Below, piece after piece: positions 1 through 64,000 of a stretch of 64,000 bases of DNA. The notes below the pieces were generated by a model, which made no database searches, had not been told where the DNA came from, and saw nothing but the letters and a program-made list of their open reading frames with translations. The stretch covers positions 124,001 through 188,000 of the IMG/VR virus record IMGVR_UViG_3300049215_000529; one strand, 5' to 3'. How positions within the stretch are numbered: position 1 is the stretch's first letter; the number at the start of each line of letters is the position of its first letter. The position numbers and the translations under genes are program-made.

Positions 1-1
1 T

Positions 2-268
2 GTCAGCATGAAGAAACTCAATACGCTCTACTAACTTTTGGACCATCTCATCAGATAGGTTGTGGGCATTGTCGGTTATGAACTTTTCAATGTCCTTAGC
101 GCTATCTGATGTGAGTTTGACTCTGGCAATCTTATCAGAATCAGAAATGTCACTCTTGCGTTTGCGAAAAGATTTCCATCTATCCGAAAGAGAGTCTGAG
201 ATGAAAACATCCCACATTAAGATGGCAGCGCCGACTCCGAAAACTATTTCAATAATATGTTCCAACAT
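2..268 (-). CDS. Hypothetical membrane-anchored protein, partial (runs off window start)
   Basis: Own translation: MLEHIIEIVFGVGAAILMWDVF...IEFLHAD, open to the edge; ATG at 266-268 lies just after the upstream TAA. Confidence 0.6.
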   Translation of the reverse strand, partial: MLEHIIEIVFGVGAAILMWDVFISDSLSDRWKSFRKRKSDISDSDKIARVKLTSDSAKDIEKFITDNAHNLSDEMVQKLVERIEFLHAD

Positions 269-269
269 G

Positions 270-1424
270 TTACCCTACTAATCGATTAATCATTTTTTGT
301 ACGTTATACCAAGAGTACTTCGATAGAGATTTCTCTACCAGTTCAATGCACAGCTTATCTAGCTTCTCTTTGTCAGGAGTCTTAGGTAGAACATTAGTGC
401 TGTTGTATAATGAGTTGAGTTCTTTATCTTCTCTCTCAGCAAATTCAATTAACTGATCATAACTCCAAGCACCATTACGAATGGATAGTAGTTCCTCGCG
501 GTCGGGACGTTTGACGACTACTTTTCCAGTGGTCAGAACCTCACGACACATACGAATCAATCGAACCAAATGATAGGCATGCTTGGTGTCATAGCCATAT
601 TTCTCTTCTAAGGCAGAGCGGGTTGGGTTACGAGTCTTCTTCCAGTTTTGATACTGATCCCACTCACGCTTAGCGTTGGTATACATACGCTCGCGCTGCA
701 TGAGTTCAATGAAATTGTCATCGAGACCAATCTTACGAGCCGCACTCATCCAGTGCTGATCGGCAGTAATCTTCAGCTCTGCTAACATTTCGGTGACTGT
801 AGTTCGGATACCAATCTTCTGAGATTCTTCGAGTCCTTCCATAAAATCGAACTGGAATCGGTCTAACTCCTTCTGGATCTCCGCGCTAGCAGCTGCAAGC
901 TGACCCGCATCAATTAGAGTGGTTTCCGGTAATCCAAAGCCAGTTCGTGTCGGCTCATCGACCGGAGGAGTCATAATCCATCGTTTGTGGGTCTTAATTC
1001 TCTTTAGCTGTGAAACAGAGTAGCCAAGGAAGGTATGCTTGATTTTCTTTGATAGGAAGTCATCTTTATGTTCCAGAATAACTTCACCAATGGAATCAAC
1101 GACGAAGTGGTCGCTAGGATCTGTATGTAGAACCTCTACAATATTTGGATTGCTATCTGCTGCCAAGTTAAAAAATTTTCGTATATCGTAAATTACTGCA
1201 TCCGGATCTGGTGCTTTTAACTCTGCTTGTTCAAATCTTTTGGTATAACCAAAAAAATATTCTTTGGTAGGAATACAAACACCTTTAAAATCCTCATCAG
1301 AGGTAGCGACATTAGTTCCATATGCATGGCTACCATGCCTCACTAAGAGGCAGGTGCCTTTAGTAATCCACGATAAATGTGGAGAATTTTTCACAATAGT
1401 ATCTAAAACGGGATGATTTTGCAT
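270..1424 (-). CDS. Pol-beta superfamily nucleotidyltransferase (RlaP/YcgL-like)
   Basis: HGSHAYG...SDEDFKG motif, NPNxxE, C-terminal YDTKHAYHLVRL. Confidence 0.85.
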   Translation of the reverse strand: MQNHPVLDTIVKNSPHLSWITKGTCLLVRHGSHAYGTNVATSDEDFKGVCIPTKEYFFGYTKRFEQAELKAPDPDAVIYDIRKFFNLAADSNPNIVEVLHTDPSDHFVVDSIGEVILEHKDDFLSKKIKHTFLGYSVSQLKRIKTHKRWIMTPPVDEPTRTGFGLPETTLIDAGQLAAASAEIQKELDRFQFDFMEGLEESQKIGIRTTVTEMLAELKITADQHWMSAARKIGLDDNFIELMQRERMYTNAKREWDQYQNWKKTRNPTRSALEEKYGYDTKHAYHLVRLIRMCREVLTTGKVVVKRPDREELLSIRNGAWSYDQLIEFAEREDKELNSLYNSTNVLPKTPDKEKLDKLCIELVEKSLSKYSWYNVQKMINRLVG

Positions 1425-1444
1425 TATTCTATCAATTCTAACCC

Positions 1445-2128
1445 ATGCTATATATCGCTAGGGTTGCAATCATGAAACAGTGTAATACGTGCAAAGAAAA
1501 CAAAAAGCTAGGTGATTTTCACAAAAAGAGTTGTGTGCCTGATGGTCATAGCAATAAATGTAAAACGTGCCAAAAGAAATATCAGCAAAGTCATTACTTG
1601 CGAAACAAAGACAGAATTTACCAAAACAATCTTTCTAAAAGAAAATACCTTGCTCAAGAAGTGGATAAACTAAAAGATTATCCTTGCAAAGATTGTGGCA
1701 AAAAGTATGAACCATTCTGTATGGACTTTGACCACTTATCAGATAAGATCATGGCTGTATCAAAAATGGTTCACGAAACTTTTTCTTTGGAGAAGATTAA
1801 AGAAGAAATTACCAAATGTGAATTGGTTTGCGTCCTCTGTCATAAAAATAGAACCTACCAAAGATTACAAGAAATAGAAAAGAAGAAACTATATCCTTGT
1901 TATGATAGGAATCGAGAAATTATCAAACTTGCCAAAAATCAACCATGTGCCGTTTGCAATATTCAGTACCAGTCATGGCAAATGGAATTTGATCACATTG
2001 CTGATAAAGAAAAATCAGTCAGCTTGATGTTAGGCAATTCGCAACAAAAAATAAAAAATGAAATTAGTAAATGCCAAGTTCTTTGTGCCCTTTGTCATAG
2101 ACAAAAAACTAAAAAAGAACTATGGTAA
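1445..2128 (+). CDS. HNH homing endonuclease with tandem HNH/Zn modules (likely start 1472)
   Basis: Two CxxC...FDH...CxxCHxxxT repeats; lone plus-strand gene. Confidence 0.75.
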   Translation: MLYIARVAIMKQCNTCKENKKLGDFHKKSCVPDGHSNKCKTCQKKYQQSHYLRNKDRIYQNNLSKRKYLAQEVDKLKDYPCKDCGKKYEPFCMDFDHLSDKIMAVSKMVHETFSLEKIKEEITKCELVCVLCHKNRTYQRLQEIEKKKLYPCYDRNREIIKLAKNQPCAVCNIQYQSWQMEFDHIADKEKSVSLMLGNSQQKIKNEISKCQVLCALCHRQKTKKELW

Positions 2129-2135
2129 ATTACTC

Positions 2136-2442
2136 TTAAAATGAAACGCTGTTTCCGCGCCCACACGACCCAGTCGCTTTTGGATTAATAAACTTGAAGA
2201 CGCCACCTATCATACTATCAATCCAATCAATAGTAGAGTCATCTAAATACTGATAAGATATCACATCAAATAATAATCTTAACAGTCCCATAATAATCAG
2301 TAACTTCAATTACCTCATCAGAATCAGTGACTTGATCATCAAAATCCATGTCATAACTAAACCCAGCACACCCGCCGCCTCTAACCTTAGCTCGAACACA
2401 ACAGTGTCCAATGCCTTCAGCATTAGAGATTTCAATAATTTT
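2136..2442 (-). pseudogene. iscA: Decayed second iscA copy (5'-truncated, +1 frameshift, CGCG changed to CGRG)
   Basis: Own translation: KIIEISNAEGIGHCCVRAKVRGGGCAGFSYDMDF...(extra T near 2270)...DVISYQYLDDSTIDW...FKFINPKATGSCGRGNSVSF*. Confidence 0.85.
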
Positions 2443-2446
2443 AAGG

Positions 2447-2726
2447 GGTTTGGGTTACAGTCAGCAGCCAGGCTAAAGAATTTACGGATATCATAGATTA
2501 CCGCGTCAGGGTCAGGAGCTTTTAGCTCTGCCTGTTCGAAGCGTTTTGAGCCGAAGAAGTATTCCTTAGTAGGAATGGCAACACCCTTGAAGTCCTCGTC
2601 ACTGCTAGCTGTGTTGGTACCATAGGCATTAGAGCCGTGGCGAACCAACAATACTGTGCGGTCTGCCATCCAGCCTAGATGTGGACTCTTTTTTACGATA
2701 ATATCAATTACAGGATGCTTACTCAT
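2447..2726 (-). pseudogene. 5' fragment of a second RlaP-like nucleotidyltransferase, fused out of frame to the iscA remnant
   Basis: First ~93 aa closely match 270..1424 up to AADCNPN, then similarity stops. Confidence 0.8.
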
Positions 2727-2734
2727 CTTACACC

Positions 2735-3061
2735 TTAAAAACTTACAGAACTCCCACAGCCGCAGCTACTTTTGACGTTGGGGTTCAAAAACTTGAATCC
2801 TGTACCAAACTGACTCTCTACAAAATCTAGAGTGGTTTCATCCATATACTGCATAGACATAGGGTCTACTAGGATGGTAACGCCGTCCATCTCTATAACT
2901 TCATCTAATTCTTTTGCGCCAATATCATCAAAGTGCATATCTTGCGTAAATCCTGCGCAACCACCACCAACTACCTTGAGTCTGACAGTAAGGTGTCCAA
3001 CACCTTCGGCTTCAGAGATTTCTTTGATTTTGCTAATAGCTTTATCAGTAATGTGGATCAT
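2735..3061 (-). CDS. iscA: A-type Fe-S carrier (IscA/ErpA/HesB family)
   Basis: GGGCAG and CGCGSS motifs, 108 aa. Confidence 0.92.
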   Translation of the reverse strand: MIHITDKAISKIKEISEAEGVGHLTVRLKVVGGGCAGFTQDMHFDDIGAKELDEVIEMDGVTILVDPMSMQYMDETTLDFVESQFGTGFKFLNPNVKSSCGCGSSVSF

Positions 3062-3073
3062 TTTACCTCAGGC

Positions 3074-3101
3074 AAAGTAATTCTTAAAAATTGTATGTCA
3101 A
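3074..3101 (-). promoter_or_regulatory. sigma70-like promoter TTGACA-N16-TACTTT upstream of iscA
   Basis: Motif in intergenic DNA; 30/32 identical to 60536..60567. Confidence 0.55.
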
Positions 3102-3110
3102 GGCTCGCCA

Positions 3111-4154
3111 TCAAACGAAGGCGGCTAATTTTTTCAATTCGGGGAAAGAAACTAAAATATATTTGATATCCGTCATATTATTCTTAGAGGATAAGTAAGC
3201 TAAAATCTTTTTAGGAACTACCTGCGGAATCATCTTCATAAGTCTAATCAATCTATCTGCATTGGCTTTCTTATGACCAGTAGTACGCATGTATAGTTTA
3301 TTAGCATACATGATCGCCAACTCATCAGCAAACGAAGGATCCAATGTAATTACATTTTTGAAATTACGAAGATGATTTTCTTCTAAAAGGCAATGATCAC
3401 AAGTTCTTAATAGATCGCGAAGTCTATCTTTGAATACTGAATCATAGTCATTCTTCAATAGCACCATCATCTTAGGATCATTAAGAATAGCAAAAAAGGC
3501 GCGACGGTTCTTATCGTTTTGTTTGCGAACCGTCACAATTTCTTTTACAAGGCAAACAATGGGCTGTCTATCAAAATGTAGCCCACGCTCTTCTAGTGCC
3601 AGCAATAACTCGAAGCTACGAGCTGACTTGGTAATTTTTTGAGCCACTGCCCCGGCATATTCATCAAGGTCTTTGAAGATAAATGGAGTGAAGTCACGAA
3701 CAATAGAGACAAGCTTGTCTACATTAATATGAGACGGCATCTCCATTAAAGAATTTTTAATGGTAGCAAGGCTCTCGTGTCGAGCATGCTTGACTTTACA
3801 ATACTCCACAAACTGAAGGTATTCAATGTCATACTTGACATTAACCTCTGGTTTGTCGCGGAAAGCATTAAAAGCTCTCGTTTCTAGATACTCATCTAGA
3901 CGTTTGGTTAGCGCCCTATCATTCAAAGATAGTAGGAAAGATAGTCTATTGAACCAAAACTCTTCGCCGTTTTCCCAGAAAATTTCGGAACACTTCAAGA
4001 AACGGTCCCAAGCATATGCAAAATTCTCGGGCTTTTCTCTTAACATAGCCCTATAATTATTTAGATCTAAATCCATTCTATCAGAAAAGAATAGAAGATC
4101 TGTCAATTGTCTAAACCTTGGATTAATTTGATTAAAAGACTTGACCATATACAA
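3111..4154 (-). CDS. Hypothetical protein (347 aa)
   Basis: Long ORF on operon strand, no motif recognised. Confidence 0.7.
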   Translation of the reverse strand: MYMVKSFNQINPRFRQLTDLLFFSDRMDLDLNNYRAMLREKPENFAYAWDRFLKCSEIFWENGEEFWFNRLSFLLSLNDRALTKRLDEYLETRAFNAFRDKPEVNVKYDIEYLQFVEYCKVKHARHESLATIKNSLMEMPSHINVDKLVSIVRDFTPFIFKDLDEYAGAVAQKITKSARSFELLLALEERGLHFDRQPIVCLVKEIVTVRKQNDKNRRAFFAILNDPKMMVLLKNDYDSVFKDRLRDLLRTCDHCLLEENHLRNFKNVITLDPSFADELAIMYANKLYMRTTGHKKANADRLIRLMKMIPQVVPKKILAYLSSKNNMTDIKYILVSFPELKKLAAFV

Positions 4155-4178
4155 TCTATATCAAGATAGTATATGTCT

Positions 4179-4577
4179 TTACAGGGTCATTAGTTTAAAC
4201 ATTTTCCAAGTAGGAGAAATGGCAATCCTTTTCATCAATAACTTGGCTCTTTTACTTGGTTCTTTGGTTAGAAACCCAGTACCACGACCCTTACTATAAT
4301 CGATAGGAAATTTGAATTGGTCAGCGGTCAAGTCTAAAATGAACCCAGACTTGTGTTTTAAAAACCAATGAGAGCATCCCATATGCTTGACATAATGAGC
4401 TTTCCATCCCTCTTCTTTGCCACCAAGCAAATAATAGGCAGCTTCACTTGCAACATAGCAGTGACCAAATGAATGCGGCAAATGCTCTGACCTGCCACGT
4501 ATAGCCCTATACTTTTTATCTAAAAGATCTTCTGATAGATTATCAACGATGAGATCTCTAAATTCTTCCCAGTTCAT
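4179..4577 (-). CDS. Hypothetical protein
   Basis: Tightly packed ORF; GHCYVASEA and DLTADQF segments. Confidence 0.65.
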   Translation of the reverse strand: MNWEEFRDLIVDNLSEDLLDKKYRAIRGRSEHLPHSFGHCYVASEAAYYLLGGKEEGWKAHYVKHMGCSHWFLKHKSGFILDLTADQFKFPIDYSKGRGTGFLTKEPSKRAKLLMKRIAISPTWKMFKLMTL

Positions 4578-4578
4578 G

Positions 4579-5061
4579 TTAATTCAATGCCATACATACT
4601 AAAGGGAACAAAAATGCCAAGTGAATGATTTGATCGATTGCAATCATAAGAATCTTACCAAGTGGCGTCGAAATGAATTCTACAAATCCTTTTTTAGGAT
4701 CGGGCGGCAAAATGGTAACATAACCATCTAGTCCGGTCTGTTTCGTTGGCATCACCATCTCAGGTGGTCTGCGAATGTATCTTGCCCAAAGATACACTGG
4801 AATATAAGTATCTTCGACAAAGTGAGACCAGAACAGAATGTTTAATCCAACAACCCACTCCCAAGCCTGAAAATGAAGCAACACCATCATAGGAACGAAG
4901 CCAATCGTATAGATGAGGCAGTGGCGTGCTCGAACCCAAGGGTTGTTATGTTTCGCCATAGCTTCAGCGTGCGTTTGCAAAACCCAGTCCACAAAGAAGT
5001 GAACAAAAGTAAATACTGCAAACAAGCCACCAGCTAGGGCAACTTTTGTTACGATATCCAT
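4579..5061 (-). CDS. DUF3307-like membrane protein
   Basis: HFxxDWxLQ, RxxHxxIY, SHFxxD and DQxxH motifs within hydrophobic helices. Confidence 0.7.
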   Translation of the reverse strand: MDIVTKVALAGGLFAVFTFVHFFVDWVLQTHAEAMAKHNNPWVRARHCLIYTIGFVPMMVLLHFQAWEWVVGLNILFWSHFVEDTYIPVYLWARYIRRPPEMVMPTKQTGLDGYVTILPPDPKKGFVEFISTPLGKILMIAIDQIIHLAFLFPLVCMALN

Positions 5062-5157
5062 TTTACTTTCCTAAATTGTTAATCGTCTTTACGTAAATTA
5101 TAATAAAGAGCTACTGCAAGAATAACTCCAAGAATTATGTAGCTCATTGTATCCACA

Positions 5158-5610
5158 TCACCCTGCTTTGATTTGTGAAATATTTGAATTTAAAGAATTT
5201 AGATACTGATCTAGTTTGCCCGATTGATCTGGAGCAATGCTCTTTAGGACCGGAATAACCTGTCCCACATCTTCCAATACAGAACTTAAGAATCTTTTTA
5301 TATTAACAATTTTAGTGTTATCTAAGTCGTATCCTTGAATTGATGGATTCCAGGCTCTTTGCATCATAGTACGGATTGCATTATAACCTGTAAGTATATT
5401 AGTGGCTGGCACTTCAGCAACAGGGTATGTCTTCAATCTATCCTTGAATCTCTGAATCATGGTAACTAACTCAGTTAATAATCTGAATGAATTGGTAACC
5501 TTAGACACGTCATCTAAACCTGTACCAAAGCCTTCTTGCATTTGTGCTTCAGATGCAAGATACTTTTTCTCTAGTTTTTCCGCCACTTTGAATAAATTAC
5601 GAGCACTCAT
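5158..5610 (-). CDS. Hypothetical protein
   Basis: 150-aa ORF. Confidence 0.65.
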   Translation of the reverse strand: MSARNLFKVAEKLEKKYLASEAQMQEGFGTGLDDVSKVTNSFRLLTELVTMIQRFKDRLKTYPVAEVPATNILTGYNAIRTMMQRAWNPSIQGYDLDNTKIVNIKRFLSSVLEDVGQVIPVLKSIAPDQSGKLDQYLNSLNSNISQIKAG

Positions 5611-5671
5611 ACACAGAATGCCGCGTTAGTAGTCGGTTACAGGCTACAACATAAGTCGGAAAATTAGGGCG

Positions 5672-6049
5672 TCAAGGGAGGTCAAATTTTAGAATTATGT
5701 GATCCGGGGCATTTTGGCGCCCATAATCATCGTCTAGTCTGACCACATCATCCAAATGTGGAGTAGAAACCTCTACTACATCAACATCAGTTGCAGCAAC
5801 CATACGATGAATAGTATTTGGTGGGCAATGAAAAGAATCGCCCGCCTTCATATGAAGAACAGTTCTTTGATCATCTGGACCAATTTCTAGATCCATTTCA
5901 CCACTTTGTACTAAGAAAGTTTCTTCCTTGATATTATGATATTGGCGAGATAATTTATGACCTTGATTGATGTGCAGAACTTTCCCCACATAATCTTTAG
6001 TTTCTGCCCAAATAAGCTCATATCCCCATGGTTTATCTACGCGTCTCAT
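5672..6049 (-). CDS. Cupin-domain protein (phosphomannose isomerase type II C-terminal-like)
   Basis: KPWGYE, LSRQYH..KEET, HRM, EVSTP motifs. Confidence 0.8.
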   Translation of the reverse strand: MRRVDKPWGYELIWAETKDYVGKVLHINQGHKLSRQYHNIKEETFLVQSGEMDLEIGPDDQRTVLHMKAGDSFHCPPNTIHRMVAATDVDVVEVSTPHLDDVVRLDDDYGRQNAPDHIILKFDLP

Positions 6050-6051
6050 GA

Positions 6052-7815
6052 TTAACTCGAACGAAGATCAAAAGCTCTGCCGAATGGAGGCTTGAAAGAA
6101 CTGCCGCTGGTAATCAACCAGATAACGTCTTTGCCAGGATGCTTCATCTCGGCAAGGTCAGTATCTAGCAAGAATCCGTCAGTAATGACAATTAGGAAGT
6201 CACAAGTACCAATGTTTTTCTCGTAGTCATCAAAGAAGGCTGCATACTTGGTTCCACCACGCCCAAAGATTTTAACCTTAGATAGTTCCTCAAAGTTGGC
6301 TTTCTTGACCTTGGTTGCCTTGTCCCAATAGATATCGGCATCTGCTGGCACGATAGTGCCCTCAGAACGCTCGTCTAGGGAGGCAAGCTGGGACAGACCA
6401 AAAGCCATGTCATCCTTGCTCATAGAGCCGCTGGTGTCCAGCAAACAGCCAAAGTGAGCGTAGTAGTTCTTTCTCTTAGGCACTAACAAGCCCGTGAACA
6501 TTGGGCGGCTTCTGAAACGGGTCCAGTCGTTACGACCGTTACCAGCTCTAGCCTTAAGCAATCTGGTGCGGATAATATCCTGCCAGGTCACCTTTGGCGC
6601 CGTTAATTTACCAAGCTCGTCTTCCAAGGCAGCTGGTACATAACCAGCCATCTTCTTGGCAGATTCCATAGCATCAGAGATTCTTTTGGCAAGCTTCTCT
6701 TCGGACTCTTCAGTGTCCATATGATCGTCTAGTGTGCTTCCAAATCCGAAAACATCGAAGCCGCCACCACACTCATCGCATCCGTGGTCACAATCACCAC
6801 TACCTTGTCCTTGACCATTTGGATCGTTCTGTCCCTGTCCGCCTTGTCCTTGACCCTGACCTTGGGCATCACCATCACTCGGCTGACCTTGACCGTCTCC
6901 ATGTTGGTGTGATGGGCAATTACATGGCTGACCGTCTCCATGATCATGCGATTGGTCTTTGTCACCATCTTGACCCGGCTGTTGGTCTTGACCCTCTTGC
7001 TTATCTTGGTCTTCGGACTTATCGCCCTTGCCCTTATTCTTGTCTTTACCCTTTTTCTTGTTTGGCATTTGATAAATACCAACACGCCCACACTTTGGAC
7101 ACTTTGGGAGAAGGCTATACAAGTAATCGTAAATAGCTTCGGGTCGCTTCATATCATCAGATAGATCTGGATCGGCATAAAAGAATTTAACACTCTTCTC
7201 GCGACGCTCCAATTCCTTTAACTCTTTAGGAGTTAACTCTCTATCTTCGTTAGGTGCAGGAAGTGCAACGTCTGAGGACCCACTTTGACCCATTGGCTCT
7301 AGTTCTTCGAACCCTTTGATTTTGGAGAAAGGATCTTTGAACATGTCAGCATATTGTTGCAAGGTCATGTACTTGCCAAGATGCTTGGTGAACATTTCCT
7401 TTGGATCCATTTTTCTGGCTTTGAAATCGTCCATCACGGTTCCATTGACGATGAAGTCAACAGCGATGTTCCACAGCTTAGGAATTCTAGATCCTCTTCT
7501 TTGTGGATGCATATAGATGGCGTGCCACGCTTCGTGACCACAAACAATACGCAAACCAATTCTAGATTGTTTAATAACGAATTTTGGATTCCAGTAGTAT
7601 CGCTTGCCATCAGTTGCGGCAGTAGGCATGTTCATAGTACATACATGCTCTACTGGATACATCAGGCTGAAGATGAGCGGGTCACCACCCATACCAGTAC
7701 CTACATGCTCGTTATTGTATCTAGTACCAAGCTCAAGGAAAACTTGTGATAGTTTGTCTTCTGCCTGTTGTACTAACTTTGGATCAACTTTGCCTATGAT
7801 TCTGGAAAATTTCAT
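6052..7815 (-). CDS. Metallopeptidase-like plus VWA domain protein (DUF2201-like), MoxR partner
   Basis: TAATDG, HEAWH, WNIAxD; C-terminal MIDAS DTSGS, GGT, TDG; Q/G/D-rich linker. Confidence 0.85.
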   Translation of the reverse strand: MKFSRIIGKVDPKLVQQAEDKLSQVFLELGTRYNNEHVGTGMGGDPLIFSLMYPVEHVCTMNMPTAATDGKRYYWNPKFVIKQSRIGLRIVCGHEAWHAIYMHPQRRGSRIPKLWNIAVDFIVNGTVMDDFKARKMDPKEMFTKHLGKYMTLQQYADMFKDPFSKIKGFEELEPMGQSGSSDVALPAPNEDRELTPKELKELERREKSVKFFYADPDLSDDMKRPEAIYDYLYSLLPKCPKCGRVGIYQMPNKKKGKDKNKGKGDKSEDQDKQEGQDQQPGQDGDKDQSHDHGDGQPCNCPSHQHGDGQGQPSDGDAQGQGQGQGGQGQNDPNGQGQGSGDCDHGCDECGGGFDVFGFGSTLDDHMDTEESEEKLAKRISDAMESAKKMAGYVPAALEDELGKLTAPKVTWQDIIRTRLLKARAGNGRNDWTRFRSRPMFTGLLVPKRKNYYAHFGCLLDTSGSMSKDDMAFGLSQLASLDERSEGTIVPADADIYWDKATKVKKANFEELSKVKIFGRGGTKYAAFFDDYEKNIGTCDFLIVITDGFLLDTDLAEMKHPGKDVIWLITSGSSFKPPFGRAFDLRSS

Positions 7816-7857
7816 TATATCTCCAATACCTATATATCTAAAGAGGAATAGGTATTT

Positions 7858-9000
7858 TCATTCATCTACTGACTTATTGATCCTATTAAGAACCTGCTCC
7901 CATTCTGGGTGCTCATCAAGATTGAACTTGACCAAGCGATCGATTTGAATTTGGCTTCTAACAGCCACCAATACGTTTTCATACGAAGCCTTTTGCAAGA
8001 AACGACCTACGTGTCTAACTGCTGGCGGCGGCTCGTTCTCGTTGGCACCATCTAGGTGAGTTGCCAAACGGGCGCAAGTAATCATACAAGCAACTAATTG
8101 CTTGCCTGGTTCCATCACATTGTACTTGGATGAAACATCCTTGCCATGATAAATGGCTTCGATCATAGGAAGAAGTTCTTGGTAGTATTCATAGTAGTTA
8201 GAGTACTTGAGACCAGCATCTTTACCAACGCAACCACAAACCTTCTTGTTCAACATGGTGGTGGTCCAACCAAGCTTCTCACCAGCATACAAAAGCTGGG
8301 AAGCTCTCTGCCAACCACGAGGAGAAGGATCGGCATAACGATCTTCTGGATCTACTGCACCGAACAAATCCTTAGGATGGTCGTTGATGTAAGCAGTAAC
8401 AGATGGGTGAATATGATTTGACTTACCAGCCCAATCCAACCAAGAGGTTGCATCGGCTTCAACCAAATATTTTTCTGCTCTATCTAATAGGGGTAAGCTG
8501 GGACGAGAGCCACCTTCAGAGATCAAGTTACCAGTCAAGATACTTGCTCTCAGCTTAGGAAGCTTACGACCGTTGATGGACTTGAATTGAGTGAACTCTA
8601 GCAAAGGTGCCCATAGGCTTGGGTCAGCCTTGTCCACTTCGTCTAACAGAGCAACTACATCTACATCACCATCGAACATTGGCTTGTAGAAATGAGGGAG
8701 CAAGAAATCGACGAATCTTTTGCGATTATCTTCTTCAGAAATAACCTTGCCCATGATATCTGGATAACCACCTAAGTCTACTCTTTCCAAAACGGACAAG
8801 TTAATATAGACTTCGTGCAGTCCTGCTTTCTTAATCTCTTGTTTAGAGATTTCAGTTTTACCAGTTCCTCTTCGACCGAAGATTGCGATGTTACTACCTA
8901 CATCAATGGCAGCTTTAATATGAGATGCCAAGTCTTTAGTATTTAATTTTTCCAGATTAAAATCTGAAGTAGTCATTTGTTGCGGGGCTGGTGTCGGCAT
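7858..9000 (-). CDS. MoxR-type AAA+ ATPase
   Basis: Walker A GRRGTGKT, Walker B LLDEVD, LLDR, SPRGW. Confidence 0.85.
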   Translation of the reverse strand: MPTPAPQQMTTSDFNLEKLNTKDLASHIKAAIDVGSNIAIFGRRGTGKTEISKQEIKKAGLHEVYINLSVLERVDLGGYPDIMGKVISEEDNRKRFVDFLLPHFYKPMFDGDVDVVALLDEVDKADPSLWAPLLEFTQFKSINGRKLPKLRASILTGNLISEGGSRPSLPLLDRAEKYLVEADATSWLDWAGKSNHIHPSVTAYINDHPKDLFGAVDPEDRYADPSPRGWQRASQLLYAGEKLGWTTTMLNKKVCGCVGKDAGLKYSNYYEYYQELLPMIEAIYHGKDVSSKYNVMEPGKQLVACMITCARLATHLDGANENEPPPAVRHVGRFLQKASYENVLVAVRSQIQIDRLVKFNLDEHPEWEQVLNRINKSVDE

Positions 9001-9111
9001 TATGTTTTCTCCAATTAGTGGAATGTACTTACCAATTTGCTCACGTTAGCCGCATGTGTCAACCGCTCTAAAAAAACTAAAATACGGTAGGAGCTGGAAA
9101 TTTTCAGAAAC

Positions 9112-9432
9112 TTAATTCAGCTTCTCATCCTCATCAGACTCAAAGCTCAACTCACCTTTTCTATAACCATCCAAAAGTGTTTGCGCCGCTTTCCATGGAT
9201 CGCGCCCGAAAGAAAGTCGCCCATGAGTAAACTGAATTCTTACAATTATGTCTTCGGGACAATTTGAATTTTCTAGCTCTTCCGCTAGCCATAGCCCAGC
9301 AAAACAAACTTCTTTTATAATGGCTGAGGCAAGTAATGGCTTGGGCAAGCGATCATCGTTATCTAAAACATCTTGCCAACGAGCAATGTCTTCTTCTGTA
9401 ACAAATTCTGGTCTTGACATATTATTCCTCAA
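9112..9432 (-). CDS. Hypothetical protein
   Basis: ORF overlapping the tyrS stop. Confidence 0.6.
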   Translation of the reverse strand: MRNNMSRPEFVTEEDIARWQDVLDNDDRLPKPLLASAIIKEVCFAGLWLAEELENSNCPEDIIVRIQFTHGRLSFGRDPWKAAQTLLDGYRKGELSFESDEDEKLN

Positions 9433-10624
9433 TCATAAATCTCTTAAAACTCTTTTTACCCTTTTTCACTATAATCTCTTTGCCAAATTGTGATTTAGAA
9501 ATAATAAGTGTTGGATTATCTAAAACTTGAGTATTAATAGTAATACCTTTATTGTTAATTAGATTTCTTGCATCAGTACGAGACTTAGCAAATTCACATT
9601 TAACAATCAAGTCTAAAACATTAGTATTGTCATCGATAGGCGCGGCTTCCATGATAGACGGATCTTTCTTTTCAAAGAGAGACTCTACCACCTCAAGCGT
9701 GATATCGGTTGCATCTTTACCATGTACGATGGTAGTTAATTCGCAAGCCAATCTTTTCTTTGCCGCATTGATTTCCTCTACAGTAGTAAAGGGTATCGTA
9801 GCAATTTCCTGCAGCGACAAGAAGGTCAGCTGCTTAAAGCACTTCATAACCTCTGCGTCTGGAATGTTACGCCAGAACTGAAAAAAGTCGAAGATGCTCG
9901 TCTGCCCTTCTTCCGATAGCCACACTGCTCCCTTTTCGGTTTTCCCCATCTTGGTTCCATCCGAAGTAGTTAGCAAGGGGATTGTCAGTCCGAAAGATTC
10001 CTTGCCTTCTTTTTTATGAATCAAGTCAATACCAGCCAAAATGTTGGACCACTGATCATCGCCACCGATTTGAAGGATACAATCTCTCCAAACGAATAGA
10101 CGGAAGAAGTCAACCGCCTGCATGAGCATGTAATTGAATTCTAAAAATGAAAGTCCAGTCTCCAATCTGCTTTTGAAGCAATCGGCTCGCAGCATGTTGT
10201 TTACTGAGAATAACGGACCAAACTCTCGAATGAAGCTCAGGAAAGTAAAGTGCTGGAAGAATCTTTTGTTGTTGATGATCTGCCAGTCATCTACGCCCAC
10301 AATCTTTTTAATCTGCGGAGTAATGCTTTTGATGTTCGCTTCTACCACATGTTCTTCTAACATGGGGCGCATGCTACTCTTTCCACTCGGATCACCAATC
10401 TGTGCGGTAGCCCCACCAATTAACATGATTGGTATGTGACCAGCATTCGCCAAGCGTTTAGCAGTAATCATCTGTAATAAGTGCCCTACATGCAAACTGT
10501 TTGCAGTGGGATCAAATCCAATGTAAAAAGTAACTTTCTTTTCATTGAGAAGTTCACGGATCTTTTCCGTGTTGGTTGCCTGTTTCACCAGCCCACGCGC
10601 CTCTAAATCTTCAAATAGTTTCAT
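9422..10624 (-). CDS. tyrS: Tyrosyl-tRNA synthetase (bacterial type)
   Basis: YIGFDPT, HVGH, GDPSG, QIGGDDQW, KMGKT, C-terminal S4-like domain. Confidence 0.97.
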   Translation of the reverse strand: MKLFEDLEARGLVKQATNTEKIRELLNEKKVTFYIGFDPTANSLHVGHLLQMITAKRLANAGHIPIMLIGGATAQIGDPSGKSSMRPMLEEHVVEANIKSITPQIKKIVGVDDWQIINNKRFFQHFTFLSFIREFGPLFSVNNMLRADCFKSRLETGLSFLEFNYMLMQAVDFFRLFVWRDCILQIGGDDQWSNILAGIDLIHKKEGKESFGLTIPLLTTSDGTKMGKTEKGAVWLSEEGQTSIFDFFQFWRNIPDAEVMKCFKQLTFLSLQEIATIPFTTVEEINAAKKRLACELTTIVHGKDATDITLEVVESLFEKKDPSIMEAAPIDDNTNVLDLIVKCEFAKSRTDARNLINNKGITINTQVLDNPTLIISKSQFGKEIIVKKGKKSFKRFMIEE

Positions 10625-10630
10625 GTCTTT

Positions 10631-11077
10631 TTATAGATTAAAGTAATTTACGTACGTACCTTCACGATGTGTTTCGGAAATGTTCTTAGCAATGACTTCA
10701 CAAATAGATTTTAAATCTTCTAAAGTTTTGTATGGTCCTCGATACGAAGTTTTGGTAGGTAGTCCTGGACTTTCCCAGTGTTCCATGCTGGTAGTGTATC
10801 CACCAATACCTTCTTGATCAGTCGGGCAAATCATTCCAAAATCATGCTCAAATAAATCTGATTTATCTCGCATGGCATGACCAAAAAATCCGATACAATC
10901 TTTAATAGGTAAGGGAGCCTCTATAACGCCAAACCATGCTCCACTTTTTAAACGAGAACACCATGCAGGGTATCCGACAGCAGTAGTCCATTCAGCATAG
11001 TCTGGTTCATTATCCCATGGACCAGATTTCCAATTAGAACGATCTATCTTTTTAGCTTTTTGATATTCTCGATCCAT
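10631..11077 (-). CDS. Hypothetical protein
   Basis: ORF between tRNA array and tyrS. Confidence 0.6.
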   Translation of the reverse strand: MDREYQKAKKIDRSNWKSGPWDNEPDYAEWTTAVGYPAWCSRLKSGAWFGVIEAPLPIKDCIGFFGHAMRDKSDLFEHDFGMICPTDQEGIGGYTTSMEHWESPGLPTKTSYRGPYKTLEDLKSICEVIAKNISETHREGTYVNYFNL

Positions 11078-11092
11078 TTATAATCCACAAAT

Positions 11093-11113
11093 AAAAATAG
11101 CTCCTTTCGGAGC
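11093..11113 (-). terminator. Intrinsic terminator after tRNA array
   Basis: GCTCC-GAAA-GGAGC followed by TATTTTT on the minus strand. Confidence 0.7.
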
Positions 11114-11116
11114 TTC

Positions 11117-11191
11117 TGGTATCCCCAACAGGAATCGAACCTGTACTGATCGTTTCGAAGACGATCGTGATATCCTTTTCACTATAGGGAC
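11117..11191 (-). tRNA. tRNA-Arg(TCG)
   Basis: ATCGT-CT TCG AA-ACGAT arm, GTTCGA T loop, encoded CCA. Confidence 0.85.
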
Positions 11192-11228
11192 ATACATCTC
11201 TTATGTCAAGGGATCAATCTCAAAATAA

Positions 11229-11307
11229 GAGCGGTCTTTGACTCGAACGTTTCTCGATGATGAAATTCCGAATATCTGGTTCCTGCATGTAAATGCTTCA
11301 TTCGCTC
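11229..11307 (-). ncRNA. Candidate structured RNA motif, copy A
   Basis: GAGCG/CGCTC closing stem; CGAATG, TTACATG, TCATCA blocks shared with 61624..61743. Confidence 0.4.
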
Positions 11308-11373
11308 ATCTTGCGAATGGGATCCATGCCCCGTCTTTCCTTAAAAGAAACGGCATGACAGCGACGACTGCCC

Positions 11374-11452
<79 letters not shown>

Positions 11453-11456
11453 ATAA

Positions 11457-11894
11457 TTACAAACGTATGCCTTTATAGTAGTTGAATTGCTTTGCTGTTT
11501 TCTTTTTGTGACAGTTGGCACACCTTACGTCACATTTTTGAATTTCTTGTTTTATTGTCTCCAAGCTGAGCGTTCGCATCTCGCTCACATTATAAGTCTT
11601 GTCGCTACGATGGTCAAATTCTAAAACTATCGGATCTGTTTCTCCACAATCAATACATGGATTTTCTTTCAAGTAATCAATCATGAACTGCAAATTACTT
11701 ACTCTAATTTTATAATTGCGTTTCTTTGCTTTCGCAAGGTAATAATCTGTACGTAACTCGTAATGTTCTTTGTGAAGAACAGCTATACATTTCTTGCAAC
11801 GATGCTGAAGTCCGTCTTTCGAGCCAGCTCTTTTATTGAAATGATCTTCTAATGGGGTAGGATAATCTGTTTTACACTTCGTACAAATCTTCAT
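11457..11894 (-). CDS. HNH homing endonuclease
   Basis: CIDCG...LEFDH...CANCH. Confidence 0.8.
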   Translation of the reverse strand: MKICTKCKTDYPTPLEDHFNKRAGSKDGLQHRCKKCIAVLHKEHYELRTDYYLAKAKKRNYKIRVSNLQFMIDYLKENPCIDCGETDPIVLEFDHRSDKTYNVSEMRTLSLETIKQEIQKCDVRCANCHKKKTAKQFNYYKGIRL

Positions 11895-11935
11895 ACAAAG
11901 GATACGAAACTATTGATACATTTCGTATCAAATTC

Positions 11936-12021
11936 TGGCACGCCCGCTCGGAGTTGAACCGAGATAAAGAGTTTCGTAGACTCTTACGTAGACTCTTACG
12001 TAGATCCGCTACGACGGGCGT
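11936..12021 (-). pseudogene. Pseudo-tRNA-Arg(ACG) with a 12-bp tandem duplication in the D/anticodon region
   Basis: Intact acceptor stem, T arm, CCA and AAGAGT-CT ACG AA-ACTCTT arm; CGTAGACTCTTA x2 plus a partial third copy. Confidence 0.7.
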
Positions 12022-12024
12022 ATT

Positions 12025-12099
12025 TGGTATCTCTGATTGGACTCGAACCAACATAAAACTGCTTAGAAGGCAGCTGCCTTTCCATTAGACTACAGAGAC
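12025..12099 (-). tRNA. tRNA-Arg(TCT)
   Basis: GCTGC-CT TCT AA-GCAGT arm, CCA. Confidence 0.88.
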
Positions 12100-12116
12100 A
12101 TAAAACAAAACTTACT

Positions 12117-12193
12117 TGGCATGCCCAGAAGGATTTGAACCCTCAACCTATCGGGTAGAAGCCGATCGCTCTGTCCAGTTGAGCTATGAGCAC
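12117..12193 (-). tRNA. tRNA-Arg(TCT), second copy
   Basis: ATCGG-CT TCT AC-CCGAT arm, CCA. Confidence 0.9.
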
Positions 12194-12213
12194 ATAAAGA
12201 AACCAAAGTTTCT

Positions 12214-12288
12214 TGGTGATCCCTACGGGAATCGAACCCGTGTTAACAGATTGAGAATCTGCCGTCCTAGCCGCTAGACGAAGGGACC
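12214..12288 (-). tRNA. tRNA-Glu(CTC)
   Basis: GCAGA-TT CTC AA-TCTGT arm, CCA. Confidence 0.9.
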
Positions 12289-12319
12289 ATCGTATCTATT
12301 ATATCAGCTTATTAGCCGA

Positions 12320-12517
12320 TTAATGCCATCTAATTTCTTGTGGCTTTGGTTTGCAAACCGCAGGAGAATCAACTCCGTAAAATCCACAATACTCACCACG
12401 AGAACACTCACCATCATTTCCACAGAATTTTGCACCCTTAGGAACCGAACTCATGTCTACTTTATAAGCACATCCGATAACAAAAGCAACTGCTAACAAA
12501 ATTAATACTTTTTTCAT
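12320..12517 (-). CDS. Small Cys-rich predicted lipoprotein
   Basis: Signal peptide with VIGC lipobox; CxxDxECxxGxxC. Confidence 0.6.
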   Translation of the reverse strand: MKKVLILLAVAFVIGCAYKVDMSSVPKGAKFCGNDGECSRGEYCGFYGVDSPAVCKPKPQEIRWH

Positions 12518-12592
12518 TGGTGATCTGTACGAGAATCGAACTCGTGTGACAGCCTTGAAAGGGCTGGGTCCTAACCGCTAGACGAACAGACC
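12518..12592 (-). tRNA. tRNA-Glu(TTC)
   Basis: CAGCC-CT TTC AA-GGCTG arm, CCA. Confidence 0.92.
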
Positions 12593-12594
12593 GT

Positions 12595-12669
12595 TGGTAC
12601 TCCGTAGGGGTATCGATCCCCTTTTTCCTGGGTGAAAACCAAGTATCCTAGCCACTAGATGAACGGAGC
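12595..12669 (-). tRNA. tRNA-Glu(TTC), second copy, ATCGA T loop
   Basis: CTTGG-TT TTC AC-CCAGG arm, CCA. Confidence 0.85.
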
Positions 12670-12678
12670 ATAACTTAC

Positions 12679-12755
12679 TGGGGTGAGCGACGGGATTCGA
12701 ACCCGCTTATCGAGTGGTCACAACACCCGACCATTACCAAATGGAAACGCACACC
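12679..12755 (-). tRNA. tRNA-His(GTG)
   Basis: GGGTG-TT GTG AC-CACTC arm, encoded G-1 and C73, CCA. Confidence 0.85.
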
Positions 12756-12766
12756 ATAAACTTACT

Positions 12767-12843
12767 TGGGGTGTCGTACGGGTTTCGATCCCGTCGAAGA
12801 TTGGTTCACAGCCAACCGGGGTCACCAGCTCCCTCACGACACC
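12767..12843 (-). tRNA. tRNA-His(GTG), second copy, ATCGA T loop
   Basis: GTTGG-CT GTG AA-CCAAT arm, encoded G-1 and C73, CCA. Confidence 0.85.
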
Positions 12844-12910
12844 ATAATCTGGTAATATTCTTGCTTAATTATTAGTATATTTCTATATATCCTAGTTCAA
12901 GGGGTTTTTA

Positions 12911-13318
12911 ATGTCCTACACAATCGAGCAATTATTAACTTTAGCCACTCAATTTGATGAGCTATCTTCGGAGTCTTTGCAGAAAACTGCTGCAAAGAAA
13001 GAGAAAAAGAAGCTAGATCCTAAGGCTGAAGTTCGTAATAGAGGCAACGTTTGTGTTCCAGCTGAACAAGCCAAGGACAAGAAAGACCATTTCCCAATTA
13101 ATAATGCCGATCAAGCACGTAATGCTTTGTCTCGTGTTCATCAATACAGCTCTGTTCCAGAGTGGTACAAAGGTTCTTTGAAGGGTCTTCAAGCTTTAGT
13201 AGCAAGAAAAGTAAAAGCTAAGTATCCAAAGATTGATGTCGGCGGTAAAGATAAGAAATCCAAGAAAGCTGCTTTGGATGAAATCAATTCACTTCTTTCC
13301 AAGTACGCTGCTGAGTAA
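12911..13318 (+). CDS. Basic hypothetical protein with HFPI...ARNAL motif (DUF6582-like)
   Basis: KKDHFPINNADQARNALSR; lone plus-strand gene. Confidence 0.6.
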   Translation: MSYTIEQLLTLATQFDELSSESLQKTAAKKEKKKLDPKAEVRNRGNVCVPAEQAKDKKDHFPINNADQARNALSRVHQYSSVPEWYKGSLKGLQALVARKVKAKYPKIDVGGKDKKSKKAALDEINSLLSKYAAE

Positions 13319-13477
13319 TTCTTTATATTCTTCACCACATCTCTTCTCGTGAGTTTCATAATTCACGACATCAATATTTGTGTGACAAGTAGGGCACTCA
13401 TAGCAGCAAGGCATGATGTGAGCAACATCAAAGTCGCCGTCATGACAATGACAATCACATTCTTCACCGAATAACAT
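13289..13477 (-). CDS. Small Cys/His-rich hypothetical protein
   Basis: CDCHCH and CCYECPTCH; abuts the upstream HNH stop. Confidence 0.5.
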   Translation of the reverse strand: MLFGEECDCHCHDGDFDVAHIMPCCYECPTCHTNIDVVNYETHEKRCGEEYKELLSSVLGKK

Positions 13478-13967
13478 TTATTTAGCCTTCATATTTTTAG
13501 AACAAAAATTATCTGTTTGTGAATGACAGTTAGGGCAAAGGAATCTAAGATTTTCTCTGCGATTATCAAGCCCATTACCATTTTTATGATCAACTTGAAG
13601 AACTAATTTCTTACCGTTCCATTCTGATTTCAAACCACATTCACACTGTTCTGGAACGCCAGACTCTACTAGTGCTCGTTTTATTTTCCAACCATGATCT
13701 CTGCGACCGCCCAGTCTATCAAAAACAAGAATAGTTTCAGCCGATAATTTTGGAAATCCACCTTTATGAGGTTTGCCTTGGTTAGTAGCTAAACCTGTAA
13801 AATGTGAGGTATCTATGTTATAAAGTTTAAATCTGGATTTCAAATGAGAACTGCTGCCACCACTTATCTTTAAACCAAGCTCTCTCATTACCTGCTAGTA
13901 AGAGAAACACTTTTTTAACAATTGGCTCTAATAGTTCTTTGGAATATTTTTGATTGTTCTTACTCAT
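13478..13967 (-). pseudogene. HNH endonuclease with a frameshifted 5' end (intact ORF 13478..13888)
   Basis: LQVDHKNG...NLRFLCPNCHSQT; upstream ATG at 13967 (MSKNNQKYSKELLEPIVKK) is 1 nt out of frame across an A6 run. Confidence 0.65.
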
Positions 13968-13975
13968 TTAGAATC

Positions 13976-14061
13976 TGGTACTACTGGAGGGACTTGAACC
14001 CCCATGCCCTTACGAGCGCAACGTTCTTAGCGTTGTGTGTCTGCCGTTCCACCACAGTAGC
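13976..14061 (-). tRNA. tRNA-Leu(AAG)
   Basis: CAACG-CT AAG AA-CGTTG arm, long variable arm, CCA. Confidence 0.88.
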
Positions 14062-14066
14062 ATAAG

Positions 14067-14152
14067 TGGTGCTATCAGAGGGACTTGAACCCCCACGGGA
14101 TTACTCCCAACAGGTTCTAAGCCTGCCGCGTCTGCCGTTCCGCCATGATAGC
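14067..14152 (-). tRNA. tRNA-Leu(TAG)
   Basis: GCAGG-CT TAG AA-CCTGT arm, long variable arm, CCA. Confidence 0.92.
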
Positions 14153-14156
14153 ATTT

Positions 14157-14233
14157 TGGTGCTCAAGATGGGAGTCGAACCCATAAAACCTACTTTCTGA
14201 GAGTAGTACGTATGCCAATTCCGTCACCTGAGC
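14157..14233 (-). tRNA. tRNA-Leu(CAG) with short variable loop
   Basis: CTACT-CT CAG AA-AGTAG arm, 5-nt variable region, CCA. Confidence 0.82.
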
Positions 14234-14288
14234 GTGATGCCTTTATATATCGTCTTATTCCCAGATTTCTCGGAGAATGTCACCCACT

Positions 14289-14317
14289 AAGATAAGTCGG
14301 CAGCACATGATTGTCAA
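14289..14317 (-). promoter_or_regulatory. sigma70-like promoter TTGACA-N17-TATCTT before tRNA-Leu genes
   Basis: Motif in intergenic DNA. Confidence 0.5.
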
Positions 14318-14338
14318 GACTGACAATTTTAAAATTAA

Positions 14339-14425
14339 TGGTGGTCATGGTGGGAATCGAACCCACACGGGATTGCTCCCAACAGTTTTTGAGACTGCCG
14401 CGTCTGCCTATTCCGCCACACGACC
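14339..14425 (-). tRNA. tRNA-Leu(CAA)
   Basis: GCAGT-CT CAA AA-ACTGT arm, long variable arm, CCA. Confidence 0.92.
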
Positions 14426-14447
14426 AGTAAGACTATACCAAAATATT

Positions 14448-14475
14448 AATATAACCACTATAGTTAGAGTGTCAA
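14448..14475 (-). promoter_or_regulatory. sigma70-like promoter TTGACA-N16-TATATT
   Basis: Motif directly upstream of tRNA-Leu(CAA). Confidence 0.6.
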
Positions 14476-14481
14476 GCGTGA

Positions 14482-16053
14482 TTATTTTAAGAAATGGTAA
14501 GCTGCCGTTGTTAAAAATTCTTCGAATCGTTCAGCTGTAGATAATGAAACAAACAGATCACGCGCTTTATATCCATTATCAAAATCCTTAGTTTCTTTTT
14601 GAAGAGTTATCATTTCCTCATCAACCATTTCTAGAAACCAATCTTTAGTTAGTGTTTGTTTATCTTCATCGGCAGTTACTATTGCCACCTTATGTCGCAA
14701 CCACTGCCAAACCTGGGAGCGGGATATTTCTGCCGTTGCAGCGTCCTCCATTAAGTTATAAATTGGGACACAGCCTTGTCCGGACAACCATGCTGCCAAA
14801 TAACGGATGCCGACGCGAATGTTATAACGTAAACCAGCTTCAGTACAAGTCCCTTCTGGTACAGCCAGTAAATCTTGTTCAGTCACTGTTGAATAGTGAA
14901 TGTTGCCAATTTGATTAGAGTGAGGCATGTATTCGTCAAAAATTTGACGAGCTACTGGAACCAATCCAGGATGGGCTACCCACGTTCCATCATGACCAGC
15001 TTTGACCTCGCGTAGCTTGTCAGCCTTTACTTTAGCCATAGCAGCTTCATTGGCTTTTGGATCGTCCTTAATTGGAATCTGTGCAGCCATACCGCCCATA
15101 GCATGGACATTTCTCTTATGGCAAGTCTGAATTAGGAGCTGGACATACGCATTAAGAAATCCTTTGTCCATTGTCAATTGAGCGCGATCGGGTAGAATAA
15201 ATTCCGGTTTATTCGCAAACTTTTTAATAAAGCTGAAAAGATAATCCCAACGCCCGCAATTCAAGCCAGCTGAATGATCTTTTAATTCCCATAGAAATTC
15301 ATTCATTTCAAATGCGGCATAGATGTTTTCAATTAAACAAGTTGCTTTAATTGTGCCTTTTGGAATTTTGAATTTCTTTTGAGAATAAACAAAAATATCA
15401 TTCCATAGACGAGCTTCCAAATAACTTTCCATTTTAGGAAGGTAAAAATAAGGAGCAGTTCCTCTTTCCATCAATTCTTTAACATTGTGGAAAAAGTATA
15501 AACCAAAATCCAATAGAGCTGCTGGAATGGGCATATTGTCTAACATAAAGTTCTTTTCGACTAAATGCCAACCACGCGGTCTGACCATCAAGACAGCAGT
15601 TTTTTCATTGAGTTTGTAGTCTTTACCTGCGTCTGATGTGAAGGTTATGGTGCGACGGACGGCATCCATCAAGTTAACCTGACCTTGCATCATGTTTTCC
15701 CATGTAGGAGAGTTAGAGTCTTCTAGGTCAGCCATGAACACATTAGCGCCCGAATTAAGGGCATTGATGATCATTTTGCGTTCGGTTGGTCCCGTAATCT
15801 CTACTCGCCTATCTAATAAGTCAGCAGGCAATGAAGCTACAGTCCAATCCGAACCACGGATGTGTGCGGTATTTGGTAAGAAGTATGGGAGCAAATCATG
15901 TCTATCCAACAGGGCTTGTCTTGCCTGGCGAGAAAATAATATCTCATTGACTCTTGGCGCAAACCTATTTACCAAATCAACCACAAAAAAGATTGCTTCA
16001 TCTGTTAATATGGTGTCTTTATATTTATCTAAATTAACTATCTCTATTCTCAT
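14482..16053 (-). CDS. aceB: Malate synthase A
   Basis: DRRVEITGP, MADLEDS, VRPRGWH, GLNCGRWDY, GCVPIYNLMEDAATAEISR. Confidence 0.97.
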   Translation of the reverse strand: MRIEIVNLDKYKDTILTDEAIFFVVDLVNRFAPRVNEILFSRQARQALLDRHDLLPYFLPNTAHIRGSDWTVASLPADLLDRRVEITGPTERKMIINALNSGANVFMADLEDSNSPTWENMMQGQVNLMDAVRRTITFTSDAGKDYKLNEKTAVLMVRPRGWHLVEKNFMLDNMPIPAALLDFGLYFFHNVKELMERGTAPYFYLPKMESYLEARLWNDIFVYSQKKFKIPKGTIKATCLIENIYAAFEMNEFLWELKDHSAGLNCGRWDYLFSFIKKFANKPEFILPDRAQLTMDKGFLNAYVQLLIQTCHKRNVHAMGGMAAQIPIKDDPKANEAAMAKVKADKLREVKAGHDGTWVAHPGLVPVARQIFDEYMPHSNQIGNIHYSTVTEQDLLAVPEGTCTEAGLRYNIRVGIRYLAAWLSGQGCVPIYNLMEDAATAEISRSQVWQWLRHKVAIVTADEDKQTLTKDWFLEMVDEEMITLQKETKDFDNGYKARDLFVSLSTAERFEEFLTTAAYHFLK

Positions 16054-16508
16054 TTTAGAACTGCTTTAGAAAATTTTTGATTCCATTCATCAATGGAACA
16101 GCCTTCAATTCGAAGCTCTGCTTCATACCAATTTTGGTCTTTCGCAGTCTTCTTCATATGACAACTGGCACACCTTATTACGCACTTTTCAATTTCTTTT
16201 TTAAGTAGTAGAAGAGAATGTCCACCATTCGCCAAAATTCCTACATTCATAAACTTAATATCACTCACGTGATCGAATTGTAGACAAATTGGATTACTTT
16301 CACCGCAGTCTACACACGGATGAGATTTTTTATATTCCCATAAAAACTGTCTCTTCCTGCGACGAGACTTTTCTTTTTGCTTCAATCCATTTTTCTTGTC
16401 GCATTTTTTACAAAGATATTTAGTATAAATACCTTTACCGCCCTTATTTCTATTATCCTTAAAACAATAAAAAATCAGAAACAGATTTTTCCTCTTTGCA
16501 GACGCCAC
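16050..16508 (-). CDS. HNH homing endonuclease between aceA and aceB
   Basis: CVDCG...LQFDH...CASCH; ATGA overlap with aceB. Confidence 0.8.
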   Translation of the reverse strand: MASAKRKNLFLIFYCFKDNRNKGGKGIYTKYLCKKCDKKNGLKQKEKSRRRKRQFLWEYKKSHPCVDCGESNPICLQFDHVSDIKFMNVGILANGGHSLLLLKKEIEKCVIRCASCHMKKTAKDQNWYEAELRIEGCSIDEWNQKFSKAVLK

Positions 16509-16565
16509 ATATTTTTGTATTTTTCATGCCATCATACAGAAGTATTGATAGGCACGTTGATGATA

Positions 16566-17798
16566 TTAAAACTGATCTTTTTCAGTACTGTCAGGAAGTG
16601 CTAAAGTAGAAGAGCTGCCTGAAGAAATTACAGTGGAAATTTGGTCAAAATAATTTGCACCAACCTCGCGTTGGTGTTTTACTGCTGTATATCCCGCTGC
16701 GACATTTTCGAATTCAGCTTCTTGCAAAGATGAGTAGGCACTCATGCCACTTGTCTTATATGCCTGCGCTAAAGTAAACATTGAATGATTTAGAGCATGA
16801 AATCCTGCCAAAGTGACGAATTGGAATTTATATCCTAATGCTCCTAGTTCATCTTGGAAAGAAGCAATTTGAGATTCTGATAAATTCTTTTTCCAATTGA
16901 AAGAAGGAGAGCAATTATAAGCCAAGGGCATGTTTGGGAAATTTTTATGAATTTCATCTGCAAACTCTTTAGCTTGACCAATATCGGGCGTAGAAGTTTC
17001 CATCCACAACATATCCGCATAAGGCGCATAAGCCAAGCCTCGGGCAATACAATACTCTACACCATTCTTAATTTTGAAAAAACCTTCGTCGGTACGCTCA
17101 GAAGATACAATGAAGGGACGATCTCTTTCGTCAGCATCTGTAGTAATTAATTTGGCTGAATCGGCATCTGTACGGGCAATGATAATAGTTCTGGTACCGC
17201 AGATATCGGCAGCTAGGCGAGCAGCGACTAATGATTTTATAAATTGATTCATGGGGACTAATACCTTGCCGCCCATATGACCGCACTTCTTTTCAGAAGA
17301 TAATTGATCCTCGAAATGTACGCCAGCAGCTCCCGCCTCAATCATACCCTTCATTAATTCAAAAGAATTAAGAGGTCCACCAAAGCCTGCCTCGGCATCA
17401 GCTACGATAGGAGCAAGCCAATATCTTTGAGGACATCCCTCCGCGCTCTCTATCTGATCAGCCCTAAGAAGTGCTGAGTTAATCTTTTTGACAACACTTG
17501 GAACGCTATTAGCAGGATACAAAGATTGGTCAGGATACATTTGACCAGCTAGATTAGCATCTGCCGCTACTTGCCAGCCCGAAAGATAAATCGCATGGAG
17601 CCCAGCTTTTACTTGTTGAACTGCCTGGTTACCAGTTAAAGCTCCCAAAGCTTTTACATATGGATCTACATTAAACAGAGTCCACAATCTTTCACAACCT
17701 AATTTTGCTATTGTATACTCGATTTGAAAGGAACCCCTTAATTTATCCACATCTTGCTTAGAGTAAACACGGAATTCATTAGGCTTATAGACACTCAT
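16566..17798 (-). CDS. aceA: Isocitrate lyase
   Basis: [15 protein letters not shown], catalytic [27 protein letters not shown]. Confidence 0.97.
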
Positions 17799-18269
17799 TT
17801 ATTCTCCATTAGGGTCGATAAAGATGATTTGCTTACCAATAGATTTCGCATAATTGATACAATTAGCAGTACCACCTGCTGTTCCGTCCCAAATTGCGAT
17901 TAAGATATCGCAATGGTCCACCATCCATTGATTGCGAATCTGCATTTTTGCCGCAGAATATCCGCCAGGAGAAACAACAACTTTTTCAATTGCGAATCTC
18001 AATAACATTCTGTAAATGTATTGTGAATGAAATGGCCAAGCATTATCTTGGTTTTCAAAAGGCACGGCTGCGGTAAAGGGAATATTTAATTTAATAGCAA
18101 TGAAAGCTGCCCATTGATCTATACCTAAAGCCATTCCAGAGATGACTCTATCAGGTTTTAGTTCACGGAGCTTGGCATCAATTTTCTTACAAACACGAAT
18201 ATAAGTTGGATTGGGAATCTTATATCCGCCGAGTTTGTCAGGTCGATGTCCAGTAAATGCTATTATCAT
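17799..18269 (-). CDS. SLOG-superfamily protein (YspA/DUF1273-like)
   Basis: FTGHRP, SGMALGIDQ, RNQWMVD, GGTANC. Confidence 0.8.
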   Translation of the reverse strand: MIIAFTGHRPDKLGGYKIPNPTYIRVCKKIDAKLRELKPDRVISGMALGIDQWAAFIAIKLNIPFTAAVPFENQDNAWPFHSQYIYRMLLRFAIEKVVVSPGGYSAAKMQIRNQWMVDHCDILIAIWDGTAGGTANCINYAKSIGKQIIFIDPNGE

Positions 18270-18643
18270 TTAGGAGTTCGTTTTCTTGGTGAATAATCTT
18301 TGTATATGTATCGTTTGCAGTAAGACTTATATGATTGGTATGTGCCACCAATTGCCACAACAACTTCTCTCCATTTTTTACCATGATATGGAATATTATT
18401 AGAAGTACAGCTAATAATATGTGCAACCTCATGTAGCAGTGTAAATTTTTCTCTTAATTGCGTTTTACGGCGCAAACATATCCAACCAGGATAATCATTA
18501 TGATTGCAATGTGCATGTGCCGCATGATGCTTATTAATTTCACATTTTTCTACACATTCACCAATACAAATTCCCCTAACTTCTTTGAAGTGTCGAATAC
18601 ATTTAGGAAATTGTGAGCGTCTTCTAATTTTCACTCCAATCAT
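18266..18643 (-). CDS. SprT-like metalloprotease-domain protein
   Basis: HEVAH and HGKKW. Confidence 0.55.
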   Translation of the reverse strand: MIGVKIRRRSQFPKCIRHFKEVRGICIGECVEKCEINKHHAAHAHCNHNDYPGWICLRRKTQLREKFTLLHEVAHIISCTSNNIPYHGKKWREVVVAIGGTYQSYKSYCKRYIYKDYSPRKRTPK

Positions 18644-18996
18644 TTTTTCGCTCTAAATCCTGGACATTCATCTACGCCACAGTATTTGCAGCCCACTGGA
18701 GCCATTTCATCATAACTATCAAAGTGGCGATAATATGGATGATCGCATTCACATGGAAGCTCATCACCATAGAAGGGATCATATTTGGAAGATAACTCTT
18801 CATCTAGGTTATCTTCCTCATCGTCTGCACCTTCTTCAGGAGGAGGCATACCTAGTTGCTCTTGCTCAATCATTTGCATAAACTGCTCACTCAATTCTGT
18901 AAATTCGCCATTACGTTGTAGATAGAACATGCCGACAAATTGTCCGCCCAGCGTGCCCAATTCTTCTACTTTGACTCTTACTTTGCCATGAATCAA
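18640..18996 (-). CDS. Acidic hypothetical protein with C-terminal Cys/His cluster
   Basis: CECDH...H...CKYC...C. Confidence 0.55.
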   Translation of the reverse strand: MIHGKVRVKVEELGTLGGQFVGMFYLQRNGEFTELSEQFMQMIEQEQLGMPPPEEGADDEEDNLDEELSSKYDPFYGDELPCECDHPYYRHFDSYDEMAPVGCKYCGVDECPGFRAKK

Positions 18997-19004
18997 TGTA
19001 TTAA

Positions 19005-19062
19005 TGTATTAATGTTCGATGCAAATTCGGCAATTTTGGTACCGTCATCGAACATTAATACA
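19005..19062. repeat. Perfect 17-bp inverted repeat, 24-nt loop
   Basis: TGTATTAATGTTCGATG (19005-21) and CATCGAACATTAATACA (19046-62). Confidence 0.9.
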
Positions 19063-19099
19063 ATTGGAAGATTAAGTAAGACTTCTTTCGGCTTGACTT

Positions 19100-19228
19100 T
19101 CATTCTACATGCTCTCTAGTAGTCAATACTTCTTTGATATTTTTATAAGCTTCCTGCCACGAAGGGTGGGACTTAGTAATCAGCTTATTCTTATAAGCCA
19201 ACAATCTTGCAGTAGTAAGTCTTTCCAT
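19100..19228 (-). CDS. Small hypothetical protein (42 aa)
   Basis: MERLTTARLL...EHVE just downstream of the phosphoesterase. Confidence 0.4.
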   Translation of the reverse strand: MERLTTARLLAYKNKLITKSHPSWQEAYKNIKEVLTTREHVE

Positions 19229-19250
19229 TTGAAATTTTGTTAAAAACACA

Positions 19251-19895
19251 TTACACCTCAATTGTAATCGGAGGGTTAGTTGGAGCATATGCTTCGGTAC
19301 AGCATGATGCATTAACAAATTGCACATTAGCAAGTTGCATTTTGCCATATCCATAGTGAATATGTCCACAGATATGAGCCTTTAGATTAGGCAACTCTGT
19401 AATACGCTTTGCTAACTCTTCACAGCCCACGTGCTCTACGTCAGCAACACCACGTGGAGCTGCATCCAATACATTCATAACTGGACCATGTGTAATCAGG
19501 ACATTGGTATCCTCGGGAATCTTTGCCCAATGATGAGCAATATCCTTGCCCCTCATGGCATTGAAAGCCCAGTTATGAAACCAAGGCTGCCAAGGGCTTC
19601 CCCAAAAGTTAATGCCACCAATCTTGACACCACTGTCTTGAAGATAGGTGATTTCATTTTCTTCGCACAATCTGAGCGCAATATTTCGGCTATTGTTTTG
19701 GAAACACCAATCATGATTACCAGAGATGATAATCTTACTTTGGAAGTTTTGGGCACTCATCCAGCGCAAAAATTTGGATAGCTTGCCAATATCACCACGA
19801 TAGGTAATGTCACCAGCATGAACAAGCACATCGCCTGGCGGCAAAAGAATTTTCTCTTCTTGCTCATGTGTGTCGGAAATACATACTATTTTCAT
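19251..19895 (-). CDS. Calcineurin-like metallophosphoesterase
   Basis: SDTH, HAGD, GNHD, THG, GHIH. Confidence 0.9.
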   Translation of the reverse strand: MKIVCISDTHEQEEKILLPPGDVLVHAGDITYRGDIGKLSKFLRWMSAQNFQSKIIISGNHDWCFQNNSRNIALRLCEENEITYLQDSGVKIGGINFWGSPWQPWFHNWAFNAMRGKDIAHHWAKIPEDTNVLITHGPVMNVLDAAPRGVADVEHVGCEELAKRITELPNLKAHICGHIHYGYGKMQLANVQFVNASCCTEAYAPTNPPITIEV

Positions 19896-19900
19896 TTTCG

Positions 19901-20125
19901 TTACCTTTTCATATCATTCTTAACATACGCAACAATACCACCAAACAATGCCATCAAACGGTGTCCAGGTTTGACACAATTGTCAGTATTGCAGGTTGAA
20001 CACTGTGCTTGCTTAAAATTGACGCCACGCGGAGTATTGCATGGGCAGCCGTCATCCACATACAAATTTTCTAACAATATAGGCTTTCCACAGCCATTGC
20101 ATTTTTCTGGAATGTTAGGATTCAT
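19901..20125 (-). CDS. Small Cys-rich hypothetical protein
   Basis: CNGC, CPC, CSTC; ATGA overlap. Confidence 0.5.
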   Translation of the reverse strand: MNPNIPEKCNGCGKPILLENLYVDDGCPCNTPRGVNFKQAQCSTCNTDNCVKPGHRLMALFGGIVAYVKNDMKR

Positions 20126-20325
20126 TCTTGTTCTGTTCTTACACTAATTCCATCAATAACGGGCGGTATAATTTTTCTTGTTTTATTATCTAGCCGTTTA
20201 ACTAGCACTACCACAGCATAACCATCATCATCAGAAATGACTGTGCTGGAACTATACCAAGAGTGTACTGAAAGTTGCATTTTAAGTTGCAAACGAACTT
20301 GATTGGCTTCTTTAAAGGTAGACAT
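20122..20325 (-). CDS. Hypothetical protein
   Basis: Coupled ORF. Confidence 0.55.
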   Translation of the reverse strand: MSTFKEANQVRLQLKMQLSVHSWYSSSTVISDDDGYAVVVLVKRLDNKTRKIIPPVIDGISVRTEQE

Positions 20326-20332
20326 ATGAACC

Positions 20333-20941
20333 TCAACTAAATACTAACAATGTTTTGATTTTATTAACTACTTTACGTGGCTTTGAATAATCAAAAGAAA
20401 TTATTGGAAGAGTAAATGGTTTATTATCATCTATAATGCCACCATCATCATCTTGATAGCACTGAGAAATAATCATCTCTTTATCGAGATACATTGTGGT
20501 AATGTGAAATTTATCTTTTTGATTTAAAAGATAAACGCTATCTCGCTCGATTCCAACATTAGTAATTTTATGGTTTAAGAAATCAAATTCTAAATCGCCG
20601 CTATTCGAATAAGACGAATTGCATTTGCGGCAATCGCTATTGATTATGAAATAAAAATAAGCTGAAGATGCGCGAGTAACACTGCGCTCCGACAGCTCAG
20701 GTTCCGATATATCAAATGTAAAACTGTTATCCAAACAATTAATTTGATATTTGTTGAAAAACTTTCTATTACCCAAATTAAGTTGGCAATGTAAGTGCAG
20801 GATATGATTATCCTTTTTGAAGGATTGTAGCTCTGTAGCTTCATCGGGACCAACTGAAATATAGATGGATCTCGTAATATCTTGACAGACGGGACAGAAT
20901 AGACAATGTGACCACAATTGTTGTAAAGTCAATATTTTCAT
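20333..20941 (-). CDS. Hypothetical protein with CxxC pairs
   Basis: CPVC, CRKC. Confidence 0.6.
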   Translation of the reverse strand: MKILTLQQLWSHCLFCPVCQDITRSIYISVGPDEATELQSFKKDNHILHLHCQLNLGNRKFFNKYQINCLDNSFTFDISEPELSERSVTRASSAYFYFIINSDCRKCNSSYSNSGDLEFDFLNHKITNVGIERDSVYLLNQKDKFHITTMYLDKEMIISQCYQDDDGGIIDDNKPFTLPIISFDYSKPRKVVNKIKTLLVFS

Positions 20942-20950
20942 ATTACTACT

Positions 20951-21550
20951 ATGTCCAGTAAAATCCTGCTCGCCCGAATCAAGAAATTAGCTGATACTTC
21001 TACTTTAGACAGAAACGAACAGTTTCGTCTTCAAAGAGAAAAGCTAGAGCAATTCTATCATGACTTGCACATGAAGTTTAGAGTTATGCTTAACGAGATG
21101 GAGGGAGATCTAAGGACATTAAAAGAGAAAGATTTCCCCAAAAACCTTTTGAAATCTTTCTTTCAAGTTTGGTACGATTTGATCGATATCTCCAAACAGT
21201 TGGATGTAAAAGATCCATATGTCGCCGCCGACAAGTTAGTGCAATATGTCAAGCAGCGCCCGCATCGTTCAATCATAGACAATCTAGATTTTCTAATCCA
21301 ACATCATATGCAGAAGAATGAAATAGATACTCAGACCGGATCAATGTTGCAGCAAGTTCAAGTTAAAAGCCTAAAGTTGCTTAAAGAGCTAGCTAGCAGA
21401 CTAGAACAGTACATGACGGAAAATCCGCTAATCACTGGACCAAGCGGGATACCAGAAGAACCAAAAGATCTAAAAACAGTTTCTCCTGTTTTCGTTCCAT
21501 CGAATATTCCGCCGCAAGAAGACACTTACATTCCTCCGGTCAAAAAATAA
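20951..21550 (+). CDS. Hypothetical helical protein
   Basis: Lone plus-strand 199-aa ORF, divergent from 20941. Confidence 0.65.
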   Translation: MSSKILLARIKKLADTSTLDRNEQFRLQREKLEQFYHDLHMKFRVMLNEMEGDLRTLKEKDFPKNLLKSFFQVWYDLIDISKQLDVKDPYVAADKLVQYVKQRPHRSIIDNLDFLIQHHMQKNEIDTQTGSMLQQVQVKSLKLLKELASRLEQYMTENPLITGPSGIPEEPKDLKTVSPVFVPSNIPPQEDTYIPPVKK

Positions 21551-21781
21551 TTACTCTTCGCCTTCAAAAGATTCAGCAAAAGTAACTTCTATTTTGATTT
21601 TCGAACCCATCCTAACGCCTTGAGCAGCCAATTTTTTGACTGTAAGGGTTCCCTCAATTGCAGCTGATTTAGCTGCAATGTTTTTGGTTTCTACGCTGCC
21701 ATCATTGGTTTTGAATTCAATAGTAACGTCGCCACCATTAACTTTAAAGGAGTCAATCTCTCCTTTGAATGTGGCTCTCAT
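21551..21781 (-). CDS. Hypothetical protein
   Basis: ATGA overlap with upstream ORF. Confidence 0.55.
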   Translation of the reverse strand: MRATFKGEIDSFKVNGGDVTIEFKTNDGSVETKNIAAKSAAIEGTLTVKKLAAQGVRMGSKIKIEVTFAESFEGEE

Positions 21782-22254
21782 TTTCGTGGAAAGAGAGACG
21801 GTTGAGAGTTAAACATTTGATCCCAAAGGTCCTTAGCTGGCATAACAGCCGGTGGAGTAACCGTTGGAGCAGTCATGCTAACTGGAGGGTTAACACTTAC
21901 AGTTCCATCAGAAGCAACACTTGCAGGAACTGGAACTGTAATTCTAGCCGAAACTTGAGTTCGTTTTTGGTCATCATATGCCGTATCCAAATCCCAAGAG
22001 GCAGACAATGGATGATACAATAACGCTTCAACCTGCGAACCATCAGCCAAGGTCACAGTAATGGGACTTCGCGCCCAACCATGTGGCTCAATGTGGCTAG
22101 TAAATTTGGAACGAACCATGTCTCTAACTTCACGGTGACGCGCATTTGGCATCGCCAGTTTCACTTTATTGCTGACATCCAGCGCAGTGAACAAAACCTC
22201 ATCCTGTACCAAACCTTCGAGCACATCATCAACAATATCTTCCAACGTTTGCAT
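21778..22254 (-). CDS. Hypothetical protein
   Basis: 158 aa, preceded by promoter and GGAG. Confidence 0.65.
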   Translation of the reverse strand: MQTLEDIVDDVLEGLVQDEVLFTALDVSNKVKLAMPNARHREVRDMVRSKFTSHIEPHGWARSPITVTLADGSQVEALLYHPLSASWDLDTAYDDQKRTQVSARITVPVPASVASDGTVSVNPPVSMTAPTVTPPAVMPAKDLWDQMFNSQPSLFPRK

Positions 22255-22277
22255 TTTTCAGATCTCCTGTATTTTGT

Positions 22278-22305
22278 ATAGTAAATTCTTTGAAATTAAA
22301 AGCAA
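22278..22305 (-). promoter_or_regulatory. sigma70-like promoter TTGCTT-N16-TACTAT
   Basis: Motif in intergenic DNA. Confidence 0.45.
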
Positions 22306-22327
22306 GGGGTAGTAATTATAAAAATAA

Positions 22328-22504
22328 TCACAAGTGTTTATTTAGCCAATCAACTGAGAATCCGATTATGGCTATAACCGCAAATATTGGCCAAATTATG
22401 GCTGCCCAAAACATAAACCAAAAATCGTAATAGACACGCAAGAATTTTGTTAAAGCATGTCCCACAAATAATCCAATCAAAAGGTAAAGCAAGAAATAAA
22501 TCAT
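22328..22504 (-). CDS. Small membrane protein (58 aa, not in ORF track)
   Basis: Own translation MIYFLLYLLIGLFVGH...WAAIIWPIFAVIAIIG...; start overlaps NADAR stop. Confidence 0.55.
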   Translation of the reverse strand: MIYFLLYLLIGLFVGHALTKFLRVYYDFWFMFWAAIIWPIFAVIAIIGFSVDWLNKHL

Positions 22505-22947
22505 TACTCTCCCTGTAATTCTTTACGGACCCTCATCAAAGTCTTGCCAAGCATATTTTTGCCTGTACCATCTTTGCCACATCCCCAGTACCAGTCCACG
22601 GGCGAATCTTCAATAAGCTCTTCATTGCCAGTAGCCATTAGTTCGGCGCGCAAGTCTGCATGTTGTAGAAATTTAGCTAGAACACACTGATACATAACAT
22701 CATCTTTGACATGGTTCCAATCACCACGAAGTTTTATTTTCTGTCCAAGATCACGAGCTTCGCGAGGAGTCTTAGCTGCCCAAATCATTTCTTCGTCTTC
22801 TAGGATAACAGTTTTGGCAGCTTGATAAGCCGTTTCAACATTGTCACACCAGCGCCCGCCACCCGGACCAACTATAAACATTCTGGCTTTCTTGAAGTTA
22901 TTCAGAAATCCATATGGTTCATTGGTCTTATAAAATTTAATAGCCAT
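22504..22947 (-). CDS. NADAR-family hydrolase (YbiA-like)
   Basis: ETAYQAAK, KFLQH, LxEDSP.DxYWG, GKNMLGKTLMRVR. Confidence 0.92.
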   Translation of the reverse strand: MAIKFYKTNEPYGFLNNFKKARMFIVGPGGGRWCDNVETAYQAAKTVILEDEEMIWAAKTPREARDLGQKIKLRGDWNHVKDDVMYQCVLAKFLQHADLRAELMATGNEELIEDSPVDWYWGCGKDGTGKNMLGKTLMRVRKELQGE

Positions 22948-23296
22948 CGTATTCCCTGTTAATCAGTTTTGTAAAAGCTTCGTTTTCTTCAAACCCGCGT
23001 GCCAACATATCCTGCCTAATTTCTTCGACAGATCTATCGCCATCATTGTCCCAAACACTTTCCATACACTCAGAAAGATCGTTAGACTGATCCCACATAT
23101 TATTTTCTTTGTGAAAATACAATTTTGGTGTTATGAAAACCATAACAAAATTTTCCGGAGTATCACCTGGAGATTCAACAAACGAACTCTCGCCTTTAAC
23201 TAAGAAATAAAAATCTGATGGAGTTGATGTTTCGCATAATTTTTGATATGCGTCTCTGTCGCCATATGGAGGATCTTCCCAAGATACATTACTCAT
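22937..23296 (-). CDS. Hypothetical protein
   Basis: Overlapped ORF between macro and NADAR genes. Confidence 0.6.
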   Translation of the reverse strand: MSNVSWEDPPYGDRDAYQKLCETSTPSDFYFLVKGESSFVESPGDTPENFVMVFITPKLYFHKENNMWDQSNDLSECMESVWDNDGDRSVEEIRQDMLARGFEENEAFTKLINREYDGY

Positions 23297-23787
23297 TCAT
23301 CACCTTCTCTGCGATAAATTACAACACGAACATTCTTATCTTCAAGATAATTTGCGAAGTTAGTTAGCGTGCCTAAATAGTGTTCCCAAATACCACCACC
23401 AAGATTGCATCCAATTTTCCATGGGAATGCGATGCTTTCCAAATCAGGAATCTCTGCAATTCGCAACAAACACCTATGGAAACATTTGTCTCGAACTAAT
23501 ATGCCATCCAAAGTCGATTTGGGATACTTGGGCTTGCCAGGATAGTATTGAGCAAACATGTTGATGACATATCGCTGCTCTTGACCATCACCCAATATTT
23601 TTATTGTTCCAAGAGCATCTGGTTCAGTCCTTGCGACATAAGTGTTAGCATGAGGAAACTTATCAAAAATAGCTTTGGCTGTTCCAGCAGAATTCTGTGT
23701 CAAACAATTGCATTGATGTGCAATATATTTTTCTTTAGAATTTAGCAAGTCACCTGTAACAATTTCAATCATGTGTCTATCTGTCAT
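23293..23787 (-). CDS. Macrodomain ADP-ribosyl hydrolase (TARG1/DarG-like)
   Basis: GDLL, IAHQCNC, GTAKAI, PWKIGCNLGGG. Confidence 0.88.
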   Translation of the reverse strand: MTDRHMIEIVTGDLLNSKEKYIAHQCNCLTQNSAGTAKAIFDKFPHANTYVARTEPDALGTIKILGDGQEQRYVINMFAQYYPGKPKYPKSTLDGILVRDKCFHRCLLRIAEIPDLESIAFPWKIGCNLGGGIWEHYLGTLTNFANYLEDKNVRVVIYRREGDE

Positions 23788-24722
23788 TTAGGAGTATGTA
23801 TAACTGGTAATCCTCGACCTATTGAGGGTCTTGCAAACTGAGGATTATCTCTCATCCAAGATTGAGTCATCCATAATTGTCCGCACCCACTCCCGACATC
23901 ATCTTGTCCAGCAGGATCAAACATGCGCGTAGAGAAACCACGTTCCAATAATAGACTCTGGAAATTAGCAGCTAATTCACGTTGACGTGCATTTGCAGCA
24001 GCAACCGTTTCCTCTCGTTCGCAGATAACTGAAATGGTAGCTTGCCAAATGCTTGGATCAAAAAGTTTCATGAGTCTATCAGCATCTTCAGCCGAAGAGT
24101 TTTTCTCATGAGCGCAGTAGTTGAAGAAGGGTTGGCGACCAACTTCCATTGCCCACAGAGTTCCTTGGCGAGCAATCTCTCCCAAAGTTAATTTCTTTTG
24201 GAACGGAATGAGTTGATTGCGAGCTTCATCCGTGCTTTCATGAACGGAAAACTGCAAACCAACCTTATCCACTTCCTTGGAAATGTCAATGACTGGTTGG
24301 TAATCGACACGCGGAGCTGAAGTTGAAATCAGCAGTGCGGCTTGTGGATACAATGAATGCAGCTTGCGAATTGCCGGATTCAGCTCCTTAAGATTGAGCA
24401 TGGGCTCGCCCATGCTCATGAACATGATTTGCATACGCTGGACCTTGGTAGGGTCAATGCCTTTATCGGCAAACAGGTGTTCCGTTTGCGAAACAATCTC
24501 ATCCGCTGTTAAAGAGCGGACGAAACTGTCACCAGCACCACAGAATCGGCATCCAATTGGACAACCGCTTTGAGTGGAACAGCAAACCACTGTTCTGGCT
24601 TCAAAAGTTGGATATTTGTAGAGGACAGATTCCGCCACAGCATTATCCTTTTCGAAGACATATTTGAAAACATTTTCATCTATGCTAGGAATACACCTGG
24701 TTTTATTCCATAATTGTTGCAT
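23784..24722 (-). CDS. Radical-SAM RNA methyltransferase, RlmN/Cfr-like
   Basis: CCSTQSGCPIGCRFC, MSMGEP, GSGCGQL. Confidence 0.8.
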   Translation of the reverse strand: MQQLWNKTRCIPSIDENVFKYVFEKDNAVAESVLYKYPTFEARTVVCCSTQSGCPIGCRFCGAGDSFVRSLTADEIVSQTEHLFADKGIDPTKVQRMQIMFMSMGEPMLNLKELNPAIRKLHSLYPQAALLISTSAPRVDYQPVIDISKEVDKVGLQFSVHESTDEARNQLIPFQKKLTLGEIARQGTLWAMEVGRQPFFNYCAHEKNSSAEDADRLMKLFDPSIWQATISVICEREETVAAANARQRELAANFQSLLLERGFSTRMFDPAGQDDVGSGCGQLWMTQSWMRDNPQFARPSIGRGLPVIHTPK

Positions 24723-24870
24723 TTATTTCATCTCAATGATTGAAACGGTTTTATTTCTTTGTTGGGCTGCCCATAATCGGGTTGTTCTAAAAAATACACA
24801 AACTCTTGATTGTTAAACATATTTCCTCAAAATCTACTAATTTGGTGATATAGATATACCATCACCATAC

Positions 24871-25752
24871 ATGATCACGGAGCATTATATGTCGCGACCA
24901 AAACGAATTATCACCGAGCAAGAAAAACAAAAAATTGTGGCAGACTACAAAGCTGGCGTATCACTCAAAAAATTGCAAAAAGAAACGAAGTTGCAGCAGA
25001 AGCAACTGAAATTCATTCTTGACCAATTTGATGTTCCAATTCTAACAGCATATGAAACGCAGAGACGAAAAGCGATGTTAGAAGAACGAAACTATTTTGA
25101 CGAGTTAGACGCGCTTCAATGCTATGTGTTAGGGTTGATATTCGGTGATGGATGCGTTCATTACAATCCTAAAAGATACAAATATGCTACAACGATTGTT
25201 AGCAATGATATGGATATCTTAGAAAGTGCCAGACATTTATTAGGGACCAACTTTCCTATTACTAAGAGAAAGAAAGCCAAAGCTTATAACCTTGTCATCA
25301 ACTCCAAACATTTATGCCAAGAACTAATCAATAAGTTTCATCTACAAAGTCCCAAGAGTAGTAAATTGATTTTTCCTAACTTACCACAAGATATGTATCA
25401 GTTCTTCGTTTCGGGACTGTTGAGCACCGATGGGTGTGTCAGAATTGACGACCGCAGAAAAAATCAATCATGTGGTATCGAGTTTTCCTATTCTTCTAAT
25501 TGTTTAGATTTCGTTCAAAAATTGCGTCATTATCTATCTAATACGCTTGATATCGCCGAAGATGGACATATCAAAACGATAAAGCGAAGTAAGAAACGAA
25601 AGAACCCCAACTACTCCTTGCGATACTCGGGAACCAATGCAACTAAGATATTAACTTGGATTTACGAAAATACCTCACCAATAACAAGATGTCAAAGAAA
25701 ATACGATATCTACCGTAATCATTTGGCTTGCGTTTCAAATTCTATAATATAG
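24871..25752 (+). CDS. LAGLIDADG homing endonuclease (two motifs)
   Basis: YVLGLIFGDG and FVSGLLSTDG; convergent overlap with PARP 3' end. Confidence 0.85.
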   Translation: MITEHYMSRPKRIITEQEKQKIVADYKAGVSLKKLQKETKLQQKQLKFILDQFDVPILTAYETQRRKAMLEERNYFDELDALQCYVLGLIFGDGCVHYNPKRYKYATTIVSNDMDILESARHLLGTNFPITKRKKAKAYNLVINSKHLCQELINKFHLQSPKSSKLIFPNLPQDMYQFFVSGLLSTDGCVRIDDRRKNQSCGIEFSYSSNCLDFVQKLRHYLSNTLDIAEDGHIKTIKRSKKRKNPNYSLRYSGTNATKILTWIYENTSPITRCQRKYDIYRNHLACVSNSII

Positions 25753-27203
25753 CGGATACAATGTTGTTGTTCTGGTCCACTTGGCGTATATGTAATCAAT
25801 TCTTCATTATATAGTGACCCGCCTGTTTTAGCCCAAACACTATGTGCTGGGTTAATATTCTTCTTGGTATAGAAGTGAGACTGTTGCGTGATCTTTTGAT
25901 TTCCAAAAGCCACATCTGCTAAAAAGAGATATGCTGTTTTATTTGTTCCTTGAGCCCAGTAGCTACCTCTAACATCACAATAATTCATACTCTTGGTAGA
26001 ATTGGTTGCCCAGTAGATTCCATCCCCAAATGCAGACCCAGCATGGATAACGCCAGAAGGACGAATCAAAAGACCTTTGGTTGTGATACCAATCATGTTT
26101 GCACGACGAGTACCGTGCCATGCAGGAAGAACGTTTGCCTTCTTATAAAGGGCATCCATTTCTTTGGTAATGTCAATACGTTCTTTTACCCACTTAGCAT
26201 ATACTTCAGAAGGAGTGTATTTGCCACATTCCTTAGCAATCTTCTCGGAAGCTTCCATCCAATGCTTGTCTTCATCGTGACGAGCAACACGGAAAACTTT
26301 ATGAGTCTTTAGTTTGCCCAAGCCACCATGATTGCTTGCACGGGTACCATGTAGCATGTTATCAATCCACTTGAACACCGGATCGGAAGGATCAACGTAC
26401 TCCAAATCAGCTTTCAAAGTCGCATACTGCGAATCTACTGCGCTCTTCTTGGAGATAACTGCTTGAACGTTCTTTGCGTCAGCAAAGACGTCGAGAATGT
26501 CGAAAGCTTTATTGAGCTTATCGTCGTCGTCCAAACGTAATACGTCAGCATCAATCTTACGAGGGAGGACGTGAGGAATGTTAGAGTAGTATTGGCTGGT
26601 AAGCTTATTCAACTCCTTGACGTCAGGCTTCTTGACGTGGATTTGCTTACGAGCTTCATCCAGAATTTGTTTGGCGAAATCAATTTGGGTTAACGACAAT
26701 TGACCCAATGGACACTTGTTGGTATCAAGGTTCAATTCAACGAACTCTTGTGTAACGCCGAACCAAGTACGAACTAAGTCCTGCACTTGCGCATGAAGTT
26801 TACTAGCCGATTCGTCTTTCTCAGTGACAGTTGCGCCCAATCGTTTGAGAGCTTCCACAGAAACGGTAGAGTCTACTTTAGATTTACCCATATCAGAGCC
26901 AACGTCAGCCTTAACCAACTTGACTTCAACATAGCCCTTTTTGGTTTTGGACTTGATAATCTTCTCGGCTTCTTTTTCGGCATCAGCCTTATCTTCGCAG
27001 ACACGATACTCTTTGGCGCCAGAAACACCAACACGCCCATACTGCGTATAGATATAGTACTTACCATCATTGGATTCAATCAACTCCAAGTTGTAATACT
27101 TGTTATTGTTATTGATGATGTCAGTAAAATTTAGAGTATAACGCTTAAAAACGTCTTTGATGGAAACTTGAAGTTCATCTTCTCTGATAACAGGCTTAGC
27201 CAT
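25719..27203 (-). CDS. PARP with WGR, regulatory and catalytic domains (start MAKPV)
   Basis: YYNLELI...QYGRVG (WGR-type); CPLGQLS...TSQYYSNIPH (regulatory); WHGTR, FGDGIYWA, YNEELITY (H-Y-E triad). Confidence 0.9.
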   Translation of the reverse strand: MAKPVIREDELQVSIKDVFKRYTLNFTDIINNNNKYYNLELIESNDGKYYIYTQYGRVGVSGAKEYRVCEDKADAEKEAEKIIKSKTKKGYVEVKLVKADVGSDMGKSKVDSTVSVEALKRLGATVTEKDESASKLHAQVQDLVRTWFGVTQEFVELNLDTNKCPLGQLSLTQIDFAKQILDEARKQIHVKKPDVKELNKLTSQYYSNIPHVLPRKIDADVLRLDDDDKLNKAFDILDVFADAKNVQAVISKKSAVDSQYATLKADLEYVDPSDPVFKWIDNMLHGTRASNHGGLGKLKTHKVFRVARHDEDKHWMEASEKIAKECGKYTPSEVYAKWVKERIDITKEMDALYKKANVLPAWHGTRRANMIGITTKGLLIRPSGVIHAGSAFGDGIYWATNSTKSMNYCDVRGSYWAQGTNKTAYLFLADVAFGNQKITQQSHFYTKKNINPAHSVWAKTGGSLYNEELITYTPSGPEQQHCIRYIIEFETQAK

Positions 27204-27567
27204 TTTTAACCTTGGTTCGTTTACGTGGTTGAGGTGCCTCAAGTGGAGGCTCGGGCTCTGACGCCAGTGGCGCCGTGAGCCTCGTCAAAATCAAGTCCAT
27301 TATAAGGCTGATCATGCCGCCAGCAAGACCCCAGCAAATTAATAAATTGAGGCTCCATATTTTTTCGTGCAATAAATAGACGAACCAACCACAATGGAAA
27401 CCAAGGCAGAAATAACAATCCAGTAATTTATAAAAGAATGTACCCACATGAGGGTTTTTAAAGAGTTCATTACGGGCTCTTGCCATCAAACCCCAGGGAC
27501 CGTCTGATTCTTTAATAAAGAAAGCTAGACCAAAAATGGCACCAACAACAATTATGAAATCCAACAT
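27196..27567 (-). CDS. DUF1360-like membrane protein
   Basis: LLDCYFCLGFH flanked by TM segments. Confidence 0.55.
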   Translation of the reverse strand: MLDFIIVVGAIFGLAFFIKESDGPWGLMARARNELFKNPHVGTFFYKLLDCYFCLGFHCGWFVYLLHEKIWSLNLLICWGLAGGMISLIMDLILTRLTAPLASEPEPPLEAPQPRKRTKVKNG

Positions 27568-27570
27568 TTA

Positions 27571-28224
27571 TTACACTCGATTCATGCAGTCAGTATAATC
27601 CAATACAGTGTCACCATATTGAACCTTTTGATACACATTAAAAGACTTCGCCGTGTATCCTCTGCCCTCTTGATCGCGAATAAAACTCCTCAATCGTGGA
27701 GAGGCTTTCATATCATACTTCTTCAATGCAACCAAAGATTTAGAAACACAAAGATACGGGTATGGATTGGGCTCGTAAACAATATCAAGAACCCTTGATT
27801 CCATTGCTTTAGTAAAGCCTTTGTCCAAAATTGCTTTATCATCTAGGCAATAAGCAACAGCATCTACATTCAAGAAGACTGTCTGTGGAATGGTCTCTAA
27901 TTTTTTAGAGAATTTGGGATCATTTCCAAATGCCCAAGTAGAATCCAGATTCCAAATATCAAATTCAACCTTGTCAAGAGTTAACTTGTAGCCGCCAAAA
28001 CGATTCTTTTTGGCTTTGTATTTAATCAAAGCATCTAAAGCCTGAGATGGACAGTCAACTACTACATCAATGTCACGAGGTTGATTACCAAAAGACCAAT
28101 CTCTAACCGCACCACCGAAGACTGCTGCCTTCCCCCAACTCTTAACCTCTTCTAACAGCTGAGAAATTTTAGGATTCTCACAAAGCTTTACCAAATTTGA
28201 CTGAGTTGATTCTGCTAAATTCAT
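27571..28224 (-). CDS. Minimal CCA/poly(A)-polymerase-like nucleotidyltransferase
   Basis: FGGAVRD...PRDIDVVV, NRFGGYK. Confidence 0.7.
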   Translation of the reverse strand: MNLAESTQSNLVKLCENPKISQLLEEVKSWGKAAVFGGAVRDWSFGNQPRDIDVVVDCPSQALDALIKYKAKKNRFGGYKLTLDKVEFDIWNLDSTWAFGNDPKFSKKLETIPQTVFLNVDAVAYCLDDKAILDKGFTKAMESRVLDIVYEPNPYPYLCVSKSLVALKKYDMKASPRLRSFIRDQEGRGYTAKSFNVYQKVQYGDTVLDYTDCMNRV

Positions 28225-28562
28225 CTATGATGCCCTCCATGAAAGTTTCCTCGATATCCTCCACCACTACGACCATACCAACCACGATGATAGTATTCGT
28301 GATATCTTGGAAAGCCTCCACGATAATAACTACCATGCCACCAATAACCGTGTGGTCCAATCCAAGCACTGAAATGCGTGTCCCAATAAACAACTCCATC
28401 AGGAGTTTCATAATATTGTACATTACATAATTCGCGGCAACCATAATCATCGCAAATAGTAGTACAACCATATTGATATGCGATGTTTGGATTGGATGGA
28501 TCGATAACGTATTCCGCACATCCAGACAAAATCATAATCAAGCTAAACAAAAAATACTTCAT
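28221..28562 (-). CDS. Predicted lipoprotein with Gly/His/Tyr-rich tail
   Basis: LSGC lipobox. Confidence 0.6.
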   Translation of the reverse strand: MKYFLFSLIMILSGCAEYVIDPSNPNIAYQYGCTTICDDYGCRELCNVQYYETPDGVVYWDTHFSAWIGPHGYWWHGSYYRGGFPRYHEYYHRGWYGRSGGGYRGNFHGGHHR

Positions 28563-28563
28563 C

Positions 28564-29382
28564 TTAGCTCCCCATAGTAGAAAGAATGATTAGTTCATTC
28601 TTATGTTTCCAATTTTCTTTCTTACCATTGATGCAATAGCGGGCGGCTAGGTCAATAACTTGCTTTGACTTATACATCTGCCGCGTCTCATAACAGTCAT
28701 CGTAAGAAAGAACCCAATTGGTTCTGTTTTCTAGAATCTTTGCCAGATTTTCATGCTCCTGGGGCTTCATAGTCTCATGATAAAGGATGTTTCCTTTGAC
28801 GAAATATGGCGGGTCTAAGTAGACTGGCATGCTCATCTGAGTCAGCACAGGATAAGTCGCCACATCTTGATTGTCAACCGTAGTGCGCCCTGCTAATAAT
28901 TTGTGGCAGTGCAGTATTTTTGCCTTTAGTTTCTTGTAGTTATAGCGACAGTCAACTGTATATTTCGATTTTTGATCTTTACCACCGATGGGTCCGCTAT
29001 AAAAGATACCTGAAAAGGTGGTTCGATTGAAGAAGATAGCCTTGTAGGCACACTTAATTTCGTCCCGTGTATCCTCTTCACGTAATTTATAAAATAGTTC
29101 TAGCGTCGGGACAGCCTCCATGAGCTTCAGCAGCTGGTCCAATTTATTGGTATCTGTGTCAGCCACGACCTTCCAGAAGCAATACATCCAATAATCTTTG
29201 TCATTGGCATACAATTGAACCTTAGGATACTTACGAGCAACCTCTAGAAGTACCGAACCCCCACCCACAAACACATCTGCAAAAGAACTCTGACCTTCCA
29301 TCATCTTATCCATATGTTCCATCAGTATCGGCAGTAGCTTATTTTTGGAACCAGGATATCGGAAGGGAGTTATAGTTGCCAT
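28564..29382 (-). CDS. DNA adenine methyltransferase (Dam/D12 class)
   Basis: FRYPGSK, FVGGGS, NRTTFSG, LDPPY. Confidence 0.9.
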   Translation of the reverse strand: MATITPFRYPGSKNKLLPILMEHMDKMMEGQSSFADVFVGGGSVLLEVARKYPKVQLYANDKDYWMYCFWKVVADTDTNKLDQLLKLMEAVPTLELFYKLREEDTRDEIKCAYKAIFFNRTTFSGIFYSGPIGGKDQKSKYTVDCRYNYKKLKAKILHCHKLLAGRTTVDNQDVATYPVLTQMSMPVYLDPPYFVKGNILYHETMKPQEHENLAKILENRTNWVLSYDDCYETRQMYKSKQVIDLAARYCINGKKENWKHKNELIILSTMGS

Positions 29383-29990
29383 AATTCGTTAGGATGCTTT
29401 AATAGGTCGTCGCAATATACGGCGACTTTGTTTCCGCGCAAGGACTGCTTCTTCATTTCTTTGAAAAGCTTCTTATCGTGCAACCATTGCACTTTAACAA
29501 TAGCTCTGATTGTACCAAATCTTTTTGGTACATTCAAAGAAACAAACGCTACATAGTGATTTGGATCAACTTCTTTAAAGACTCCAGTATCACAATCATA
29601 TTTTCCGCCATTACCAAATTGAAAAACCCAAGACTCACCGAAGCTGAGGGCAGATTCAATGTCTTGGGACTTGACAGCAACACGAATAGACGAGCCAGTA
29701 TCACTCAAATCAGGTGACCATGACTTATCTCTCTTATCATAAATGTTATGATCGGGTTTAGATAAGTTGGGAAGCGTAGCTACTAGCTTTTCGTAGACAC
29801 CCTCTTCACCAATCTTGCCGTTTCGAATATCTTTGACAATCTTTTCTACATCAAACTGATTGCGTCTAGCATATTTGTCAGCGCTCGTATTGACCGAAGC
29901 CTTGGCAAAGGTAACACACCTATCATAAACACCAGCATTAATTAAAAATTTTGGATCACTTATCGTCATGGAAACATCCTCTGACGACAT
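29370..29990 (-). CDS. Putative PD-(D/E)XK nuclease-fold protein
   Basis: GKIGE...SPDL...VAVKSQ spacing; overlaps the MTase start. Confidence 0.4.
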   Translation of the reverse strand: MSSEDVSMTISDPKFLINAGVYDRCVTFAKASVNTSADKYARRNQFDVEKIVKDIRNGKIGEEGVYEKLVATLPNLSKPDHNIYDKRDKSWSPDLSDTGSSIRVAVKSQDIESALSFGESWVFQFGNGGKYDCDTGVFKEVDPNHYVAFVSLNVPKRFGTIRAIVKVQWLHDKKLFKEMKKQSLRGNKVAVYCDDLLKHPNELWQL

Positions 29991-30002
29991 ATACCGGCAG
30001 TC

Positions 30003-30263
30003 TTAGCCGTATTTTCTACAAGAATAACAAATCATAGAGCCATCTTTTTGATTAGGCTCAGCATATGGGTAAAGCTCTTTGCATTTTTTACAAACACAAC
30101 CTTCAGAATTCTTCTTTGGTTCCAAGTCTTTAATAAAATCAAAATCAAATGACTCTCCAAATGCCCAAGAATCATTGTCATCTTGACATTTTTGAACGTT
30201 CTGATGCATTGAACCAGAGTCAAGATCTATTAAATCCATTCCCATCATACATAAATAACACAT
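30003..30263 (-). CDS. Small Zn-finger hypothetical protein
   Basis: CKKC...CYSC. Confidence 0.55.
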   Translation of the reverse strand: MCYLCMMGMDLIDLDSGSMHQNVQKCQDDNDSWAFGESFDFDFIKDLEPKKNSEGCVCKKCKELYPYAEPNQKDGSMICYSCRKYG

Positions 30264-30305
30264 TAAGTTGTCCTTTGTCTAGGTTTATGTATTGTAAGTA
30301 GCAGG

Positions 30306-31112
30306 TTAAATAAAGATATGTTCTTCATTCCTTACTGAATCATAGTACTTGGCGTTATTAACCTTGCATTCAATGTTACGAGAGACGTGAATCCAGCAAT
30401 CTGTATGAGTGTGTCCTGCCAAAACTGTAACATTTCTCTTCTTACGCTCACTCATAACCTTCTCAATAGCCTTTCCCAGCCTCAAATTGACATTATAAGG
30501 CAAGAAATATGGTTCCAGCAACGTTCCTTCATCACGAGTTGCTTCCTTCCAAGGAGGAAAGTGAGTGAGAATGTAGATGGTTTTGTAGTCTTGCTCTAGA
30601 GCTTTCTCTAACTTGTCCGCTAAAATTTCACAGCTTTGGTCTGCAAGGCTGCGAAAACGGTCGATGCAAGCATTAAAATCGGGCAGTTTCCTAAAATCTT
30701 CAGTCAAAAACCAATCAAAAGAGACTCTAAGATAGTTTGGGTTGCCCATTTGGGCATCATACCATCCCTCAGTCCCAATGATTGCGACCTCTGGTGTCAA
30801 TGAAATAACGTCAGAGCCGGTTAACCAAACTAGATTAGGATACTTTTTGCACAGCGCTCGGATCTTTTTATGCTGTTTAGAGATACTAGTGAAGTGATAA
30901 TCGTGATTGCCAAGTACAAAATAGATTGGACACTTGATAAACCGGGCTAATAACTTCAAATGCCAACATGTTAGGATGCCATTCGAGATATCTCCGGTAA
31001 GAAAAATTCCTTTGGGCTTTTCTTTCTTAATGTGTCTAATAAATTTAATCAGCGTCCAAGGCGCTACCTTATCAAGATGAGTGTCTGTGTACCAAAGATA
31101 TTTGTCCTTCAT
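30306..31112 (-). CDS. Metallophosphoesterase (CpdA-like)
   Basis: TDTH, TGDI, GNHD, THF, GHTH. Confidence 0.85.
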   Translation of the reverse strand: MKDKYLWYTDTHLDKVAPWTLIKFIRHIKKEKPKGIFLTGDISNGILTCWHLKLLARFIKCPIYFVLGNHDYHFTSISKQHKKIRALCKKYPNLVWLTGSDVISLTPEVAIIGTEGWYDAQMGNPNYLRVSFDWFLTEDFRKLPDFNACIDRFRSLADQSCEILADKLEKALEQDYKTIYILTHFPPWKEATRDEGTLLEPYFLPYNVNLRLGKAIEKVMSERKKRNVTVLAGHTHTDCWIHVSRNIECKVNNAKYYDSVRNEEHIFI

Positions 31113-31165
31113 GCTTACACTCTATGCTGAAAACGGCAGATCACTACAAGAAAGTTACTTATTTG

Positions 31166-33040
31166 TTACTTGACCAAATCCAAAAACTCTTCTTCCGAAA
31201 TCAAGTTAGTGCCCAGCTTACGTGCAGCTTGCGCCTTTGAACTTGTGCTGCTAGGGTCAGCAATTACCAAGTAGGTAAGTCCTTTGCCCACAGAACTCTT
31301 AACATCAGCACCAGCCTCAGCCGCCATCTTCTCCAAGAGTGGGCGCTTGTTCTTCATAGCGCCAGTGAAACAGACTGACTTGCCAGTCATATTACCAATT
31401 ATTTTGGCTTTGACCTCTACTCCATTGTTAAGTAAGTCCAAAATCAATTTCTGATTGTGTCGCAAACCATCTGCCAAGAACTTTGCCTTGGTCGGACCAA
31501 CACCCGGCACTTGTTCAAAGGCTTCGGCATTGAGTTGCCCAAACTTCTCTAGTGTATCACAGCCCGCGTTCATGATTGCCTTGATTGTGCTTTGACCAAT
31601 CATCGGAATACTAAGGGCTCCAAGCAAAACTTCCAGACCAATCTCTTTGTTAGCCCATAGAATGTCCAAACACTTCTGCGCGGTCTTGTCCCCCAAGCGA
31701 TCTAGCTCAGAGATATCTGTTAGCTTCAAGGTGTATAGGTCAGCAACTGTAGTAACCTTCTTGGCATCCACTAGTTTCTCAACCAAAGAATCGCCCCACT
31801 CAAGTAGATTAAGCTCTTTGACCCAGTTCTTGATACGACCAATGACCTGTGCACGGCAACGTTTAGTGTTGCCACACATCAAATTCTCACCATCCATCTT
31901 GGTCAGACCGCCACATTCAGGGCAGAAGTGAGGCGCCTTGGCAACTTTGCCAGTACCCTTGACCAACTCTTCAATGCGAGGGATAACATCATTGGCTCGG
32001 GCAACCAAAACAGTTGCGCCGATATCCAACTTCAACTCTTCAATGTATGACATATTGTAGATGCTAGCTCGGGTGACTGTCGCGCCCACTAGTTGCACAG
32101 GATCAACCACAGCAACCGGAGTAATACGTCCGCTGTTACCTACTTGCCAAATGATATCACGAATGACTGACTCGCGAGCTTCGTTATCAAACTTGAAAGC
32201 AATAGCTCCCTTGGGTCGCATATCCTTGTCACCAAGTGCAAGTTGCTTCTCCATGTTGTCAACACGAATTACCAAGCCGTCGATATCGTAATCCAACTTG
32301 TCACGCTTGTCATCTTGATACTCTCGCCAATGCTTATTGACCATATCAGCATTCTTCATTACCCACCAGTTGGGGGTATCGAGGTCTTGATTGACGAGCC
32401 ATACGAATTGCAACTGCTCATTACCAAAGTCTACATCGCCTAGCACCTGATAGAACATGATGTTGAGCTTATCAACACCTACGCCATCCAAGCGCTTGCT
32501 GGTACCAGAGGCTGCATTACGAGGATTAGCCTTGTCAGCAAAGTATTGCTTGTGGTTGCTCCTGGTCATGATAATTTCGCCACGCAAGGAACCAGTAAAC
32601 TTGTCTTTCAGATGAGACCGAACACCACCCATCTTAACAACGTTGACTGTAATGTCTTCACCAGTCTCGCCATCACCACGAGTAATGGCTTGTACGAGGC
32701 TACCCTTTTCGTAAATCAGCTCGATGGATAGACCGTCAAGCTTCTCAGTAACGAAAAGTTTGCCATCAGGGTAAGTATCTTCAACCCATTTGGACAGCTC
32801 GGCAGGTGTATTGACTTTATCCAATGAGCCCATGGGGATTTGATGCTTGGCTTTCTTCCATTCAGAAGGGACGATAGGAGCACCAATTGCAGTGACAGCC
32901 TTGCTGGTAGGGTCTAAAGTTCGCAATTCATCTACCCAGGCATCGTATACCTTATCCGAAACAGAGGGTTGATGGTTGTAATAATCAGTGCGGGCTTGGA
33001 AAATCTTGTTTTCTAGCTCTTTGATACGATCCTTCGTCAT
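31166..33040 (-). CDS. ligA: NAD-dependent DNA ligase
   Basis: EKLDG, TRGDG, NPRNAASG, DGLVI, AFKF, Zn finger, HhH, BRCT. Confidence 0.97.
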   Translation of the reverse strand: MTKDRIKELENKIFQARTDYYNHQPSVSDKVYDAWVDELRTLDPTSKAVTAIGAPIVPSEWKKAKHQIPMGSLDKVNTPAELSKWVEDTYPDGKLFVTEKLDGLSIELIYEKGSLVQAITRGDGETGEDITVNVVKMGGVRSHLKDKFTGSLRGEIIMTRSNHKQYFADKANPRNAASGTSKRLDGVGVDKLNIMFYQVLGDVDFGNEQLQFVWLVNQDLDTPNWWVMKNADMVNKHWREYQDDKRDKLDYDIDGLVIRVDNMEKQLALGDKDMRPKGAIAFKFDNEARESVIRDIIWQVGNSGRITPVAVVDPVQLVGATVTRASIYNMSYIEELKLDIGATVLVARANDVIPRIEELVKGTGKVAKAPHFCPECGGLTKMDGENLMCGNTKRCRAQVIGRIKNWVKELNLLEWGDSLVEKLVDAKKVTTVADLYTLKLTDISELDRLGDKTAQKCLDILWANKEIGLEVLLGALSIPMIGQSTIKAIMNAGCDTLEKFGQLNAEAFEQVPGVGPTKAKFLADGLRHNQKLILDLLNNGVEVKAKIIGNMTGKSVCFTGAMKNKRPLLEKMAAEAGADVKSSVGKGLTYLVIADPSSTSSKAQAARKLGTNLISEEEFLDLVK

Positions 33041-33120
33041 TTTCTATCACCTTTTAGAGGCGGGTAAGTGCAATCCAGGTAAAAATCAGGGCTTCGGATA
33101 CACCTTCCCTCGCCCATCAA

Positions 33121-33149
33121 ATATAGGCATTCGCAGCGTCCATGTCAAG
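33121..33149 (-). promoter_or_regulatory. sigma70-like promoter TTGACA-N17-TATATT upstream of ligA
   Basis: Motif in intergenic DNA. Confidence 0.6.
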
Positions 33150-33168
33150 TTGGCACGGATCTTGCCGG

Positions 33169-33708
33169 TTACTTTTCCTTGGGCTGCTTCATGTACACGA
33201 ATGGGGCTGCAACACCTGCACTAAAATGAGCGGCAGCCTCCAAAGCAACCTTCATTCTGTACTTGGGGTCCTTGCCTACAGTAGTATACAATGAACCAAG
33301 AGCTAAATTAGAGCCACATCCAACTGCGGCATATTGATTGATTGGTTTGCCAACTTGGAAATCACTATCTACAGTATAGAGTGTACCCTTATACCCCACT
33401 AAAAAGGAACCGCCAGAGGATTCTGTGCCATACCCATTTTCAACGAAACACTTAATGGCAGTATCGATGAAGTCAGTGACCATGTATTTCATATCATCCA
33501 TGTGCACCGTCTGTTTCGGCGGGCTAAGTTTGTATCTCAACAGTTGTCCCATACGAAATGAGGTTGTAAAGCCCATAATGAAAGGACCGTTGATAAATAC
33601 CTTTTCGTCCGCTCTAAGAGTAATAGATAGCTCGCTTGCATTAACTCCAGCACTATCACCACCAATATACACGTTGCCTTTGTCTACTAACCCAACAATA
33701 CAAGTCAT
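33169..33708 (-). CDS. HslV/proteasome-like Ntn-hydrolase
   Basis: N-terminal MTCIVG, GDS, EKVF, AVGCG. Confidence 0.75.
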   Translation of the reverse strand: MTCIVGLVDKGNVYIGGDSAGVNASELSITLRADEKVFINGPFIMGFTTSFRMGQLLRYKLSPPKQTVHMDDMKYMVTDFIDTAIKCFVENGYGTESSGGSFLVGYKGTLYTVDSDFQVGKPINQYAAVGCGSNLALGSLYTTVGKDPKYRMKVALEAAAHFSAGVAAPFVYMKQPKEK

Positions 33709-33718
33709 GTAATTTCCT

Positions 33719-34363
33719 TTATCCTACGGTCGGCTCCTGTAGCTCGATAATGGTACTATATCGAGTAATCAGGTGCCTTATTTCATCTCTTACTACAGTG
33801 ATATTTGACAAATACATCGGAGGACAAATTTGCATCATCTGATCAAACAATGGAAAATACTTTTCCTTGGTTTCTTTAACTTGCTTTTTCTGGAATTCGG
33901 GAGTCGTTCCAGGAATCATTAAAGAACGTAGGTTGTCTAGGCGGTCGCAAGCCTTGAGGGCAAGTGCCTTCCAATTTTTACAGTTGTTTAGACGGTCAAG
34001 ATATCCCTCTTTAGGGACCTTGCTCAGGACCTTGACTAAGGATACTACTTCGGTTCCAAAGCAATGCTCTAATAGTTCTGGCGACAGGTCCTGACAATCC
34101 TCGATAGAGTCGTGAAGTAAAGCTGCAATAATCATGTCTTTATCCATGATTTTCATTTCATCCATTAGGACAATGGCAACTCGGCGAACGTGCTCGAAAT
34201 ATCGAGTAGGTTTTCCGTCCGTAAGTTCTTTTCTAGTCTGGGCACGATGCCCGAATTTGGCTAGAGTATATGCGAGTTTGACGTCAAGCTGATCCGAAGG
34301 GCTAAAGTAAGGTCTAATTCTGGATTGAAACGTTTCTTTATTTTCGGTTGCCATATAATTCAA
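33719..34363 (-). CDS. RelA/SpoT-type HD domain, small alarmone hydrolase-like
   Basis: H..QTRK...YFEH...[10 protein letters not shown]...KACDRLDN. Confidence 0.82.
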
Positions 34364-34922
34364 TTATCTCCTCAGCATATTTTAGTAAATCTTCTATTCT
34401 TTTACCGCAGGGCTGTTTTGTGCTCCAAAGTTCAAGATTTTCTAGCCTGTTATCATCCCTGTTGCCATTTTTATGATGAACATTCTCACTTTTTAAAAGA
34501 GATCTGCCCAAATATTTTTCCATAACGTATCTGTGTTCAAGAATATATTTACCATCTCTATATACTTTTCGGTAACCACCAGATTTTATTGAGCCATCTC
34601 TACCAGATTTATCAAACCTTTTGGTTCCTCTTAAAGGAATATTGTGCTCTTTTAATACAATGTACAGCTGTTCAGAACAGATTTTGAACTTGTTTTTGAT
34701 TTGATTTATAGTATTTTTCTTATCAAGATACAAATTAATCAATTTAGTTTTTTCACCTGGTTTCCACTGCCTTTGATTGTGAGCAATTCTAGTTGGCTTA
34801 TCAGTAGTTCCGTGACGTTTCCAGCGCCTATAATGCAAATCACATAAATCTCGCGCTACAACTTTTTTATTACAATCTGGTATATTACAAAACCTCATAC
34901 AAGTATGGGGCAATATTACCAT
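34338..34922 (-). CDS. HNH homing endonuclease
   Basis: CxxHY Zn finger; EHRYVM...[16 protein letters not shown]. Confidence 0.85.
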
Positions 34923-34985
34923 AATTACGGACTATAATCCAGTCTCCATCTCTAGCCTATTTTTAATATAACCACTGCGCGCCCT

Positions 34986-35321
34986 TTAATCAAGCTCGGT
35001 GGAGGCATCGCAATCTTTTTCGTCCTGCCATATTTTTAAAGCATCAGCACGTGATATCTTAAAGTGTCTAAGAAGAGCCTCTAATAAAATATAGTCATTT
35101 GCCTCTTCTTTACGACAAATACAACAGCTATATCTTGTGTTATCGTAATCATCATCGTTCTCATCATTATTTTCGTCCTCACCCTCTTCTTCGTCTAAGG
35201 GTTGTGGGTCAGCACATTTGTTTGAACAAAATTGATTGGAACATTCTTCGCAGAAATAGTAGTTTCCACAATCAGGAAAGTTACGACTACAATTTGCACA
35301 TGTATAAAAATCAACACCCAT
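34986..35321 (-). CDS. Cys-rich hypothetical protein
   Basis: CANC, CEEC, CCIC. Confidence 0.6.
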   Translation of the reverse strand: MGVDFYTCANCSRNFPDCGNYYFCEECSNQFCSNKCADPQPLDEEEGEDENNDENDDDYDNTRYSCCICRKEEANDYILLEALLRHFKISRADALKIWQDEKDCDASTELD

Positions 35322-36424
35322 TATCTCATCTCCACTTCTAGTTCTGAAACGAGCCTTTTTCTAATGGCTCTTTGTATTTTTTCTACTTCTGAGTTTTTTA
35401 GAGTTGTATCAATAGAACGATAAGTCACTCTGTAGCAATGCGAGGTTTTATCCTTCTTTTTAAACTGATCGATTAGTTCAATGGACTCAATGTAGTTGAG
35501 CTTATCTTCTTCACGGGCAATGCTACAGAAGTCATTGTATGTGAATTTAGGGCTAAGATAGAATGACACATCCTTATAGCACATCTCATACTTAGAATAG
35601 GGCTTGAATTTGGTAATCTTGCCAGCCTTGAATTGATCTAAGAAACGCGGGTCAGTGCTCCAGAATAGTCGAATATCAGGGATATCGAACATAACCATTG
35701 CCAATCGCTCTAACCCAAGACCAAATGCCCAGGCTTGAGTACCTGGTAAACCAAGGTCTTTCATGATATCGGGGTGAACGGTACCCGCGCCAAGGATTTC
35801 TAGGTCTTTAGTTGACCCATCTTCCATCTTGAACTTGACCTCTACTTCCAAAGAATCAACTGTAAAAGGGAAGTAGATGTTTTTGTGCTCTGAATCCTCT
35901 AAAAATCGGAAGACACACTTATCACCGAATAGGTGTTTTACCAGTCCTGTTAATCTTTTACGCAAATCCTTCTTAACATCAGTGCCAGGATCTACGATGT
36001 AGAAGGCATCCATCTGATGGAAAGCTGGATAATGGGTCGCATCAATGGCGTCTTTTCGATATACATCACCACAGGTAATATATCGAAGTCTACTTTGACC
36101 ACTGTTAGTATGACCAAGTGGATACAAATAGCAAGTCATGTGTGTTCTTAATACAGTCTTTTCATCTAAATAGAATGTATCAGATGGGCTTCTAGATGGG
36201 TGATCTTCGGGAACACGTAATCTATCGAAATTATATTCGATAGGTACATATGGATTGTCAATATCGATTTTGGCTAAATCCGAAAAGTACTCAAATACCT
36301 TCTCTTTAACAATGGCAATCGGATGATTTGGCTCATTGTACAGATTCTTACCAATTTTTTCGATAATACTGCTAGGGATGTTATTCATAACGTACTTTTG
36401 ACTTTCCAGATTTCCTTTAGCCAT
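35321..36424 (-). CDS. pheS: Monomeric organellar-type phenylalanyl-tRNA synthetase (catalytic plus FDX anticodon-binding domain)
   Basis: NHPI, HPSR..DT.Y, LRTHMT, YRKDAIDATHYPAFHQ, AFGLGLERLAM, DIRLFWS; C-terminal SHCYRVTYRS. Confidence 0.93.
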   Translation of the reverse strand: MAKGNLESQKYVMNNIPSSIIEKIGKNLYNEPNHPIAIVKEKVFEYFSDLAKIDIDNPYVPIEYNFDRLRVPEDHPSRSPSDTFYLDEKTVLRTHMTCYLYPLGHTNSGQSRLRYITCGDVYRKDAIDATHYPAFHQMDAFYIVDPGTDVKKDLRKRLTGLVKHLFGDKCVFRFLEDSEHKNIYFPFTVDSLEVEVKFKMEDGSTKDLEILGAGTVHPDIMKDLGLPGTQAWAFGLGLERLAMVMFDIPDIRLFWSTDPRFLDQFKAGKITKFKPYSKYEMCYKDVSFYLSPKFTYNDFCSIAREEDKLNYIESIELIDQFKKKDKTSHCYRVTYRSIDTTLKNSEVEKIQRAIRKRLVSELEVEMR

Positions 36425-36954
36425 TTGACTGTGCCGTCCGGTGTGGGATGAACTCCATCACCCAGTGGTATGTTCAAGCTCTCTGTATCAATGTAAGCAC
36501 AAGTTGGAGTGACTTTATTTTTTAATAAAGTGTTGATGACATGTTTTTCGCCATGTACGGCGGTTGGTCCCACCCAAATACACTTGAGGTGACGGGCGGT
36601 AACTTCGTTTAATATTCGCTGTACACTTGGTAACCATGGAAAATTGAAATTAACCGTTCCCAAAAAGATGATTACCACATCAGTTCTAGGAGATTGATTC
36701 AGTGCTTCTGTGAAATGACCATCATTCCAATAGGTAATTGGCGTACCACCCTTGTAATGAACTGTAATTGTCTCATTAGGCTGCCTGACGTCATTAAGTT
36801 TCCAGCTGGCATAGCCAGCAGTAGAATCTCCCACTATTGTAATGTTTTGATGTGGAGGAGCAACATCGGTTCCGGCATCTTCTTCTGATAAATTAGATGA
36901 AGAGGCTACTGATTGGCACCCCAAAATCAATGGTAAAAGATAGTACAGTCTCAT
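36385..36954 (-). CDS. SGNH-hydrolase lipoprotein
   Basis: LGC lipobox, GDS, G.VN, DGVHPT. Confidence 0.75.
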   Translation of the reverse strand: MRLYYLLPLILGCQSVASSSNLSEEDAGTDVAPPHQNITIVGDSTAGYASWKLNDVRQPNETITVHYKGGTPITYWNDGHFTEALNQSPRTDVVIIFLGTVNFNFPWLPSVQRILNEVTARHLKCIWVGPTAVHGEKHVINTLLKNKVTPTCAYIDTESLNIPLGDGVHPTPDGTVKWLKEIWKVKSTL

Positions 36955-37505
36955 TCTTCACCCTCATCTATTTCAACAGGCGGGAGTGGATTACTTGAAT
37001 GCCATTTCAAGGCACAAGTAATCTTTTGCCTAGATTGCCAACTTTCACGGCAACGACCATCTGTATAACCAGAAAGCTTATCCAAAGGATTAATTCTTGG
37101 ATTTAGACTTGTACACCAATTGAAGCTTCTTTCAACAAAGTTCAAAGCAAACCCTGCTGCATCTGATAAATTATTGCAAGTTTGAGCCTTGCTGGTATGT
37201 GTTTGCCATGGACCAAAGGCGATACCATTATCACCATTTCGTTTACAGGTAACAGCATTTTTCTCGTATCCAGTTTCAGTAGAGGCAATGGAGGCTAACA
37301 GTAAGGCAGTTTTTACCTTTCCATCATCTCCGCTAAACACAGGAGTACGAGATTCGTCTAGGGCGACCGTCGCCATAGCAAGCGCAATTTCACAATACCT
37401 TAGCAAAGTAGAATCTTCTTTTTCATAATACGAGTGTTCTTTGAGTGGCACCCATGAAACCATGGCTGTCAGCAAGTAACTCGCTAACATAATAACTTTA
37501 ATCAT
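36951..37505 (-). CDS. Exported lysozyme/transglycosylase-like protein
   Basis: Hydrophobic N-terminus; SIASTETGY followed by GPWQ. Confidence 0.45.
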   Translation of the reverse strand: MIKVIMLASYLLTAMVSWVPLKEHSYYEKEDSTLLRYCEIALAMATVALDESRTPVFSGDDGKVKTALLLASIASTETGYEKNAVTCKRNGDNGIAFGPWQTHTSKAQTCNNLSDAAGFALNFVERSFNWCTSLNPRINPLDKLSGYTDGRCRESWQSRQKITCALKWHSSNPLPPVEIDEGEE

Positions 37506-37514
37506 GACATGTCC

Positions 37515-38615
37515 TTATTTTCCTGTTCCCAGGAATTTTTTAATGGATGGCAAGATTTCATTTCGGTTGTTAATTTCACTTAAAATCACCTTATCCTTTT
37601 GAGAAGTCCCAAGAAAGGAGGATTCTAATACTTTGAGGAAATTACCAGTTCCCGAATTAACCTGACCATAACAAAATAAATTGGAGTTAGGGATGATTTT
37701 CGACTCTAATAAAGAGACCGCAACTGCATCATCTGAATCTCCCCAATTGTCTCCGTCACTAAAGTGGAATGGATATACATTATATTCAGCAAATGGATAT
37801 TCATTTTCCATCATAGTGGCACAGAATTTATACGCAGAAGAAATACTAGTACCACCTGATTCAGAGATAGTGAAAAACTGCTCACGATCTACTTCTGATG
37901 CTACTGTATCATGGATAATGAATCGGGATTCAATATCCTTGTACTGATATTTCAGCCATAGATCAATCCAAAATACTTCAGATTTAACTATGTGCTTTTG
38001 TTCGGCTCCCATTGAACCAGATACATCCATCATATAGATAACGACAGTATTGATATTTGGTTCTTCAATAGGAATAGCGGCACGATATCTCCTATCAGCC
38101 TTGATAGGAAACATCCCAGGTTTTCCTGGTTCATAAGTGCCAGAAGCGATATTTCGCTTCAGCATCTCTTTGTAGGTTCTTTTGAAGTGTTTGAGTCCTT
38201 CAGAACCTACCGTTCTAATTCCAGTATATTTGTTTTTACTGGAGGCAATTTTACCTTTGCCCTTCTCATCAACATTTGGAAGAGATAGTTCTTCGCTCAA
38301 AAGTTGAGCTAGTTCATCGGCAGTAAATTCGGCTTGATAGCCATGCTGACCCTCATCATTACCAGCCTTACCTTTTCCTTGACCAGGCTTGCCTTGACCG
38401 TCAATTGGATCACCGTCTTCACCTTCTCCTTGACCTGTACCACCACCATGACTGTGGGTAAAATGGGGCAGGTCAATACTATCAATTGGAATTGAAACGC
38501 GCTTATTTCCCTGCTGTCCGATTAACTGATCGGAGCTTACATATTTGCCAAGGTTGTGCTTTACCTTATTTCGAACGATGTTTTTAAAACGACCAACATC
38601 CTGATCTATTTTCAT
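37515..38615 (-). CDS. yeaH: YeaH/YhbH (DUF444) VWA protein
   Basis: D..RF..IV, MMDVSGSM, HDT.A.EV, GGT..SS, HFSDGDNW. Confidence 0.88.
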   Translation of the reverse strand: MKIDQDVGRFKNIVRNKVKHNLGKYVSSDQLIGQQGNKRVSIPIDSIDLPHFTHSHGGGTGQGEGEDGDPIDGQGKPGQGKGKAGNDEGQHGYQAEFTADELAQLLSEELSLPNVDEKGKGKIASSKNKYTGIRTVGSEGLKHFKRTYKEMLKRNIASGTYEPGKPGMFPIKADRRYRAAIPIEEPNINTVVIYMMDVSGSMGAEQKHIVKSEVFWIDLWLKYQYKDIESRFIIHDTVASEVDREQFFTISESGGTSISSAYKFCATMMENEYPFAEYNVYPFHFSDGDNWGDSDDAVAVSLLESKIIPNSNLFCYGQVNSGTGNFLKVLESSFLGTSQKDKVILSEINNRNEILPSIKKFLGTGK

Positions 38616-39496
38616 TTTGGTGGAATCCTTGTAGCAAGTACAGTCGTTTCCAGATCTCCCACAGCTTTCACCATGTCATTAAATCTTTTGCTTACGTAGA
38701 CATGCTTTTCAATATAGCTTCTATCCTGTGAAAAGATAGGGATTTCGTTATCTACTACCCACTCAGTACGCTCTGCATTGAATACTTCACCAGTTTTGGG
38801 GTTAGTGCCCTGTTTCATCACTTTGGTCTTGACAATACAGCGACCACGTTTTTGAGAGGTTGGACAGTCATTCCAGTTGATACCCTTTTGGAAACATAGT
38901 TCTTGTAGCTCAGAATTACCTTTACCCTCTAATTGTTTGTGAGAGTATAGAGTACAAGCTAGCATTTGAACTGAGTTTCGGGTGGCATCCTGTTGGCGCC
39001 ATAGAAAATAGTTCACCACTTCTTCTTTCGGAACAATGAAGGCGCGGCTATCGAAATAAGCTGGTCTGTTGAAATCACACTCACTCATAGGATCGGCACC
39101 AGCATCAACTTCAGCGGAAGTTTTGGGCGCCCAAATTTGCCAAGAGTTCATTGTAAACGTAACCGATGCCATTGATGCAGAAATACTAACCATCTTCTGT
39201 AGGTTATTATCAAACCATGATTGGGTGTCAACGTCTGTATAATTGTTTAGCAGCAATGAAATCTCATCAGATTGCACATAGGCAATTTGACAGCCTTGAA
39301 CATGCTCGCAAAGATACTTTGCGGTTTCGTTCATACAATCGATCAAACCTTGATCTAGAGGTCGCTTACAGCCCTTGGTGTAAGTATGAAATGCTTTGCC
39401 GTCAATACGAAGAATAACGGGCATTCTAATGGGCAAATGTGTCCTATAAGCATCCTCATAGGATTTCATTCTGTCGCCTAGATTATCATTGCTCAT
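38612..39496 (-). CDS. Thg1-like 3'-5' tRNA guanylyltransferase
   Basis: RMKSYE, RIDGKAFH, YVQSDEISL, FDSR, YFLWRQQDA.RN. Confidence 0.93.
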   Translation of the reverse strand: MSNDNLGDRMKSYEDAYRTHLPIRMPVILRIDGKAFHTYTKGCKRPLDQGLIDCMNETAKYLCEHVQGCQIAYVQSDEISLLLNNYTDVDTQSWFDNNLQKMVSISASMASVTFTMNSWQIWAPKTSAEVDAGADPMSECDFNRPAYFDSRAFIVPKEEVVNYFLWRQQDATRNSVQMLACTLYSHKQLEGKGNSELQELCFQKGINWNDCPTSQKRGRCIVKTKVMKQGTNPKTGEVFNAERTEWVVDNEIPIFSQDRSYIEKHVYVSKRFNDMVKAVGDLETTVLATRIPPK

Positions 39497-39500
39497 AATT

Positions 39501-39809
39501 TCACCACATCTTATCTATACGGGTTTTCATCTTGATACACAAATTGAACTTCTTGTTAAGTAGTACGCGTTCTTTTCTAATTCTTTTTAGATACTTCACT
39601 CGTTGGCGAGCCTCTGTACCAGCGAAACCATATGTACTATGCGGAGGGTTTTCTTTAGCAAAAACTTGCTCATCCCTAATGGAATTATCTAATGTTTTTA
39701 AATCTTCTTGAAAAGAAAGAAGCAAATAATTTAGTATTTTTTCGTCCCCCAAACTATTAAGCATCTTGACAATTAACAAGTCTGTTTCTGCAGTTTTCTT
39801 ATTTTTCAT
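39501..39809 (-). CDS. Hypothetical protein
   Basis: ATGA-coupled ORF. Confidence 0.55.
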   Translation of the reverse strand: MKNKKTAETDLLIVKMLNSLGDEKILNYLLLSFQEDLKTLDNSIRDEQVFAKENPPHSTYGFAGTEARQRVKYLKRIRKERVLLNKKFNLCIKMKTRIDKMW

Positions 39810-40381
39810 AGTGATTGCCTAGTTGAGTGTTCTTTGTGATGATCCCAATTTTGCTGATATGTTTCTGCAATTTTGGCATTAGTTAATTCGATACTATTCT
39901 CTGCGTTGCTATGCTCGGCAGCATTGGTAAAGTTGAAAGATCCAGTGAAAACAGTCTTCTTGTCAATAATCATAATCTTGTTGTGAGCAATAGCGTGCTT
40001 GTCATCAATGTAGGTAGTTATACCATGACCCACCAACATTGGCAAAACGCTTCCTTTGCCGGTCCTGTCGCTCTTATCAAGAATCACTTCGACATGCACA
40101 CCTCGTTGATGGGCAGCCATCAAAGCTTGAGCAATTGGTACCGAAGTAAATGAATACGCTTGAACATAAACAGATTGTTGCGCTTTACCAAGTTCCTCCA
40201 CTACATGAGTGGTGCAGCCACCATTGGGTGAGAAGTGAGCGTTCCACTGGATATCAGACGATTCTTGTACAGTGGTTGGGGCTGTGATAACGGGATCACG
40301 TTTGATTGGTTTTTCATTGATATTGGGCATGTCATTACAGCCCACTAAAACAAATAGAATGACAAATAAAAGTTTATGCAT
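39806..40381 (-). CDS. PLD-family nuclease (Nuc-like) lipoprotein (start MHKLL)
   Basis: LVGC lipobox, FSP.GG, HNKIMIID, TGSFNFT, NAEN. Confidence 0.88.
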   Translation of the reverse strand: MHKLLFVILFVLVGCNDMPNINEKPIKRDPVITAPTTVQESSDIQWNAHFSPNGGCTTHVVEELGKAQQSVYVQAYSFTSVPIAQALMAAHQRGVHVEVILDKSDRTGKGSVLPMLVGHGITTYIDDKHAIAHNKIMIIDKKTVFTGSFNFTNAAEHSNAENSIELTNAKIAETYQQNWDHHKEHSTRQSL

Positions 40382-41021
40382 TGTAGTATTTATTGTAAAG
40401 TTCGATAAATGGTTTGTTTTCATTTTTAAGTTTGATATTGAATCCAGCAGGCACTCCAGTAGATAAATAAGCCTGACATTCATCCACGTAGACATGGGAA
40501 GTATATCCGATGCGTTTCAAGACTTTAAACATAGAGTTTCGAAAATTAGGCTTAAGTTCACTGACAAGAGTAGCCATTTCCTTTTTATATTTCGGAATCA
40601 AATAAAACATACCATGAGCCACTTCATGCTTCATGGTAAATAGATTCTTTGTTTTATTGCCAGTAGAACCAATAAGGTAAAAATCGCCTCCAGCTTTTTG
40701 GCTGCAAGCGGCATGTACATCTAACATGACTTGATCATACTTGTTTTTATCTGGAATTCCCAAGCTATGAACCATGGTAATGACATTGCTTGGGACATTG
40801 AACCCCGCCCAATCTAGTGGATAAGTAAAAGAGCCATTGCCAAAAGTTTCAGAATACCACTCCATAAAATCTACCAAACTAAAAGCGTGATTGCGAAATT
40901 TAGGATTGGGCGACTCATAATACTCTTGATATCGCAAGAAATGCATGGCGCATTGATATGGGTCTTTGAAATTCAGATGAAAAATCTTTGGCTTAACTTC
41001 TTTAACAGTAAAATGTCTCAT
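40374..41021 (-). CDS. Hypothetical protein with HExxH
   Basis: KHEVAHG. Confidence 0.6.
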   Translation of the reverse strand: MRHFTVKEVKPKIFHLNFKDPYQCAMHFLRYQEYYESPNPKFRNHAFSLVDFMEWYSETFGNGSFTYPLDWAGFNVPSNVITMVHSLGIPDKNKYDQVMLDVHAACSQKAGGDFYLIGSTGNKTKNLFTMKHEVAHGMFYLIPKYKKEMATLVSELKPNFRNSMFKVLKRIGYTSHVYVDECQAYLSTGVPAGFNIKLKNENKPFIELYNKYYNA

Positions 41022-41470
41022 TTTAATACCTGTAGTTTTTTAATAACTTTGGGAACTTGGCTTTTCTTCATTGGCCAAAGTCCAATAACTGTTTCACTCA
41101 TAGGAGCAATTTCAGTCAAACCAGCATCCACCACAAGAACAAACTTGTTTGGAAATTCAGCTTTGATCTTGTCCCATTCTTTATCATCAGCTTTTAAAAC
41201 AACTTTACGAAAAGATTCATCAAGCCACGCTTTAAAAGACGTAACTAACGAAGGGTCATGCTCTGGCTCCCAACCACACAAATTGTTTGCTTCATTTTCC
41301 GAACGAAAAGTGTCGTACTTTAACTGAAGCATTTGGGAAGCATGCGCACACTGTGCTGCCGTTTTACCTATACCCATGCCTAATGACTCTCGTACGATTA
41401 GGTACATTACAATAGGGTCTTCTTGATTAGCTCGCTTTGCAGCTGCCTCTGATGAATCCAGTGGTTCCAT
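41018..41470 (-). CDS. Peptidyl-tRNA hydrolase, Pth2 type
   Basis: GKTAAQCAHA, KVVLK, DAGLTEI, TVIGLWP. Confidence 0.92.
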   Translation of the reverse strand: MEPLDSSEAAAKRANQEDPIVMYLIVRESLGMGIGKTAAQCAHASQMLQLKYDTFRSENEANNLCGWEPEHDPSLVTSFKAWLDESFRKVVLKADDKEWDKIKAEFPNKFVLVVDAGLTEIAPMSETVIGLWPMKKSQVPKVIKKLQVLK

Positions 41471-41476
41471 ACAAAT

Positions 41477-41504
41477 ATCTTAATCACTAAAATAAGGAAG
41501 TCAA
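41477..41504 (-). promoter_or_regulatory. sigma70-like promoter TTGACT-N16-TAAGAT
   Basis: Motif upstream of the Pth2 gene. Confidence 0.5.
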
Positions 41505-41523
41505 GCCCCGCCAATCTGAAAAA

Positions 41524-42720
41524 TTAGGCGCCGTAATCAGTTTTCCAAGGAGGGAATCCGAGAACTACGAACAAATCCAGTTTGTTAGGAGTCGCATTGA
41601 CTTGGGTTCGTGTAACTGAGCCGTAACTGACAGCAATCACATCGTCCAATTTGTATTTCAAAAGAGAATTGTTGGCAAAAACAATAGTACTTCCATTGCC
41701 ACCAAATAAGAATAATCGATCGTAAATAATCGCAAGTTGCGATTGAGAAACTTCTCCAGGAATAGATGTCTTTGTATCTATCCATGAAAATGGATTAGAC
41801 AATTGACATCTTAAGATTCTTGTTGGAGAAACATAACCATCAGTTGGAGTAAATAAAAATCCTTGATTACCTACTGTGGCAAACTGACCATAAAAACATG
41901 GAAATGGTAAAAAGCTAGTAAAAGACCAAGTAGTTGGTGTATTAATCGGTGCTGAATAAATATTCTTGGTAGTAGTATTATTGGTCGTTAATCCGCCAAA
42001 TAATATCGCATATCCATCTACAATAGCTAGCTGTGAACCATATAAAGGATCTGGTAAAGTCTGTCCGGTATCACTCCACGATAGTGGGCTGCTAGTTGGG
42101 GCGCTTAGAATGGCTTTGCTTGGACCATATCCATCATAGCCGCCAAATAAATACATGTAACCATCAATAATGCCCAATTGGGAATGATGAAGATTTTTTG
42201 GCAGAATATAACCATCATTGGTCCAGTTTAATGGATTAGAGGTTGGAGCCGACAGAACTGCATTGGTTGGTGTTCCAAAGGTAGCATCTGTAGTTCCACC
42301 AAACAAATAGACAGAGTTGTTTACAATAGCTAATTGCGAGCCAGCAAGCGGTATTGGCAATTTAGCGCCAGTATCAGCCCAAACACCCGGATTATTAACG
42401 GGGGCACGAAGAATCTTGGAACTGTTCTGTCCACCAAATAAATAGACATAACCATCAATAACAGCGGTTTGTGAATCACAGGTGTAGCATGGAAGCACTC
42501 TTCTGGTAGTAGACCAGTCTTCTGCATTAGGTAAATTGAAATTAGCTACAACACTAGGATCAAGAATTTCATAAGCAGTAACATCCACTAACGGACTAGG
42601 ACCTGATTTATCGCCAGTATATAGCGCACCAGTGAAATCCGGCGTATCATTCACTACCCAAGTTCTATATTGTATTGGAGACGAATCAACGTCTCTGCCA
42701 AGCATTTTGAAGCATACCAT
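41524..42720 (-). CDS. Kelch-repeat beta-propeller protein
   Basis: Repeated YLFGG...I..AP...P..W. Confidence 0.8.
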   Translation of the reverse strand: MVCFKMLGRDVDSSPIQYRTWVVNDTPDFTGALYTGDKSGPSPLVDVTAYEILDPSVVANFNLPNAEDWSTTRRVLPCYTCDSQTAVIDGYVYLFGGQNSSKILRAPVNNPGVWADTGAKLPIPLAGSQLAIVNNSVYLFGGTTDATFGTPTNAVLSAPTSNPLNWTNDGYILPKNLHHSQLGIIDGYMYLFGGYDGYGPSKAILSAPTSSPLSWSDTGQTLPDPLYGSQLAIVDGYAILFGGLTTNNTTTKNIYSAPINTPTTWSFTSFLPFPCFYGQFATVGNQGFLFTPTDGYVSPTRILRCQLSNPFSWIDTKTSIPGEVSQSQLAIIYDRLFLFGGNGSTIVFANNSLLKYKLDDVIAVSYGSVTRTQVNATPNKLDLFVVLGFPPWKTDYGA

Positions 42721-42748
42721 ATCAACATAATGCTACATTATGACGATA

Positions 42749-44239
42749 TTAGATCTTGGCTAGTTTCTTCACCAAATATAGCTCAGATTTACTACGAGTT
42801 ACGGCAACATACCAAAGGTTATCTTCTTCTCCGCCCATTCCGCTTTTTCGATAGGTGCTGGTCAAAATAAAGACACGATCGCGTTCCAAACCTTTGGCTT
42901 TATGAGTCGTAGAAAACATAACTTTAGCAGCATCATCAACATCATTAAACAGTTTCTCGATAGTCTCTTTGAGATCTTTAATCGTCAAAGTTCCTTCGCA
43001 TAGGTTCAATAAACATTCCGCTTTATCGATACATACTGTCGTATCTCTCTTCTCCGACAATAATCTTCTAATTTCTTGCTCTTTCCATTCAACAACATAA
43101 GCAATGAAATCATTAATGGTTTTTGCCTTAGATTTTTTGATGAAGTACAATAGGTTAGCACCAACATCTCGACCCTGAATATTAGCTGGGACACCCGCTT
43201 TGAGCAAAGCCATGCAGTGTTTTACCAATGGGGCATTAGTTCTTGATAGAACGAAATCTCCTGCCTTAACTGATTTTTGCAAATCTTCCACAGGCATTTC
43301 AACAACAAATCCATCTGGAGCATTGTCGTGAGCCTGAATATCGGGAACTATCTCTTGTGCCAGTTTCACCACCTTTTTAGGGCAGCGGTATGTGACTGAA
43401 AGCGGCAACGTCTTAGCTTTCAACTTATTAATGAAATTAGGAATAGCTTCACTGTCGGCTCCGCGAAACTGATAAATGCTTTGAGCAGGGTCACCTACCG
43501 CAATGATTCTACCACCTGGCTTGATTGCCGACATTACCATAGCAATTTGGGCAGCATTCAAATCCTGAGCCTCATCAACGAATACTACATCCCATTTGCC
43601 AACATTGAGACGATACACGAATGGAAACCAAATCATATCATCAAAGTCCACAACTTGCTTTTGAGACTTGCACAATCCTAGTGTTTTGATGACGTACTCA
43701 ATAAATTTGGGTCGTTCTAAATCTAGAGGATCGATATCAAATCGGTCCATCAACTCATCGATTTTGGTTGGAGTGTCAAATAAAAAGCCTTTGCATAAAG
43801 AAACGCATTTGCAAATACTTTGATTAAGCTCCCACAAATCATAGTCGTCACCAATCAAAGTGGCGACCAATGCTCTGCATTTATCGTTCTCTAGGATGAC
43901 ATTGCCAAAATTCTGTTTGATGGCGCGAAAGCCCAAACTGTGAAGGGTTAGAGTGTCTACGTAGGATGGTGCTCGTTGCTTTAGCTCTTCAGCGATGCTT
44001 TTGTTGAAAGCAACCATGAGAGTCTTTTTACCTCTCGGAATGTACTTGAATCCCTCTACGATAGTGGATGTTTTACCAGAACCTGCGCGGGCAATTACCA
44101 CAGTATGATCTGATGCTTTGGCAATATCTTTGAAGATATTCTTCTGAAAGTCAGACCACTCTCTCTTGGGATTGAACTTGACGAGGTGTGAATTATCTGG
44201 TCTTTTGGGTGGAAACTTACTGACCTTTTTTGAGGACAT
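42749..44239 (-). CDS. UvrD/Rep-like SF1 helicase
   Basis: ARAGSGKT, VDEAQD, GDPAQSIY.FRG, TYRC, HKAKGLE, YVAVTR. Confidence 0.92.
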   Translation of the reverse strand: MSSKKVSKFPPKRPDNSHLVKFNPKREWSDFQKNIFKDIAKASDHTVVIARAGSGKTSTIVEGFKYIPRGKKTLMVAFNKSIAEELKQRAPSYVDTLTLHSLGFRAIKQNFGNVILENDKCRALVATLIGDDYDLWELNQSICKCVSLCKGFLFDTPTKIDELMDRFDIDPLDLERPKFIEYVIKTLGLCKSQKQVVDFDDMIWFPFVYRLNVGKWDVVFVDEAQDLNAAQIAMVMSAIKPGGRIIAVGDPAQSIYQFRGADSEAIPNFINKLKAKTLPLSVTYRCPKKVVKLAQEIVPDIQAHDNAPDGFVVEMPVEDLQKSVKAGDFVLSRTNAPLVKHCMALLKAGVPANIQGRDVGANLLYFIKKSKAKTINDFIAYVVEWKEQEIRRLLSEKRDTTVCIDKAECLLNLCEGTLTIKDLKETIEKLFNDVDDAAKVMFSTTHKAKGLERDRVFILTSTYRKSGMGGEEDNLWYVAVTRSKSELYLVKKLAKI

Positions 44240-45053
44240 GAGGAAATCTTCTTTCTAAATCAGAAACCACTTGGACGCCAATTTTCCTGTTTTCTTCCTG
44301 GCGAGCGTGATCATCTTCTCCGCTACTATATCGTGATTTGACCTGAGGAACGCCACTTTTATCTCGCAACAATAAGGCAGCTTCATAAGCTAAAGCTAAC
44401 CAATCTGGCTTCACATCATCCGGTACCTTGCAAATATCGGAATAATCTTTGGAGACAGGATAAAAGCTATAAACACCAGATGTCCAATATTTGGATTGTG
44501 GATCGCTATAATCGTCGTATTCGTTTAGAATCTCTTCATATCCATATTTTTTGAGAAGTTTCTTGACCTCTGCGGCTGCCTCAAATACTTCTTTATTTTC
44601 TTCGCGACGAGCTAAAGAATCAAGATAACTATCTGGGCTTGTATTCATAAGGCTACCATCTAACCAATCATATCCATTACCAATAGTAAAGAACCAATGA
44701 TCAAGATAGGAAACTCTAGTCGGATAAATGTCTGACCAGTATTTGGCGCAGTACTCAAAAGACTCCTCAACTGTGGGCGGACCTTTCTTTTTAAACTCAT
44801 CAATCCAATCAAGACAAGTCTTCATTGCTACGTCACGTGTTTTACCAGGACGTAAACAAATGCCAACGTACGGTCTTGATAATGGAGCATCATGAGTTTT
44901 TCCGTCAATTTTTAAGTCGTAATCTACCAGAATTTTAGCCTGATGAATAGATCCAAATTTCCAAGTATTAACGACAAATCTGTCAATTGTAGTGTACCAT
45001 GTCTCATGATTTTGTTCCCAATCATGACCGAAACAATGTAATTTCTTGGACAT
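44217..45053 (-). CDS. Hypothetical protein
   Basis: 278-aa overlapped ORF. Confidence 0.65.
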   Translation of the reverse strand: MSKKLHCFGHDWEQNHETWYTTIDRFVVNTWKFGSIHQAKILVDYDLKIDGKTHDAPLSRPYVGICLRPGKTRDVAMKTCLDWIDEFKKKGPPTVEESFEYCAKYWSDIYPTRVSYLDHWFFTIGNGYDWLDGSLMNTSPDSYLDSLARREENKEVFEAAAEVKKLLKKYGYEEILNEYDDYSDPQSKYWTSGVYSFYPVSKDYSDICKVPDDVKPDWLALAYEAALLLRDKSGVPQVKSRYSSGEDDHARQEENRKIGVQVVSDLERRFPHVLKKGQ

Positions 45054-45054
45054 G

Positions 45055-45969
45055 TTACCCTCTTGGAAAGAATGAAGAATCAGATCTGTTGAATAATTGA
45101 CTGTCTAAAGCAATAAGCTTATCGAAGTCTTCTACCGCATAGAAAGCAGGATCAATGGCTTTCATGCCATATTTTGCGCCAAATAAGGCGCCGACAATAG
45201 CGGCAGTCGTGTCAGTATCTCCACCAGCCTTGATAGCAGTTACCACTGCATCATAGTAGTTATCAAACTTCAAGAAGCAATATAGTGCTGCTGGAACTGT
45301 TTCTTGAACGTTAGCCTTGGTACCAAGTACCTTGAGAGCTTGCCGTGGGCTAATGTGGTCAGAGCTAATCAAAGCATCTAAACTATAGACAGTATTCTTT
45401 ACCTTACTATCTGGCAAGTGAGCCCAAATCTTTTCTAACAAATTGTCAGAATCATCATTGACAGCGTAATAAGCTGCCACTGCAATAGCAATCGAACCAG
45501 CCTCAGCATCTGGTGATACGTGGGTGATAGCACTATCAACTTTACAGATATCGACTAATGATTTGAGGTCATTGCGGAAATAGACTCCAAATGGTGCGGA
45601 GCGCATAGCGGTACCATTGCCAAGAGAGCCAACAATACCAGATTCACTCCAATGTTTGCCAGAAGTCAAATTCTGAATTGCCATCAAGGTAGTTTTGCCC
45701 CAACCTCTAGCTCGACCAGAAGTCATCCAATCTACGTACCTAGCAGACAAATCGTCTGGATTGAAACCACGATTCTCAATTAGAGATTCGGCAACCATCA
45801 AACTCATTTGAGTATCATCTGAGTATTGTCCTGGTTGTAGCTTATGGTGTTCACTACCCAAGAAACTTTTGCCATCCCATTCCAATAAGGCTGGGTTGTT
45901 TATTAGCTTAGTTTCAAACGGAACGCCAAGTGCATCTGCAACAGCTGTTCCTAATAGTACGTTACTCAT
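45055..45969 (-). CDS. ADP-ribosylglycohydrolase (DraG/ARH family)
   Basis: DALG, YSDDTQM, GNGTAMR, TH, GGDTDT. Confidence 0.93.
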   Translation of the reverse strand: MSNVLLGTAVADALGVPFETKLINNPALLEWDGKSFLGSEHHKLQPGQYSDDTQMSLMVAESLIENRGFNPDDLSARYVDWMTSGRARGWGKTTLMAIQNLTSGKHWSESGIVGSLGNGTAMRSAPFGVYFRNDLKSLVDICKVDSAITHVSPDAEAGSIAIAVAAYYAVNDDSDNLLEKIWAHLPDSKVKNTVYSLDALISSDHISPRQALKVLGTKANVQETVPAALYCFLKFDNYYDAVVTAIKAGGDTDTTAAIVGALFGAKYGMKAIDPAFYAVEDFDKLIALDSQLFNRSDSSFFPRG

Positions 45970-46531
45970 GTATTATTCCTTCTAATAGCATTGCCAACAC
46001 ATATGCATGTCCCACTTTTAGATTTGGATTGTTAACTAGTTCCCAGTAATCAAACGTACCAGGTTCCAAATTATGCGCATCAAAATCTAAAAGAAATACT
46101 TTTTCGTTAGCTTTAGCTAGATCTTTTAATTTTTCAAAAGCAAACGTTCGCTGTACTGCACGAGCATATAGCGGGATGTATATTTTCTTTCTTGCTTCTA
46201 CATAAGAAAATTTTTCACCGTCCCAATAAGAATACAAAGGTTTTGCTTCTTTGCCCATTGGATAACGATCGGCTCTGATTTTGTTCCAACCGCTCTATGC
46301 CCAATCGAAATATCTTTTGCCCACAGTTCCATTATCTTCTAGATAATATTCATAGACCTTGCTATATTGCCAAGCATTTTCCATATTTTGGGAAACATAA
46401 CCATTATACAACTCACATGGTCCACAAAAGAATGGGCTTAAGGACTGGCTCCAATCTTTTGATCGAGAAGTTGCATTGACCACCAAATCACCAGGTTGGG
46501 ACTTGTAGTGGTAGTTGATGACTTTAATCAT
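45962..46531 (-). pseudogene. Divergent NADAR-like protein interrupted by one in-frame TAG (46295-46297)
   Basis: The two track ORFs share a frame: ...RYFDWA*SGWNKIRADRYPMG...; ENAWQYSKV resembles NADAR ETAYQAAK. Confidence 0.6.
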
Positions 46532-46683
46532 AAATATCCTTCCAAAATCATACACAAAGCAAATGCTTGTCCTACTGGGCGGTCAGGATCATTAACCACC
46601 TGATCCCAGGATTTCTCTAGGTAACGATGATTATATCCTTCAAAATCGATCAAGTAACACAAGTATGTTTGTATGTCCAATTG
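46528..46683 (-). pseudogene. 3' remnant of a paralogue of the downstream NADAR-like gene
   Basis: YLIDFEGYN...WDQVVNDPDRPVGQAFALCMILEG aligns with FLLDFDAHN...WELVNNPNLKVGHAYVLAMLLEG; ATGA overlap. Confidence 0.7.
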
Positions 46684-46698
46684 CTAATATCTTGTTTT

Positions 46699-48099
46699 TT
46701 AAGCACCTTCATGACGAACTCTCTTTCTAATTTCTTCGAAATTATCGTCCACCAAAATCTCACCATTCTCATATACCGTCTTCATAACAGTGCGTTTATG
46801 AGAAACCTCATCTTCAAACAAAGGAACGGTTTCATAACCGCCGCGTTCATTGAAGCACAAATCCAAACGTCCTGCTTTGCTTGCCTTGCCCTTGTCAGTC
46901 ACTGGATCTTTGAATACATCCACCGATTTGTCTCCGATGAAAATATGGCTGCACTTCATAGCAAATTTTTCAGTATCACGGTTGAGTTGTTGTAGCAAAG
47001 CGCCACCCATACCAAAAGCAATGTTCGTGGCACTGTAACCATTGTCCATCAAAGTGTCTAGGATCAGCTGGATAGACCTTTCATTGATGCCGTCGCCCTG
47101 AATGATACGGACATTTTTCAAGACCTTATAGCCCCTCTTGTTAATGGTCGTTCCAAACTTTTCTTCCAATAGTTTAACGGTCTTTAGCACTACCGTAGGA
47201 GGATGACCAGAGTCGGGGCGAATGATGACCACTGCACCAGAATCAATCACTTCCTGCTTCAACTGATCACCCCACAAGTGAGAACAAGCATTCCACAAGT
47301 CGTAAGAGTCCGATACACAGGCAACCAAGGCGCCCGGCTTAGCGAATTGCTTTAGCATATTACGATATGCTTCAACTTCATTTTCTTTGCCCCAAGAAGT
47401 AATGGAGCTATGTTCTGCTGCCGGAATGCTGAATCCAGCCATTGGAATATTGTAGTACTCATTGGCACATAACACTCCCACAACCGTATCACTTCCCATA
47501 AAATTGACCAAGTGGGCTGCGCCACCAATCATAGCAGACTCTTGGCTACTAACTCCACGCGAGCCAAAGTCATGAAGCTTAAAGCTGATTTCTGCTTGCG
47601 GATCATCCGAAGATGCTTGCAATGCACGCAAAATAATACCACGAATTGTACGACTGCGGCTAGCTACCGTGATAGGATACCAAACCCTAAGCAACATGGT
47701 TTCAATCCAAGAAACAATCCAAAACACTTTCGGATCAGTAGATTCAATACTGACAAGAATATTATGGGTTGGAACCACAGTTCCTTCTGGTACGGCGCGA
47801 ATACGAATGGGGAGCTTGCCTTTCAAATCTTTGGCAATGTACATCCAGCCGTCATAGTTGAATGGCTCGCCATGTGCCGCAAAGAGTACCTTGGCTTTCT
47901 CAACCTCTTCTACTGTAACTCGATGAGTCAAATATTCCTTCAAGTAGTATTGCAATCCAAAGAAAACAGTTTCACTGTATTCTCCGCCTCGGCTTTCGAT
48001 GTAGGAGAACATACTTGTGGTACCAGGAGGATACTGCAAGTAGTGGGAAACTTTGTAGCTGTCTGTATCAAACAAGTAACTAAAACGATTGGTTTTCAT
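46699..48099 (-). CDS. nadV: Nicotinamide phosphoribosyltransferase
   Basis: DTDSYKVSH, LHDFGSRG, IPAAEHS, VSDSYD, RPDSG, QGDG, GMGG. Confidence 0.95.
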   Translation of the reverse strand: MKTNRFSYLFDTDSYKVSHYLQYPPGTTSMFSYIESRGGEYSETVFFGLQYYLKEYLTHRVTVEEVEKAKVLFAAHGEPFNYDGWMYIAKDLKGKLPIRIRAVPEGTVVPTHNILVSIESTDPKVFWIVSWIETMLLRVWYPITVASRSRTIRGIILRALQASSDDPQAEISFKLHDFGSRGVSSQESAMIGGAAHLVNFMGSDTVVGVLCANEYYNIPMAGFSIPAAEHSSITSWGKENEVEAYRNMLKQFAKPGALVACVSDSYDLWNACSHLWGDQLKQEVIDSGAVVIIRPDSGHPPTVVLKTVKLLEEKFGTTINKRGYKVLKNVRIIQGDGINERSIQLILDTLMDNGYSATNIAFGMGGALLQQLNRDTEKFAMKCSHIFIGDKSVDVFKDPVTDKGKASKAGRLDLCFNERGGYETVPLFEDEVSHKRTVMKTVYENGEILVDDNFEEIRKRVRHEGA

Positions 48100-48119
48100 T
48101 ATACTCTCCGTATGTTTGC

Positions 48120-48144
48120 CATTCGTTCTCTCAGTGAGAACTTG
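48120..48144 (-). promoter_or_regulatory. Conserved dyad/hairpin upstream of nadV
   Basis: CAAGTTCTC-ACTGA-GAGAACGAATG; 23/25 identical to 49188..49212. Confidence 0.65.
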
Positions 48145-48146
48145 GC

Positions 48147-49160
48147 TCAGAACTTGGAAACAAAATACTTTATTATATGGTAGTGGTCCTCGAAAAATTC
48201 ATTCTCCATCGAATGAAATTCGCCCAAAGGTAACCAAAACGCTCTCTCTGCATCGTCAGCTCCTTTTACTTGAGGGAGTGGACCTATCCCCAAATCAATT
48301 AGGTATGCATTAGTAATAGTACGACCGCGAGCAGAACGCAAGGGGTCATCAAATACTTTAAAGTCGGCTATCGATTTTTTTAAATCTGGAGTATTAATTT
48401 TGATACCGGTTTCCTCTTTTAATTCTCTGAGGGCGGCGTCTTGCAATTTCTCTTTTTGATTGACGAAACCACCAGGCAGAGCCAGCAAACCCTTACCAGG
48501 ATTAGACCTTCTAGTCACAATCAATACGTGACCAGACTTCACAACTATTGTATCAACAGTTACAAATATGGGTGGAAATGGGGCTCCTCGCCATTGTTCT
48601 TTGTAATTGTCTATAAAATACTTTTCTTGCTTTATGTTCACGAATTCTTTGGTTTGCTTAAAATTTTCTAAATATTCAGCAACACCATTTGGTACCATTG
48701 TTTTGTAAGATGCGTTATGTGAAAAATATAAATCTCTAACTTGGGTGGCATGAAAATTATATTCTGTCCCGCATTGAATATATTTATATTGGGGAAAAAG
48801 TTTCAAATAATATGATGATTCATCACTTTCGTATCCTATTAGGGATACTTTTTCGGAATAATCCGTGGCTTCACTCACTTTTTGTTGAAGTGTTGATATC
48901 CACAAATTATCATTGTAAGTATAATCCTTCATTGAAATAAATATCACTCTATCTTTTTCTTCCGAAGAGAGACACCGCCTAATCATTTCTTGACGCTCAT
49001 CGCCAGACCACGGATTTCTTATGGTGCGGGGCGAACCACAACTTCCCACCACCACAATCACCTTTTCTGCTATGGTAAGAGCTTTGTCCAAAATAAATTT
49101 GTGAGCTTTCTGAAGGGGAGAAAAACGCCCAATGAATACACAAAAATCAAATTTTTCCAT
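48147..49160 (-). CDS. natV: Bifunctional NMN adenylyltransferase/Nudix ADP-ribose pyrophosphatase (NatV/NadM-Nudix; start MEKFD)
   Basis: GRFSPLQKAH, RNPW, HAT.VR; Nudix PGG.....E....AALRELKEETG, RGRTI, DDA. Confidence 0.92.
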   Translation of the reverse strand: MEKFDFCVFIGRFSPLQKAHKFILDKALTIAEKVIVVVGSCGSPRTIRNPWSGDERQEMIRRCLSSEEKDRVIFISMKDYTYNDNLWISTLQQKVSEATDYSEKVSLIGYESDESSYYLKLFPQYKYIQCGTEYNFHATQVRDLYFSHNASYKTMVPNGVAEYLENFKQTKEFVNIKQEKYFIDNYKEQWRGAPFPPIFVTVDTIVVKSGHVLIVTRRSNPGKGLLALPGGFVNQKEKLQDAALRELKEETGIKINTPDLKKSIADFKVFDDPLRSARGRTITNAYLIDLGIGPLPQVKGADDAERAFWLPLGEFHSMENEFFEDHYHIIKYFVSKF

Positions 49161-49187
49161 ATTAACCTCGCTCTTCTTTAGAGCATG

Positions 49188-49212
49188 CATTCGTCCTCTC
49201 AATGAGAACTTG
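49188..49212 (-). promoter_or_regulatory. Conserved dyad/hairpin upstream of natV
   Basis: CAAGTTCTC-ATTGA-GAGGACGAATG. Confidence 0.65.
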
Positions 49213-49215
49213 CAT

Positions 49216-49980
49216 TCAAACATATATCACGATATTAGTAGCACAATTGGTTTGAAATTTAATAAGTTGGTCTATCCATTTTACCCACGCCGAATATGAC
49301 ATATCTAATTTGGCACGATTACAGACCCAGCAACAAGTTACACAATTCTGTATGGTATAATCGCTATTGCTATCCAACCTATCTATGCCATTATAATTAA
49401 ATATGATTGTGTTATCGGTTCTTTTAATAACTACAGTTTTATTGGGAGATACGCCACAATAATGGCAATCTTTAGATATTAGAGATGAGAATTCATCATA
49501 CGATAATTTCCACTCAATATTTCTGCGCTTAGCATTTCTTTTATATGAATTCAAAATTCTTTTGGTTGCTCTATCATCTTCTGATAATAAACCAATTGTT
49601 GAGTTTTTATTTTGAGCACGCTTGCATCCGCAACTTTTTGATGCACCAGCGATTAAGTTTTTCGAAGGAATATAACAAATTGTTCCACAAATACATTTGC
49701 ATTCCCATATAATTGAGCCATTATTCGATCTTTCATCAGTGATTTTCAATACTGACAAAAATCCAAATCTCATTCCCAAAAGACATGAATAATCTGCAAA
49801 ACATACTCTTTTTCCACAAGAGCGGGAGCGACCTGTTACCAAGTCGGCTGTTCTAATTGATTTTTCAAAACCACAAATACATCTAACTAAGGTGCGAGAT
49901 TTTGGCTTATTTATTTCGATTACTGTCCAAGAACCAAATTGATCATTACAAAAAACATGATATTTAGATTTTAAAGGCAT
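49216..49980 (-). CDS. HNH homing endonuclease with repeated Cys-rich N-terminal modules
   Basis: C.CG...SCG x2; CHYCG...GIDRLDSN..Y...NCVTCC.VCN. Confidence 0.85.
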   Translation of the reverse strand: MPLKSKYHVFCNDQFGSWTVIEINKPKSRTLVRCICGFEKSIRTADLVTGRSRSCGKRVCFADYSCLLGMRFGFLSVLKITDERSNNGSIIWECKCICGTICYIPSKNLIAGASKSCGCKRAQNKNSTIGLLSEDDRATKRILNSYKRNAKRRNIEWKLSYDEFSSLISKDCHYCGVSPNKTVVIKRTDNTIIFNYNGIDRLDSNSDYTIQNCVTCCWVCNRAKLDMSYSAWVKWIDQLIKFQTNCATNIVIYV

Positions 49981-50001
49981 AACTATTCCGATAGAAGTTA
50001 C

Positions 50002-50043
50002 CTCCTCACCGGAGCATAAGTTTTTGTATTTCCTCTCTGGAAA
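50002..50043 (-). promoter_or_regulatory. Tandem pentaloop hairpins (TTTCC-AGAGA-GGAAA; CTCC-GGTGA-GGAG)
   Basis: Intergenic; same arrangement at 50449..50495. Confidence 0.55.
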
Positions 50044-50052
50044 CTTTATAGA

Positions 50053-50082
50053 TTTTGATGAAAGAACTAACCTTCATCAAAA
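50053..50082. repeat. 10-bp inverted repeat
   Basis: TTTTGATGAA...TTCATCAAAA. Confidence 0.8.
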
Positions 50083-50090
50083 TTGACTAA

Positions 50091-50417
50091 TTAATTGGGT
50101 TTTGACTCTGGTGGAGTTTGTGGATTGGAGACATCATCTACATGATTTCCGTCCTCATCCATATGAGCCCCACAATCCTTGCAGGTATGTGGTCTCTTAT
50201 CCCATTCGTCCCAAAACTCATTCTCTGTCCACCCAACAGAAACCAAAAATAATTTCCAGAAAGATATAAACCTGACATCAAACTCATCAGGTGACTCATT
50301 GGGATGGAAAGTATCATGTAGTACATCAAAAAACGCGTCTATGCGCTCAAAATCCATTCTTTCGATGATAGTTAACCCGGTTGATTGTTCGTCCAATACA
50401 ATATTTGCTTTTTTCAT
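50091..50417 (-). CDS. Hypothetical protein
   Basis: GGAG SD; first gene after the 50521 promoter. Confidence 0.65.
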   Translation of the reverse strand: MKKANIVLDEQSTGLTIIERMDFERIDAFFDVLHDTFHPNESPDEFDVRFISFWKLFLVSVGWTENEFWDEWDKRPHTCKDCGAHMDEDGNHVDDVSNPQTPPESKPN

Positions 50418-50448
50418 AGTATACTCCTATAATTTCGGTCTGTTAAAC

Positions 50449-50495
50449 CTCCTCACCGGAGAACTATGTGAAAAATTAAAATCCCTCACTGGGAT
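50449..50495 (-). promoter_or_regulatory. Tandem pentaloop hairpins (ATCCC-AGTGA-GGGAT; CTCC-GGTGA-GGAG)
   Basis: In predicted 5' UTR; ACCTCCTCACCGGAG is identical to 50000..50014. Confidence 0.55.
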
Positions 50496-50520
50496 ATAAA
50501 TAATGATTCACTCAAATTGA

Positions 50521-50548
50521 AATATAACCATGCACTGCGTGATGTCAA
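50521..50548 (-). promoter_or_regulatory. sigma70-like promoter TTGACA-N16-TATATT heading the NAD-salvage run
   Basis: Motif directly after a terminator-like hairpin. Confidence 0.6.
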
Positions 50549-50566
50549 ACCAACCGTTATTTTTAA

Positions 50567-50604
50567 ATAAAACGAGCAGCCTTGGACCATTCCAGACTGC
50601 CCGC
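50567..50604 (-). terminator. Probable intrinsic terminator
   Basis: GCGGGCAGTC...GGCTGCTCGT followed by TTTATTT. Confidence 0.55.
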
Positions 50605-50631
50605 TTCACTTTGAACGTCATGTCGCGTTGC

Positions 50632-51594
50632 TCAAATCCTACTGTACATTGGTTCAGCCTGCTCTCGTGGGAAAGCTCGACTAAAAGAACCAATTCTTGG
50701 AGTATTACCCAAGCTCATAATGTGTTGTTTCTTGTCGCCAGGAAAACCGGAAGCATGAGGGGCTGGAACATTGCGTTCCTTCAACTTGGCAACCAAATCG
50801 TCCCACCACATGTAACGGACTCTAACAGTTTCAGATAGAGTTGGCTTAATCAAACCTGTTACATAAGTAATCTTTTGATCAACATGTTCTCCTGCACCAA
50901 CTGCAGCTAAACTCTCTAGTTCTTTAGGAGGAGAAGCATCGCATGTATAAATTCCACTAGCATCACCAATATTTATACTATTGGAAACAACTGAATCAAA
51001 AGATTGACTGTTTCTTAATACATTGGAAGAATTGAAAGTTGCATTGCCTGAACCAAGTCCACCAGTATTGCCGCCGATGGTATTGTACCAAATGACAGGA
51101 TAATAAAATGGATTACTATAATGCTTAGGATAGTGATGATGGTGATGCTCTTCAGTAACAATAACAGGAGGGCTCAATCTAACTGGTTCCACATGACCTT
51201 CTGTAAAAACGGCTGCAGCGATAATTCCTCTGCTAGATAGATCGCCATGAGTATGAACGGCTACACTATTGTTCGCACTAGTAAATATTAATTGCGCACC
51301 GCCATTACTGGTTTCTGGCCAAGCTTTTATATTTAAGGTGCCATATCCATTTACAACCCACATATCATCGGAGACTTTTGTATCAGCCTTATCTCCAGTA
51401 AGAATGTCAGTTCCATCAATAGATAATTTTACTTGAACTTTCTGCCAAGAATGATTTTTGAATACAATTTCAAATGGTTCATCTCCCCAAGCTCCAACAG
51501 TATTGATGCCATCTACGTAATATTGACGGAGGCTCTTCTTATCGAACTTTGGGTGGTGTGAAATGATTTCTAGTGTGTAATTTGGGTTAGACAT
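50632..51594 (-). CDS. Hypothetical protein (320 aa)
   Basis: Long ORF; VDG.D.L.G segment and His run. Confidence 0.7.
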   Translation of the reverse strand: MSNPNYTLEIISHHPKFDKKSLRQYYVDGINTVGAWGDEPFEIVFKNHSWQKVQVKLSIDGTDILTGDKADTKVSDDMWVVNGYGTLNIKAWPETSNGGAQLIFTSANNSVAVHTHGDLSSRGIIAAAVFTEGHVEPVRLSPPVIVTEEHHHHHYPKHYSNPFYYPVIWYNTIGGNTGGLGSGNATFNSSNVLRNSQSFDSVVSNSINIGDASGIYTCDASPPKELESLAAVGAGEHVDQKITYVTGLIKPTLSETVRVRYMWWDDLVAKLKERNVPAPHASGFPGDKKQHIMSLGNTPRIGSFSRAFPREQAEPMYSRI

Positions 51595-51677
51595 AATATC
51601 TCCTGTGTTAGTTAACCTTCAACACCGTATATATCATATCTTTCATAGAAATTATCACTTTTTATCATTAATTTCAG

Positions 51678-52970
51678 TTAGCAACCCATTTCGAACAATA
51701 AAATGTAACGTGAAGCGATATTTTCCCAAGTATTTTCATTTAGGTAATCAATTTGTTTCTTAACTTGAGCTTCACGAGCGGCAGGGTTAGTAAACAGTTG
51801 TTCTAGTGCTTTAGCAATATCTTCAGAGGTATCAGCCTTAATCGTGGGCAAATCTGAGAAGTGATTGACTGAAGATGTAACTACAGGCAATGCCTTTGAC
51901 ATTGCAATTCTTGCTGCGCCGGATGCGCCATATACTTCATGGGCAGGATGAGATACATAAGGAAATAAAGTTGCCTGATTCGTTCTCATATAGCTATCTA
52001 AAGTTTCATCTGACTGAAAACCACGAATCAGCGCCACATTTTCTTGGATATCAAGCTGTTCTATTAGGTCAGTTAGCTCATGGTAATAAACATCATGCTC
52101 TGTCTTGCTTTGTGCTGACTCGGAAAATAATCCAGTGAAGAAGACATCTGGAAACTTTTTCTTAAGTTCTGCAGTCGCCCGAATTGAATTTTCCCATCCT
52201 TTATATCTAAATCCAAATCCAAACTGCATAAAAGTTCGCTCTGACTTATACATGTTCCAAAGTCGTTCTTTGCTAGTACAAGGGAAACAACCATGAGGTA
52301 TTACATATACTTTGCCAGGAACTTTCTTTTCATTCTTTAAAACTTCATAACCGCCCTGTAAGTGCACCACGATCTCTGGTATAGCAGCTTCACAAATCGT
52401 TTTGTCTTTGTGATGAAAGACTGAGTGCATAGTAACGATGACCCTATAATCTGATAGCTGACTCATCAAAGATAGCCAATGGCGAGCATCAGGAAATAAT
52501 CCAAACTCATGCTGAATCCACACGATATCCGGATCATATTCCTTAATAGCTTTAGCCAAATCAGATGTTGGTTGTCCGCGCTTCCAGCAAACTTTAACTT
52601 TGTCATCTGGAATTATTTGCCCACCAATCTCATTTAGATTTCCAATAACCGAATTATCTTCGATGAATAATTTAAAATCTCCCACATGCTTTACGACTTC
52701 TGGCCATAAATTTTGGGAGTAAGTGGCAATTCCACATTGCATTTTCCAATTTCCAACCAAAGCCACTTTCAAATCTTTAGCTGACTTTTTGATATGCTTG
52801 TATTTAATTTTGCCGTTGCAAACGACGCAAGAAGTAATGAGTTCTGTAGGTGAGACATGTGAAAGCTCGGGCGGGATTTCAATTATCTCCAAGCCCTCAT
52901 TGCTAAAACTTTTGTCTGACACCACACATATGCGGTTGTGCCTAACTCCAACAAATCTCGCCATATCCAC
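51678..52970 (-). CDS. GT-B glycosyltransferase (GT4-like)
   Basis: CGIATYS, QHEFG, IPHG, YKG.E, LFPY, SGAA. Confidence 0.85.
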   Translation of the reverse strand: MDMARFVGVRHNRICVVSDKSFSNEGLEIIEIPPELSHVSPTELITSCVVCNGKIKYKHIKKSAKDLKVALVGNWKMQCGIATYSQNLWPEVVKHVGDFKLFIEDNSVIGNLNEIGGQIIPDDKVKVCWKRGQPTSDLAKAIKEYDPDIVWIQHEFGLFPDARHWLSLMSQLSDYRVIVTMHSVFHHKDKTICEAAIPEIVVHLQGGYEVLKNEKKVPGKVYVIPHGCFPCTSKERLWNMYKSERTFMQFGFGFRYKGWENSIRATAELKKKFPDVFFTGLFSESAQSKTEHDVYYHELTDLIEQLDIQENVALIRGFQSDETLDSYMRTNQATLFPYVSHPAHEVYGASGAARIAMSKALPVVTSSVNHFSDLPTIKADTSEDIAKALEQLFTNPAAREAQVKKQIDYLNENTWENIASRYILLFEMGC

Positions 52971-52976
52971 CAGCCA

Positions 52977-53942
52977 TTAGGTAAGACTTAACACATCTTT
53001 ACTTAATGCCTCAAATATAGTGGATTCTGTTGGAAAACTATTTTGAAATTTCATTTTCATTGATTGCTCGAAAGAGTCAATCAATTTTCTCTTGGAACTA
53101 TTATAGTAGTTTATGAAAACTCCATCGTTTGGCTGTACAAACCTGAGCTTATCATGATGGTGAATAGCTAGGTATGGAGTTCTGGTCATTTCAGATAGTA
53201 TGATACCGTGAAATCTTTGTGTAATAACTGTTTCATATTTGGAAACAAGAGCGGTGACTGACCTGATACCTACTGGTAAACCATTTAAGATAAAGGTCTT
53301 GTCGCCCTTATCCATTGAACTAAGAAGCTCAGCTATTGCCCAATCATCATTATCTTTGTTACCTTGACACATAGACAAAAAGTTAATGCGATAACCTTCA
53401 GTAACAAGATAATCTAAAAACTGACTAAATTCCGACTTGAAGTAGGTCCAAGCCGCATGTTTCCAGTGCGGTTCAGAATTTTTCGGTACCACAGCAATAT
53501 TAGGCATTATCAAAACTGATTTATTAAATTTTGACAATTTAACCACTTTGGATTGAAGGGAATAAACTAAATCAGGAATCCATCTAGTATTAGGATTTAT
53601 TTCCTTTAACCTATCAACTTGATCAGGAGAACGTGTAGCTATTAGTTTTGCCGCCCTCATTAGGTCAAGATGAGTTGGATGAATGTCAATCTCGACACCA
53701 ACACCAATGTAAAATATTTTTTTAGATTTCAATAGCTGCAATACTTCGGCAGGAATATTTGGCGGGCTGTAAAGAAAAGAGCCGCCTCCAAAGAAGACGG
53801 CATCAATATTTTCTAATTTTTTAGTAGTAATGGCGTCACAAAAAACAAACTGACAGTTGGGAAATAGTTGTTGAAATGCTTCAACAAACAAATCATCACC
53901 AATGTTTGATTGGTTATACCAACCATATACTAAAACTTTCAT
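52977..53942 (-). CDS. Polysaccharide pyruvyltransferase-family protein
   Basis: NIGDDL, GGGSF, GVG, RS, PDLVY, RFHG. Confidence 0.85.
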   Translation of the reverse strand: MKVLVYGWYNQSNIGDDLFVEAFQQLFPNCQFVFCDAITTKKLENIDAVFFGGGSFLYSPPNIPAEVLQLLKSKKIFYIGVGVEIDIHPTHLDLMRAAKLIATRSPDQVDRLKEINPNTRWIPDLVYSLQSKVVKLSKFNKSVLIMPNIAVVPKNSEPHWKHAAWTYFKSEFSQFLDYLVTEGYRINFLSMCQGNKDNDDWAIAELLSSMDKGDKTFILNGLPVGIRSVTALVSKYETVITQRFHGIILSEMTRTPYLAIHHHDKLRFVQPNDGVFINYYNSSKRKLIDSFEQSMKMKFQNSFPTESTIFEALSKDVLSLT

Positions 53943-53947
53943 TTAAC

Positions 53948-54226
53948 TTAATAGATTACAAACCAGTCAATCTCTCTCACACCAAATACTTCCCATTCTA
54001 TATATAAGAAGAATTGGCGATCATGATGGTGATGAATAACTTTTCTGTGTTCATGTTGGTCTTCATCCACATGAATAATTTCCCAATCTAAATGATCGTG
54101 GTGATGTGGATTGCAAGGATGAGGTTCTTTTTCATGTCTGAAACGAACACTTACCTCTCTTGGTCTGCCAGATAGGAGAATTCTTGTTGAATTTTCTCCA
54201 GTTACAGTTAAAGCGCCTGAATGCAT
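53948..54226 (-). CDS. Small beta-rich protein, paralogue of 54239..54472
   Basis: M.SG.L.VTG, PCNP.H.D.L, W.V.GVREI.W shared. Confidence 0.7.
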   Translation of the reverse strand: MHSGALTVTGENSTRILLSGRPREVSVRFRHEKEPHPCNPHHHDHLDWEIIHVDEDQHEHRKVIHHHHDRQFFLYIEWEVFGVREIDWFVIY

Positions 54227-54238
54227 GTGCTTATCCTT

Positions 54239-54472
54239 TTAGTAGGCAACATGCCATTTAACTTCACGAACACCAGTTACATTCCAAGTAACAACTAAGA
54301 CTACACCAGTTGCAGTGGTTTGTACCTCATATTCCAAAGTGTCTACATGCTGAGGGTTGCAGGGTACCAGCTCAAGGTCATTTATGAATTTAACTTTGAC
54401 TTCTCCTGGGAAGTTGCGCAATTGAATTATTGCTTCACCTGCGCCTGTCACAATTAGTTCACCTGATTGCAT
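54239..54472 (-). CDS. Small beta-rich protein, paralogue of 53948..54226
   Basis: Shared motifs as above. Confidence 0.7.
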   Translation of the reverse strand: MQSGELIVTGAGEAIIQLRNFPGEVKVKFINDLELVPCNPQHVDTLEYEVQTTATGVVLVVTWNVTGVREVKWHVAY

Positions 54473-54498
54473 AGTATCTCCTATGCCCTAATGTCTAA

Positions 54499-55116
54499 TT
54501 ATTCCAGCATTGCATACAGTTTTTCATTGCCATTGCAATATGTTTTTAATTTTTGTAACCATGCTTGCGATTTTATCTTAAACATTACGGGCATACGAGC
54601 TTTACTGTCGGACGCACCCTTACAAACTACACCCTCAAAAGTCATGCCGGGCAAGGTGGATTGCTTGACCTCATCAAACAATTCTGTATTAACTTTCCCC
54701 TCATATAGTACCTTTGGGGTGTCTAGGTGTCCAAAGTATTTAATAAATTCTTTGGGCTCCAGGATGCCCTGTTTATAGGGGTTCACGTCGATCAGCGTTA
54801 CAGTCAAGTTCTCTTGGAAGTTATGGTTGCCTGCAAACGAACTTGGTCCCCACAACTCAAAGAAGCAAATGACGTCACGCCACCTTTGCTCTTTGAATAC
54901 CATTTCCAGATCAGCCGCATATTTGTCCCTCAACAAATTAATCGCGCACCCAAATGGTTTATTGGTTTCATCGATTAATTGGTTCTTGGTTCCGAACTTA
55001 TAGAAGCCCCTTTTGGCGTTCCACTCGGCACGGATGTTTGACCCATCTAGCTTGTCAAAAGCATAAATGTAAACTCCGTGTCTAACTTCTTTTGTAATTG
55101 ATGGATATGATTTCAT
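54499..55116 (-). CDS. ATP-dependent RNA ligase-like nucleotidyltransferase (Rnl2-like)
   Basis: Motif I KLDGSN, FFELWG, EGVVCK, FKIK. Confidence 0.75.
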   Translation of the reverse strand: MKSYPSITKEVRHGVYIYAFDKLDGSNIRAEWNAKRGFYKFGTKNQLIDETNKPFGCAINLLRDKYAADLEMVFKEQRWRDVICFFELWGPSSFAGNHNFQENLTVTLIDVNPYKQGILEPKEFIKYFGHLDTPKVLYEGKVNTELFDEVKQSTLPGMTFEGVVCKGASDSKARMPVMFKIKSQAWLQKLKTYCNGNEKLYAMLE

Positions 55117-55424
55117 ATAAATGTTTTTAATGTATTAGAAATAAATGGAACTAATCGGGCATTGATTGCCAGTTCTCGGTAAGCTTTGTGTTCTTCGCAG
55201 CAGCATTCTTCACTAAACAGACGCTCTTCACTATAGAGTACAGTGTATTTGGCGTCATTGGGGCAATCTTTACTGGTATTACATTTTTTTATTTAAAAAG
55301 GCTTGGTGAGCCCCACCATTAGCTACCCATTGATTAAATTCATAGGCGCGGGCGTCACGCTCCCAACTATCTTCTTTTAAAATGCCGCCACCCATATTTA
55401 CCTGAAAAATGTCTGGTTTTATTT

Positions 55425-55883
55425 TACATTGATAGAATATCGAAACAGATTATACAGAGCCTAAACGCTGGCGACACTATTGTTTTGGAAGACCTTACTG
55501 GTATTCGCAATAGGCGCCTACATAAACCACAACGCACTCTCATCAATAGCTGGTCATACTTCCAGCTTGGTCAATTCTTGACCTATAAGGCAATGATGAA
55601 AGGTATCAGTATCGAATACATCGATGCTCGTTATACCAGCCAAAGATGTAGTGAGTGCGGTTGTATATGTCGAAGCAATCGCAAGCAGCACTCTTTCGAG
55701 TGCAAGCAATGTGGATTTAGGCTCAATTCAGACTTGAATGCAAGTAGAAATATTTGCAACAAGCATCTTGAAAGCTATAAGCTTTCGGATCGGGCTGATG
55801 TCAATCAGCCTAACGGCAGCAATGCCAATGTAGGAGCAGCAATGCTACTTACAAGCCACCAGCCTCGTGCTGGTGGTAATTGA
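55425..55883 (+). pseudogene. tnpB: IS200/IS605 TnpB C-terminal remnant
   Basis: LEDL, W.Y.QL...L.YKA, YTSQRCSECG, FECKQCG, DLNAS.NI; N-terminal region absent. Confidence 0.85.
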
Positions 55884-55884
55884 C
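55852..55884 (+). mobile_element. IS200/IS605-type right end
   Basis: CAAGCCACCAGC-N5-GCTGGTGG-TAATTGAC hairpin at the tnpB end. Confidence 0.65.
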
Positions 55885-55892
55885 AGGAAATA

Positions 55893-55929
55893 CAAAAGCC
55901 GCCTCATCATTACAATGGGCGGCTAAAAA
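55893..55929. terminator. Bidirectional terminator after groES
   Basis: AAAAGCCGCC...GGCGGCTAAAAA. Confidence 0.7.
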
Positions 55930-55948
55930 TTGTTTGAGTTTAATTTTT

Positions 55949-56236
55949 TCAGTCTCTGAGAACGCAGGTAACGTTGTCTTCTCTTAAGACGAAGACAGTT
56001 TCTCCGCCATGAGAAACTTCAGTAGCCATATTCTTGTTAAACTTTACTTCATCGCCAACAACAACATCTAATGGTATAATCGCGCCCTGTTGTGTAACAC
56101 GACCAGAGCCAACTCTAACTACCTTACCAGTAACTAGCTTCTCTTCGATAGTATCTGGTCTAATAATAAGTCCCTCTTGCTTCTTAGCAGTGACAACAGT
56201 AACAACAATTTGATCTCTAATTGGATGAACGCTCAT
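55949..56236 (-). CDS. groES: Co-chaperonin GroES (start MSVHP)
   Basis: P..D..VV, GLII.PD, G.VV.VG.G, VGD.V, LRED. Confidence 0.88.
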   Translation of the reverse strand: MSVHPIRDQIVVTVVTAKKQEGLIIRPDTIEEKLVTGKVVRVGSGRVTQQGAIIPLDVVVGDEVKFNKNMATEVSHGGETVFVLREDNVTCVLRD

Positions 56237-56260
56237 GTGTAATCTCCTACACAAAATATA

Positions 56261-56779
56261 TCAGCCACAATCAGATTCTATTATTCTAATCAATTGCTCG
56301 AAACAAAATTTGATGCGACGACGCTCACACATTTCAGTAAAATTAATATCAAACTGATAAATACTCATATAATCGGCAAATGTCATGGGTCTAATTTTTA
56401 GAACTTGGCACGCCTGCTGAATGATGGTATTGGGGACCGCAATGTCGGTTTTAAGACATTCCTCTTTGGCTATATTCAATACTTTGATTCTAAGATTGTT
56501 GTAATATAATTTTTTATATTTTTCAATCTTATCTTCCGAGAAATTAAATTGCTTACAATAATCAAAGAAAGGTTTATTTCCCCTCTTATTATTACAATAA
56601 GAGCATGATACGGTTAGATTTGTACTATTGAATGTACCCTTCTTACTGTCTGGAACAATATGTTCCATGGTAACAGTTTCGTCTGTTAATACTTTATCAC
56701 AGTAGCAACAAATCATCCCATCACGATCAATAACATGTTCTTTAATTCTTTTTTGTCGTTTTCTTTCTTGTGCGCCCAT
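56261..56779 (-). CDS. HNH-domain protein
   Basis: RDG..CCYC, TMEHIVP.S.KG, NL.VSC..CN..RG. Confidence 0.8.
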   Translation of the reverse strand: MGAQERKRQKRIKEHVIDRDGMICCYCDKVLTDETVTMEHIVPDSKKGTFNSTNLTVSCSYCNNKRGNKPFFDYCKQFNFSEDKIEKYKKLYYNNLRIKVLNIAKEECLKTDIAVPNTIIQQACQVLKIRPMTFADYMSIYQFDINFTEMCERRRIKFCFEQLIRIIESDCG

Positions 56780-56780
56780 A

Positions 56781-57458
56781 TTAACTCTTTACTAGTAAGT
56801 GAGAACAGTCATTAATACTAATCAGTCTCCAACCTTCTTTTCCAAAAGAAAGCTTTGATACTGAAGTATTGTCTATAGTTACCTTCCAAGTAAAATTTCT
56901 TTCAAAACCCATTACATAATGTAATAGGCACTTTATAGTCATGCCATGACTGAAGCAAGCAATGTTGAGTGGAGGGTGTTCGTTCTCTTTTTTCCAGGCA
57001 GAAAGCTCTGCCATTTCTTTATTGTATAAAATTGTTTCTTCCAACCATCTAGAAGCTCGACGCTCTACCTGAGTCATTGATTCACCACTGGGTGGCAAGA
57101 ATCCATGATGAAGGTAGCCCATTCTTAACTTCATTTGGTCATTAAGTGTTTCTTTTCTGCTGGCATTAGTCCAATCGCCCGCGTCATATTCTCGCAGCGG
57201 CTCAGCCAAAATAATTTCTTGGGACGACTCTCCGCGAACAATCTGTGCAGTATTGAGTGCGCGAGTGTAATCAGAAGAATATATTTTATCGAAATAATTT
57301 CCATCCAGCACAAACTTATTATGTAATGCTCTTGCTTGCCGCCTACCTACATCGGTTAACTGGACATCTGCCCGTTGCCCCATAATATCTGGCTTGATGT
57401 TAATCTCAGATTGTCCGTGTCGAATAAGGCTAAGCGTAAATTGAATGTCAGCGAGCAT
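56781..57458 (-). CDS. Histidine phosphatase (PGM superfamily)
   Basis: RHGQS.xN, SSD..RA, LRE, GES, SHG, NTS. Confidence 0.9.
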   Translation of the reverse strand: MLADIQFTLSLIRHGQSEINIKPDIMGQRADVQLTDVGRRQARALHNKFVLDGNYFDKIYSSDYTRALNTAQIVRGESSQEIILAEPLREYDAGDWTNASRKETLNDQMKLRMGYLHHGFLPPSGESMTQVERRASRWLEETILYNKEMAELSAWKKENEHPPLNIACFSHGMTIKCLLHYVMGFERNFTWKVTIDNTSVSKLSFGKEGWRLISINDCSHLLVKS

Positions 57459-57861
57459 CCTCGGTGGTCCTTCCGATAGTTAAGTGGAATCCAAAGCGTG
57501 GCTCTCTAGATAGTCCATATTTCTCTCTGAGTTCAGAAAGATACGGACATTTAGCTTTGAGCCAATAGTATTCCTTGTTGTCTATAACACCACCATCATA
57601 TTCGAATTCAACAAGTTTATTAGCATCTAAACCCCACAGTTTTATGTTGGGGATGAACTCGCCTCGTATTACGGAGACGTGAGTGCCCCATACAGGACGG
57701 GTTAATTTACCAATTCGCTCACCGTTTAGGTAAGGGTAATCCTTGGTAAACAGGTGCCTGTAGTATTTGGAAATCTCATCATCGCACATCAATACTAGCC
57801 ACTTTTCAGAGGAAGACAAGTGGGTGCGCGGAGAATACACCAATTTACCAACAGACTTCAT
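57448..57861 (-). CDS. 2H phosphoesterase-like protein
   Basis: Two HxS/T motifs: HVSV and HLTI. Confidence 0.7.
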   Translation of the reverse strand: MKSVGKLVYSPRTHLSSSEKWLVLMCDDEISKYYRHLFTKDYPYLNGERIGKLTRPVWGTHVSVIRGEFIPNIKLWGLDANKLVEFEYDGGVIDNKEYYWLKAKCPYLSELREKYGLSREPRFGFHLTIGRTTEDAR

Positions 57862-58262
57862 AAAAATACTTTCAATCGATTAATCTTGTGAACAACTTTT
57901 AGAATGTGACAAATTTTATCAACAATCTCATTAGGAGAGTTAGAGTCAAATGTGGCTTCGTAATGATCAATAACAAATATTTTTTTGATTTCTTCTATCT
58001 CTTGAAACCTGTTATCAATAAGTGGTACAATAGTTTTCTCTGCGATGATTTCGCCCTCTTTGTCACGCGTCAATTCAGTTAGACTAAGTGTGACAGTGCG
58101 CCCGGTTTGGCTTCCTTCCGGTCTAACTACTTCTGCTATGACCTTGTAGTGCGGTAAGACTAGATAGTAATTGACCTGAGGAAGCGTACTTATATAGAAC
58201 GCTGCCTGCTTTCTAAACTTAGAAAGGTCTAATTTTTCACCAAAATCTAATCGTAATTTCAT
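57858..58262 (-). CDS. Hypothetical protein (start MKLRL)
   Basis: ATG shares its A with the tRNA CCA. Confidence 0.6.
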   Translation of the reverse strand: MKLRLDFGEKLDLSKFRKQAAFYISTLPQVNYYLVLPHYKVIAEVVRPEGSQTGRTVTLSLTELTRDKEGEIIAEKTIVPLIDNRFQEIEEIKKIFVIDHYEATFDSNSPNEIVDKICHILKVVHKINRLKVFL

Positions 58263-58335
58263 GGTTCCGGGGTTGGGGATCGAACCCAAATCAGATCATT
58301 CGGAATAACCTATCCTGCCATTAGACGAACCCGGA
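58262..58335 (-). tRNA. tRNA with CCG (Arg) anticodon on a Gln-type body
   Basis: GGTTA-TT CCG AA-TGATC arm; U1:A72; D arm almost identical to neighbouring tRNA-Gln; CCA. Confidence 0.75.
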
Positions 58336-58409
58336 TGGCTGGGATACTAGGATTCGAACCTAGATAAAAGGATTCAGAGACCTTTGTCCTGCCGTTAGAC
58401 GATATCCCA
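58336..58409 (-). tRNA. tRNA-Gln(CTG)
   Basis: AAAGG T-CT CTG AA-T CCTTT arm, U1:A72, G73, CCA. Confidence 0.88.
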
Positions 58410-58436
58410 ATCAACATAATGTAAACTTATTACCAG

Positions 58437-58637
58437 TCACTTCTTTAATACAACCGGTTGTCTAGAAGAGCAGTAACGCTTGCAATTTTCCAAAAACTCT
58501 TCTTCTGGAGACAATTTTTTAATCATGTCTCCCGGCTTAGTTTCCACTGTTCCATCACGAACTTTACTTGGCATTTGTCTGCTGAGCCACCAATAAGAGG
58601 CGTCAACTAGCTTGAGAAAAACATCGACAGCTTTCAT
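58437..58637 (-). CDS. Hypothetical protein
   Basis: ATGA-coupled ORF. Confidence 0.5.
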   Translation of the reverse strand: MKAVDVFLKLVDASYWWLSRQMPSKVRDGTVETKPGDMIKKLSPEEEFLENCKRYCSSRQPVVLKK

Positions 58638-59035
58638 TCAGCATAATCCAAGAAGGGATGCCACCCAAGTGTATCCAACCAAAAATTGCAGAACGTATGG
58701 TAATCCTGAGTAACTACGTCTTCAGCGAAAGCTTTCTTTAGTTTGGTAAGCTCATCAAAATAAGTATCCTTATCTTGCCTTAAAACGTCCACTTGCTTTG
58801 CAAGCATATCAGATGCAACACGCGGCTCCCAATTAATAGCGAGAGCTGTGTTGGTTTTAACCTTACGAAGCTCTATCTCTACTTCATCAAGACGATCAAA
58901 TAACAAATCAAATGCATCAACCATCTTTGCAAAGAACTCAATCGGATCTTTATTTCCAATCATGTGCTTCATATCTTTTAATACATCTTCACGTTTCATG
59001 TTATGCTTTCTCGCTCTCGTTTTGATTTTTCCCAA
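58634..59035 (-). CDS. Hypothetical helical protein
   Basis: Overlapped ORF. Confidence 0.6.
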   Translation of the reverse strand: MGKIKTRARKHNMKREDVLKDMKHMIGNKDPIEFFAKMVDAFDLLFDRLDEVEIELRKVKTNTALAINWEPRVASDMLAKQVDVLRQDKDTYFDELTKLKKAFAEDVVTQDYHTFCNFWLDTLGWHPFLDYAE

Positions 59036-59352
59036 AATTCTTTGTATTCCTTGATATCCCGCTCTAATTCGGAAGGCAGATTATTCATGCGCAACCAAAA
59101 CTCTTTAATGAGTGAACCAGACATATCATCTGCATGAGTAAACCCTAAGGAAGTCATTTGGGCGGCTAAGGGTCCACCACTCCAAAGTCCCCAGTTGTTA
59201 CGCATCCACCTACCCAAACCATGATGATATCTATACAGATCTTCTCTAGTACCCTTGGTCAACTCAATTTGTTCCTCAGGAGATAATATCTTGGTTAGAG
59301 CCACCATCGCCTCTTCAAAAGTGGTGGGGACTTCAGCATTTTTTGAATTCAT
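58996..59352 (-). CDS. DUF6794-like hypothetical protein
   Basis: HHGLGRWMRNNWGLW...HADDMS. Confidence 0.6.
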   Translation of the reverse strand: MNSKNAEVPTTFEEAMVALTKILSPEEQIELTKGTREDLYRYHHGLGRWMRNNWGLWSGGPLAAQMTSLGFTHADDMSGSLIKEFWLRMNNLPSELERDIKEYKEFWEKSKRERESIT

Positions 59353-59648
59353 TGGCTAACCAAGTCGCCTAACTCTTGAACTGGATCTTTTGGTTGCACG
59401 GTCATGGCAACAAACTTGTTAGCAAGTTCCTTTAATGCCGAAGGAAGATCGCTTCCCTGAGCCTTGCAAACTACCAACTTATCCTTGGCGAATGCACCAG
59501 TATAACGAACCACAGAGCAATAATAGCCCTTCTTGAGAGCAGAGACTGTAACTCCTGGAGACGTCTTGTCGTCGCGAAACCTAAAGCTAACCGCCTTAGT
59601 TAGTTTGTCCATCAATTGATCGGTTGTAACATTCATATTCTTCTTCAT
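59349..59648 (-). CDS. Hypothetical protein
   Basis: ATGA-coupled ORF. Confidence 0.6.
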   Translation of the reverse strand: MKKNMNVTTDQLMDKLTKAVSFRFRDDKTSPGVTVSALKKGYYCSVVRYTGAFAKDKLVVCKAQGSDLPSALKELANKFVAMTVQPKDPVQELGDLVSQ

Positions 59649-59663
59649 AGTATACCTTTATTG

Positions 59664-60521
59664 TTATGCACCAACTTGGCAACGGATAAATCCAACTACT
59701 TGAATGTCTCCGCCCAGTTTGGCGCTCATATTTTTCACGACCTGTTGAACTGAAGTCTTAGGCTGAACCACTGACTCCTGCTCTAACAAACAGACTTCAG
59801 TATGCCACTTCTTGAACTTTCCTTCTAAAATCTTTGCCCAAGCAGCCTGAGGTTTGTTCATTTCCTTCAGTTGCGCTTCAAAGATTCCCCTTTGTCTTTC
59901 AACTACCTCGGCTGGTAAAGAGTCAACAGAAACTGCAACTGAACTCATGGCTGCCACTTGCATTGCTAATTCCTCTCCAAGAGTTTTGAAATCTTCAGTA
60001 TTAGCCGCCTCTACCGAGGGAGCTACCATGGAAAGCAAGACACCAATCTTATTATTGGAGTGTATGTAGTGACACACTCTGCCAGCCTCTGGCATCACTT
60101 GCTCAACCCACCAACGACGAATGACAATGTTCTCTTTAGTTTTAGAGATTAAGTCCTTTCGTGCATTTTCCAAGACGTCGCAATCATGATAGAATGGATT
60201 AGACTGAGCTACATCGGATCCAAGTTGGAAAGATACTAGATCCACAAACTTATTAAAGTCAGGACTATTAGCAACAAAATCAGTCTGGCAATTGACCTCG
60301 ACCATACTCTTGGTTCGATTATCTCCAACATGACCAATGCGAACAATACCTTCCGTAGCAACATTATTGCTGGTGCGGGAGACTACATTAAGACCTTTGA
60401 TCTTTACGATATCCACTGCCTTTTGCAAGTCCCATGCGGCTTCTTCGAGGGCATCTTTGCAGTCCTTCATGCCAGCTTGAGTAAGTGCTCGTAACTCTTT
60501 GATCAGATCAGTGTTGTTCAT
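59664..60521 (-). CDS. tsf: Elongation factor Ts (start MNNTD)
   Basis: IKELR.LT.AGM.DCK.AL, ATEG, EVNCQTDFVA, Y.H...IGV, AMQVAA. Confidence 0.95.
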   Translation of the reverse strand: MNNTDLIKELRALTQAGMKDCKDALEEAAWDLQKAVDIVKIKGLNVVSRTSNNVATEGIVRIGHVGDNRTKSMVEVNCQTDFVANSPDFNKFVDLVSFQLGSDVAQSNPFYHDCDVLENARKDLISKTKENIVIRRWWVEQVMPEAGRVCHYIHSNNKIGVLLSMVAPSVEAANTEDFKTLGEELAMQVAAMSSVAVSVDSLPAEVVERQRGIFEAQLKEMNKPQAAWAKILEGKFKKWHTEVCLLEQESVVQPKTSVQQVVKNMSAKLGGDIQVVGFIRCQVGA

Positions 60522-60537
60522 AGTAATACCTTTGCGC

Positions 60538-60565
60538 AAAGTAAATCTTAAAAATTGTAAGTCAA
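60538..60565 (-). promoter_or_regulatory. sigma70-like promoter TTGACT-N16-TACTTT upstream of tsf
   Basis: 30/32 identical to 3072..3103. Confidence 0.55.
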
Positions 60566-60698
60566 GGGCGGCAAATTTTTAATATAATCCAAATATCTTG
60601 AGCCGCCTCGACTCATATAACGATTCCTGCCTCTTTTTAATTTATAAACTTAATGTGAATAATAGATCATACTGATAATAGAATTAGAGAGGAACAAT

Positions 60699-61439
60699 AT
60701 GCTTATTGCTGTTATTAATCAATCTACAATGGTAAATAATATTGATGTAAATACCATGTGCCAAGCCATTCAAATTCAGCTTAGTCTGCATGTACTACCT
60801 GCTTATAATATGAAGGCAGCTACTGTTACTTTCTATGCCGATAAAACTAAAGTCCCAGGCTATGCTTGGGTAATTAGCGTGCTTGATAACTCTACACAAG
60901 CTGGCGCTCTTGGTTATCACTCCGAAGACAATGATAAGGTTGATGGATACATCTTTGCTCAACCAGTTTTAAGTAATGCTGGGGTGGTATTGTATGATAC
61001 AAACAATCCACAAAATGTCAGCGTTGCTTCTGTATTGAGTCATGAAATTTGTGAAATGGTTGGTGATCGCTTTGCCAATGCATGGGTCGATGGTCCAGCC
61101 ATCGCTCAAGGTAGCGAATATGCTCAAGAATTATGCGATCCAGTAGAAGGCGATTCTTATGCCATTACTGTTAATGGTGCAAAGGTTTCAGTATCTAACT
61201 TCATCTTTCCTTCTTGGTTCAATCCAGAAGCAACGACAGTTAACTTGCCATTTGATTATCTAGGAAAACTCAAAGCACCATTTACCATGACTCCTGGCGG
61301 CTACATGATCGTTCGTCAGTCTGGTACGGTCTCTCAAGTATTTGGTGAAGAGATGCCAGAATGGAAGAGAGAAGTTAAGCGTGCCAAAGCAGCTAAGCGT
61401 CCTTCTAAGACTAGAAAAAAGTTTCTAGGAATATTCTAA
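60699..61439 (+). CDS. Hypothetical zincin-like protein
   Basis: LGYH, SHEICEM, ELCDPVE; GAGG SD. Confidence 0.6.
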   Translation: MLIAVINQSTMVNNIDVNTMCQAIQIQLSLHVLPAYNMKAATVTFYADKTKVPGYAWVISVLDNSTQAGALGYHSEDNDKVDGYIFAQPVLSNAGVVLYDTNNPQNVSVASVLSHEICEMVGDRFANAWVDGPAIAQGSEYAQELCDPVEGDSYAITVNGAKVSVSNFIFPSWFNPEATTVNLPFDYLGKLKAPFTMTPGGYMIVRQSGTVSQVFGEEMPEWKREVKRAKAAKRPSKTRKKFLGIF

Positions 61440-61443
61440 ATAA

Positions 61444-61521
61444 TGGAGCGGGTGATGGGACTCGAACCCATGATGATGTCTGCTTGGAAGGCAGATGCCG
61501 TCGCCACTGAGCCACACCCGC
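61444..61521 (-). tRNA. tRNA-Gly(TCC)
   Basis: TCTGC-CT TCC AA-GCAGA arm, U73, CCA. Confidence 0.9.
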
Positions 61522-61544
61522 ATTTTAACAGCTTTGCACTTACT

Positions 61545-61618
61545 TGGAGCGGTTAACGAGAATCGAACTCGTGTCCCTAGAATGGCAATCTAGGATTCTA
61601 CCATTGGACCATAACCGC
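61545..61618 (-). tRNA. tRNA-Gly(GCC)
   Basis: CTAGA-TT GCC AT-TCTAG arm, CCA. Confidence 0.9.
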
Positions 61619-61623
61619 TTAAT

Positions 61624-61743
61624 AGACGACTAAAATTGATGAGATCTTTTTCCAATCTCTTACGAGAAAGGTTGATGGGTTTGAACCATCTATTCTAAAG
61701 TTTCCCTTAGAAATTTACCATGTAATCACATCAGCATTCGTCT
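61624..61743 (-). ncRNA. Candidate structured RNA motif, copy B, with degenerate tRNA-like insert
   Basis: AGACGA/TCGTCT closing stem; CGAATG, TTACATG, TCATCA blocks; inner GATGG-TTCAAAC-CCATC T-arm-like hairpin. Confidence 0.45.
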
Positions 61744-61744
61744 G

Positions 61745-61819
61745 TGGAGCGGATGACGGGGCTCGAACCCGTGACATTCTGCTTGGCAAGCAGACATTCT
61801 ACCACTGAATTACATCCGC
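61745..61819 (-). tRNA. tRNA-Gly(GCC), second copy
   Basis: TCTGC-TT GCC AA-GCAGA arm, CCA. Confidence 0.92.
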
Positions 61820-61825
61820 ATGGTA

Positions 61826-61899
61826 TGGAGCGGGCAACCGGAATCGAACCGGTATAGCTAGCTTGGAAGGCTAGAGCACAACCATTATGCCATGCCCGC
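61826..61899 (-). tRNA. tRNA-Gly(TCC), second copy
   Basis: CTAGC-CT TCC AA-GCTAG arm, CCA. Confidence 0.88.
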
Positions 61900-61908
61900 G
61901 TATTCATT

Positions 61909-61936
61909 ATTATATCACGTTATGCCCTATTGTCAA
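61909..61936 (-). promoter_or_regulatory. Consensus sigma70 promoter TTGACA-N16-(TG)-TATAAT for the Gly tRNA array
   Basis: Exact -35 and -10 hexamers with extended -10. Confidence 0.75.
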
Positions 61937-62022
61937 TCCCGACTATTGTTAAAAATTCTATCACTTATCTGTCATAGAATTAAGTTAAATTAAGTTTTGG
62001 CTCTACTTAAAAAGAGGATAAT

Positions 62023-62973
62023 ATGACTGCTCACTCACCATTTGCTTGTGCTTTCGCTGGTATGGCACGTTTGCCAGGAGCAACCAATAAGGTTGTGCTT
62101 CTTGATTCAGGATCGTACCCAGCATTTTCTAACTATGTAAATGCAACTTGGACCTGGAACGGTACCGACTGGACTGCCGTTACTACTGCTGCTAACGGTA
62201 TTGACTCTGCTGGTCCATTACCTAGCCGCCAAAATTTTGCGATGACTTATGATGGAACTAACATCATGATGTATGGTGGTCAGGCAGGTTCTGAAACTGG
62301 CGGTTCCTTAAATGATACTTGGACTTGGAACGGAACCGTTTGGGCTAAGGCAACAGGTACCGCACCATTCGCACGTACTTATGCTGAAGCTTGTCAGTTT
62401 AATACTGGTGCTACTTCTGCTATTATGTTCGGCGGATTCGGTGGTGGTGGCGGTGGTACGTTCCTAAATGAAACATGGTCTTGGAACGGTGCATCTAAGC
62501 AATGGTCCCAAATAACCACAGCTGCATCTCCTCCTGCTAGAATCGGACACTGTATGGACGGTGGACCTTCTTACACCATTATGTTTGGTGGTCAAGGAAC
62601 CAACTCTCTTCTAAACGATACCTGGAAATATGATGGTACCAACTGGACCCAACTAAACCCAGCAACAGTTCCTTCTGTAAGAACTGGCGCTCAAATGTGT
62701 TATGACCAAACTCGTAACGTATGGGTTATGTTCGGCGGACAAAACACCGCAGGTCGTTTGGCAGAAACCTGGATCTTTGACGGAACCAACTGGACACTAT
62801 GTGGTCCTCAAAACTCCCCAGCTGGAGTTACTTGGGGTCAAATGTGCTGGGACGGTCATACAAACAGAGTTATGATGTTTGGTGGCTTTAACTCAGGTGA
62901 CAGTTCAATTTCTACTGGCGCAGTTACATCTCAAACCTGGGCTTGGTCTGGAACTACCTGGTCTCAACTATAA
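62023..62973 (+). CDS. Kelch/galactose-oxidase-type beta-propeller protein
   Basis: Repeated MFGG...ETW.W.G..W. Confidence 0.8.
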   Translation: MTAHSPFACAFAGMARLPGATNKVVLLDSGSYPAFSNYVNATWTWNGTDWTAVTTAANGIDSAGPLPSRQNFAMTYDGTNIMMYGGQAGSETGGSLNDTWTWNGTVWAKATGTAPFARTYAEACQFNTGATSAIMFGGFGGGGGGTFLNETWSWNGASKQWSQITTAASPPARIGHCMDGGPSYTIMFGGQGTNSLLNDTWKYDGTNWTQLNPATVPSVRTGAQMCYDQTRNVWVMFGGQNTAGRLAETWIFDGTNWTLCGPQNSPAGVTWGQMCWDGHTNRVMMFGGFNSGDSSISTGAVTSQTWAWSGTTWSQL

Positions 62974-63233
62974 CCTTTGAGCTTGCCCCAGGCAAGCCAA
63001 ATGTTTGCAATGTCTTCGTGAACTCCCCGCGATTCCTCTGGAACGTGGGGATGTTCTTTTGTGGGAACTAAATCAAACAAGAGATGATGAATAGTCCAAC
63101 TAGGATCAATCTTATCTGCCTCTAACAAAAAGCCTACAATTACATCAGGCTCTGCTTTCCCCCCAATGTAACATTGCTTGATAATATGGGTGTTTTGTTT
63201 CAGTGAAGGAAAGAAACTTAGTCTCTTCCTCAA
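62964..63233 (-). CDS. Hypothetical protein
   Basis: 89-aa ORF; start uncertain. Confidence 0.45.
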   Translation of the reverse strand: MRKRLSFFPSLKQNTHIIKQCYIGGKAEPDVIVGFLLEADKIDPSWTIHHLLFDLVPTKEHPHVPEESRGVHEDIANIWLAWGKLKGYS

Positions 63234-63272
63234 ATGAAGAGAGTAGAAATTTGAATATTTCTTTCTTGTTAA

Positions 63273-63548
63273 TCATGGACAAATAGCCTCATCGTGCCCA
63301 CTACAGGCACCAGTAGATGTGCAGTGATCAGTTACCCAATGTACTGTGCATTGTTTGCCGTCCACCATGATATGGCGGACAGGCGCTTTAGCTTGACCAC
63401 AAACTACAATTACAAGTACCAGTGCTGCTAATCCTAAAAGGATAAGTGGAACTAACCAGCGATCATCCGTTGGTCGATGACAGTCACATTTACCTCCGCA
63501 CGGACAAGGCGGTCCTGGTCGTGAGCGCTTTCTCATTTGACCAAACAT
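63273..63548 (-). CDS. Small Cys-rich membrane protein
   Basis: CPCGGKCDCH, one TM helix, C-terminal cysteines. Confidence 0.55.
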   Translation of the reverse strand: MFGQMRKRSRPGPPCPCGGKCDCHRPTDDRWLVPLILLGLAALVLVIVVCGQAKAPVRHIMVDGKQCTVHWVTDHCTSTGACSGHDEAICP

Positions 63549-63557
63549 GGGATTACC

Positions 63558-63758
63558 TTAGCAGGTAACGCCCCAACCTTGACCATAGCAAAAACATGTA
63601 TTGCCAACTGGTGTCCAGTTCTCTAGAACACAACGGACATTTCCGCCAGCATCACAACACTTACGACTCAATAAAACCTGAGCTTCAGCTGGTTGAGAAG
63701 GAGCCAACACACCAACTAAAATCATACCAACAACTAAAATTGAGATAAATTTCTTCAT
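63558..63758 (-). CDS. Small secreted Cys-rich protein (start MKKFI)
   Basis: Signal peptide ending AEA; six Cys (CC, C, CFC, C). Confidence 0.6.
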   Translation of the reverse strand: MKKFISILVVGMILVGVLAPSQPAEAQVLLSRKCCDAGGNVRCVLENWTPVGNTCFCYGQGWGVTC

Positions 63759-63819
63759 AATACTTTCCTTTATTTTTAAATAGTAGGCGATTAAGTTTAT
63801 GAATGATATATAACCTACC

Positions 63820-63999
63820 ATGGAACAAGTGACTAAAAAATGTGAATGGTGCCAAAAAGATTTTAGTGTTGACTCATATACTCATAAAAGAGGTAATGGC
63901 AAATTTTGCTCACTAGTTTGTGTTGGATTTCATACTGCTAATAAAAATAAACCCAAGCCTAATACTTTTTGTGCTTTTTGTAAAAAGGCACTTTATAGA
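63820..63999 (+). CDS. Probable HNH endonuclease N-terminus, partial
   Basis: Own translation MEQVTKKCEWCQKDF...GKFCSLVC...CAFCKK, open to the edge. Confidence 0.55.
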   Translation, partial: MEQVTKKCEWCQKDFSVDSYTHKRGNGKFCSLVCVGFHTANKNKPKPNTFCAFCKKALYR

Positions 64000-64000
64000 A

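What the first reader, a model, noticed from the sequence alone, without database searches (positions are those of the whole stretch)
14482..17798. Complete glyoxylate shunt (aceA plus aceB) in a phage
Both genes are full length with catalytic motifs intact (ICL KKCGH; malate synthase A RPRGWH, CGRWD, MEDAATAE), co-oriented, separated only by an HNH gene and embedded among phage orphans and tRNAs. The shunt bypasses CO2-releasing TCA steps, allowing net carbon assimilation from acetyl-CoA. It could turn host lipid or acetate carbon into precursors during infection (inference). I do not know of a characterised phage with both enzymes.
Basis: partly seen in the sequence, partly recalled or inferred. 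Interest (0 to 1): 0.8.

Follow-up and report, generated by a model that had tools for sequence, protein, structure and literature searches.

The report
Huge-phage glyoxylate shunt gene pair

Summary
On the minus strand lie a 410-aa isocitrate lyase (16566-17798), a 152-aa HNH endonuclease (16050-16508) and a 523-aa malate synthase A (14482-16053). Both enzymes score above the NCBIfam equivalog cut-offs and keep every catalytic motif I checked.

The contig is viral. It is a 204-kb IMG/VR record, about 47% complete, with portal, large terminase, head protease and 32 tRNAs. Relatives are 427-478 kb.

The two genes match the phage's GC3 and codon usage and are under strong purifying selection. 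They belong to phage-only clades: ICL 100/100 and MS 100/100. In relatives ICL directly abuts MS, so the HNH is a clean 516-bp insertion.

The pair looks ancestral to this huge-phage clade. MS was later lost in at least three relatives, while ICL is always kept. The phage encodes no citrate synthase, aconitase, IDH, Acs or AceK, so it supplies only the two shunt-specific steps.

The novelty claim fails. aceA/aceB were reported in viromes (2013), in a complete 179-kb marine phage genome (2017) and in 22 huge phages (2025 preprint). In addition, 36 of the 80 best IMG/VR ICL loci carry an adjacent MS. I found no experimental characterisation.

Interest is low to moderate.

The parts
16566..17798 (-). 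aceA: isocitrate lyase, 410 aa. A GGAG Shine-Dalgarno lies 6 nt upstream of the ATG, and the start abuts the stop of the upstream YpsA/SLOG gene.
   Evidence: NF011645 709 bits and TIGR01346 555 bits. PDB 6lrp gives 622 bits over residues 10-410. The motifs SGWQ 73-76, DAEAGFGG 134-141, HFEDQ 161-165, KKCGH 170-174, ARTDA 208-212, NCSPSFNW 295-302 and TLAGFH 329-334 are present and invariant in alignment A1. The RBS is seen.
16509..16565 (-). 57-bp leader between the ICL stop and the HNH start. It is part of the 516-bp insertion that relatives lack.
   Evidence: Junction alignment A2; sequence.
16050..16508 (-). Free-standing HNH endonuclease, 152 aa, GTG start. It has a CxxC...DH...N...CxxCH layout, and its stop overlaps the aceB start (ATGA).
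   Evidence: phrog_2255 at 2.5e-22 and phrog_3106 at 1.3e-15. It is absent at the same junction in L014, L015 and L101. Paralogues lie at window 11469-11750 (46% aa identity) and 1673-2119. An HNH-less joint was seen in run X7.
14482..16053 (-). aceB: malate synthase A, 523 aa.
   Evidence: TIGR01344 768 bits over the full profile. PDB 3cux gives 662 bits and 3cuz (E. coli MS-A) 546 bits. The residues aligned to E. coli Arg166, Glu250, Asp278 and Asp447 are conserved: RPRGWH 158-163, LIEN 240-243, CGRWDY 266-271 and MEDAATAE 435-442.
17799..18269 (-). YpsA/SLOG-family gene. It is the conserved immediate upstream neighbour of aceA throughout this huge-phage clade and is probably in the same transcription unit.
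   Evidence: Pfam PF06908 at 4.4e-14. The same adjacency is seen in L014, L016, L018, L180 and L103.
18266..19895 (-). Conserved syntenic block upstream: a SprT-like ORF (18266-18643), a small conserved ORF (18640-18996) and a calcineurin-like phosphoesterase (19251-19895).
   Evidence: Pfam. The order metallophos, two small ORFs, YpsA, ICL recurs in relatives.

Best explanation
These are two functional auxiliary metabolic genes of an uncultured huge phage from a moss metagenome, with an estimated genome of about 430-480 kb.

Shown:
- aceA encodes a bona fide isocitrate lyase and aceB a bona fide malate synthase A.
- Both belong to lineages that have evolved inside phages for a long time.
- In the clade's ancestor they formed a tightly coupled aceA-aceB bicistron, with the ICL stop overlapping or abutting the MS start.
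- In this genome a free-standing HNH homing-type endonuclease has inserted exactly at that junction, without damaging either gene.
- The phage encodes only the two shunt-specific steps.

Inferred:
- During infection the phage enzymes draw on host citrate synthase and aconitase for isocitrate.
- They split isocitrate into succinate and glyoxylate, then condense glyoxylate with acetyl-CoA to give malate.
- This bypasses the two CO2-releasing TCA steps and any host control of the branch point (IclR/AceK-type regulation).
- C2 carbon from acetate, fatty acids or storage polymers is thereby kept as C4 precursors for aspartate, pyrimidines and gluconeogenesis while a very large genome is replicated in a carbon-poor habitat.
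- aceB is now probably translated by coupling to the HNH ORF instead of to aceA.
For: Enzyme identity:
- Both proteins score above the equivalog cut-offs over the full profile length.
- They are close to solved ICL and MS-A structures (ICL about 70% identical to PDB 6lrp by my count of the printed alignment, and 60% to enterobacterial ICL), and every catalytic and ligand motif is conserved.

Viral context:
- Portal, TerL and head protease are on the same contig.
- CheckV completeness is 47% of a 204-kb record.
- Relatives with the same synteny are 427-477 kb.
- An identical locus is present in a second IMG/VR record.

Not a recent capture or a chimera:
- GC3 is 0.31 for aceA and 0.35 for aceB, against a genome mean of 0.35.
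- RSCU correlation with the genome is 0.80 and 0.83, against a genome median of 0.79.

Selection:
- dN is 0.12-0.26 with dS saturated.

Phage-only clades:
- ICL, 10 rows, 100/100.
- MS, 14 rows, 100/100.
- The ICL and MS trees share the same deep split. Both sub-clades contain members with MS, so the pair is ancestral.

HNH insertion:
- The junction alignment shows a clean 516-bp insert.
- PHROG annotates the ORF as HNH.
- An HNH-less joint is seen in another metagenome.

Only the shunt-specific steps:
- No aconitase, citrate synthase, IDH, AMP-binding/Acs or AceK was found in this record or in four related records, one of them 97% complete.

Presence in an RNA library:
- An exact 241-nt contig covers 16553-16793 in a moss metatranscriptome.
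Against: - No enzyme assay, host or infection data exist, so the physiological role is inference.
- MS has been lost in at least three relatives (L016, L018, L103/G002), and most ICL-bearing phages lack MS (the preprint reports 98 ICL against 22 MS). The full two-step shunt is therefore not what selection consistently preserves.
- aceB has no recognisable Shine-Dalgarno sequence and now depends on the HNH ORF upstream, which could lower its expression.
- The RNA-library pieces are short. They come from one data set filed twice, and no silent control stretch was laid, so transcription is not demonstrated.
- The record is only about 47% complete, so the absence of other pathway genes from it is weak evidence.
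Confidence: 0.72

Rival explanations
1. ICL is the selected function and MS is only an accessory. On this view the phage mainly needs isocitrate cleavage. Possible reasons are to divert flux from IDH, to lower NADH/ROS, or to supply succinate or glyoxylate (for example towards glycine). ICL might also act as a methylisocitrate lyase, as some bacterial ICLs do. MS, where present, would merely remove toxic glyoxylate, or the host's own malate synthase would do that job.
For: ICL is retained in every relative examined, while MS is missing at the syntenic site in L016 and L018 (467- and 462-kb contigs) and from G002, G003 and G004 altogether. Of the 80 best IMG/VR ICL loci, 44 have no adjacent MS. 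The preprint counts 98 ICL against 22 MS. ICL also gives weaker matches to methylisocitrate-lyase models.
Against: Where MS is present it is under strong purifying selection and has been co-inherited with ICL since the clade's origin. Adjacency with translational coupling points to a two-step unit. The ICL score for the methylisocitrate-lyase models is far below their cut-offs (88 against 354 bits).
Confidence: 0.22
2. The genes are cellular. Either the contig is a bacterial fragment, a prophage flank or a mis-assembly that joins host DNA to phage DNA.
For: IMG/VR does contain proviruses and host flanks; G003 and G007 are classed as provirus. The GenBank 'phage' matches with both genes are misfiled Salmonella contigs or small unannotated records named as phages.
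Against: Phage-type genes flank the pair on both sides for tens of kilobases: tRNA arrays, HNH genes, TyrRS, PARP-like, LigA and a helicase, with portal and TerL on the same contig. Composition and codon usage match the phage at 40% GC, whereas the nearest named cellular loci fetched for comparison are mostly 60-75% GC, with a few low-GC exceptions. The same synteny recurs in independent assemblies from different samples. Both proteins form phage-only clades.
Confidence: 0.02
3. The genes are inactive relics or have been recruited for a non-catalytic role.
For: None directly. Phage ICLs are about 15 residues shorter at the N-terminus than bacterial ones: 409-411 aa against a median of 425.
Against: All catalytic and metal- or substrate-binding motifs are intact. 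dN is far below dS. There are no frameshifts or internal stops.
Confidence: 0.03

Closest known systems
aceBA operon of the complete environmental phage genome TARA_ERS478052_N000008 (Nishimura et al. 2017, PMC5332604)
   Same: An uncultured large phage (179 kb) encodes adjacent, co-oriented isocitrate lyase (411 aa) and malate synthase A (502 aa). The genes are interpreted as auxiliary metabolic genes for the glyoxylate shunt.
   Different: It is a marine T4-like lineage with the bacterial gene order aceB then aceA. IMG/VR contigs with that order fall in separate ICL and MS clades from the window, and three of five tested carry a T4-type portal. The window's clade has the order aceA then aceB, a roughly 430-480-kb genome and a moss habitat.
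Glyoxylate-cycle genes in the Huge Phage Genome Collection (bioRxiv 10.1101/2025.02.27.640493)
   Same: It reports 98 ICL and 22 MS genes in huge phages. [quoted passage not shown] MS-bearing phages come only from marine, soil and plant-related samples. The window (IMG/VR, moss, one intervening gene) fits this description and is probably among them.
   Different: The preprint gives counts only. It does not describe the HNH insertion, the phage-only clades, the ancestral pairing with later MS loss, or selection. I could not confirm that this contig is included, because the stored supplement is truncated.
Bacterial aceBAK glyoxylate-bypass operon (E. coli type)
   Same: The two enzymes are the same. 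The window's proteins are 60% (ICL) and 50-51% (MS-A) identical to the Salmonella and E. coli proteins, with conserved catalytic residues.
   Different: The gene order is reversed. There is no AceK kinase/phosphatase. An HNH gene sits between the two enzyme genes. The ICL N-terminus is shortened. The setting is a phage genome.
Free-standing homing endonucleases inserted between paired phage genes, for example T4 mobE between nrdA and nrdB (from my own knowledge, not tested here)
   Same: A small HNH-family ORF sits precisely in the junction between two functionally linked, co-transcribed genes. It shows presence/absence polymorphism among relatives, and several paralogues lie elsewhere in the genome.
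   Different: No sequence relationship to MobE was tested. Cleavage activity and the target site are unknown.
Phage C48C1 (Kyanoviridae, OQ984149.1)
   Same: It is the only genuine phage record in the GenBank/INPHARED collection with a full-length ICL homologue, 54.7% identical to the window's.
   Different: The gene is annotated as a hypothetical protein. The record has no malate synthase. It is a 156-kb T4-like cyanophage-family genome.

Membership tests
Isocitrate lyase (NCBIfam NF011645 / TIGR01346; Pfam PF00463) | Full-length match above the curated equivalog cut-off | tested here: met
   NF011645 gives 709 bits against a cut-off of 562, over profile positions 28-428 of 430. TIGR01346 gives 555 bits against 276.
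Isocitrate lyase (NCBIfam NF011645 / TIGR01346; Pfam PF00463) | Catalytic loop K-K-C-G-H plus Mg2+ and substrate-binding motifs ([33 protein letters not shown]) | tested here: met
   All are present, invariant across 14 phage and bacterial sequences and aligned to solved ICLs. The assignment of roles to these motifs comes from my knowledge of M. tuberculosis and E. coli ICL structures.
Isocitrate lyase (NCBIfam NF011645 / TIGR01346; Pfam PF00463) | Enzymatic cleavage of isocitrate to succinate and glyoxylate | not testable with these tools
   This needs a recombinant enzyme assay or complementation.
Malate synthase A (NCBIfam TIGR01344; Pfam PF20656, PF01274, PF20659) | Full-length match above the equivalog cut-off with the three-domain architecture, and not the G isoform | tested here: met
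   TIGR01344 gives 768 bits against a cut-off of 594.5, over profile positions 1-510 of 511. The MS-G models give only 34 and 20 bits, far below their cut-offs. MS_N, TIM-barrel and MS_C are all found.
Malate synthase A (NCBIfam TIGR01344; Pfam PF20656, PF01274, PF20659) | Catalytic Arg and Asp and the Mg2+ ligands (E. coli MS-A Arg166, Glu250, Asp278, Asp447) | tested here: met
   In the alignment to 3cuz the corresponding residues are conserved. They lie in RPRGWH, LIEN, CGRWDY and MEDAATAE. The residue numbering is from my memory of the E. coli MS-A structure paper and is consistent with the printed alignment at an offset of +1.
Phage auxiliary metabolic gene | Encoded inside a bona fide viral genome, with viral genes on both sides and hallmark genes on the same contig | tested here: met
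   Portal, TerL and head protease. Phage-type genes and tRNA arrays lie on both sides. CheckV and IMG/VR class the record as a virus.
Phage auxiliary metabolic gene | Composition and evolutionary history of a resident phage gene, not fresh host DNA | tested here: met
   GC3 and RSCU match the genome. Both proteins fall in phage-only clades with 100/100 support. Synteny is conserved across samples.
Phage auxiliary metabolic gene | Expressed during infection and altering host metabolism | tested here: inconclusive
   Exact 241-nt and 151-nt contigs are present in one moss metatranscriptome. DNA carry-over is not excluded, and no control stretch could be laid.
Complete bacterial aceBAK-type glyoxylate bypass | The branch-point regulator AceK, or other TCA steps, encoded alongside | tested here: not met
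   No AceK, IDH, aconitase, citrate synthase or Acs was found in G000-G004. G000 is only about 47% complete.
Free-standing HNH homing endonuclease | HNH nuclease domain | tested here: met
   phrog_2255 at 2.5e-22, phrog_3106 at 1.3e-15 and phrog_4234 at 6.5e-8. The CxxC...DH...N...CxxCH pattern is visible in the translation. Pfam HNH models give no match at 1e-3.
Free-standing HNH homing endonuclease | Presence/absence polymorphism at an otherwise conserved site | tested here: met
   It is absent in L014, L015, L101 and L180, where ICL abuts MS. A contig in run X7 joins 16067 to 16660 and so skips it.
Free-standing HNH homing endonuclease | Site-specific cleavage of the HNH-less allele, and homing | not testable with these tools
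   This needs an in vitro cleavage assay or co-infection assays.

The most novel reading that the evidence does not exclude
In this widespread clade of roughly 430-500-kb phages, the aceA-aceB cassette would be an old, phage-adapted module: an N-terminally shortened ICL, translational coupling, and a fixed position behind a YpsA/SLOG gene in a neighbourhood rich in NAD/ADP-ribose genes. Its selected core would be ICL alone. MS would be dispensable and repeatedly lost. The primary benefit would then be not carbon assimilation but control of the isocitrate branch point (redox or NAD(P)H balance, or succinate/glyoxylate supply) during takeover of the host.
Probability: 0.2. Interest if true: 0.5.

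Novelty: already known. Interest (0 to 1): 0.3.

Why it matters
A phage that brings both glyoxylate-shunt enzymes can override the host's decision at the isocitrate branch point. It can then keep C2-derived carbon for building a very large genome. That matters for carbon flow in peat and moss ecosystems, where acetate is a major intermediate.

The phenomenon has already been reported from viromes, from a complete marine phage genome and from a huge-phage catalogue, so this window adds an instance and not a concept. What this analysis adds is evolutionary detail:
- The pair is ancestral and under purifying selection in a huge-phage clade.
- aceB has been lost several times, while aceA is always kept.
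- In this genome the operon junction has been invaded by an HNH endonuclease.

The real open question is whether the phage enzymes are active and what they do to infected-cell metabolism. That question is untouched, and the two genes could be tested by simple complementation.

Tried and rejected
1. Donor of the genes. The nearest named cellular homologues by identity are Polyangiaceae, Labilithrix and Myxococcales MAG proteins: ICL 73-74%, MS 64-66%. FastTree placed the phage clades next to these or next to a Bacteriovoracaceae MAG. The careful mixture-model trees leave the backbone unresolved, at 40/78 and 71/75. I therefore name no donor or host.

2. Host inference from LigA. The best 120 hits are all relatives from the same phage group or unnamed, at 73% identity or more, on contigs up to 506 kb. 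No named cellular protein appears among them.

3. Target-site duplication flanking the HNH insert. By eye, the ICL 3' end and the HNH 3' end share a CAGTTYTAA-like string. The repeat finder does not recover it, and it reports several equally good chance repeats in the same 640 bp. This idea is not supported.

4. Promoter and terminator scans around the locus. Counts equal the shuffled expectation, and no operon boundaries could be assigned. The only notable sites lie downstream of aceB, in front of tRNA genes.

5. A general YpsA/SLOG-ICL association. The adjacency holds only inside this clade, including L103, and not in the other viral ICL clades.

6. Checking whether this contig is listed in the preprint's supplementary table 10. 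The stored file is truncated and gives no match.

7. GenBank phage matches with both genes. These turned out to be Salmonella WGS contigs or small unannotated records (1.5-4.5 kb) named as phages, not phage genomes.

8. Mobility of the HNH from run X7. A 152-nt piece inside the HNH is 100% identical, while the aceA/aceB pieces in that run are about 93% identical. A near-identical strain may co-occur in the sample, so this is only suggestive.
Full report
**1. Observation**

- malate synthase, 14482-16053 (523 aa)
- an HNH-like ORF, 16050-16508 (152 aa)
- isocitrate lyase, 16566-17798 (410 aa)

The malate synthase matches the NCBIfam equivalog TIGR01344 (malate synthase A) at 768 bits against a cut-off of 594.5, over the whole profile. 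The malate synthase G models score only 20-34 bits. The lyase matches NF011645 at 709 bits (cut-off 562) and TIGR01346 at 555 bits. Pfam sees the three malate-synthase domains and the ICL family.

Both proteins align end to end with solved structures: ICL with 6lrp at 622 bits, MS with 3cux at 662 bits and with E. coli MS-A 3cuz at 546 bits.

- ICL: [22 protein letters not shown] 170-174, [19 protein letters not shown]. All are invariant in a 14-sequence phage and bacterial alignment.
- MS: the residues aligned to E. coli Arg166, Glu250, Asp278 and Asp447.

The middle ORF has no Pfam match at 1e-3 but is an HNH endonuclease by PHROGs (phrog_2255, 2.5e-22).

**2. Is it a phage?**

Yes. The window is bases 124001-188000 of a 204,190-bp IMG/VR virus record that CheckV rates 47% complete. 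That implies a genome of about 430 kb.

- The same contig carries a portal protein, a large terminase subunit, a head-maturation protease domain and a DnaE-type polymerase.
- The window carries TyrRS, LigA, a helicase, a nucleotidyltransferase and several HNH genes.
- There are 19 tRNA genes in the window and 13 more elsewhere in the record.
- 225 of 262 ORFs are on one strand, and coding density is 92%.
- The source is a moss metagenome.
- An identical copy of the locus is present in a second IMG/VR record.
- The nearest GenBank phages are only 24-25% identical in TerL. LigA, however, has more than 120 relatives at 73% identity or more, on contigs up to 506 kb. This is therefore a large, uncultured huge-phage group.

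**3. Are the genes resident and functional?**

- Composition. aceA and aceB have the phage's composition. GC3 is 0.31 and 0.35 against a genome mean of 0.35 (sd 0.06). RSCU correlation with the rest of the genome is 0.80 and 0.83 against a median of 0.79. The nearest named cellular loci fetched for comparison are mostly 60-75% GC, with a few low-GC exceptions.
- Selection. Against orthologues in related phages, dN is 0.12-0.26 while dS is saturated. That indicates strong purifying selection.
- Expression signals. aceA has a GGAG Shine-Dalgarno 6 nt upstream of its ATG, which directly follows the stop of the upstream YpsA/SLOG gene.
- RNA library. A moss metatranscriptome, filed twice as X9 and X10, contains an exact 241-nt contig over 16553-16793 (the aceA 3' end plus 13 nt) and an exact 151-nt contig at 18769-18919. 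This shows presence in an RNA library. It does not prove transcription, because I could not lay a control stretch.

**4. Relatives and history**

The best ICL hits are 22 proteins of 409-411 aa at 77-85% identity, several on contigs of 427-477 kb. One further hit, P0005 (590 aa, 64% identity over 71% of the query), was left out of the trees. The best MS hits at 66-71% lie on the same contigs.

The neighbourhood is conserved: phosphoesterase, two small ORFs, YpsA/SLOG, ICL, then MS. In L014 (its ICL protein also occurs on contigs up to 477 kb), L015 (427 kb), L101 (252 kb) and L180, the ICL stop overlaps or abuts the MS start codon.

The junction alignment shows that the window differs by a clean 516-bp insertion. 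It consists of a 57-bp leader plus the HNH ORF, whose stop overlaps the MS ATG. A groundwater metagenome contains a contig that joins 16067 to 16660, which is an HNH-less allele. The genome holds HNH paralogues at 11469-11750 and 1673-2119.

In mixture-model ML trees:
- The window's ICL sits in a phage-only clade with 100/100 support.
- Its MS sits in a 14-row clade with 100/100 support, whose checked members are all phage contigs.
- Both trees show the same deep split into an L180-type and a window-type group, and both groups include MS-positive genomes.

The simplest reading is that the ICL-MS pair was present in the clade's ancestor. MS was later lost in L016 (467 kb), L018 (462 kb) and L103/G002. 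ICL is a single copy and present in all five records checked.

The backbone linking the phage clades to bacteria is unresolved. Myxococcota MAG proteins are the nearest by identity, but no donor or host can be named.

**5. What the phage does and does not encode**

Searches of this record and four related records, one of them 97% complete, found no aconitase, citrate synthase, isocitrate dehydrogenase, AMP-binding/acetyl-CoA synthetase or AceK.

The phage therefore supplies only the two shunt-specific reactions. It must rely on the host for isocitrate supply and for onward use of malate and succinate.

**6. Mechanism**

Shown:
- Two intact, conserved, phage-resident enzyme genes.
- An ancestral coupled bicistron.
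- An HNH insertion at the junction.

Inferred from the established biochemistry of the glyoxylate bypass:
- During infection ICL diverts isocitrate away from the two decarboxylations.
- MS condenses glyoxylate with acetyl-CoA.
- Together they convert two C2 units into C4 precursors for aspartate, pyrimidines and gluconeogenesis, free of host IclR/AceK-type control.

The repeated loss of MS and the excess of ICL-only phages support a rival emphasis. In that view ICL alone is the selected function, and MS is either a glyoxylate-removing accessory or is supplied by the host.

After the insertion, aceB has no visible Shine-Dalgarno sequence and is probably translated by coupling to the HNH ORF.

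**7. Comparison with what is known**

The pair is not new in phages.
- Hurwitz et al. 2013 listed aceAB among viral genes in Pacific viromes (PMC4053976).
- Nishimura et al. 2017 described an aceBA operon in a complete 179-kb environmental phage genome and discussed its role (PMC5332604).
- A 2025 preprint reports 98 ICL and 22 MS genes in huge phages. [quoted passage not shown] This moss-derived contig, with one intervening gene, fits that description.

My own survey of IMG/VR agrees.
- At least 205 contigs carry an ICL relative.
- Of the best 80, 36 carry an adjacent co-oriented MS-A, 32 of them in the bacterial order aceB then aceA.
- Three of five such contigs tested carry a T4-type portal.

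The pair therefore occurs in at least two unrelated phage lineages.

In GenBank phage records the only genuine phage with an ICL is Kyanoviridae Phage C48C1. There the gene is annotated as hypothetical and there is no MS. Literature searches found no biochemical or genetic characterisation of a phage ICL or MS.

**8. Verdict**

I rate it already known and of low to moderate interest.

Its remaining value is as a clean, testable example. It also adds evolutionary details: an ancestral pair, recurrent aceB loss and an HNH invasion of the operon junction.

Noticed in passing
L010:11329-11420 (record 199329-199420), outside the window; stop-codon counts are for the whole record: A 92-nt tRNA with anticodon CTA (an amber suppressor, which ARAGORN labels 'Pyl') lies next to a 92-nt tRNA-Ser. 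TAG ends only 7 of 261 predicted ORFs, against 162 TAA and 92 TGA. This could mean TAG avoidance or partial recoding, as described for other huge phages.
   Followed up: partly
window 11117-14425 and 58262-61899: There are two dense tRNA arrays, of 13 and 6 genes, all on the minus strand. They include duplicated isoacceptors (Arg-tct x2, Glu-ttc x2, His-gtg x2, four Leu, four Gly). HNH endonuclease ORFs are interspersed at 11469-11750 and 13478-13888. The 204-kb record holds 32 tRNAs in total.
   Followed up: partly
window 14448-14475 and 14289-14317, minus strand: The two best sigma-70-like promoter matches in the region are TTGACA-16-TATATT (11 of 12) and TTGACA-17-TATCTT (10 of 12). They sit just after the aceB stop and directly upstream of tRNA-Leu genes on the same strand. 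They may be host-type promoters that drive the tRNA array. The overall promoter count is not above the shuffled expectation.
   Followed up: no
window 17799-18269, 22504-22947, 23784-24722, 25719-27242; relatives L014, L015, L018: The neighbourhood has an NAD/ADP-ribose theme: YpsA/SLOG, NADAR, a radical-SAM protein and a WGR-PARP_reg-PARP protein of about 500 aa. Relatives add an ADP-ribosylglycohydrolase, a CTP_transf_like (NMNAT-type) gene, NUDIX and GNAT acetyltransferases. A link to aceA/aceB is not established.
   Followed up: partly
window about 24871-25752 (+ strand): A LAGLIDADG-type homing endonuclease ORF of 293 aa lies on the opposite strand and overlaps the end of the PARP-like gene region. 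Together with at least four HNH ORFs, this suggests the genome is heavily colonised by selfish nucleases.
   Followed up: no
window 9422-10624 and 6052-9000: A phage-encoded tyrosyl-tRNA synthetase (phrog_9270, 1e-125) is conserved in relatives a few kilobases from aceA. Next to it is a pair made of a DUF2201 (VWA/metallopeptidase-like) protein and an ATPase.
   Followed up: no
L118:4295-4912 and L119:4256-4909 (other IMG/VR phages with ICL only): In a second viral ICL clade, the gene immediately upstream of ICL has a weak match (4e-5, just above the Pfam cut-off) to the citrate lyase ligase C-terminal domain. This may hint at another citrate/isocitrate-related accessory gene. I did not pursue it.
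   Followed up: no
ICL proteins P0001-P0023 compared with P0024-P0120: All ICLs of the huge-phage clade are 409-411 aa, against a median of 425 aa for the next 96 (mostly bacterial) hits. The difference is a shorter N-terminus: the match to NF011645 starts at profile position 28. Any functional meaning is unknown.
   Followed up: partly

Follow-up and report, generated by a model that had tools for sequence, protein, structure and literature searches.

A PARP1/2/3-like ADP-ribosyltransferase and its candidate erasers in an uncultured megaphage from moss

Judged from its sequence, the gene at 25719-27203 (minus strand) of the 64,000-nucleotide stretch analysed here (the window) encodes a genuine ADP-ribosyltransferase of the PARP1/2/3 clade. 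On balance we favour the view that it is part of an ADP-ribosylation cycle of the PARP/PARG type which the phage encodes and which breaks in DNA probably trigger, and that this cycle sits in the accessory arm of the genome beside independent NAD+/ADP-ribose counter-defence genes. As the PARP is accompanied by a macrodomain, an ADP-ribosylglycohydrolase (ARH) and a PARG in relatives, the role of phage PARPs becomes directly testable.

The source is an uncultured giant tailed bacteriophage from a moss metagenome, identified by its portal, TerL and prohead protease, all of which were found. The record is 204 kb long and is a 47%-complete megaphage fragment according to CheckV. Its tailed megaphage relatives measure 360-480 kb, and CheckV completeness and these relatives together give an estimate of more than 400 kb for the full genome. 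TerL is only ~25% identical to that of any cultured phage, and by sequence the PARP clade is a separate, purely metagenomic megaphage lineage. The PARP is an accessory gene of this uncultured clade of 360-480 kb phages.

The PARP and macrodomain proteins

An earlier note, made from the letters of the window, had described a PARP with WGR, helical and catalytic domains and an H-Y-E triad. Pfam and an alignment with PARP1 bear this out for a protein of 494 aa plus stop, read from an ATG start. The WGR domain covers aa 22-94 (26922-27140; PF05406, E = 2.7e-19), the helical regulatory domain (HD, PARP_reg) aa 134-258 (26430-26804; PF02877, E = 1.8e-17) and the ART catalytic domain aa 277-494 (25722-26375; PF00644 matching aa 277-459, E = 4e-19), all on the minus strand. 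Residues H363, Y397 and E468 align with H862, Y896 and E988 of PARP1, and vary little or not at all among 25 phage sequences. The WGR signature reads Y55-G56-R57, not W-G-R, and these three residues are invariant in the same sequences. The ART also carries a clade-specific helical insert of ~35 aa (aa ~325-358) ahead of its WHGTR motif, which the alignment did not find in the PARPs of 05F01, XacN1 and phi4:1.

The closest solved structures are human PARP1 WGR-HD-CAT chains (E = 4e-31). Structure prediction, which the note had proposed as a check, agrees. The AF2 model (pLDDT 74, with the helices of the helical domain at aa 138-262) is matched by Foldseek to PARP1 on a DNA break (E = 3.5e-24, TM 0.63-0.67), although the D-loop and acceptor-loop regions are of low confidence. 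More than 450 homologues with 69-90% identity were found in metagenomes, which points to strong purifying selection along the whole protein.

Compared with human PARP2, PARP3 and the PARP1 core (clade 1), the domain order, triad and overall fold are alike, and zinc fingers and BRCT are both lacking, as in PARP2/3. The phage protein differs in its low identity (~22%), its short N-terminus (21 aa), its Y-G-R signature, the insert before the catalytic His, and N466 where PARP1 has Y986. The PARPs of Aeromonas phage Aeh1, Cellulophaga phi4:1, Xanthomonas XacN1 and Klebsiella 05F01/FBKp34 belong to the same family: they are 27-30% identical, keep H-Y-E without exception and have both the WGR and the regulatory domain. 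PARPs in GenBank phages are annotated with all three domains. Phage PARPs have already been catalogued in silico (PMC4245714, PMC7824862, PMC9503650). The phages named above have no PARG and no ARH, whereas the megaphage clade has both as well as the insert in the ART.

The macrodomain gene (23293-23787, minus strand, 164 aa) is recognized weakly by Pfam alone (E = 0.006). By Foldseek, its AF2 model (pLDDT 91) folds as a macrodomain (1e-8; DarG TM 0.78), phrog_335 matches at E = 1e-22, and the family profile matches Bt_1257 (2e-5) and Mtb DarG (0.02) in the PDB. The TARG1/DarG-class assignment of the earlier note can thus be narrowed to the SCO6735/Bt_1257 subclass of the ALC1-like class. The fold is common to SCO6735, Bt_1257, DarG and TARG1, the nearest in sequence being Bt_1257, DarG and SCO6735, and the H-x-C-N and (R/K)-I-G-C-x-(L/A/I)-G-G-x-W motifs of ALC1-like macrodomains are present. 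Lys84/Asp125 of TARG1 and Lys80 of DarG are missing, and, unlike DarG, the protein has no adjoining DarT. Q80, invariant among 19 aligned orthologues, sits at the position of the essential Gln85 of SCO6735, a Gln in place of the catalytic Lys of TARG1/DarG. SCO6735 strips Glu/Asp-linked and thymidine-linked ADP-ribose (PMC9411070).

Co-occurrence of the PARP with erasers

A macrodomain of this family lies 1.5-4.5 kb downstream of the PARP in 24 of 24 PARP-carrying contigs, while the genes between them vary (DenV-like glycosylase, B12 radical-SAM, RlmN-like radical-SAM, homing endonuclease). In Klebsiella phages 05F01 and FBKp34, which are not related to the megaphages, it lies 2.5-5 kb from the PARP. 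An ARH was present in all six PARP-carrying genomes tested, with one to three ARH genes in the PARP megaphage clade. The ARH of the window (45055-45969, minus strand) is a member of the ARH/DraG/ARH3 superfamily (Pfam 2e-72; PDB MJ1187 2e-26, ARH3/DraG ~1e-16 to 1e-19). A bacterial-type PARG lies 46-76 kb upstream of the PARP in 6/6 PARP-carrying relatives that reach far enough (E 1e-45 to 1e-49; T. curvata PARG 1e-57; GGG-X7-QEE signature). It was found in none of five PARP-less relatives checked, which include G014 (100% complete) and G017 (81%). The contigs of this phage and its twin end 54 and 69 kb from the PARP, and a PARG would lie past the contig end.

The same kind of pairing is seen in Herpetosiphon aurantiacus and Clostridioides difficile CD160, where a WGR(+HD)+ART PARP is combined with a bacterial-type PARG. 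Both bacterial PARPs are active in vitro and are reversed by their own PARGs, and activation of HaPARP requires DNA (PMC8120803, PMC4245714). In contrast to the bacterial pairs, the phage PARP and PARG are too far apart for an operon, and the phages add the SCO6735-class macrodomain beside the PARP and the ARH genes.

By analogy with PARP1-3 and the Herpetosiphon PARP, the WGR domain would bind a break in phage or host DNA and so free the autoinhibitory helical domain, and the ART, with NAD+ as donor, would then modify itself, other proteins or the ends of DNA with ADP-ribose, probably building chains. Co-occurrence suggests that removal may fall to the phage's own enzymes: the bacterial-type PARG (if this phage has one), ARH and the SCO6735/TARG1-class macrodomain. 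The last, encoded ~2 kb downstream, might take the final ADP-ribose off Glu/Asp or DNA.

The distribution is not strictly reciprocal. Macrodomain, ARH, NADAR and PARG have each been seen without a PARP, and erasers occur in PARP-less G001, G002, G014 and G023. Among the points against the preferred view are these PARP-less erasers, the Trp-to-Tyr change in the WGR signature and the poorly modelled D-loop and acceptor loop. In favour of the PARP-macrodomain link, the tree of LigA sequences places PARP-less lineages at no fewer than two to three positions; one of them, L138, is nested with good support among PARP carriers and has lost the entire block. G014 has neither PARP nor macrodomain but does have NADAR. 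In six cultured PARP phages neither PARG nor ARH was found, so a PARP can exist with the macrodomain as its only detectable eraser. The counts are small and the genomes related. Since most of the PARP carriers stem from one radiation, common ancestry accounts for some of the pattern.

It is possible, if less probable than a cycle, that writer and erasers have no link. The PARP would then serve host takeover or act in a toxin-like way, transferring ADP-ribose to host proteins as Alt, ModA and ModB of T4 do. Macrodomain, ARH, PARG and NADAR would do no more than strip host-made ADP-ribosylation (DarT1/DarT2-type) or degrade ADP-ribose-derived immune signals, and adjacency would reflect gene order inherited within an accessory arm. 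Besides the PARP-less erasers, it is in keeping with this that SCO6735-type macrodomains neutralise DarT2 (PMC9411070), that PARP and macrodomain are ~200 kb apart in XacN1-like phages, and that Iyer et al. consider phage Macro and NADAR proteins to target mostly host-made ADP-ribose derivatives, and suggest that phage PARPs may act like the T4 ARTs (PMC9503650, PMC7824862). Being contiguous with the PARP, the macrodomain, NADAR and a conserved 158-aa gene can be removed by a single deletion, which implies nothing about function. However, the pattern is nested, as among the megaphages the PARP was never seen without macrodomain (24/24), ARH (6/6) or PARG (6/6) where this could be checked, and the distance to PARG means that one deletion cannot explain the joint absence in G014 and G017. 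PARG is specific for the ribose-ribose bonds of poly(ADP-ribose), which to our knowledge is made by no bacterial defence. The WGR+HD architecture also suggests DNA-dependent regulation and not a constitutive effector.

Repair genes, NADAR and NAD+ synthesis

A narrower role in DNA repair is rather unlikely. Here the PARP would mark nicks that arise in the repair of UV or other damage, e.g. those cut by a DenV-like glycosylase/lyase. It would recruit or time an NAD+-dependent ligase with a BRCT domain, in the way that PARP1 acts on XRCC1-Lig3. Such a ligase, LigA with a C-terminal BRCT, is encoded at 31166-33040 (minus strand; Pfam; TIGR00575 454 bits, above cut-off) near the PARP, together with a metallophosphatase and Dam, and a SprT-like protein and a UvrD-like helicase lie in the same arm. 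A DenV-like glycosylase (Pyr_excise, T4 endonuclease V-type) immediately follows the PARP in ~11 lineages, the phi4:1 PARP is flanked by a nucleotidyltransferase, an ATP-dependent DNA ligase and a DNA methylase, and moss is a light-exposed habitat. LigA, the metallophosphatase, Dam and the DenV-like gene next to the PARP also count in favour of the break-activated cycle preferred here. Yet DenV was not found in the 204 kb of this phage nor in about half of the PARP-carrying lineages, and it is also present in PARP-less L064. LigA is retained by all PARP-less relatives, and a bacterial-type BRCT is not known to bind poly(ADP-ribose).

The earlier note went further and placed PARP, macrodomain, NADAR, ARH and NadV/NatV (with LigA) in one integrated, interdependent and self-sufficient system. 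We consider this improbable, even though ~32 kb hold all these genes, in a genome whose estimated size exceeds 400 kb, and G006 and G007 show the same clustering in this region. The genes themselves stand. NADAR (22504-22947, minus strand, 147 aa) belongs to the YbiA family (Pfam 2e-35; E. coli YbiA 2b3w 5e-21; TIGR02464 111 bits, cut-off 73.7). NadV, a nicotinamide phosphoribosyltransferase (46699-48099, minus strand; Pfam NAPRTase and NAMPT_N; NF006629 640 bits), and NatV, a bifunctional NMN adenylyltransferase/Nudix protein (48147-49223, minus strand; Pfam CTP_transf_like and NUDIX; NF003791 411 bits), both score above cut-off. A second NADAR-like gene, claimed at 45-49 kb, does not exist: six-frame Pfam and clade-specific HMM searches of the whole 204-kb record each found one NADAR, and ORFs 44217-45053 and 49216-49980 gave no NADAR signal.

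NADARs hydrolyse guanine N-glycosidic ADP-ribose (PMC11125620), a linkage that is not a known PARP product, which argues against the one-system reading. NADAR is missing from PARP-carrying G009, a complete genome, and from G010; NadV was not found in the PARP carriers G008 and G010, but PARP-less G001 and G014 have it. Since they are distributed independently of the PARP, NADAR and NadV/NatV are not obligate parts of its system. The self-contained cycle is thus only partly supported: the writer-eraser association speaks for it, the distribution of NADAR and NadV does not. NadV and NatV form NARP2, a stand-alone counter-defence pathway (bioRxiv 10.1101/2024.02.11.579819). The adjacent genes are like those of Vibrio phage KVP40 and others, with no difference seen, and the phage pair appears to be an ordinary NARP2 member. 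It is probably better read as counter-defence against NAD+ depletion that may incidentally supply the PARP and LigA with NAD+, and NADAR as counter-defence against guanine-ADP-ribosylating toxins. To speak of an undescribed system was too strong, given the catalogued phage PARPs and the described NARP2 pathway.

That the PARP is catalytically dead, or a mere DNA- or NAD-binding module, is very hard to credit despite the low-confidence loops, the unusual insert and the altered WGR signature, as H, Y and E are invariant, the many homologues are under strong purifying selection, and PARG co-occurs with it.

Genes around the PARP

Two genes left out of the earlier note separate the PARP from the macrodomain. 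A LAGLIDADG homing endonuclease (24871-25752, plus strand; Pfam LAGLIDADG_3/_1) is convergent with the PARP and overlaps its last 34 nt. Not all relatives have it at this site (L015, L016 and L032 do, L001 does not), and in a relative from run X5 it is 95-99% identical while the flanks have diverged; it is a mobile insertion. The RlmN/Cfr-like radical-SAM protein (23784-24722, minus strand, 312 aa; PDB RlmN 6e-21; TIGR00048 8e-30, below cut-off) is variable-slot cargo, found at the PARP-macrodomain position in the window lineage and L001 only. In metatranscriptome contigs these radical-SAM and homing endonuclease genes alone are covered; the PARP and erasers have no coverage, a further point against the proposed cycle.

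A lineage-specific 119-aa ORF (22937-23296, minus strand) has start/stop overlaps with the macrodomain and NADAR genes; no Pfam or PHROG match and no orthologue in relatives was found. The 158-aa gene (21778-22254, minus strand), to which family searches including PHROG gave no match, has an orthologue 3' of NADAR/macrodomain in ~21 loci and closes the PARP-macrodomain-NADAR block in relatives.

Upstream, a small membrane protein (27196-27567, minus strand) has three predicted hydrophobic, transmembrane-like segments and a CxxC in an alignment of 23 orthologues. Its gene is always directly upstream of the PARP and is retained in PARP-less L138, L139, L143, L126 and L133, so it marks the flank of the locus rather than being a partner of the PARP. 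Next comes a 217-aa nucleotidyltransferase with a PolyA_pol/CCA-type head domain (27571-28224, minus strand; PF01743 6e-5; phrog_1614 2e-9); the nucleotidyltransferase directly upstream of the phi4:1 PARP is similarly annotated. Finally, the same arm encodes a YpsA-type SLOG domain protein (17799-18269, minus strand; PF06908 4e-14), a member of another NAD/ADP-ribose-linked family.

The PARP and its domains

The PARP gene lies at 25719-27203 on the minus strand of the window and encodes 494 residues, starting from an ATG with AAGG ahead of it. Pfam places three domains over their cut-offs: WGR at residues 22-94 (PF05406, E 2.7e-19, 69.5 bits against a cut-off of 22), PARP_reg or HD at residues 134-258 (PF02877, E 1.8e-17, 64 bits against 26.8) and the catalytic or ART domain at residues 277-459 (PF00644, E 4e-19, far over its cut-off). 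Human PARP1 supplies the closest solved structures, its WGR-HD-CAT chains (E 4e-31); PARP2 and PARP3 come next.

We aligned 25 sequences, 22 from the clade and one each from Klebsiella phage 05F01, Xanthomonas phage XacN1 and Cellulophaga phage phi4:1. H363 and E468 do not vary among them, and Y397 is conserved in at least 90%. By alignment, H363 and Y397 correspond to H862 and Y896 of PARP1; E468 was placed at E988 via an N-x-E-[LIMY]-I-[VT]-Y motif that the protein has in common with phi4:1 and PARP1. The three domains and the aligned triad bear out the PARP1/2/3-like layout with H-Y-E that had been claimed for this protein. The WGR signature in the clade reads Y-G-R, not W-G-R, the position of PARP1 Tyr986 holds Asn, and ahead of the WHGTR motif the clade has a helical insert of its own, about 35 residues long.

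Structure prediction had been proposed as a check, and its outcome agrees. An AlphaFold2 model built from 22 orthologues averages a pLDDT of 74 and is weak in the D-loop and acceptor-loop regions. It contains the helical bundle of the HD, and Foldseek fits it onto PARP1 on a DNA double-strand break (E 3.5e-24, TM 0.63-0.67).

More than 450 metagenomic homologues were found at 69-90% identity, many of them on contigs of 440-496 kb. Purifying selection on the full-length PARP is strong, and the megaphage clade that has it is widespread. At one relative's locus (L035) the gene is cut down to a 170-aa WGR-only ORF (10001-10513), with a 146-aa PARP-like fragment 8 kb off (17944-18384); these pieces may be a decayed or rearranged copy.

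Genes around the PARP

Gene order was compared over sixty-odd loci anchored on PARP, on the neighbouring macrodomain gene or on the small ORF u123. The conserved order is LigA, a metallophosphatase, (Dam), u123, PARP, a variable slot, the macrodomain gene, zero to two genes, NADAR and the small ORF u158. The cargo of the slot depends on the lineage, e.g. Pyr_excise in about 11, a B12-type radical-SAM gene in 5, an RlmN-like radical-SAM gene in the window's lineage, and a homing endonuclease in 5 contigs including the window's own. Pyr_excise is a pyrimidine-dimer glycosylase of the T4 endonuclease V type that comes directly after PARP in those lineages, for example at 11498-11968 of locus L019 and 11549-12025 of locus L014.

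In the window the slot holds two genes. A LAGLIDADG homing endonuclease (24871-25752, plus strand) overlaps the 3' end of PARP by 34 nt. In run X5 a related phage retains this gene at 95-99% identity with a diverged PARP flank, a pattern that would be expected of an actively spreading element. The RlmN/Cfr-like radical-SAM gene (23784-24722, minus strand), which is without the N-terminal domain, lies between PARP and the macrodomain gene. In Klebsiella phage 05F01, which is unrelated, a homologue (25% identity, E 4e-12; L038:7268-8197) comes directly after PARP. In other relatives it is the B12-type radical-SAM gene, a different one, that comes after PARP, and the adjacency of PARP and radical-SAM genes recurs. 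The radical-SAM, macrodomain, u119 and NADAR genes overlap start-to-stop and are therefore probably co-translated. A scan for promoters and terminators gave counts near those of shuffled controls. Metatranscriptomes yielded three short contigs, all on the radical-SAM and homing endonuclease genes (two runs, probably one data set filed twice).

Neither u158 (21778-22254, minus strand) nor u119 (22937-23296, minus strand) has a family by Pfam, PHROGs or the Atlas. The ORF u123 (27196-27567, minus strand) lies directly upstream of the PARP slot in all relatives. Its product weakly matches DUF1360; G-P, R and CxxC are invariant in it, and three hydrophobic, transmembrane-like segments are predicted. 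The ORF was considered as a partner of PARP and set aside, since it is a small membrane protein that PARP-less relatives keep.

The macrodomain gene (23293-23787, minus strand, 164 aa) is identified by model, profile and PHROGs (phrog_335); Pfam alone is marginal (E 0.006). Its AlphaFold2 model has a pLDDT of 91 and matches macro folds at 1e-8 in Foldseek, with the highest TM for DarG (0.76-0.78) and Bt_1257 (0.75). A profile of 19 orthologues matches Bt_1257 at 2e-5, M. tuberculosis DarG at 0.02 and SCO6735 at 0.12. Fold and profile uphold the class in the earlier description of a TARG1/DarG-like macrodomain, but the catalytic residues of those enzymes are not there. Neither the Lys84/Asp125 dyad of TARG1 nor Lys80 of DarG is present; the aligned residue is Q80, invariant in 19 of 19 orthologues, there is no conserved Lys near it, and a G-G-G/A-G-G loop occupies the position of the TARG1 Asp. 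The protein therefore has no catalytic site of the TARG1 or DarG type. Instead, its 'NMFAQY' aligns to 'NMIGQH' of SCO6735, with Q80 at the position of Gln85. That residue is essential to SCO6735, which strips thymidine-linked ADP-ribose from DNA and Glu/Asp-linked ADP-ribose from proteins (PMC9411070). The macrodomain adjoining PARP is thus TARG1-class and of the SCO6735 type. A second, unrelated and weak macro-like ORF (Pfam E 0.003) lies outside the window, at about 110329-110514 of the whole record (G000:C1; L012:1444-1959, minus strand).

Writer and erasers across relatives

Family searches confirmed the ARH, NadV, NatV and LigA genes and the NADAR downstream of PARP. The NADAR (22504-22947, minus strand) is YbiA-type, with PF08719 at 2e-35 (122.8 bits against a cut-off of 35.1) and TIGR02464 at 111.4 bits against 73.7. 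It is closer to E. coli YbiA (5e-21) than to the other solved NADAR, 8bau (3e-8). A Glu aligns with YbiA in 'L-I-E-D-S' / 'L-V-E-H-T' and may be the last-strand catalytic glutamate (in place of Asp or His) of the YbiA subfamily. NADAR enzymes hydrolyse guanine-linked ADP-ribose (PMC11125620). The ARH gene is at 45055-45969, NadV at 46699-48099 (NF006629, 640 bits against 405) and NatV at 48147-49223 (NF003791, 411 bits against 409). NadV and NatV, 47 nt apart, form an adjacent pair of Nampt and bifunctional NMNAT/Nudix, as in the NARP2 pathway. LigA, which has a BRCT domain, is at 31166-33040.

The second NADAR-like gene reported at 45-49 kb is not present: a six-frame Pfam search and the clade HMM with filters off ruled it out, the unassigned ORFs there are silent at Pfam E<=1, and a 278-aa ORF is silent in the ESM Atlas. 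Pfam and PHROGs found no DarT-like gene among the neighbours, and PARP is the sole nearby ART. A second ARH gene does occur in the same record outside the window, at about 199.7-200.6 kb (L174:3583-4524); genes for a CYTH protein, an R2K ATP-grasp protein and a DnaJ-protein-kinase fusion also lie near the out-of-window macro-like and ARH genes.

Relatives supply a further eraser. A bacterial-type PARG (PF10021, E 1e-45 to 1e-49) is found in 6 of 6 PARP-bearing relatives whose contigs reach 46-76 kb upstream of PARP, namely the large contigs G006 (37965-38405), G007 (102118-102549), G008 (398221-398649), G009 (430590-431012), G021 and G022; among the PARG loci of these relatives are L153 and L154 (1444-2304). 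The relatives' PARG scores 1e-57 against that of T. curvata, and its GGG-X7-QEE is intact and fits the GGG-X6-8-QEE signature. The next ORF in L154, of 207 aa, has a C-terminal end that by eye resembles a GIY-YIG nuclease motif. PARG was not found in the 204-kb record, which ends 54 kb from PARP, short of the position in relatives, or in a twin 130-kb contig that runs about 16 kb past the end of the record and still stops some 69 kb from PARP. PARG cleaves chains only, and the product of PARP is therefore probably chains.

The macrodomain gene is at the locus in 24 of 24 PARP-bearing contigs that continue far enough, including L019, L027 and L030, where tblastn detected it; NADAR is there in about 20. 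Among large contigs, PARP, macrodomain and ARH occur together with NADAR and NadV in the window's record (G000, 47% complete) and in G006 and G007 (both 100%), without NadV in G008 (97%), without NADAR in G009 (100%) and without either in G010 (83%). Among the PARP-less, G001 (95%) has macrodomain and NadV and lacks ARH and NADAR, G002 (96%) has macrodomain, ARH and NADAR and lacks NadV, G014 (100%) has ARH, NADAR and NadV and lacks the macrodomain, and G013 (97%) has neither macrodomain nor ARH nor NadV. PARG was not found in the PARP-less G001, G002, G013, G014 and G017, and occurs without PARP in G023 and G024.

At the locus itself, the whole block from PARP to u158 is missing in the syntenic PARP-less loci L138, L139, L143 and L126. 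Other PARP-less loci keep NADAR only (L133, in G014), the macrodomain only (L071, in G001) or both (L064). The LigA tree has PARP-less lineages at two to three positions at least: L138 sits inside a well-supported PARP-bearing clade (98/95 beside L016), and G014 is sister to the PARP-bearing G008 and G009 with weak support (80/77).

The pattern is nested. Within the clade PARP is never seen without macrodomain, ARH and, among contigs reaching far enough, PARG; each eraser also occurs alone, and NADAR and NadV vary independently of PARP. A real writer-eraser cycle would be expected to leave such nesting as its comparative signature. The analysis also tells members of the cycle apart from ordinary counter-defence neighbours. 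The earlier note had proposed a self-contained cycle of writer, erasers and NAD+ regeneration, and co-occurrence across jumbo phages as one check. Macrodomain, ARH and PARG do accompany PARP, although they are also found in PARP-less relatives, but NADAR and NadV do not track it; NADAR and NadV/NatV are most plausibly counter-defence genes in their own right that share the accessory arm. Could the erasers serve counter-defence only, with PARP an unrelated host-takeover enzyme? Their presence in PARP-less phages is consistent with this and the nesting points the other way; we consider it doubtful. The co-occurrence is suggestive and not proof, because the counts are small and the genomes related.

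Cultured PARP phages extend the comparison. The clade's macrodomain family has a relative in all six (E 2e-8 to 3e-3). Its gene and PARP are 2.5-5 kb apart in FBKp34 and 05F01, both Klebsiella phages, and about 200 kb apart in the XacN1-like ones. Pfam found no macrodomain or NADAR among the hypothetical genes flanking PARP in the XacN1-like, Cellulophaga and FBKp34 phages; as the profile search showed, Pfam is too weak for this macrodomain family. NADAR is in five of the six, and ARH and PARG are in none. Flanking the PARP of phi4:1 are genes for a nucleotidyltransferase of the PolyA_pol type, a DNA ligase and a DNA methylase; this echoes the window's Dam, u113, NTase, u123, PARP and LigA arrangement.

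Possible roles and the phage

Eukaryotic DNA-break signalling depends centrally on PARP1-3, which are also drug targets, and their relatives in prokaryotes and viruses have been catalogued over twenty years. Phage PARPs were listed from 2005-2014 (PMC1266365, PMC4245714) and have been discussed as 'PARTs' (PMC7824862, PMC9503650); the GenBank annotation of the FBKp34 PARP already names all three domains. In the literature searched on phage and bacterial PARPs we found no experiments on any phage PARP. The system belongs to the known PARP/PARG kind and is no new kind of system; the earlier suggestion of an undescribed system goes too far. PARP-bearing and PARG-bearing viruses are different sets in PMC4245714, and therefore a phage clade with PARP, PARG, TARG1-class macrodomain and ARH together has, as far as we have seen, not been described.

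How might the parts work together? Judging from PARP1-3 and a Herpetosiphon PARP (PMC8120803), DNA breaks would activate the phage enzyme via WGR/HD, and it would then transfer ADP-ribose, probably as chains. Going by co-occurrence and family chemistry, PARG and ARH would undo the chains, and the macrodomain would take off the terminal unit on Glu/Asp or DNA ends. A narrower role for PARP, in repair with DenV and LigA, is unlikely in our view. LigA and, in many relatives, Pyr_excise are at the locus; Pyr_excise is absent from this phage's 204 kb and occurs in the PARP-less L064. The fullest version of the writer-eraser cycle is a eukaryote-style, break-triggered PAR signalling system of the phage's own, in which PARP, PARG, TARG1-class macrodomain and ARH would draw on its NAD+ salvage and be coupled to its BRCT ligase, which is NAD+-dependent, and in many relatives also to a DenV-type glycosylase. 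It might serve repair of a huge genome, or the capping and shielding of broken phage ends from host nucleases. We regard this version as quite unlikely. If it holds, bacterial viruses would for the first time have been shown to possess a complete PAR cycle, one from which the eukaryotic system may have evolved.

Klebsiella phages 05F01 and FBKp34, with the macrodomain family within a few kb of PARP, are tractable cultured surrogates for phage PARP function. Such surrogates would allow testing of the claim that phage PARPs are precursors of eukaryotic PARPs.

The record (204,190 bp) encodes a portal, large terminase, prohead protease and Pol III-alpha-type polymerase, which rule out the giant-virus origin raised by the 440-496-kb contigs of relatives. 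Compared with cultured phages its terminase reaches only about 25% identity, and a nucleotide search against cultured phages gave no match. Near-complete relatives span 360-480 kb, one with terminal repeats. The source is a moss metagenome, with weaker matches from soil, groundwater and wastewater. A search of 185,579 species-representative genomes gave a single close PARP homologue (65% identity), on L078 (JBFWUT010000077.1), a 6.4-kb contig in a MAG of 'Candidatus Berkiella', an amoeba-associated bacterium; its placement may reflect a binning artefact or point to the host.

The window carries 19 tRNA genes in three arrays (11117-14425, 58262-58409 and 61444-61899), with duplicated Arg, Glu, His, Leu and Gly isoacceptors. 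Malate synthase (14482-16053, minus strand, Pfam 3e-109) lies beside isocitrate lyase (16566-17798, minus strand, 2e-102), a glyoxylate-shunt pair; both are in the relatives' loci L020/L021, and isocitrate lyase was seen in the 467-kb NCBI relative L001. At 17799-18643 (minus strand) a YpsA-type SLOG gene (4e-14), retained in PARP-bearing and PARP-less relatives alike, adjoins a weak, sub-cut-off match to a SprT-like metalloprotease (4e-5). A single-chain PheRS-like gene (35321-36424, minus strand) has a class II core and an FDX-ACB anticodon-binding domain in the monomeric 'mitochondrial-type' layout and is conserved in relatives, as are a Kelch-repeat beta-propeller protein and the UvrD-type helicase that it adjoins (41524-44239, minus strand).

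Follow-up and report, generated by a model that had tools for sequence, protein, structure and literature searches.

A mitochondrial/plastid-type single-chain phenylalanyl-tRNA synthetase gene carried by a huge tailed phage

INTRODUCTION

To our knowledge, phenylalanyl-tRNA synthetase (PheRS) is the textbook exception among the synthetases, being a large heterotetramer made from two genes everywhere but in organelles. The source of the one-chain organellar enzyme is not settled. The roles of individual residues used below are taken from published work (PMC5521548, PMC7540514). Aminoacyl-tRNA synthetases (aaRSs) have also been described in huge phages, where their proposed role is to charge tRNAs during the takeover of host translation (PMC7162821). 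In the literature that we searched, no description of a phage or CPR single-chain PheRS was found.

An earlier note had pointed to a gene for a mitochondrial/plastid-type single-chain PheRS in a 64,000-nucleotide stretch of the IMG/VR virus record IMGVR_UViG_3300049215_000529 (positions 124,001 to 188,000; the whole stretch is called the window here), and had suggested that it bears on the origin of organellar PheRS, possibly via viruses. We describe this gene, its genomic setting and its relatives.

RESULTS

The window encodes a single-chain PheRS of the organellar type

The gene lies in an open reading frame of 367 codons at 35321..36424 on the minus strand, in which we found both NNIPSSIIEKIGKNLYNEPNHPI and SHCYRVTYRS, the strings from which an organellar N-terminus and a fused anticodon-binding domain had been read. 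Pfam searches confirmed that a class II catalytic core is followed by a C-terminal FDX-ACB domain in one reading frame (Table 1). The NCBIfam model for mitochondrial PheRS, TIGR00469 (pheS_mito), matched with 267.5 bits against a cutoff of 258.35, a narrow margin of about 9 bits; other phage-context members scored 264-308 bits. The bacterial alpha-chain model TIGR00468 gave 171 bits, below its cutoff of 237.45, and the protein is thus not a member of that family. Unlike PheS alpha, it has no N-terminal alpha domain (coiled-coil/Phe_tRNA-synt_N) and carries the extra C-terminal FDX-ACB domain. The PheT model TIGR00472 reached 54 bits, below its cutoff of 403.

By sequence, the best solved structure was human mitochondrial PheRS (E 1e-71), with an alignment that covered the full length, including the N-terminal segment. 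This segment aligns with residues 28-50 of the mature human enzyme, Pro49 included, and the corresponding P23 is invariant in 50 family members. There is no N-terminal extension that could serve as an organellar targeting presequence, as the conserved NI(P/T)xSI segment is preceded by 1-3 residues; eukaryotic members have about 20-470 extra N-terminal residues. For a phage protein the absence of a presequence is expected, making it a member of the enzyme family and not an organellar protein. The window gene is therefore confirmed as a mitochondrial/plastid-type single-chain PheRS borne by a phage, with organellar-type N-terminus, core and fused FDX-ACB domain in one chain, as the earlier note had claimed.

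The length of 367 aa given in that note holds for the open reading frame but not for the protein, which almost certainly starts 12 codons further in, at the second ATG (36388, M13), yielding 355 aa. This start is indicated by the lengths of the nearest homologues (about 354-355 aa in all 120 among the matches listed), by the MNNI or MSNI start of all six phage-clade genes extracted, and by the ATGA overlap with the stop codon of the upstream gene. Residue numbers below refer to the 367-aa reading frame.

Table 1. Features of the PheRS locus and of the surrounding translation genes (positions in the window)
Feature	Position	Strand	Basis or remark
Single-chain (PheRS-M type) PheRS gene	35321..36388	-	355 aa plus stop codon at 35321-35323; start almost certain
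Start of the N-terminal organellar-type segment	36350..36388	-	starts MNNIPSSIIEKIG...; continues via NLYNEPNHPI into the core
Class II PheRS catalytic core, motifs 1-3	35630..36349	-	Pfam PF01409 (tRNA-synt_2d), aa 26-265, E 7e-53; residue mapping
C-terminal FDX-ACB (ferredoxin-fold anticodon-binding) domain	35324..35596	-	Pfam PF03147, aa 277-367, E 3e-16
ATGA junction	36385..36388	-	PheRS start codon overlaps stop of upstream gene (36385-36954); read from sequence
TAATG junction	35319..35323	-	PheRS stop overlaps start of downstream gene; read from sequence
Downstream 111-aa gene	34986-35321	-	phrog_6884 (PHROG match)
HD_4 phosphohydrolase (RelA/SpoT-type HD domain), conserved downstream neighbor	33719..34363	-	Pfam HD_4, 4e-13; synteny
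Thg1-type tRNA-His guanylyltransferase, conserved upstream neighbor	38612..39496	-	Pfam Thg1, 1.9e-30; phrog_4717, 3e-94
PTH2-type peptidyl-tRNA hydrolase	41018..41470	-	Pfam PTH2, 5.5e-23
Tyrosyl-tRNA synthetase	9422..10624	-	Pfam tRNA-synt_1b, 7e-71; phrog_9270, 1e-125
tRNA array, Arg x4, Glu x3, His x2, Leu x4	11117..14425	-	ARAGORN

Substrate-binding and anticodon-binding residues are conserved

We mapped the residues of the phenylalanine and ATP sites onto the phage protein and found R93, H95, the motif-2 R123, Q137, D139, F185, F187 and the motif-3 R240 in place. Besides the motif-2 and motif-3 arginines, such a site has the His and Gln of the amino-group network and an F-x-F pair that packs edge-to-face against the ring of the substrate; the pair that holds the phenylalanine ring here is F185/F187 (F-P-F), and the listed Phe-binding and ATP/motif residues are conserved across the phage clade. 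The contacts to G34 are D319, F321, S328 and the C-terminal R367, which correspond to human D364, F366, S375 and R414; all four occur in the six phage-clade sequences examined. Two active-site positions differ from the human enzyme, T120->M and E159->D, and both changes recur elsewhere in the family. Asp at the position of human E159 is found in all of the bacterial clade described below and in 6 of 18 eukaryote-clade sequences.

The AlphaFold2 model of the phage protein (pLDDT 95.4, pTM 0.91) superimposed better on the closed form of the human enzyme (3CMQ, TM 0.88) than on the open form with tRNA (3TUP, TM 0.66). It matched eight Swiss-Prot organellar PheRS with TM scores of 0.88-0.90, reaching 0.90 with Arabidopsis Q94K73. 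With PheS alpha chains the score was about 0.58, and the core only was matched.

We considered whether the protein might be a diverged paralogue with another substrate, like SrmL ('PheS-related mystery ligase'), and not a true PheRS. The SrmL model NF051887 was its second-best NCBIfam match (200 bits), and a genuine SrmL, at 423 bits, is present in another huge phage (LR745206). The window protein nevertheless scored 196-200 bits against a cutoff of 300, i.e., 100 bits under, and is 26% identical to SrmL, which has lost the DHPSR motif, the F-P-F pair and the G34 contacts, all of which the window protein keeps. Membership in the SrmL family was ruled out by the score, the identity and these residue differences. 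Adding SrmL to the trees gave only a very long, separate branch, and we consider a change of substrate of this kind very improbable.

The gene belongs to a huge tailed phage

The source contig is 204 kb long (about 47% complete), comes from moss metagenomes and has relatives of 460-480 kb. Classified as viral in IMG/VR, it encodes a portal protein (phrog_16240, 1.6e-51), a large terminase (phrog_675, 7e-55; Pfam GpA_ATPase) and a head-maturation protease domain, together with DnaE and Topo IA. Coding sequence makes up 91% of it, and 87% of the genes lie on one strand. The contig is thus that of a huge tailed phage (Caudoviricetes), in which PheRS is an auxiliary translation gene conserved in relatives. 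It also carries four genes of eukaryotic flavor (a PARP with WGR and PARP_reg domains, Kelch, PTH2 and Thg1) and an isocitrate lyase gene, whose nearest Atlas cluster is mostly phage, followed by Pseudomonadota and Actinomycetota, a spread that singles out no host. These four genes, and amoeba-symbiont labels on metagenome-assembled genomes (MAGs), raised the question of a giant eukaryotic virus, which was ruled out by the portal, terminase, protease and DnaE genes, the coding density and the one-strand layout.

The order Thg1-PheRS-HD_4-NAD ligase is kept on at least seven independent contigs at 70-100% identity, and the neighborhood recurs on contigs of 130, 268 and 480 kb and in four independently assembled runs. 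The records with synteny are L002, L003, L082-L087 and the 480-kb contig, the Thg1 neighbor being present in L002, L003, L085, L086 and the 480-kb contig. The PheRS gene is under strong purifying selection, with pN of 0.15-0.22, pS of 0.76-0.94, and a dN/dS of 0.049 for the sole unsaturated pair. No RNA run for the gene was found among the runs listed.

Close homologues are absent from the prokaryotic chromosomes searched. Among about 185,000 prokaryotic species genomes, only two close 'bacterial' matches were obtained, at 73-74% identity; they are labeled 'Ca. Berkiella' (L002) and 'Chlamydiae' (L003) and proved to be short contigs collinear with the phage, i.e., mis-binned fragments. These labels, with that of 'Sphagnum balticum' on another close homologue and the eukaryote-like neighbors, are what one would expect if the gene were cellular (bacterial, or organellar-type from a giant virus or a eukaryote associated with moss) but had ended up on a mis-assembled or mis-classified contig. 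We regard this as extremely improbable, given the collinearity of the labeled records with the phage, the structural and replication genes and gene layout of the 204-kb contig, the overlap of PheRS with both adjoining genes, the recurrence of its neighborhood in independent assemblies, and a search of BFVD that returned no viral PheRS fold, NCLDV-like ones included.

Phage databases held little that resembles the gene. PHROGs contains no family with this two-domain architecture, the only match being phrog_19793 (core only, 'unknown function'). A megablast search with 12 kb against GenBank phages gave no match, and a tblastn search returned only core-only PheS alpha matches and one SrmL.

PheRS lies among other translation genes

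ARAGORN predicted 32 tRNAs on the contig, 19 of them within the window. The sole other aaRS found on the 204-kb contig is TyrRS; the Pfam families tRNA-synt_2b, _2, _1 and _1c are absent from it. The module also has two Thg1 paralogues and an RlaP nucleotidyltransferase. In three related phage records that are 30-62% complete (G000, G001 and G002), the PheT model TIGR00472 matched only the FDX-ACB domain of PheRS itself, so that no beta subunit was found there. That one gene suffices, as the earlier note expected, would fit both this result and the retained anticodon contacts. What has been sequenced of this phage (the 204-kb contig and the 130-kb record G002) yielded no tRNA-Phe; the relative G001 has a gene for tRNA-Phe(GAA) (L104:1263-1338) in which A73 is present and the CCA end is encoded.

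Phage and eukaryotic PheRS group together in the trees

We built a quick tree and a careful tree and performed an AU test. Phage and eukaryotic proteins made up one clade (support 99/93) that held no sampled bacterial protein; its sister was a bacterial single-chain clade (100/99) from CPR/Patescibacteria and a few Oligoflexia. By these trees, the phage proteins are the nearest non-eukaryotic relatives of organellar PheRS. They do not fall within the core eukaryote clade (82/71). At least four separate lineages of phage context have a single-chain PheRS, namely, the 480-kb clade, P0123 (494-kb contig), P0128/P0273 (340 kb) and P0148 (160 kb), plus P0131.

These relationships might mean that eukaryotic organellar PheRS goes back to a phage gene like the present one and that the phage lineages are the older reservoir. 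Consistent with such a descent, the phage-eukaryote clade leaves out the bacterial one, the maximum-likelihood tree has several phage or compact metagenomic lineages diverging ahead of the clade with the eukaryotes, and the verified phage rows formed one clade in 0% of the bootstrap trees. The spread of the gene over separate phage lineages and the compactness of the phage proteins, which resemble the bacterial ones in this, point the same way, and the phage-like enzymes of mitochondrial replication and transcription (RNA polymerase and replicative DNA polymerase; reviewed in PMC4558845) offer a precedent. However, the inner backbone of the clade has supports of only 28-73, eukaryotes were monophyletic in just 39% of the bootstraps, many rows are unlabeled metagenomic proteins, and the outgroup branch is long (about 1.6). 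Phage monophyly was not rejected by the AU test (p-AU 0.25), and a simple sister relationship of phages and eukaryotes is thus equally allowed. There is also no diagnostic indel: the insertion between motif 2 and F-P-F is lineage-specific within eukaryotes and hence gives no direction of transfer. Altogether, a phage ancestry of the organellar enzyme seems to us a possible but unlikely outcome.

Alternatively, the phages may have taken the gene from a cell, namely, from a eukaryote or from a bacterium whose single-chain PheRS was akin to that of the CPR/Oligoflexia family. Their nearness to eukaryotes would then reflect either a shared cellular donor that has been lost or has escaped sampling, or capture of the gene from eukaryotes. 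CPR/Patescibacteria do have a large single-chain family of cellular genes, at housekeeping loci, and it is also present in 4 of the 124 genomes of the phylum of the Oligoflexia MAG; aaRSs of huge phages are generally reported to be related to host enzymes (PMC7162821), and the eukaryote-flavored genes of the contig and the unrejected phage monophyly agree with a cellular donor. Against it stand the lack of any sampled bacterial protein in the phage-eukaryote clade, the lack of a close homologue in the species genomes searched, mis-binned phage pieces aside, and phage proteins that are devoid of a presequence and fall outside the core eukaryote clade. We give acquisition from a cell a nearly even chance.

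With the weak inner backbone and the AU result, the trees do not discriminate between the directions of transfer. Of the suggestion that organellar PheRS arose via viruses, the close relationship between phage and eukaryotic proteins has held up, whereas a viral source is one of the readings compatible with the trees.

DISCUSSION

The gene probably encodes a working PheRS of the single-chain PheRS-M type that is conserved in a lineage of huge tailed phages. Its most likely function is that of a beta-independent, editing-free PheRS in a phage module for the maintenance of translation. From the features described above, we infer that the enzyme would be catalytically active and monomeric and would play a role in infection. 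A single chain of 355 aa would do the job of bacterial pheS and pheT, i.e., two genes and about 1,100 aa. The class II core would activate phenylalanine with ATP, its ring held between F185 and F187, while the C-terminal ferredoxin-fold domain would read G34 of the GAA anticodon via D319, F321, S328 and R367. The FDX-ACB domain might swing, as it does in its human counterpart, from a closed to an open position, delivering the CCA end of the tRNA to the active site. As there is no B3/B4 editing domain, accuracy against tyrosine would rest on the active site alone.

During infection, such an enzyme may keep tRNA-Phe charged independently of the host PheRS. The substrate could be the tRNA-Phe of the host or one made by the phage itself, as a close relative has a gene for it. 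PheRS would be part of a translation-maintaining module with dozens of tRNAs, TyrRS, the two Thg1 paralogues, PTH2, the RlaP nucleotidyltransferase and the HD_4 hydrolase. The benefit to the phage is a matter of conjecture.

A widespread lineage of phages of about 0.5 Mb keeps one-chain PheRS as a conserved gene under selection, several other large phages have it as well, and CPR bacteria possess a one-chain family of cellular genes. The question of origin becomes a testable three-way problem between phage, CPR-like bacterium and eukaryote, with real sequences. Tentatively, and with considerable doubt, one may propose that an early eukaryote took the mitochondrial and plastid single-chain PheRS from a large phage, that the ancestral form survives in huge phages as its reservoir, and that the CPR enzymes are a more distant cellular branch. 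If true, the organellar information machinery would gain a further phage-derived part, its first in translation, beside the T7-like RNA polymerase, Twinkle and Pol gamma. For phage biology, the gene is another stripped-down phage replacement for an essential host enzyme. Being compact (355 aa), beta-independent and of bacterial context, such a PheRS is also a candidate component of minimal translation systems and of engineered orthogonal pairs.

Comparison with known systems

The phage protein shares with human mitochondrial PheRS (FARS2; 3CMQ closed, 3TUP with tRNA) and the chloroplast/mitochondrial enzyme of Arabidopsis (Q94K73) the N-terminal segment, the class II core and the FDX-ACB domain, as well as the F-P-F pocket, the motif 2 and 3 arginines, the D/F/S/R contacts to G34 and the absence of an editing domain. 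In Foldseek structure-based alignments, it is 35-36% identical to the human and 44% to the Arabidopsis protein, with full-length TM scores of 0.88-0.90. It differs from the organellar enzymes in the missing targeting presequence, in a gene that overlaps both its neighbors and in presumably acting in the bacterial cytoplasm; from animal and fungal enzymes in lacking their insertion of 30-140 residues after motif 2; and from the human one in T120->M and E159->D.

Canonical bacterial PheRS (PheS TIGR00468 plus PheT TIGR00472) has a homologous core (33-41% identity, TM about 0.58), and domain B8 of its beta subunit is homologous to the phage FDX-ACB domain. In contrast to the phage enzyme, it is a heterotetramer from two genes, with an alpha N-terminal coiled coil and the beta domains B1-B7, including B3/B4 editing. 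The earlier note had described bacterial PheRS as an (alpha-beta)2 tetramer, which is right for the canonical form but not universal, given the single-chain family of CPR/Patescibacteria and a few Oligoflexia (e.g., P0359, P0348 and P0241). This putative PheRS-like clade, of which we found no description in the literature searched, has the two domains, the catalytic and G34 residues and the compact spacer of the phage protein. It is 36-39% identical to it, forms a separate clade with about 30 extra N-terminal residues, scores about equally with the SrmL and pheS_mito models, near or below both cutoffs, and is chromosomal amid housekeeping genes. In one Oligoflexia genome (G003), it stands alongside a canonical PheT.

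SrmL (NF051887) likewise has a core fused to a C-terminal domain, a similar length and a place in a huge phage (L140, LR745206, 635 kb), but not the conserved Phe pocket or the anticodon contacts. A similar setting is that of the huge-phage aaRSs of Al-Shayeb et al. 2020 (PMC7162821), with a large phage, dozens of tRNAs, translation genes and the same proposed role in tRNA charging; in the present case, the nearest non-phage relatives are the organellar enzymes of eukaryotes.

A fused, single-chain PheRS gene

The 367-aa open reading frame described in the earlier note was present, with both of the sequence strings quoted from it. Pfam searches placed a class II PheRS core at aa 26-265 (PF01409, E 7e-53) and, C-terminal to it in the same ORF, a ferredoxin-fold anticodon-binding (FDX-ACB) domain at aa 277-367 (PF03147, E 3e-16), so that the proposed fusion was confirmed by HMM. 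The protein passed the NCBIfam equivalog model for mitochondrial PheRS (TIGR00469, 267.5 bits versus a cutoff of 258.35). It missed the cutoffs for bacterial PheS alpha (171 < 237 bits), PheT (54 < 403) and SrmL, the 'PheS-related mystery ligase' (200 < 300 bits; a true SrmL is 26% identical), and both PheS alpha and SrmL were rejected as identities. The top solved structure by sequence was human mitochondrial PheRS (E 1e-71), in an alignment that begins in the N-terminal segment and extends to the final residue, in line with the organellar-type N terminus that had been claimed.

The ORF exists at 367 aa, but the protein itself is almost certainly shorter. A second ATG at position 36388 overlaps the stop codon of the upstream gene (ATGA), all of the best 120 homologues listed are about 354-355 aa long, and the six phage-clade genes extracted all begin with MNNI or MSNI, indicating a start at 36388 and a product of 355 aa. 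As the stop codon overlaps the start of the downstream gene (TAATG), the gene overlaps both neighbors.

Conservation of the active site and anticodon contacts

In the human enzyme, Phe232 and Phe234 pack against the substrate ring, and Arg117, His119, Thr120, Ser121, Gln157 and Glu159 line the amino acid and adenylate (PMC5521548). The anticodon base G34 is read by Asp364, Phe366, Ser375 and Arg414, and D364G abolishes activity (PMC7540514). Alignment mapping showed that the phage protein retains R93, H95, motif-2 R123, Q137, F185, F187 and motif-3 R240 (367-aa numbering), as well as all four residues that contact G34 (D319, F321, S328 and, at the C terminus, R367). It differs from the human enzyme by Thr120 to Met and Glu159 to Asp, both recurrent natural variants in the family; Asp occupies the latter position in 8/8 bacterial single-chain, 9/18 other compact and 6/18 eukaryote-clade proteins examined.

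An AlphaFold2 model generated from a 50-sequence alignment (pLDDT 95.4, pTM 0.91) matched human mitochondrial PheRS over its full length, better in the closed form (3CMQ, TM 0.88) than in the open, tRNA-bound form (3TUP, TM 0.66). Comparison with eight reviewed organellar PheRS gave TM 0.88-0.90, with 44% identity to the Arabidopsis protein. Unlike these, bacterial PheS alpha chains overlapped the model in the core alone (TM ~0.58).

No beta subunit or editing module was found in the 204-kb contig and two related records, whose sole PheT-like signal was the FDX-ACB domain of PheRS itself. tRNA-Phe was not among the 32 tRNAs in the sequenced part of this phage. A 70% relative (G001, 268 kb, 53 tRNA matches) encodes a tRNA-Phe that has a GAA anticodon and A73 and whose CCA is encoded.

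We consider it likely that the gene encodes a working single-chain PheRS. One polypeptide would activate Phe and charge tRNA-Phe; its C-terminal domain would read G34 and, by analogy with the human enzyme, would swing from a closed to an open position, and the enzyme would work without proofreading. The likely benefit would be no reliance on host PheRS during takeover, at one third of the coding cost of pheS and pheT.

A huge phage with a translation module

The parent IMG/VR virus record, of which the window takes up positions 124001-188000, is 204,190 bp long, with a CheckV completeness of 47%; five contigs with 72-75%-identical homologues measure 462-480 kb, in agreement with this estimate. 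A giant eukaryotic virus was considered because of the PARP, Kelch, PTH2 and Thg1 neighbors and the 'Ca. Berkiella', 'Chlamydiae' and 'Sphagnum balticum' labels on homologues. It was rejected on several grounds. The contig has matches to phrog_16240 (portal, 1.6e-51) and phrog_675 (large terminase, 7e-55; Pfam GpA_ATPase) and a head-maturation protease domain. It also encodes Topo IA, SbcC and a Pol III alpha of the DnaE type. Its coding density is 91%, with 87% of genes on one strand. The portal, terminase and protease bear out the phage setting initially proposed.

PheRS sits within a translation and RNA-maintenance module (table). It and TyrRS were the only aminoacyl-tRNA synthetases on the 204-kb contig among the families searched, and both handle look-alike aromatic amino acids. 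In the relative G001, which is 62% complete, no TyrRS was found.

Features of the window and of related loci (window coordinates unless stated; G000, the 204-kb contig)
Feature	Position	Strand	Remark
PheRS, 367-aa ORF	35321..36424	-	
TyrRS	9422-10624	-	full-length; phrog_9270, 1e-125
Thg1	38612-39496	-	tRNA-His guanylyltransferase-like
Second Thg1-like gene	G000:C1:91787-92572	-	
PTH2	41018-41470		translation module
RlaP nucleotidyltransferase	window		module member
HD_4 phosphohydrolase	window		module member
tRNAs, n=19	window		module member
tRNA-His(GUG), two genes	12679-12842	-	
tRNA blocks, among others	11117-14425, 58262-58409, 61444-61899	-	
CUA-anticodon tRNA	G000:C1:199329-199420	-	outside window; 92 nt
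DUF444/YeaH-like gene	within 36385-38615	-	5.5e-81; inserted between Thg1 and PheRS
184-aa protein of no known family	within 36385-38615	-	inserted between Thg1 and PheRS
Weakly SGNH/DUF459-like protein	within 36385-38615	-	inserted between Thg1 and PheRS
HNH endonuclease	34338-34922	-	between PheRS and HD_4
Malate synthase	14482-16053	-	3e-109
Isocitrate lyase	16566-17798	-	2e-102
NAD-salvage/ADP-ribosylation set, four genes	25719-27203, 45055-45969, 46699-48099, 48147-49223	-	
P0241	L097:10001-11245		Oligoflexia MAG
P0359	L133:8001-9143		outside window; P0241 family
P0284-P0402			outside window; P0241 family
True SrmL	L140:2944-4023		LR745206.1; 423 bits

The two Thg1-like paralogues are ~25% identical and share the phage with two tRNA-His(GUG) genes. 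All 32 tRNA genes of the contig are minus-strand genes and cluster by amino acid (Arg, Glu, His, Leu, Gly, Val, Ser), with isoacceptors often duplicated, and one tRNA-Ser called by ARAGORN has an ACU anticodon, which is unusual. An amber suppressor tRNA, labeled 'Pyl' by ARAGORN, was found in this contig and in G001. Stop codons in 274 predicted genes were TAG (10), TAA (171) and TGA (93). Wholesale TAG recoding is unlikely, because coding density reaches 91% under the standard code, but TAG may be read through partially or late.

Malate synthase and isocitrate lyase lie close together and form a complete glyoxylate-shunt pair, seemingly established in phages since the Atlas cluster of isocitrate lyase is mostly Uroviricota. 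Four further genes encode a eukaryote-like PARP (WGR, PARP_reg and catalytic domain), an ADP-ribosylglycohydrolase, NAMPT and an NMNAT-Nudix fusion, a set that may counter NAD-depleting host defenses.

Distribution and selection

The best 120 matches in a 5.8-billion-protein collection were all 70-100% identical and ~355 aa long. In IMG/VR, the gene recurs unchanged on another record, of 130 kb, and there are relatives at 70-71% identity, one of them on the 268-kb contig. The order Thg1, PheRS, HD_4, NAD-dependent ligase was kept in these IMG/VR records and on a 480-kb contig. In the window, three genes absent from the 480-kb relative separate Thg1 from PheRS, and with the inserted HNH endonuclease they point to a local insertion hot spot in the conserved module. 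Synonymous sites were saturated between phage-clade gene pairs (pS 0.76-0.94; pN 0.15-0.22), and dN/dS was 0.049 in the sole unsaturated pair.

Among ~185,000 prokaryotic species genomes, close full-length relatives (73-74%) were found on just two contigs. These are mis-binned phage fragments, since each is short, is collinear with the phage and has neighbor genes that are 65-81% identical. The remaining matches were ordinary PheS alpha (33-41% identity, core only). Thus, the close chromosomal homologues raised as a counterargument in the earlier note did not turn up in this set. The two phage-collinear contigs, in a 'Ca. Berkiella' MAG (JBFWUT010000061.1) and a 'Chlamydiae' MAG (CAIJXB010000029.1), reflect contamination or mis-binning in the assemblies. 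The same probably holds for P0058, a protein of 73% identity whose 65-kb contig is listed under a moss genome, 'Sphagnum balticum'. For a 6.5-kb stretch around PheRS, 99% of sampled words occurred in four runs labeled moss metagenome.

Relationship to organellar and bacterial single-chain PheRS

When 1.84 billion representatives were searched exhaustively, 266 proteins were found at E <= 1e-30, either compact, without N-terminal extension, or long, with 20-470 extra N-terminal residues. Labeled members of the long kind were animal, fungal, chytrid, fern, Vitrella and MMETSP protist proteins. Compact members whose context was checked were on phage-like contigs of 494 kb (P0123), 340 kb (P0273), 160 kb (P0148) and 31 kb (P0131), and on short contigs without clear phage or cellular assignment (P0139, P0134). 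The 494-kb contig carries T4 RNA ligase, PNKP, homing endonucleases and a terminase fragment, with GlxRS two genes upstream of PheRS.

The deep-branching P0241 has an ordinary chromosomal neighborhood in an Oligoflexia MAG that also encodes a full canonical PheT. It belongs to a large family of ~381-aa core and FDX-ACB proteins of CPR/Patescibacteria (Wolfebacteria, Staskawiczbacteria, Nealsonbacteria, Portnoybacteria, Paceibacterota), on contigs of up to 785 kb and adjoining housekeeping genes, namely gyrB, secE-nusG-rplK and gatB. This bacterial family retains the catalytic and G34-contact residues. Its gene was present in 4/124 genomes of the phylum containing the Oligoflexia MAG and in 0/14 control genomes. 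In an independent source, the ESM Atlas, 58 clusters have the core and FDX-ACB architecture, the nearest being bacterial (Minisyncoccota, 'Ca. Altimarinota').

In trees rooted on canonical PheS alpha, the single-chain family was monophyletic (100/100), and the bacterial single-chain clade (100/99) was sister to a clade that unites all proteins from phage contexts and eukaryotes (99/93). The clade of our phage (100/100) fell inside an 11-row group (99/93) shared with the 494-kb phage. Backbone support within the phage and eukaryote clade was 28-73. Several phage or compact lineages split off before the eukaryote-containing group in the maximum likelihood tree, the verified phage rows formed one clade in 0 bootstrap trees, but phage monophyly was not rejected by the AU test (p 0.25). 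Eukaryotes were monophyletic in 39% of bootstraps. An insertion after motif 2 is restricted to some eukaryotic lineages and carries no directional signal.

In the present trees, then, the phage proteins are the nearest non-eukaryotic relatives of organellar PheRS found. The suggested bearing on organellar PheRS origin holds to that extent; a route 'via viruses' is one candidate scenario, with at least one other still in play. This evolutionary implication is testable.

Comparison with known systems

Phage-encoded synthetases have precedent: huge phages carry up to 15 per genome, which are reported to be related to the enzymes of their hosts (PMC7162821), in a paper that mentions neither PheRS nor a mitochondrial-type form. 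PHROGs contained no family of the core and FDX-ACB type and BFVD no PheRS fold of the single-chain type, and the literature that we searched did not describe a single-chain PheRS from phages or CPR. Such proteins are clearly already in sequence databases, unremarked. The SrmL of LR745206.1, a 634,780-bp uncultured phage, shares the fused layout of the window's protein, yet the Phe pocket and G34 contacts have been lost from it. By every feature testable here except the targeting presequence, the phage protein is a member of the single-chain mitochondrial-type PheRS (PheRS-M) family; organellar members have this presequence, and the phage protein lacks it, as would be expected of a protein from outside the eukaryotes. 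It is a known kind of enzyme in an unexpected carrier, a phage.
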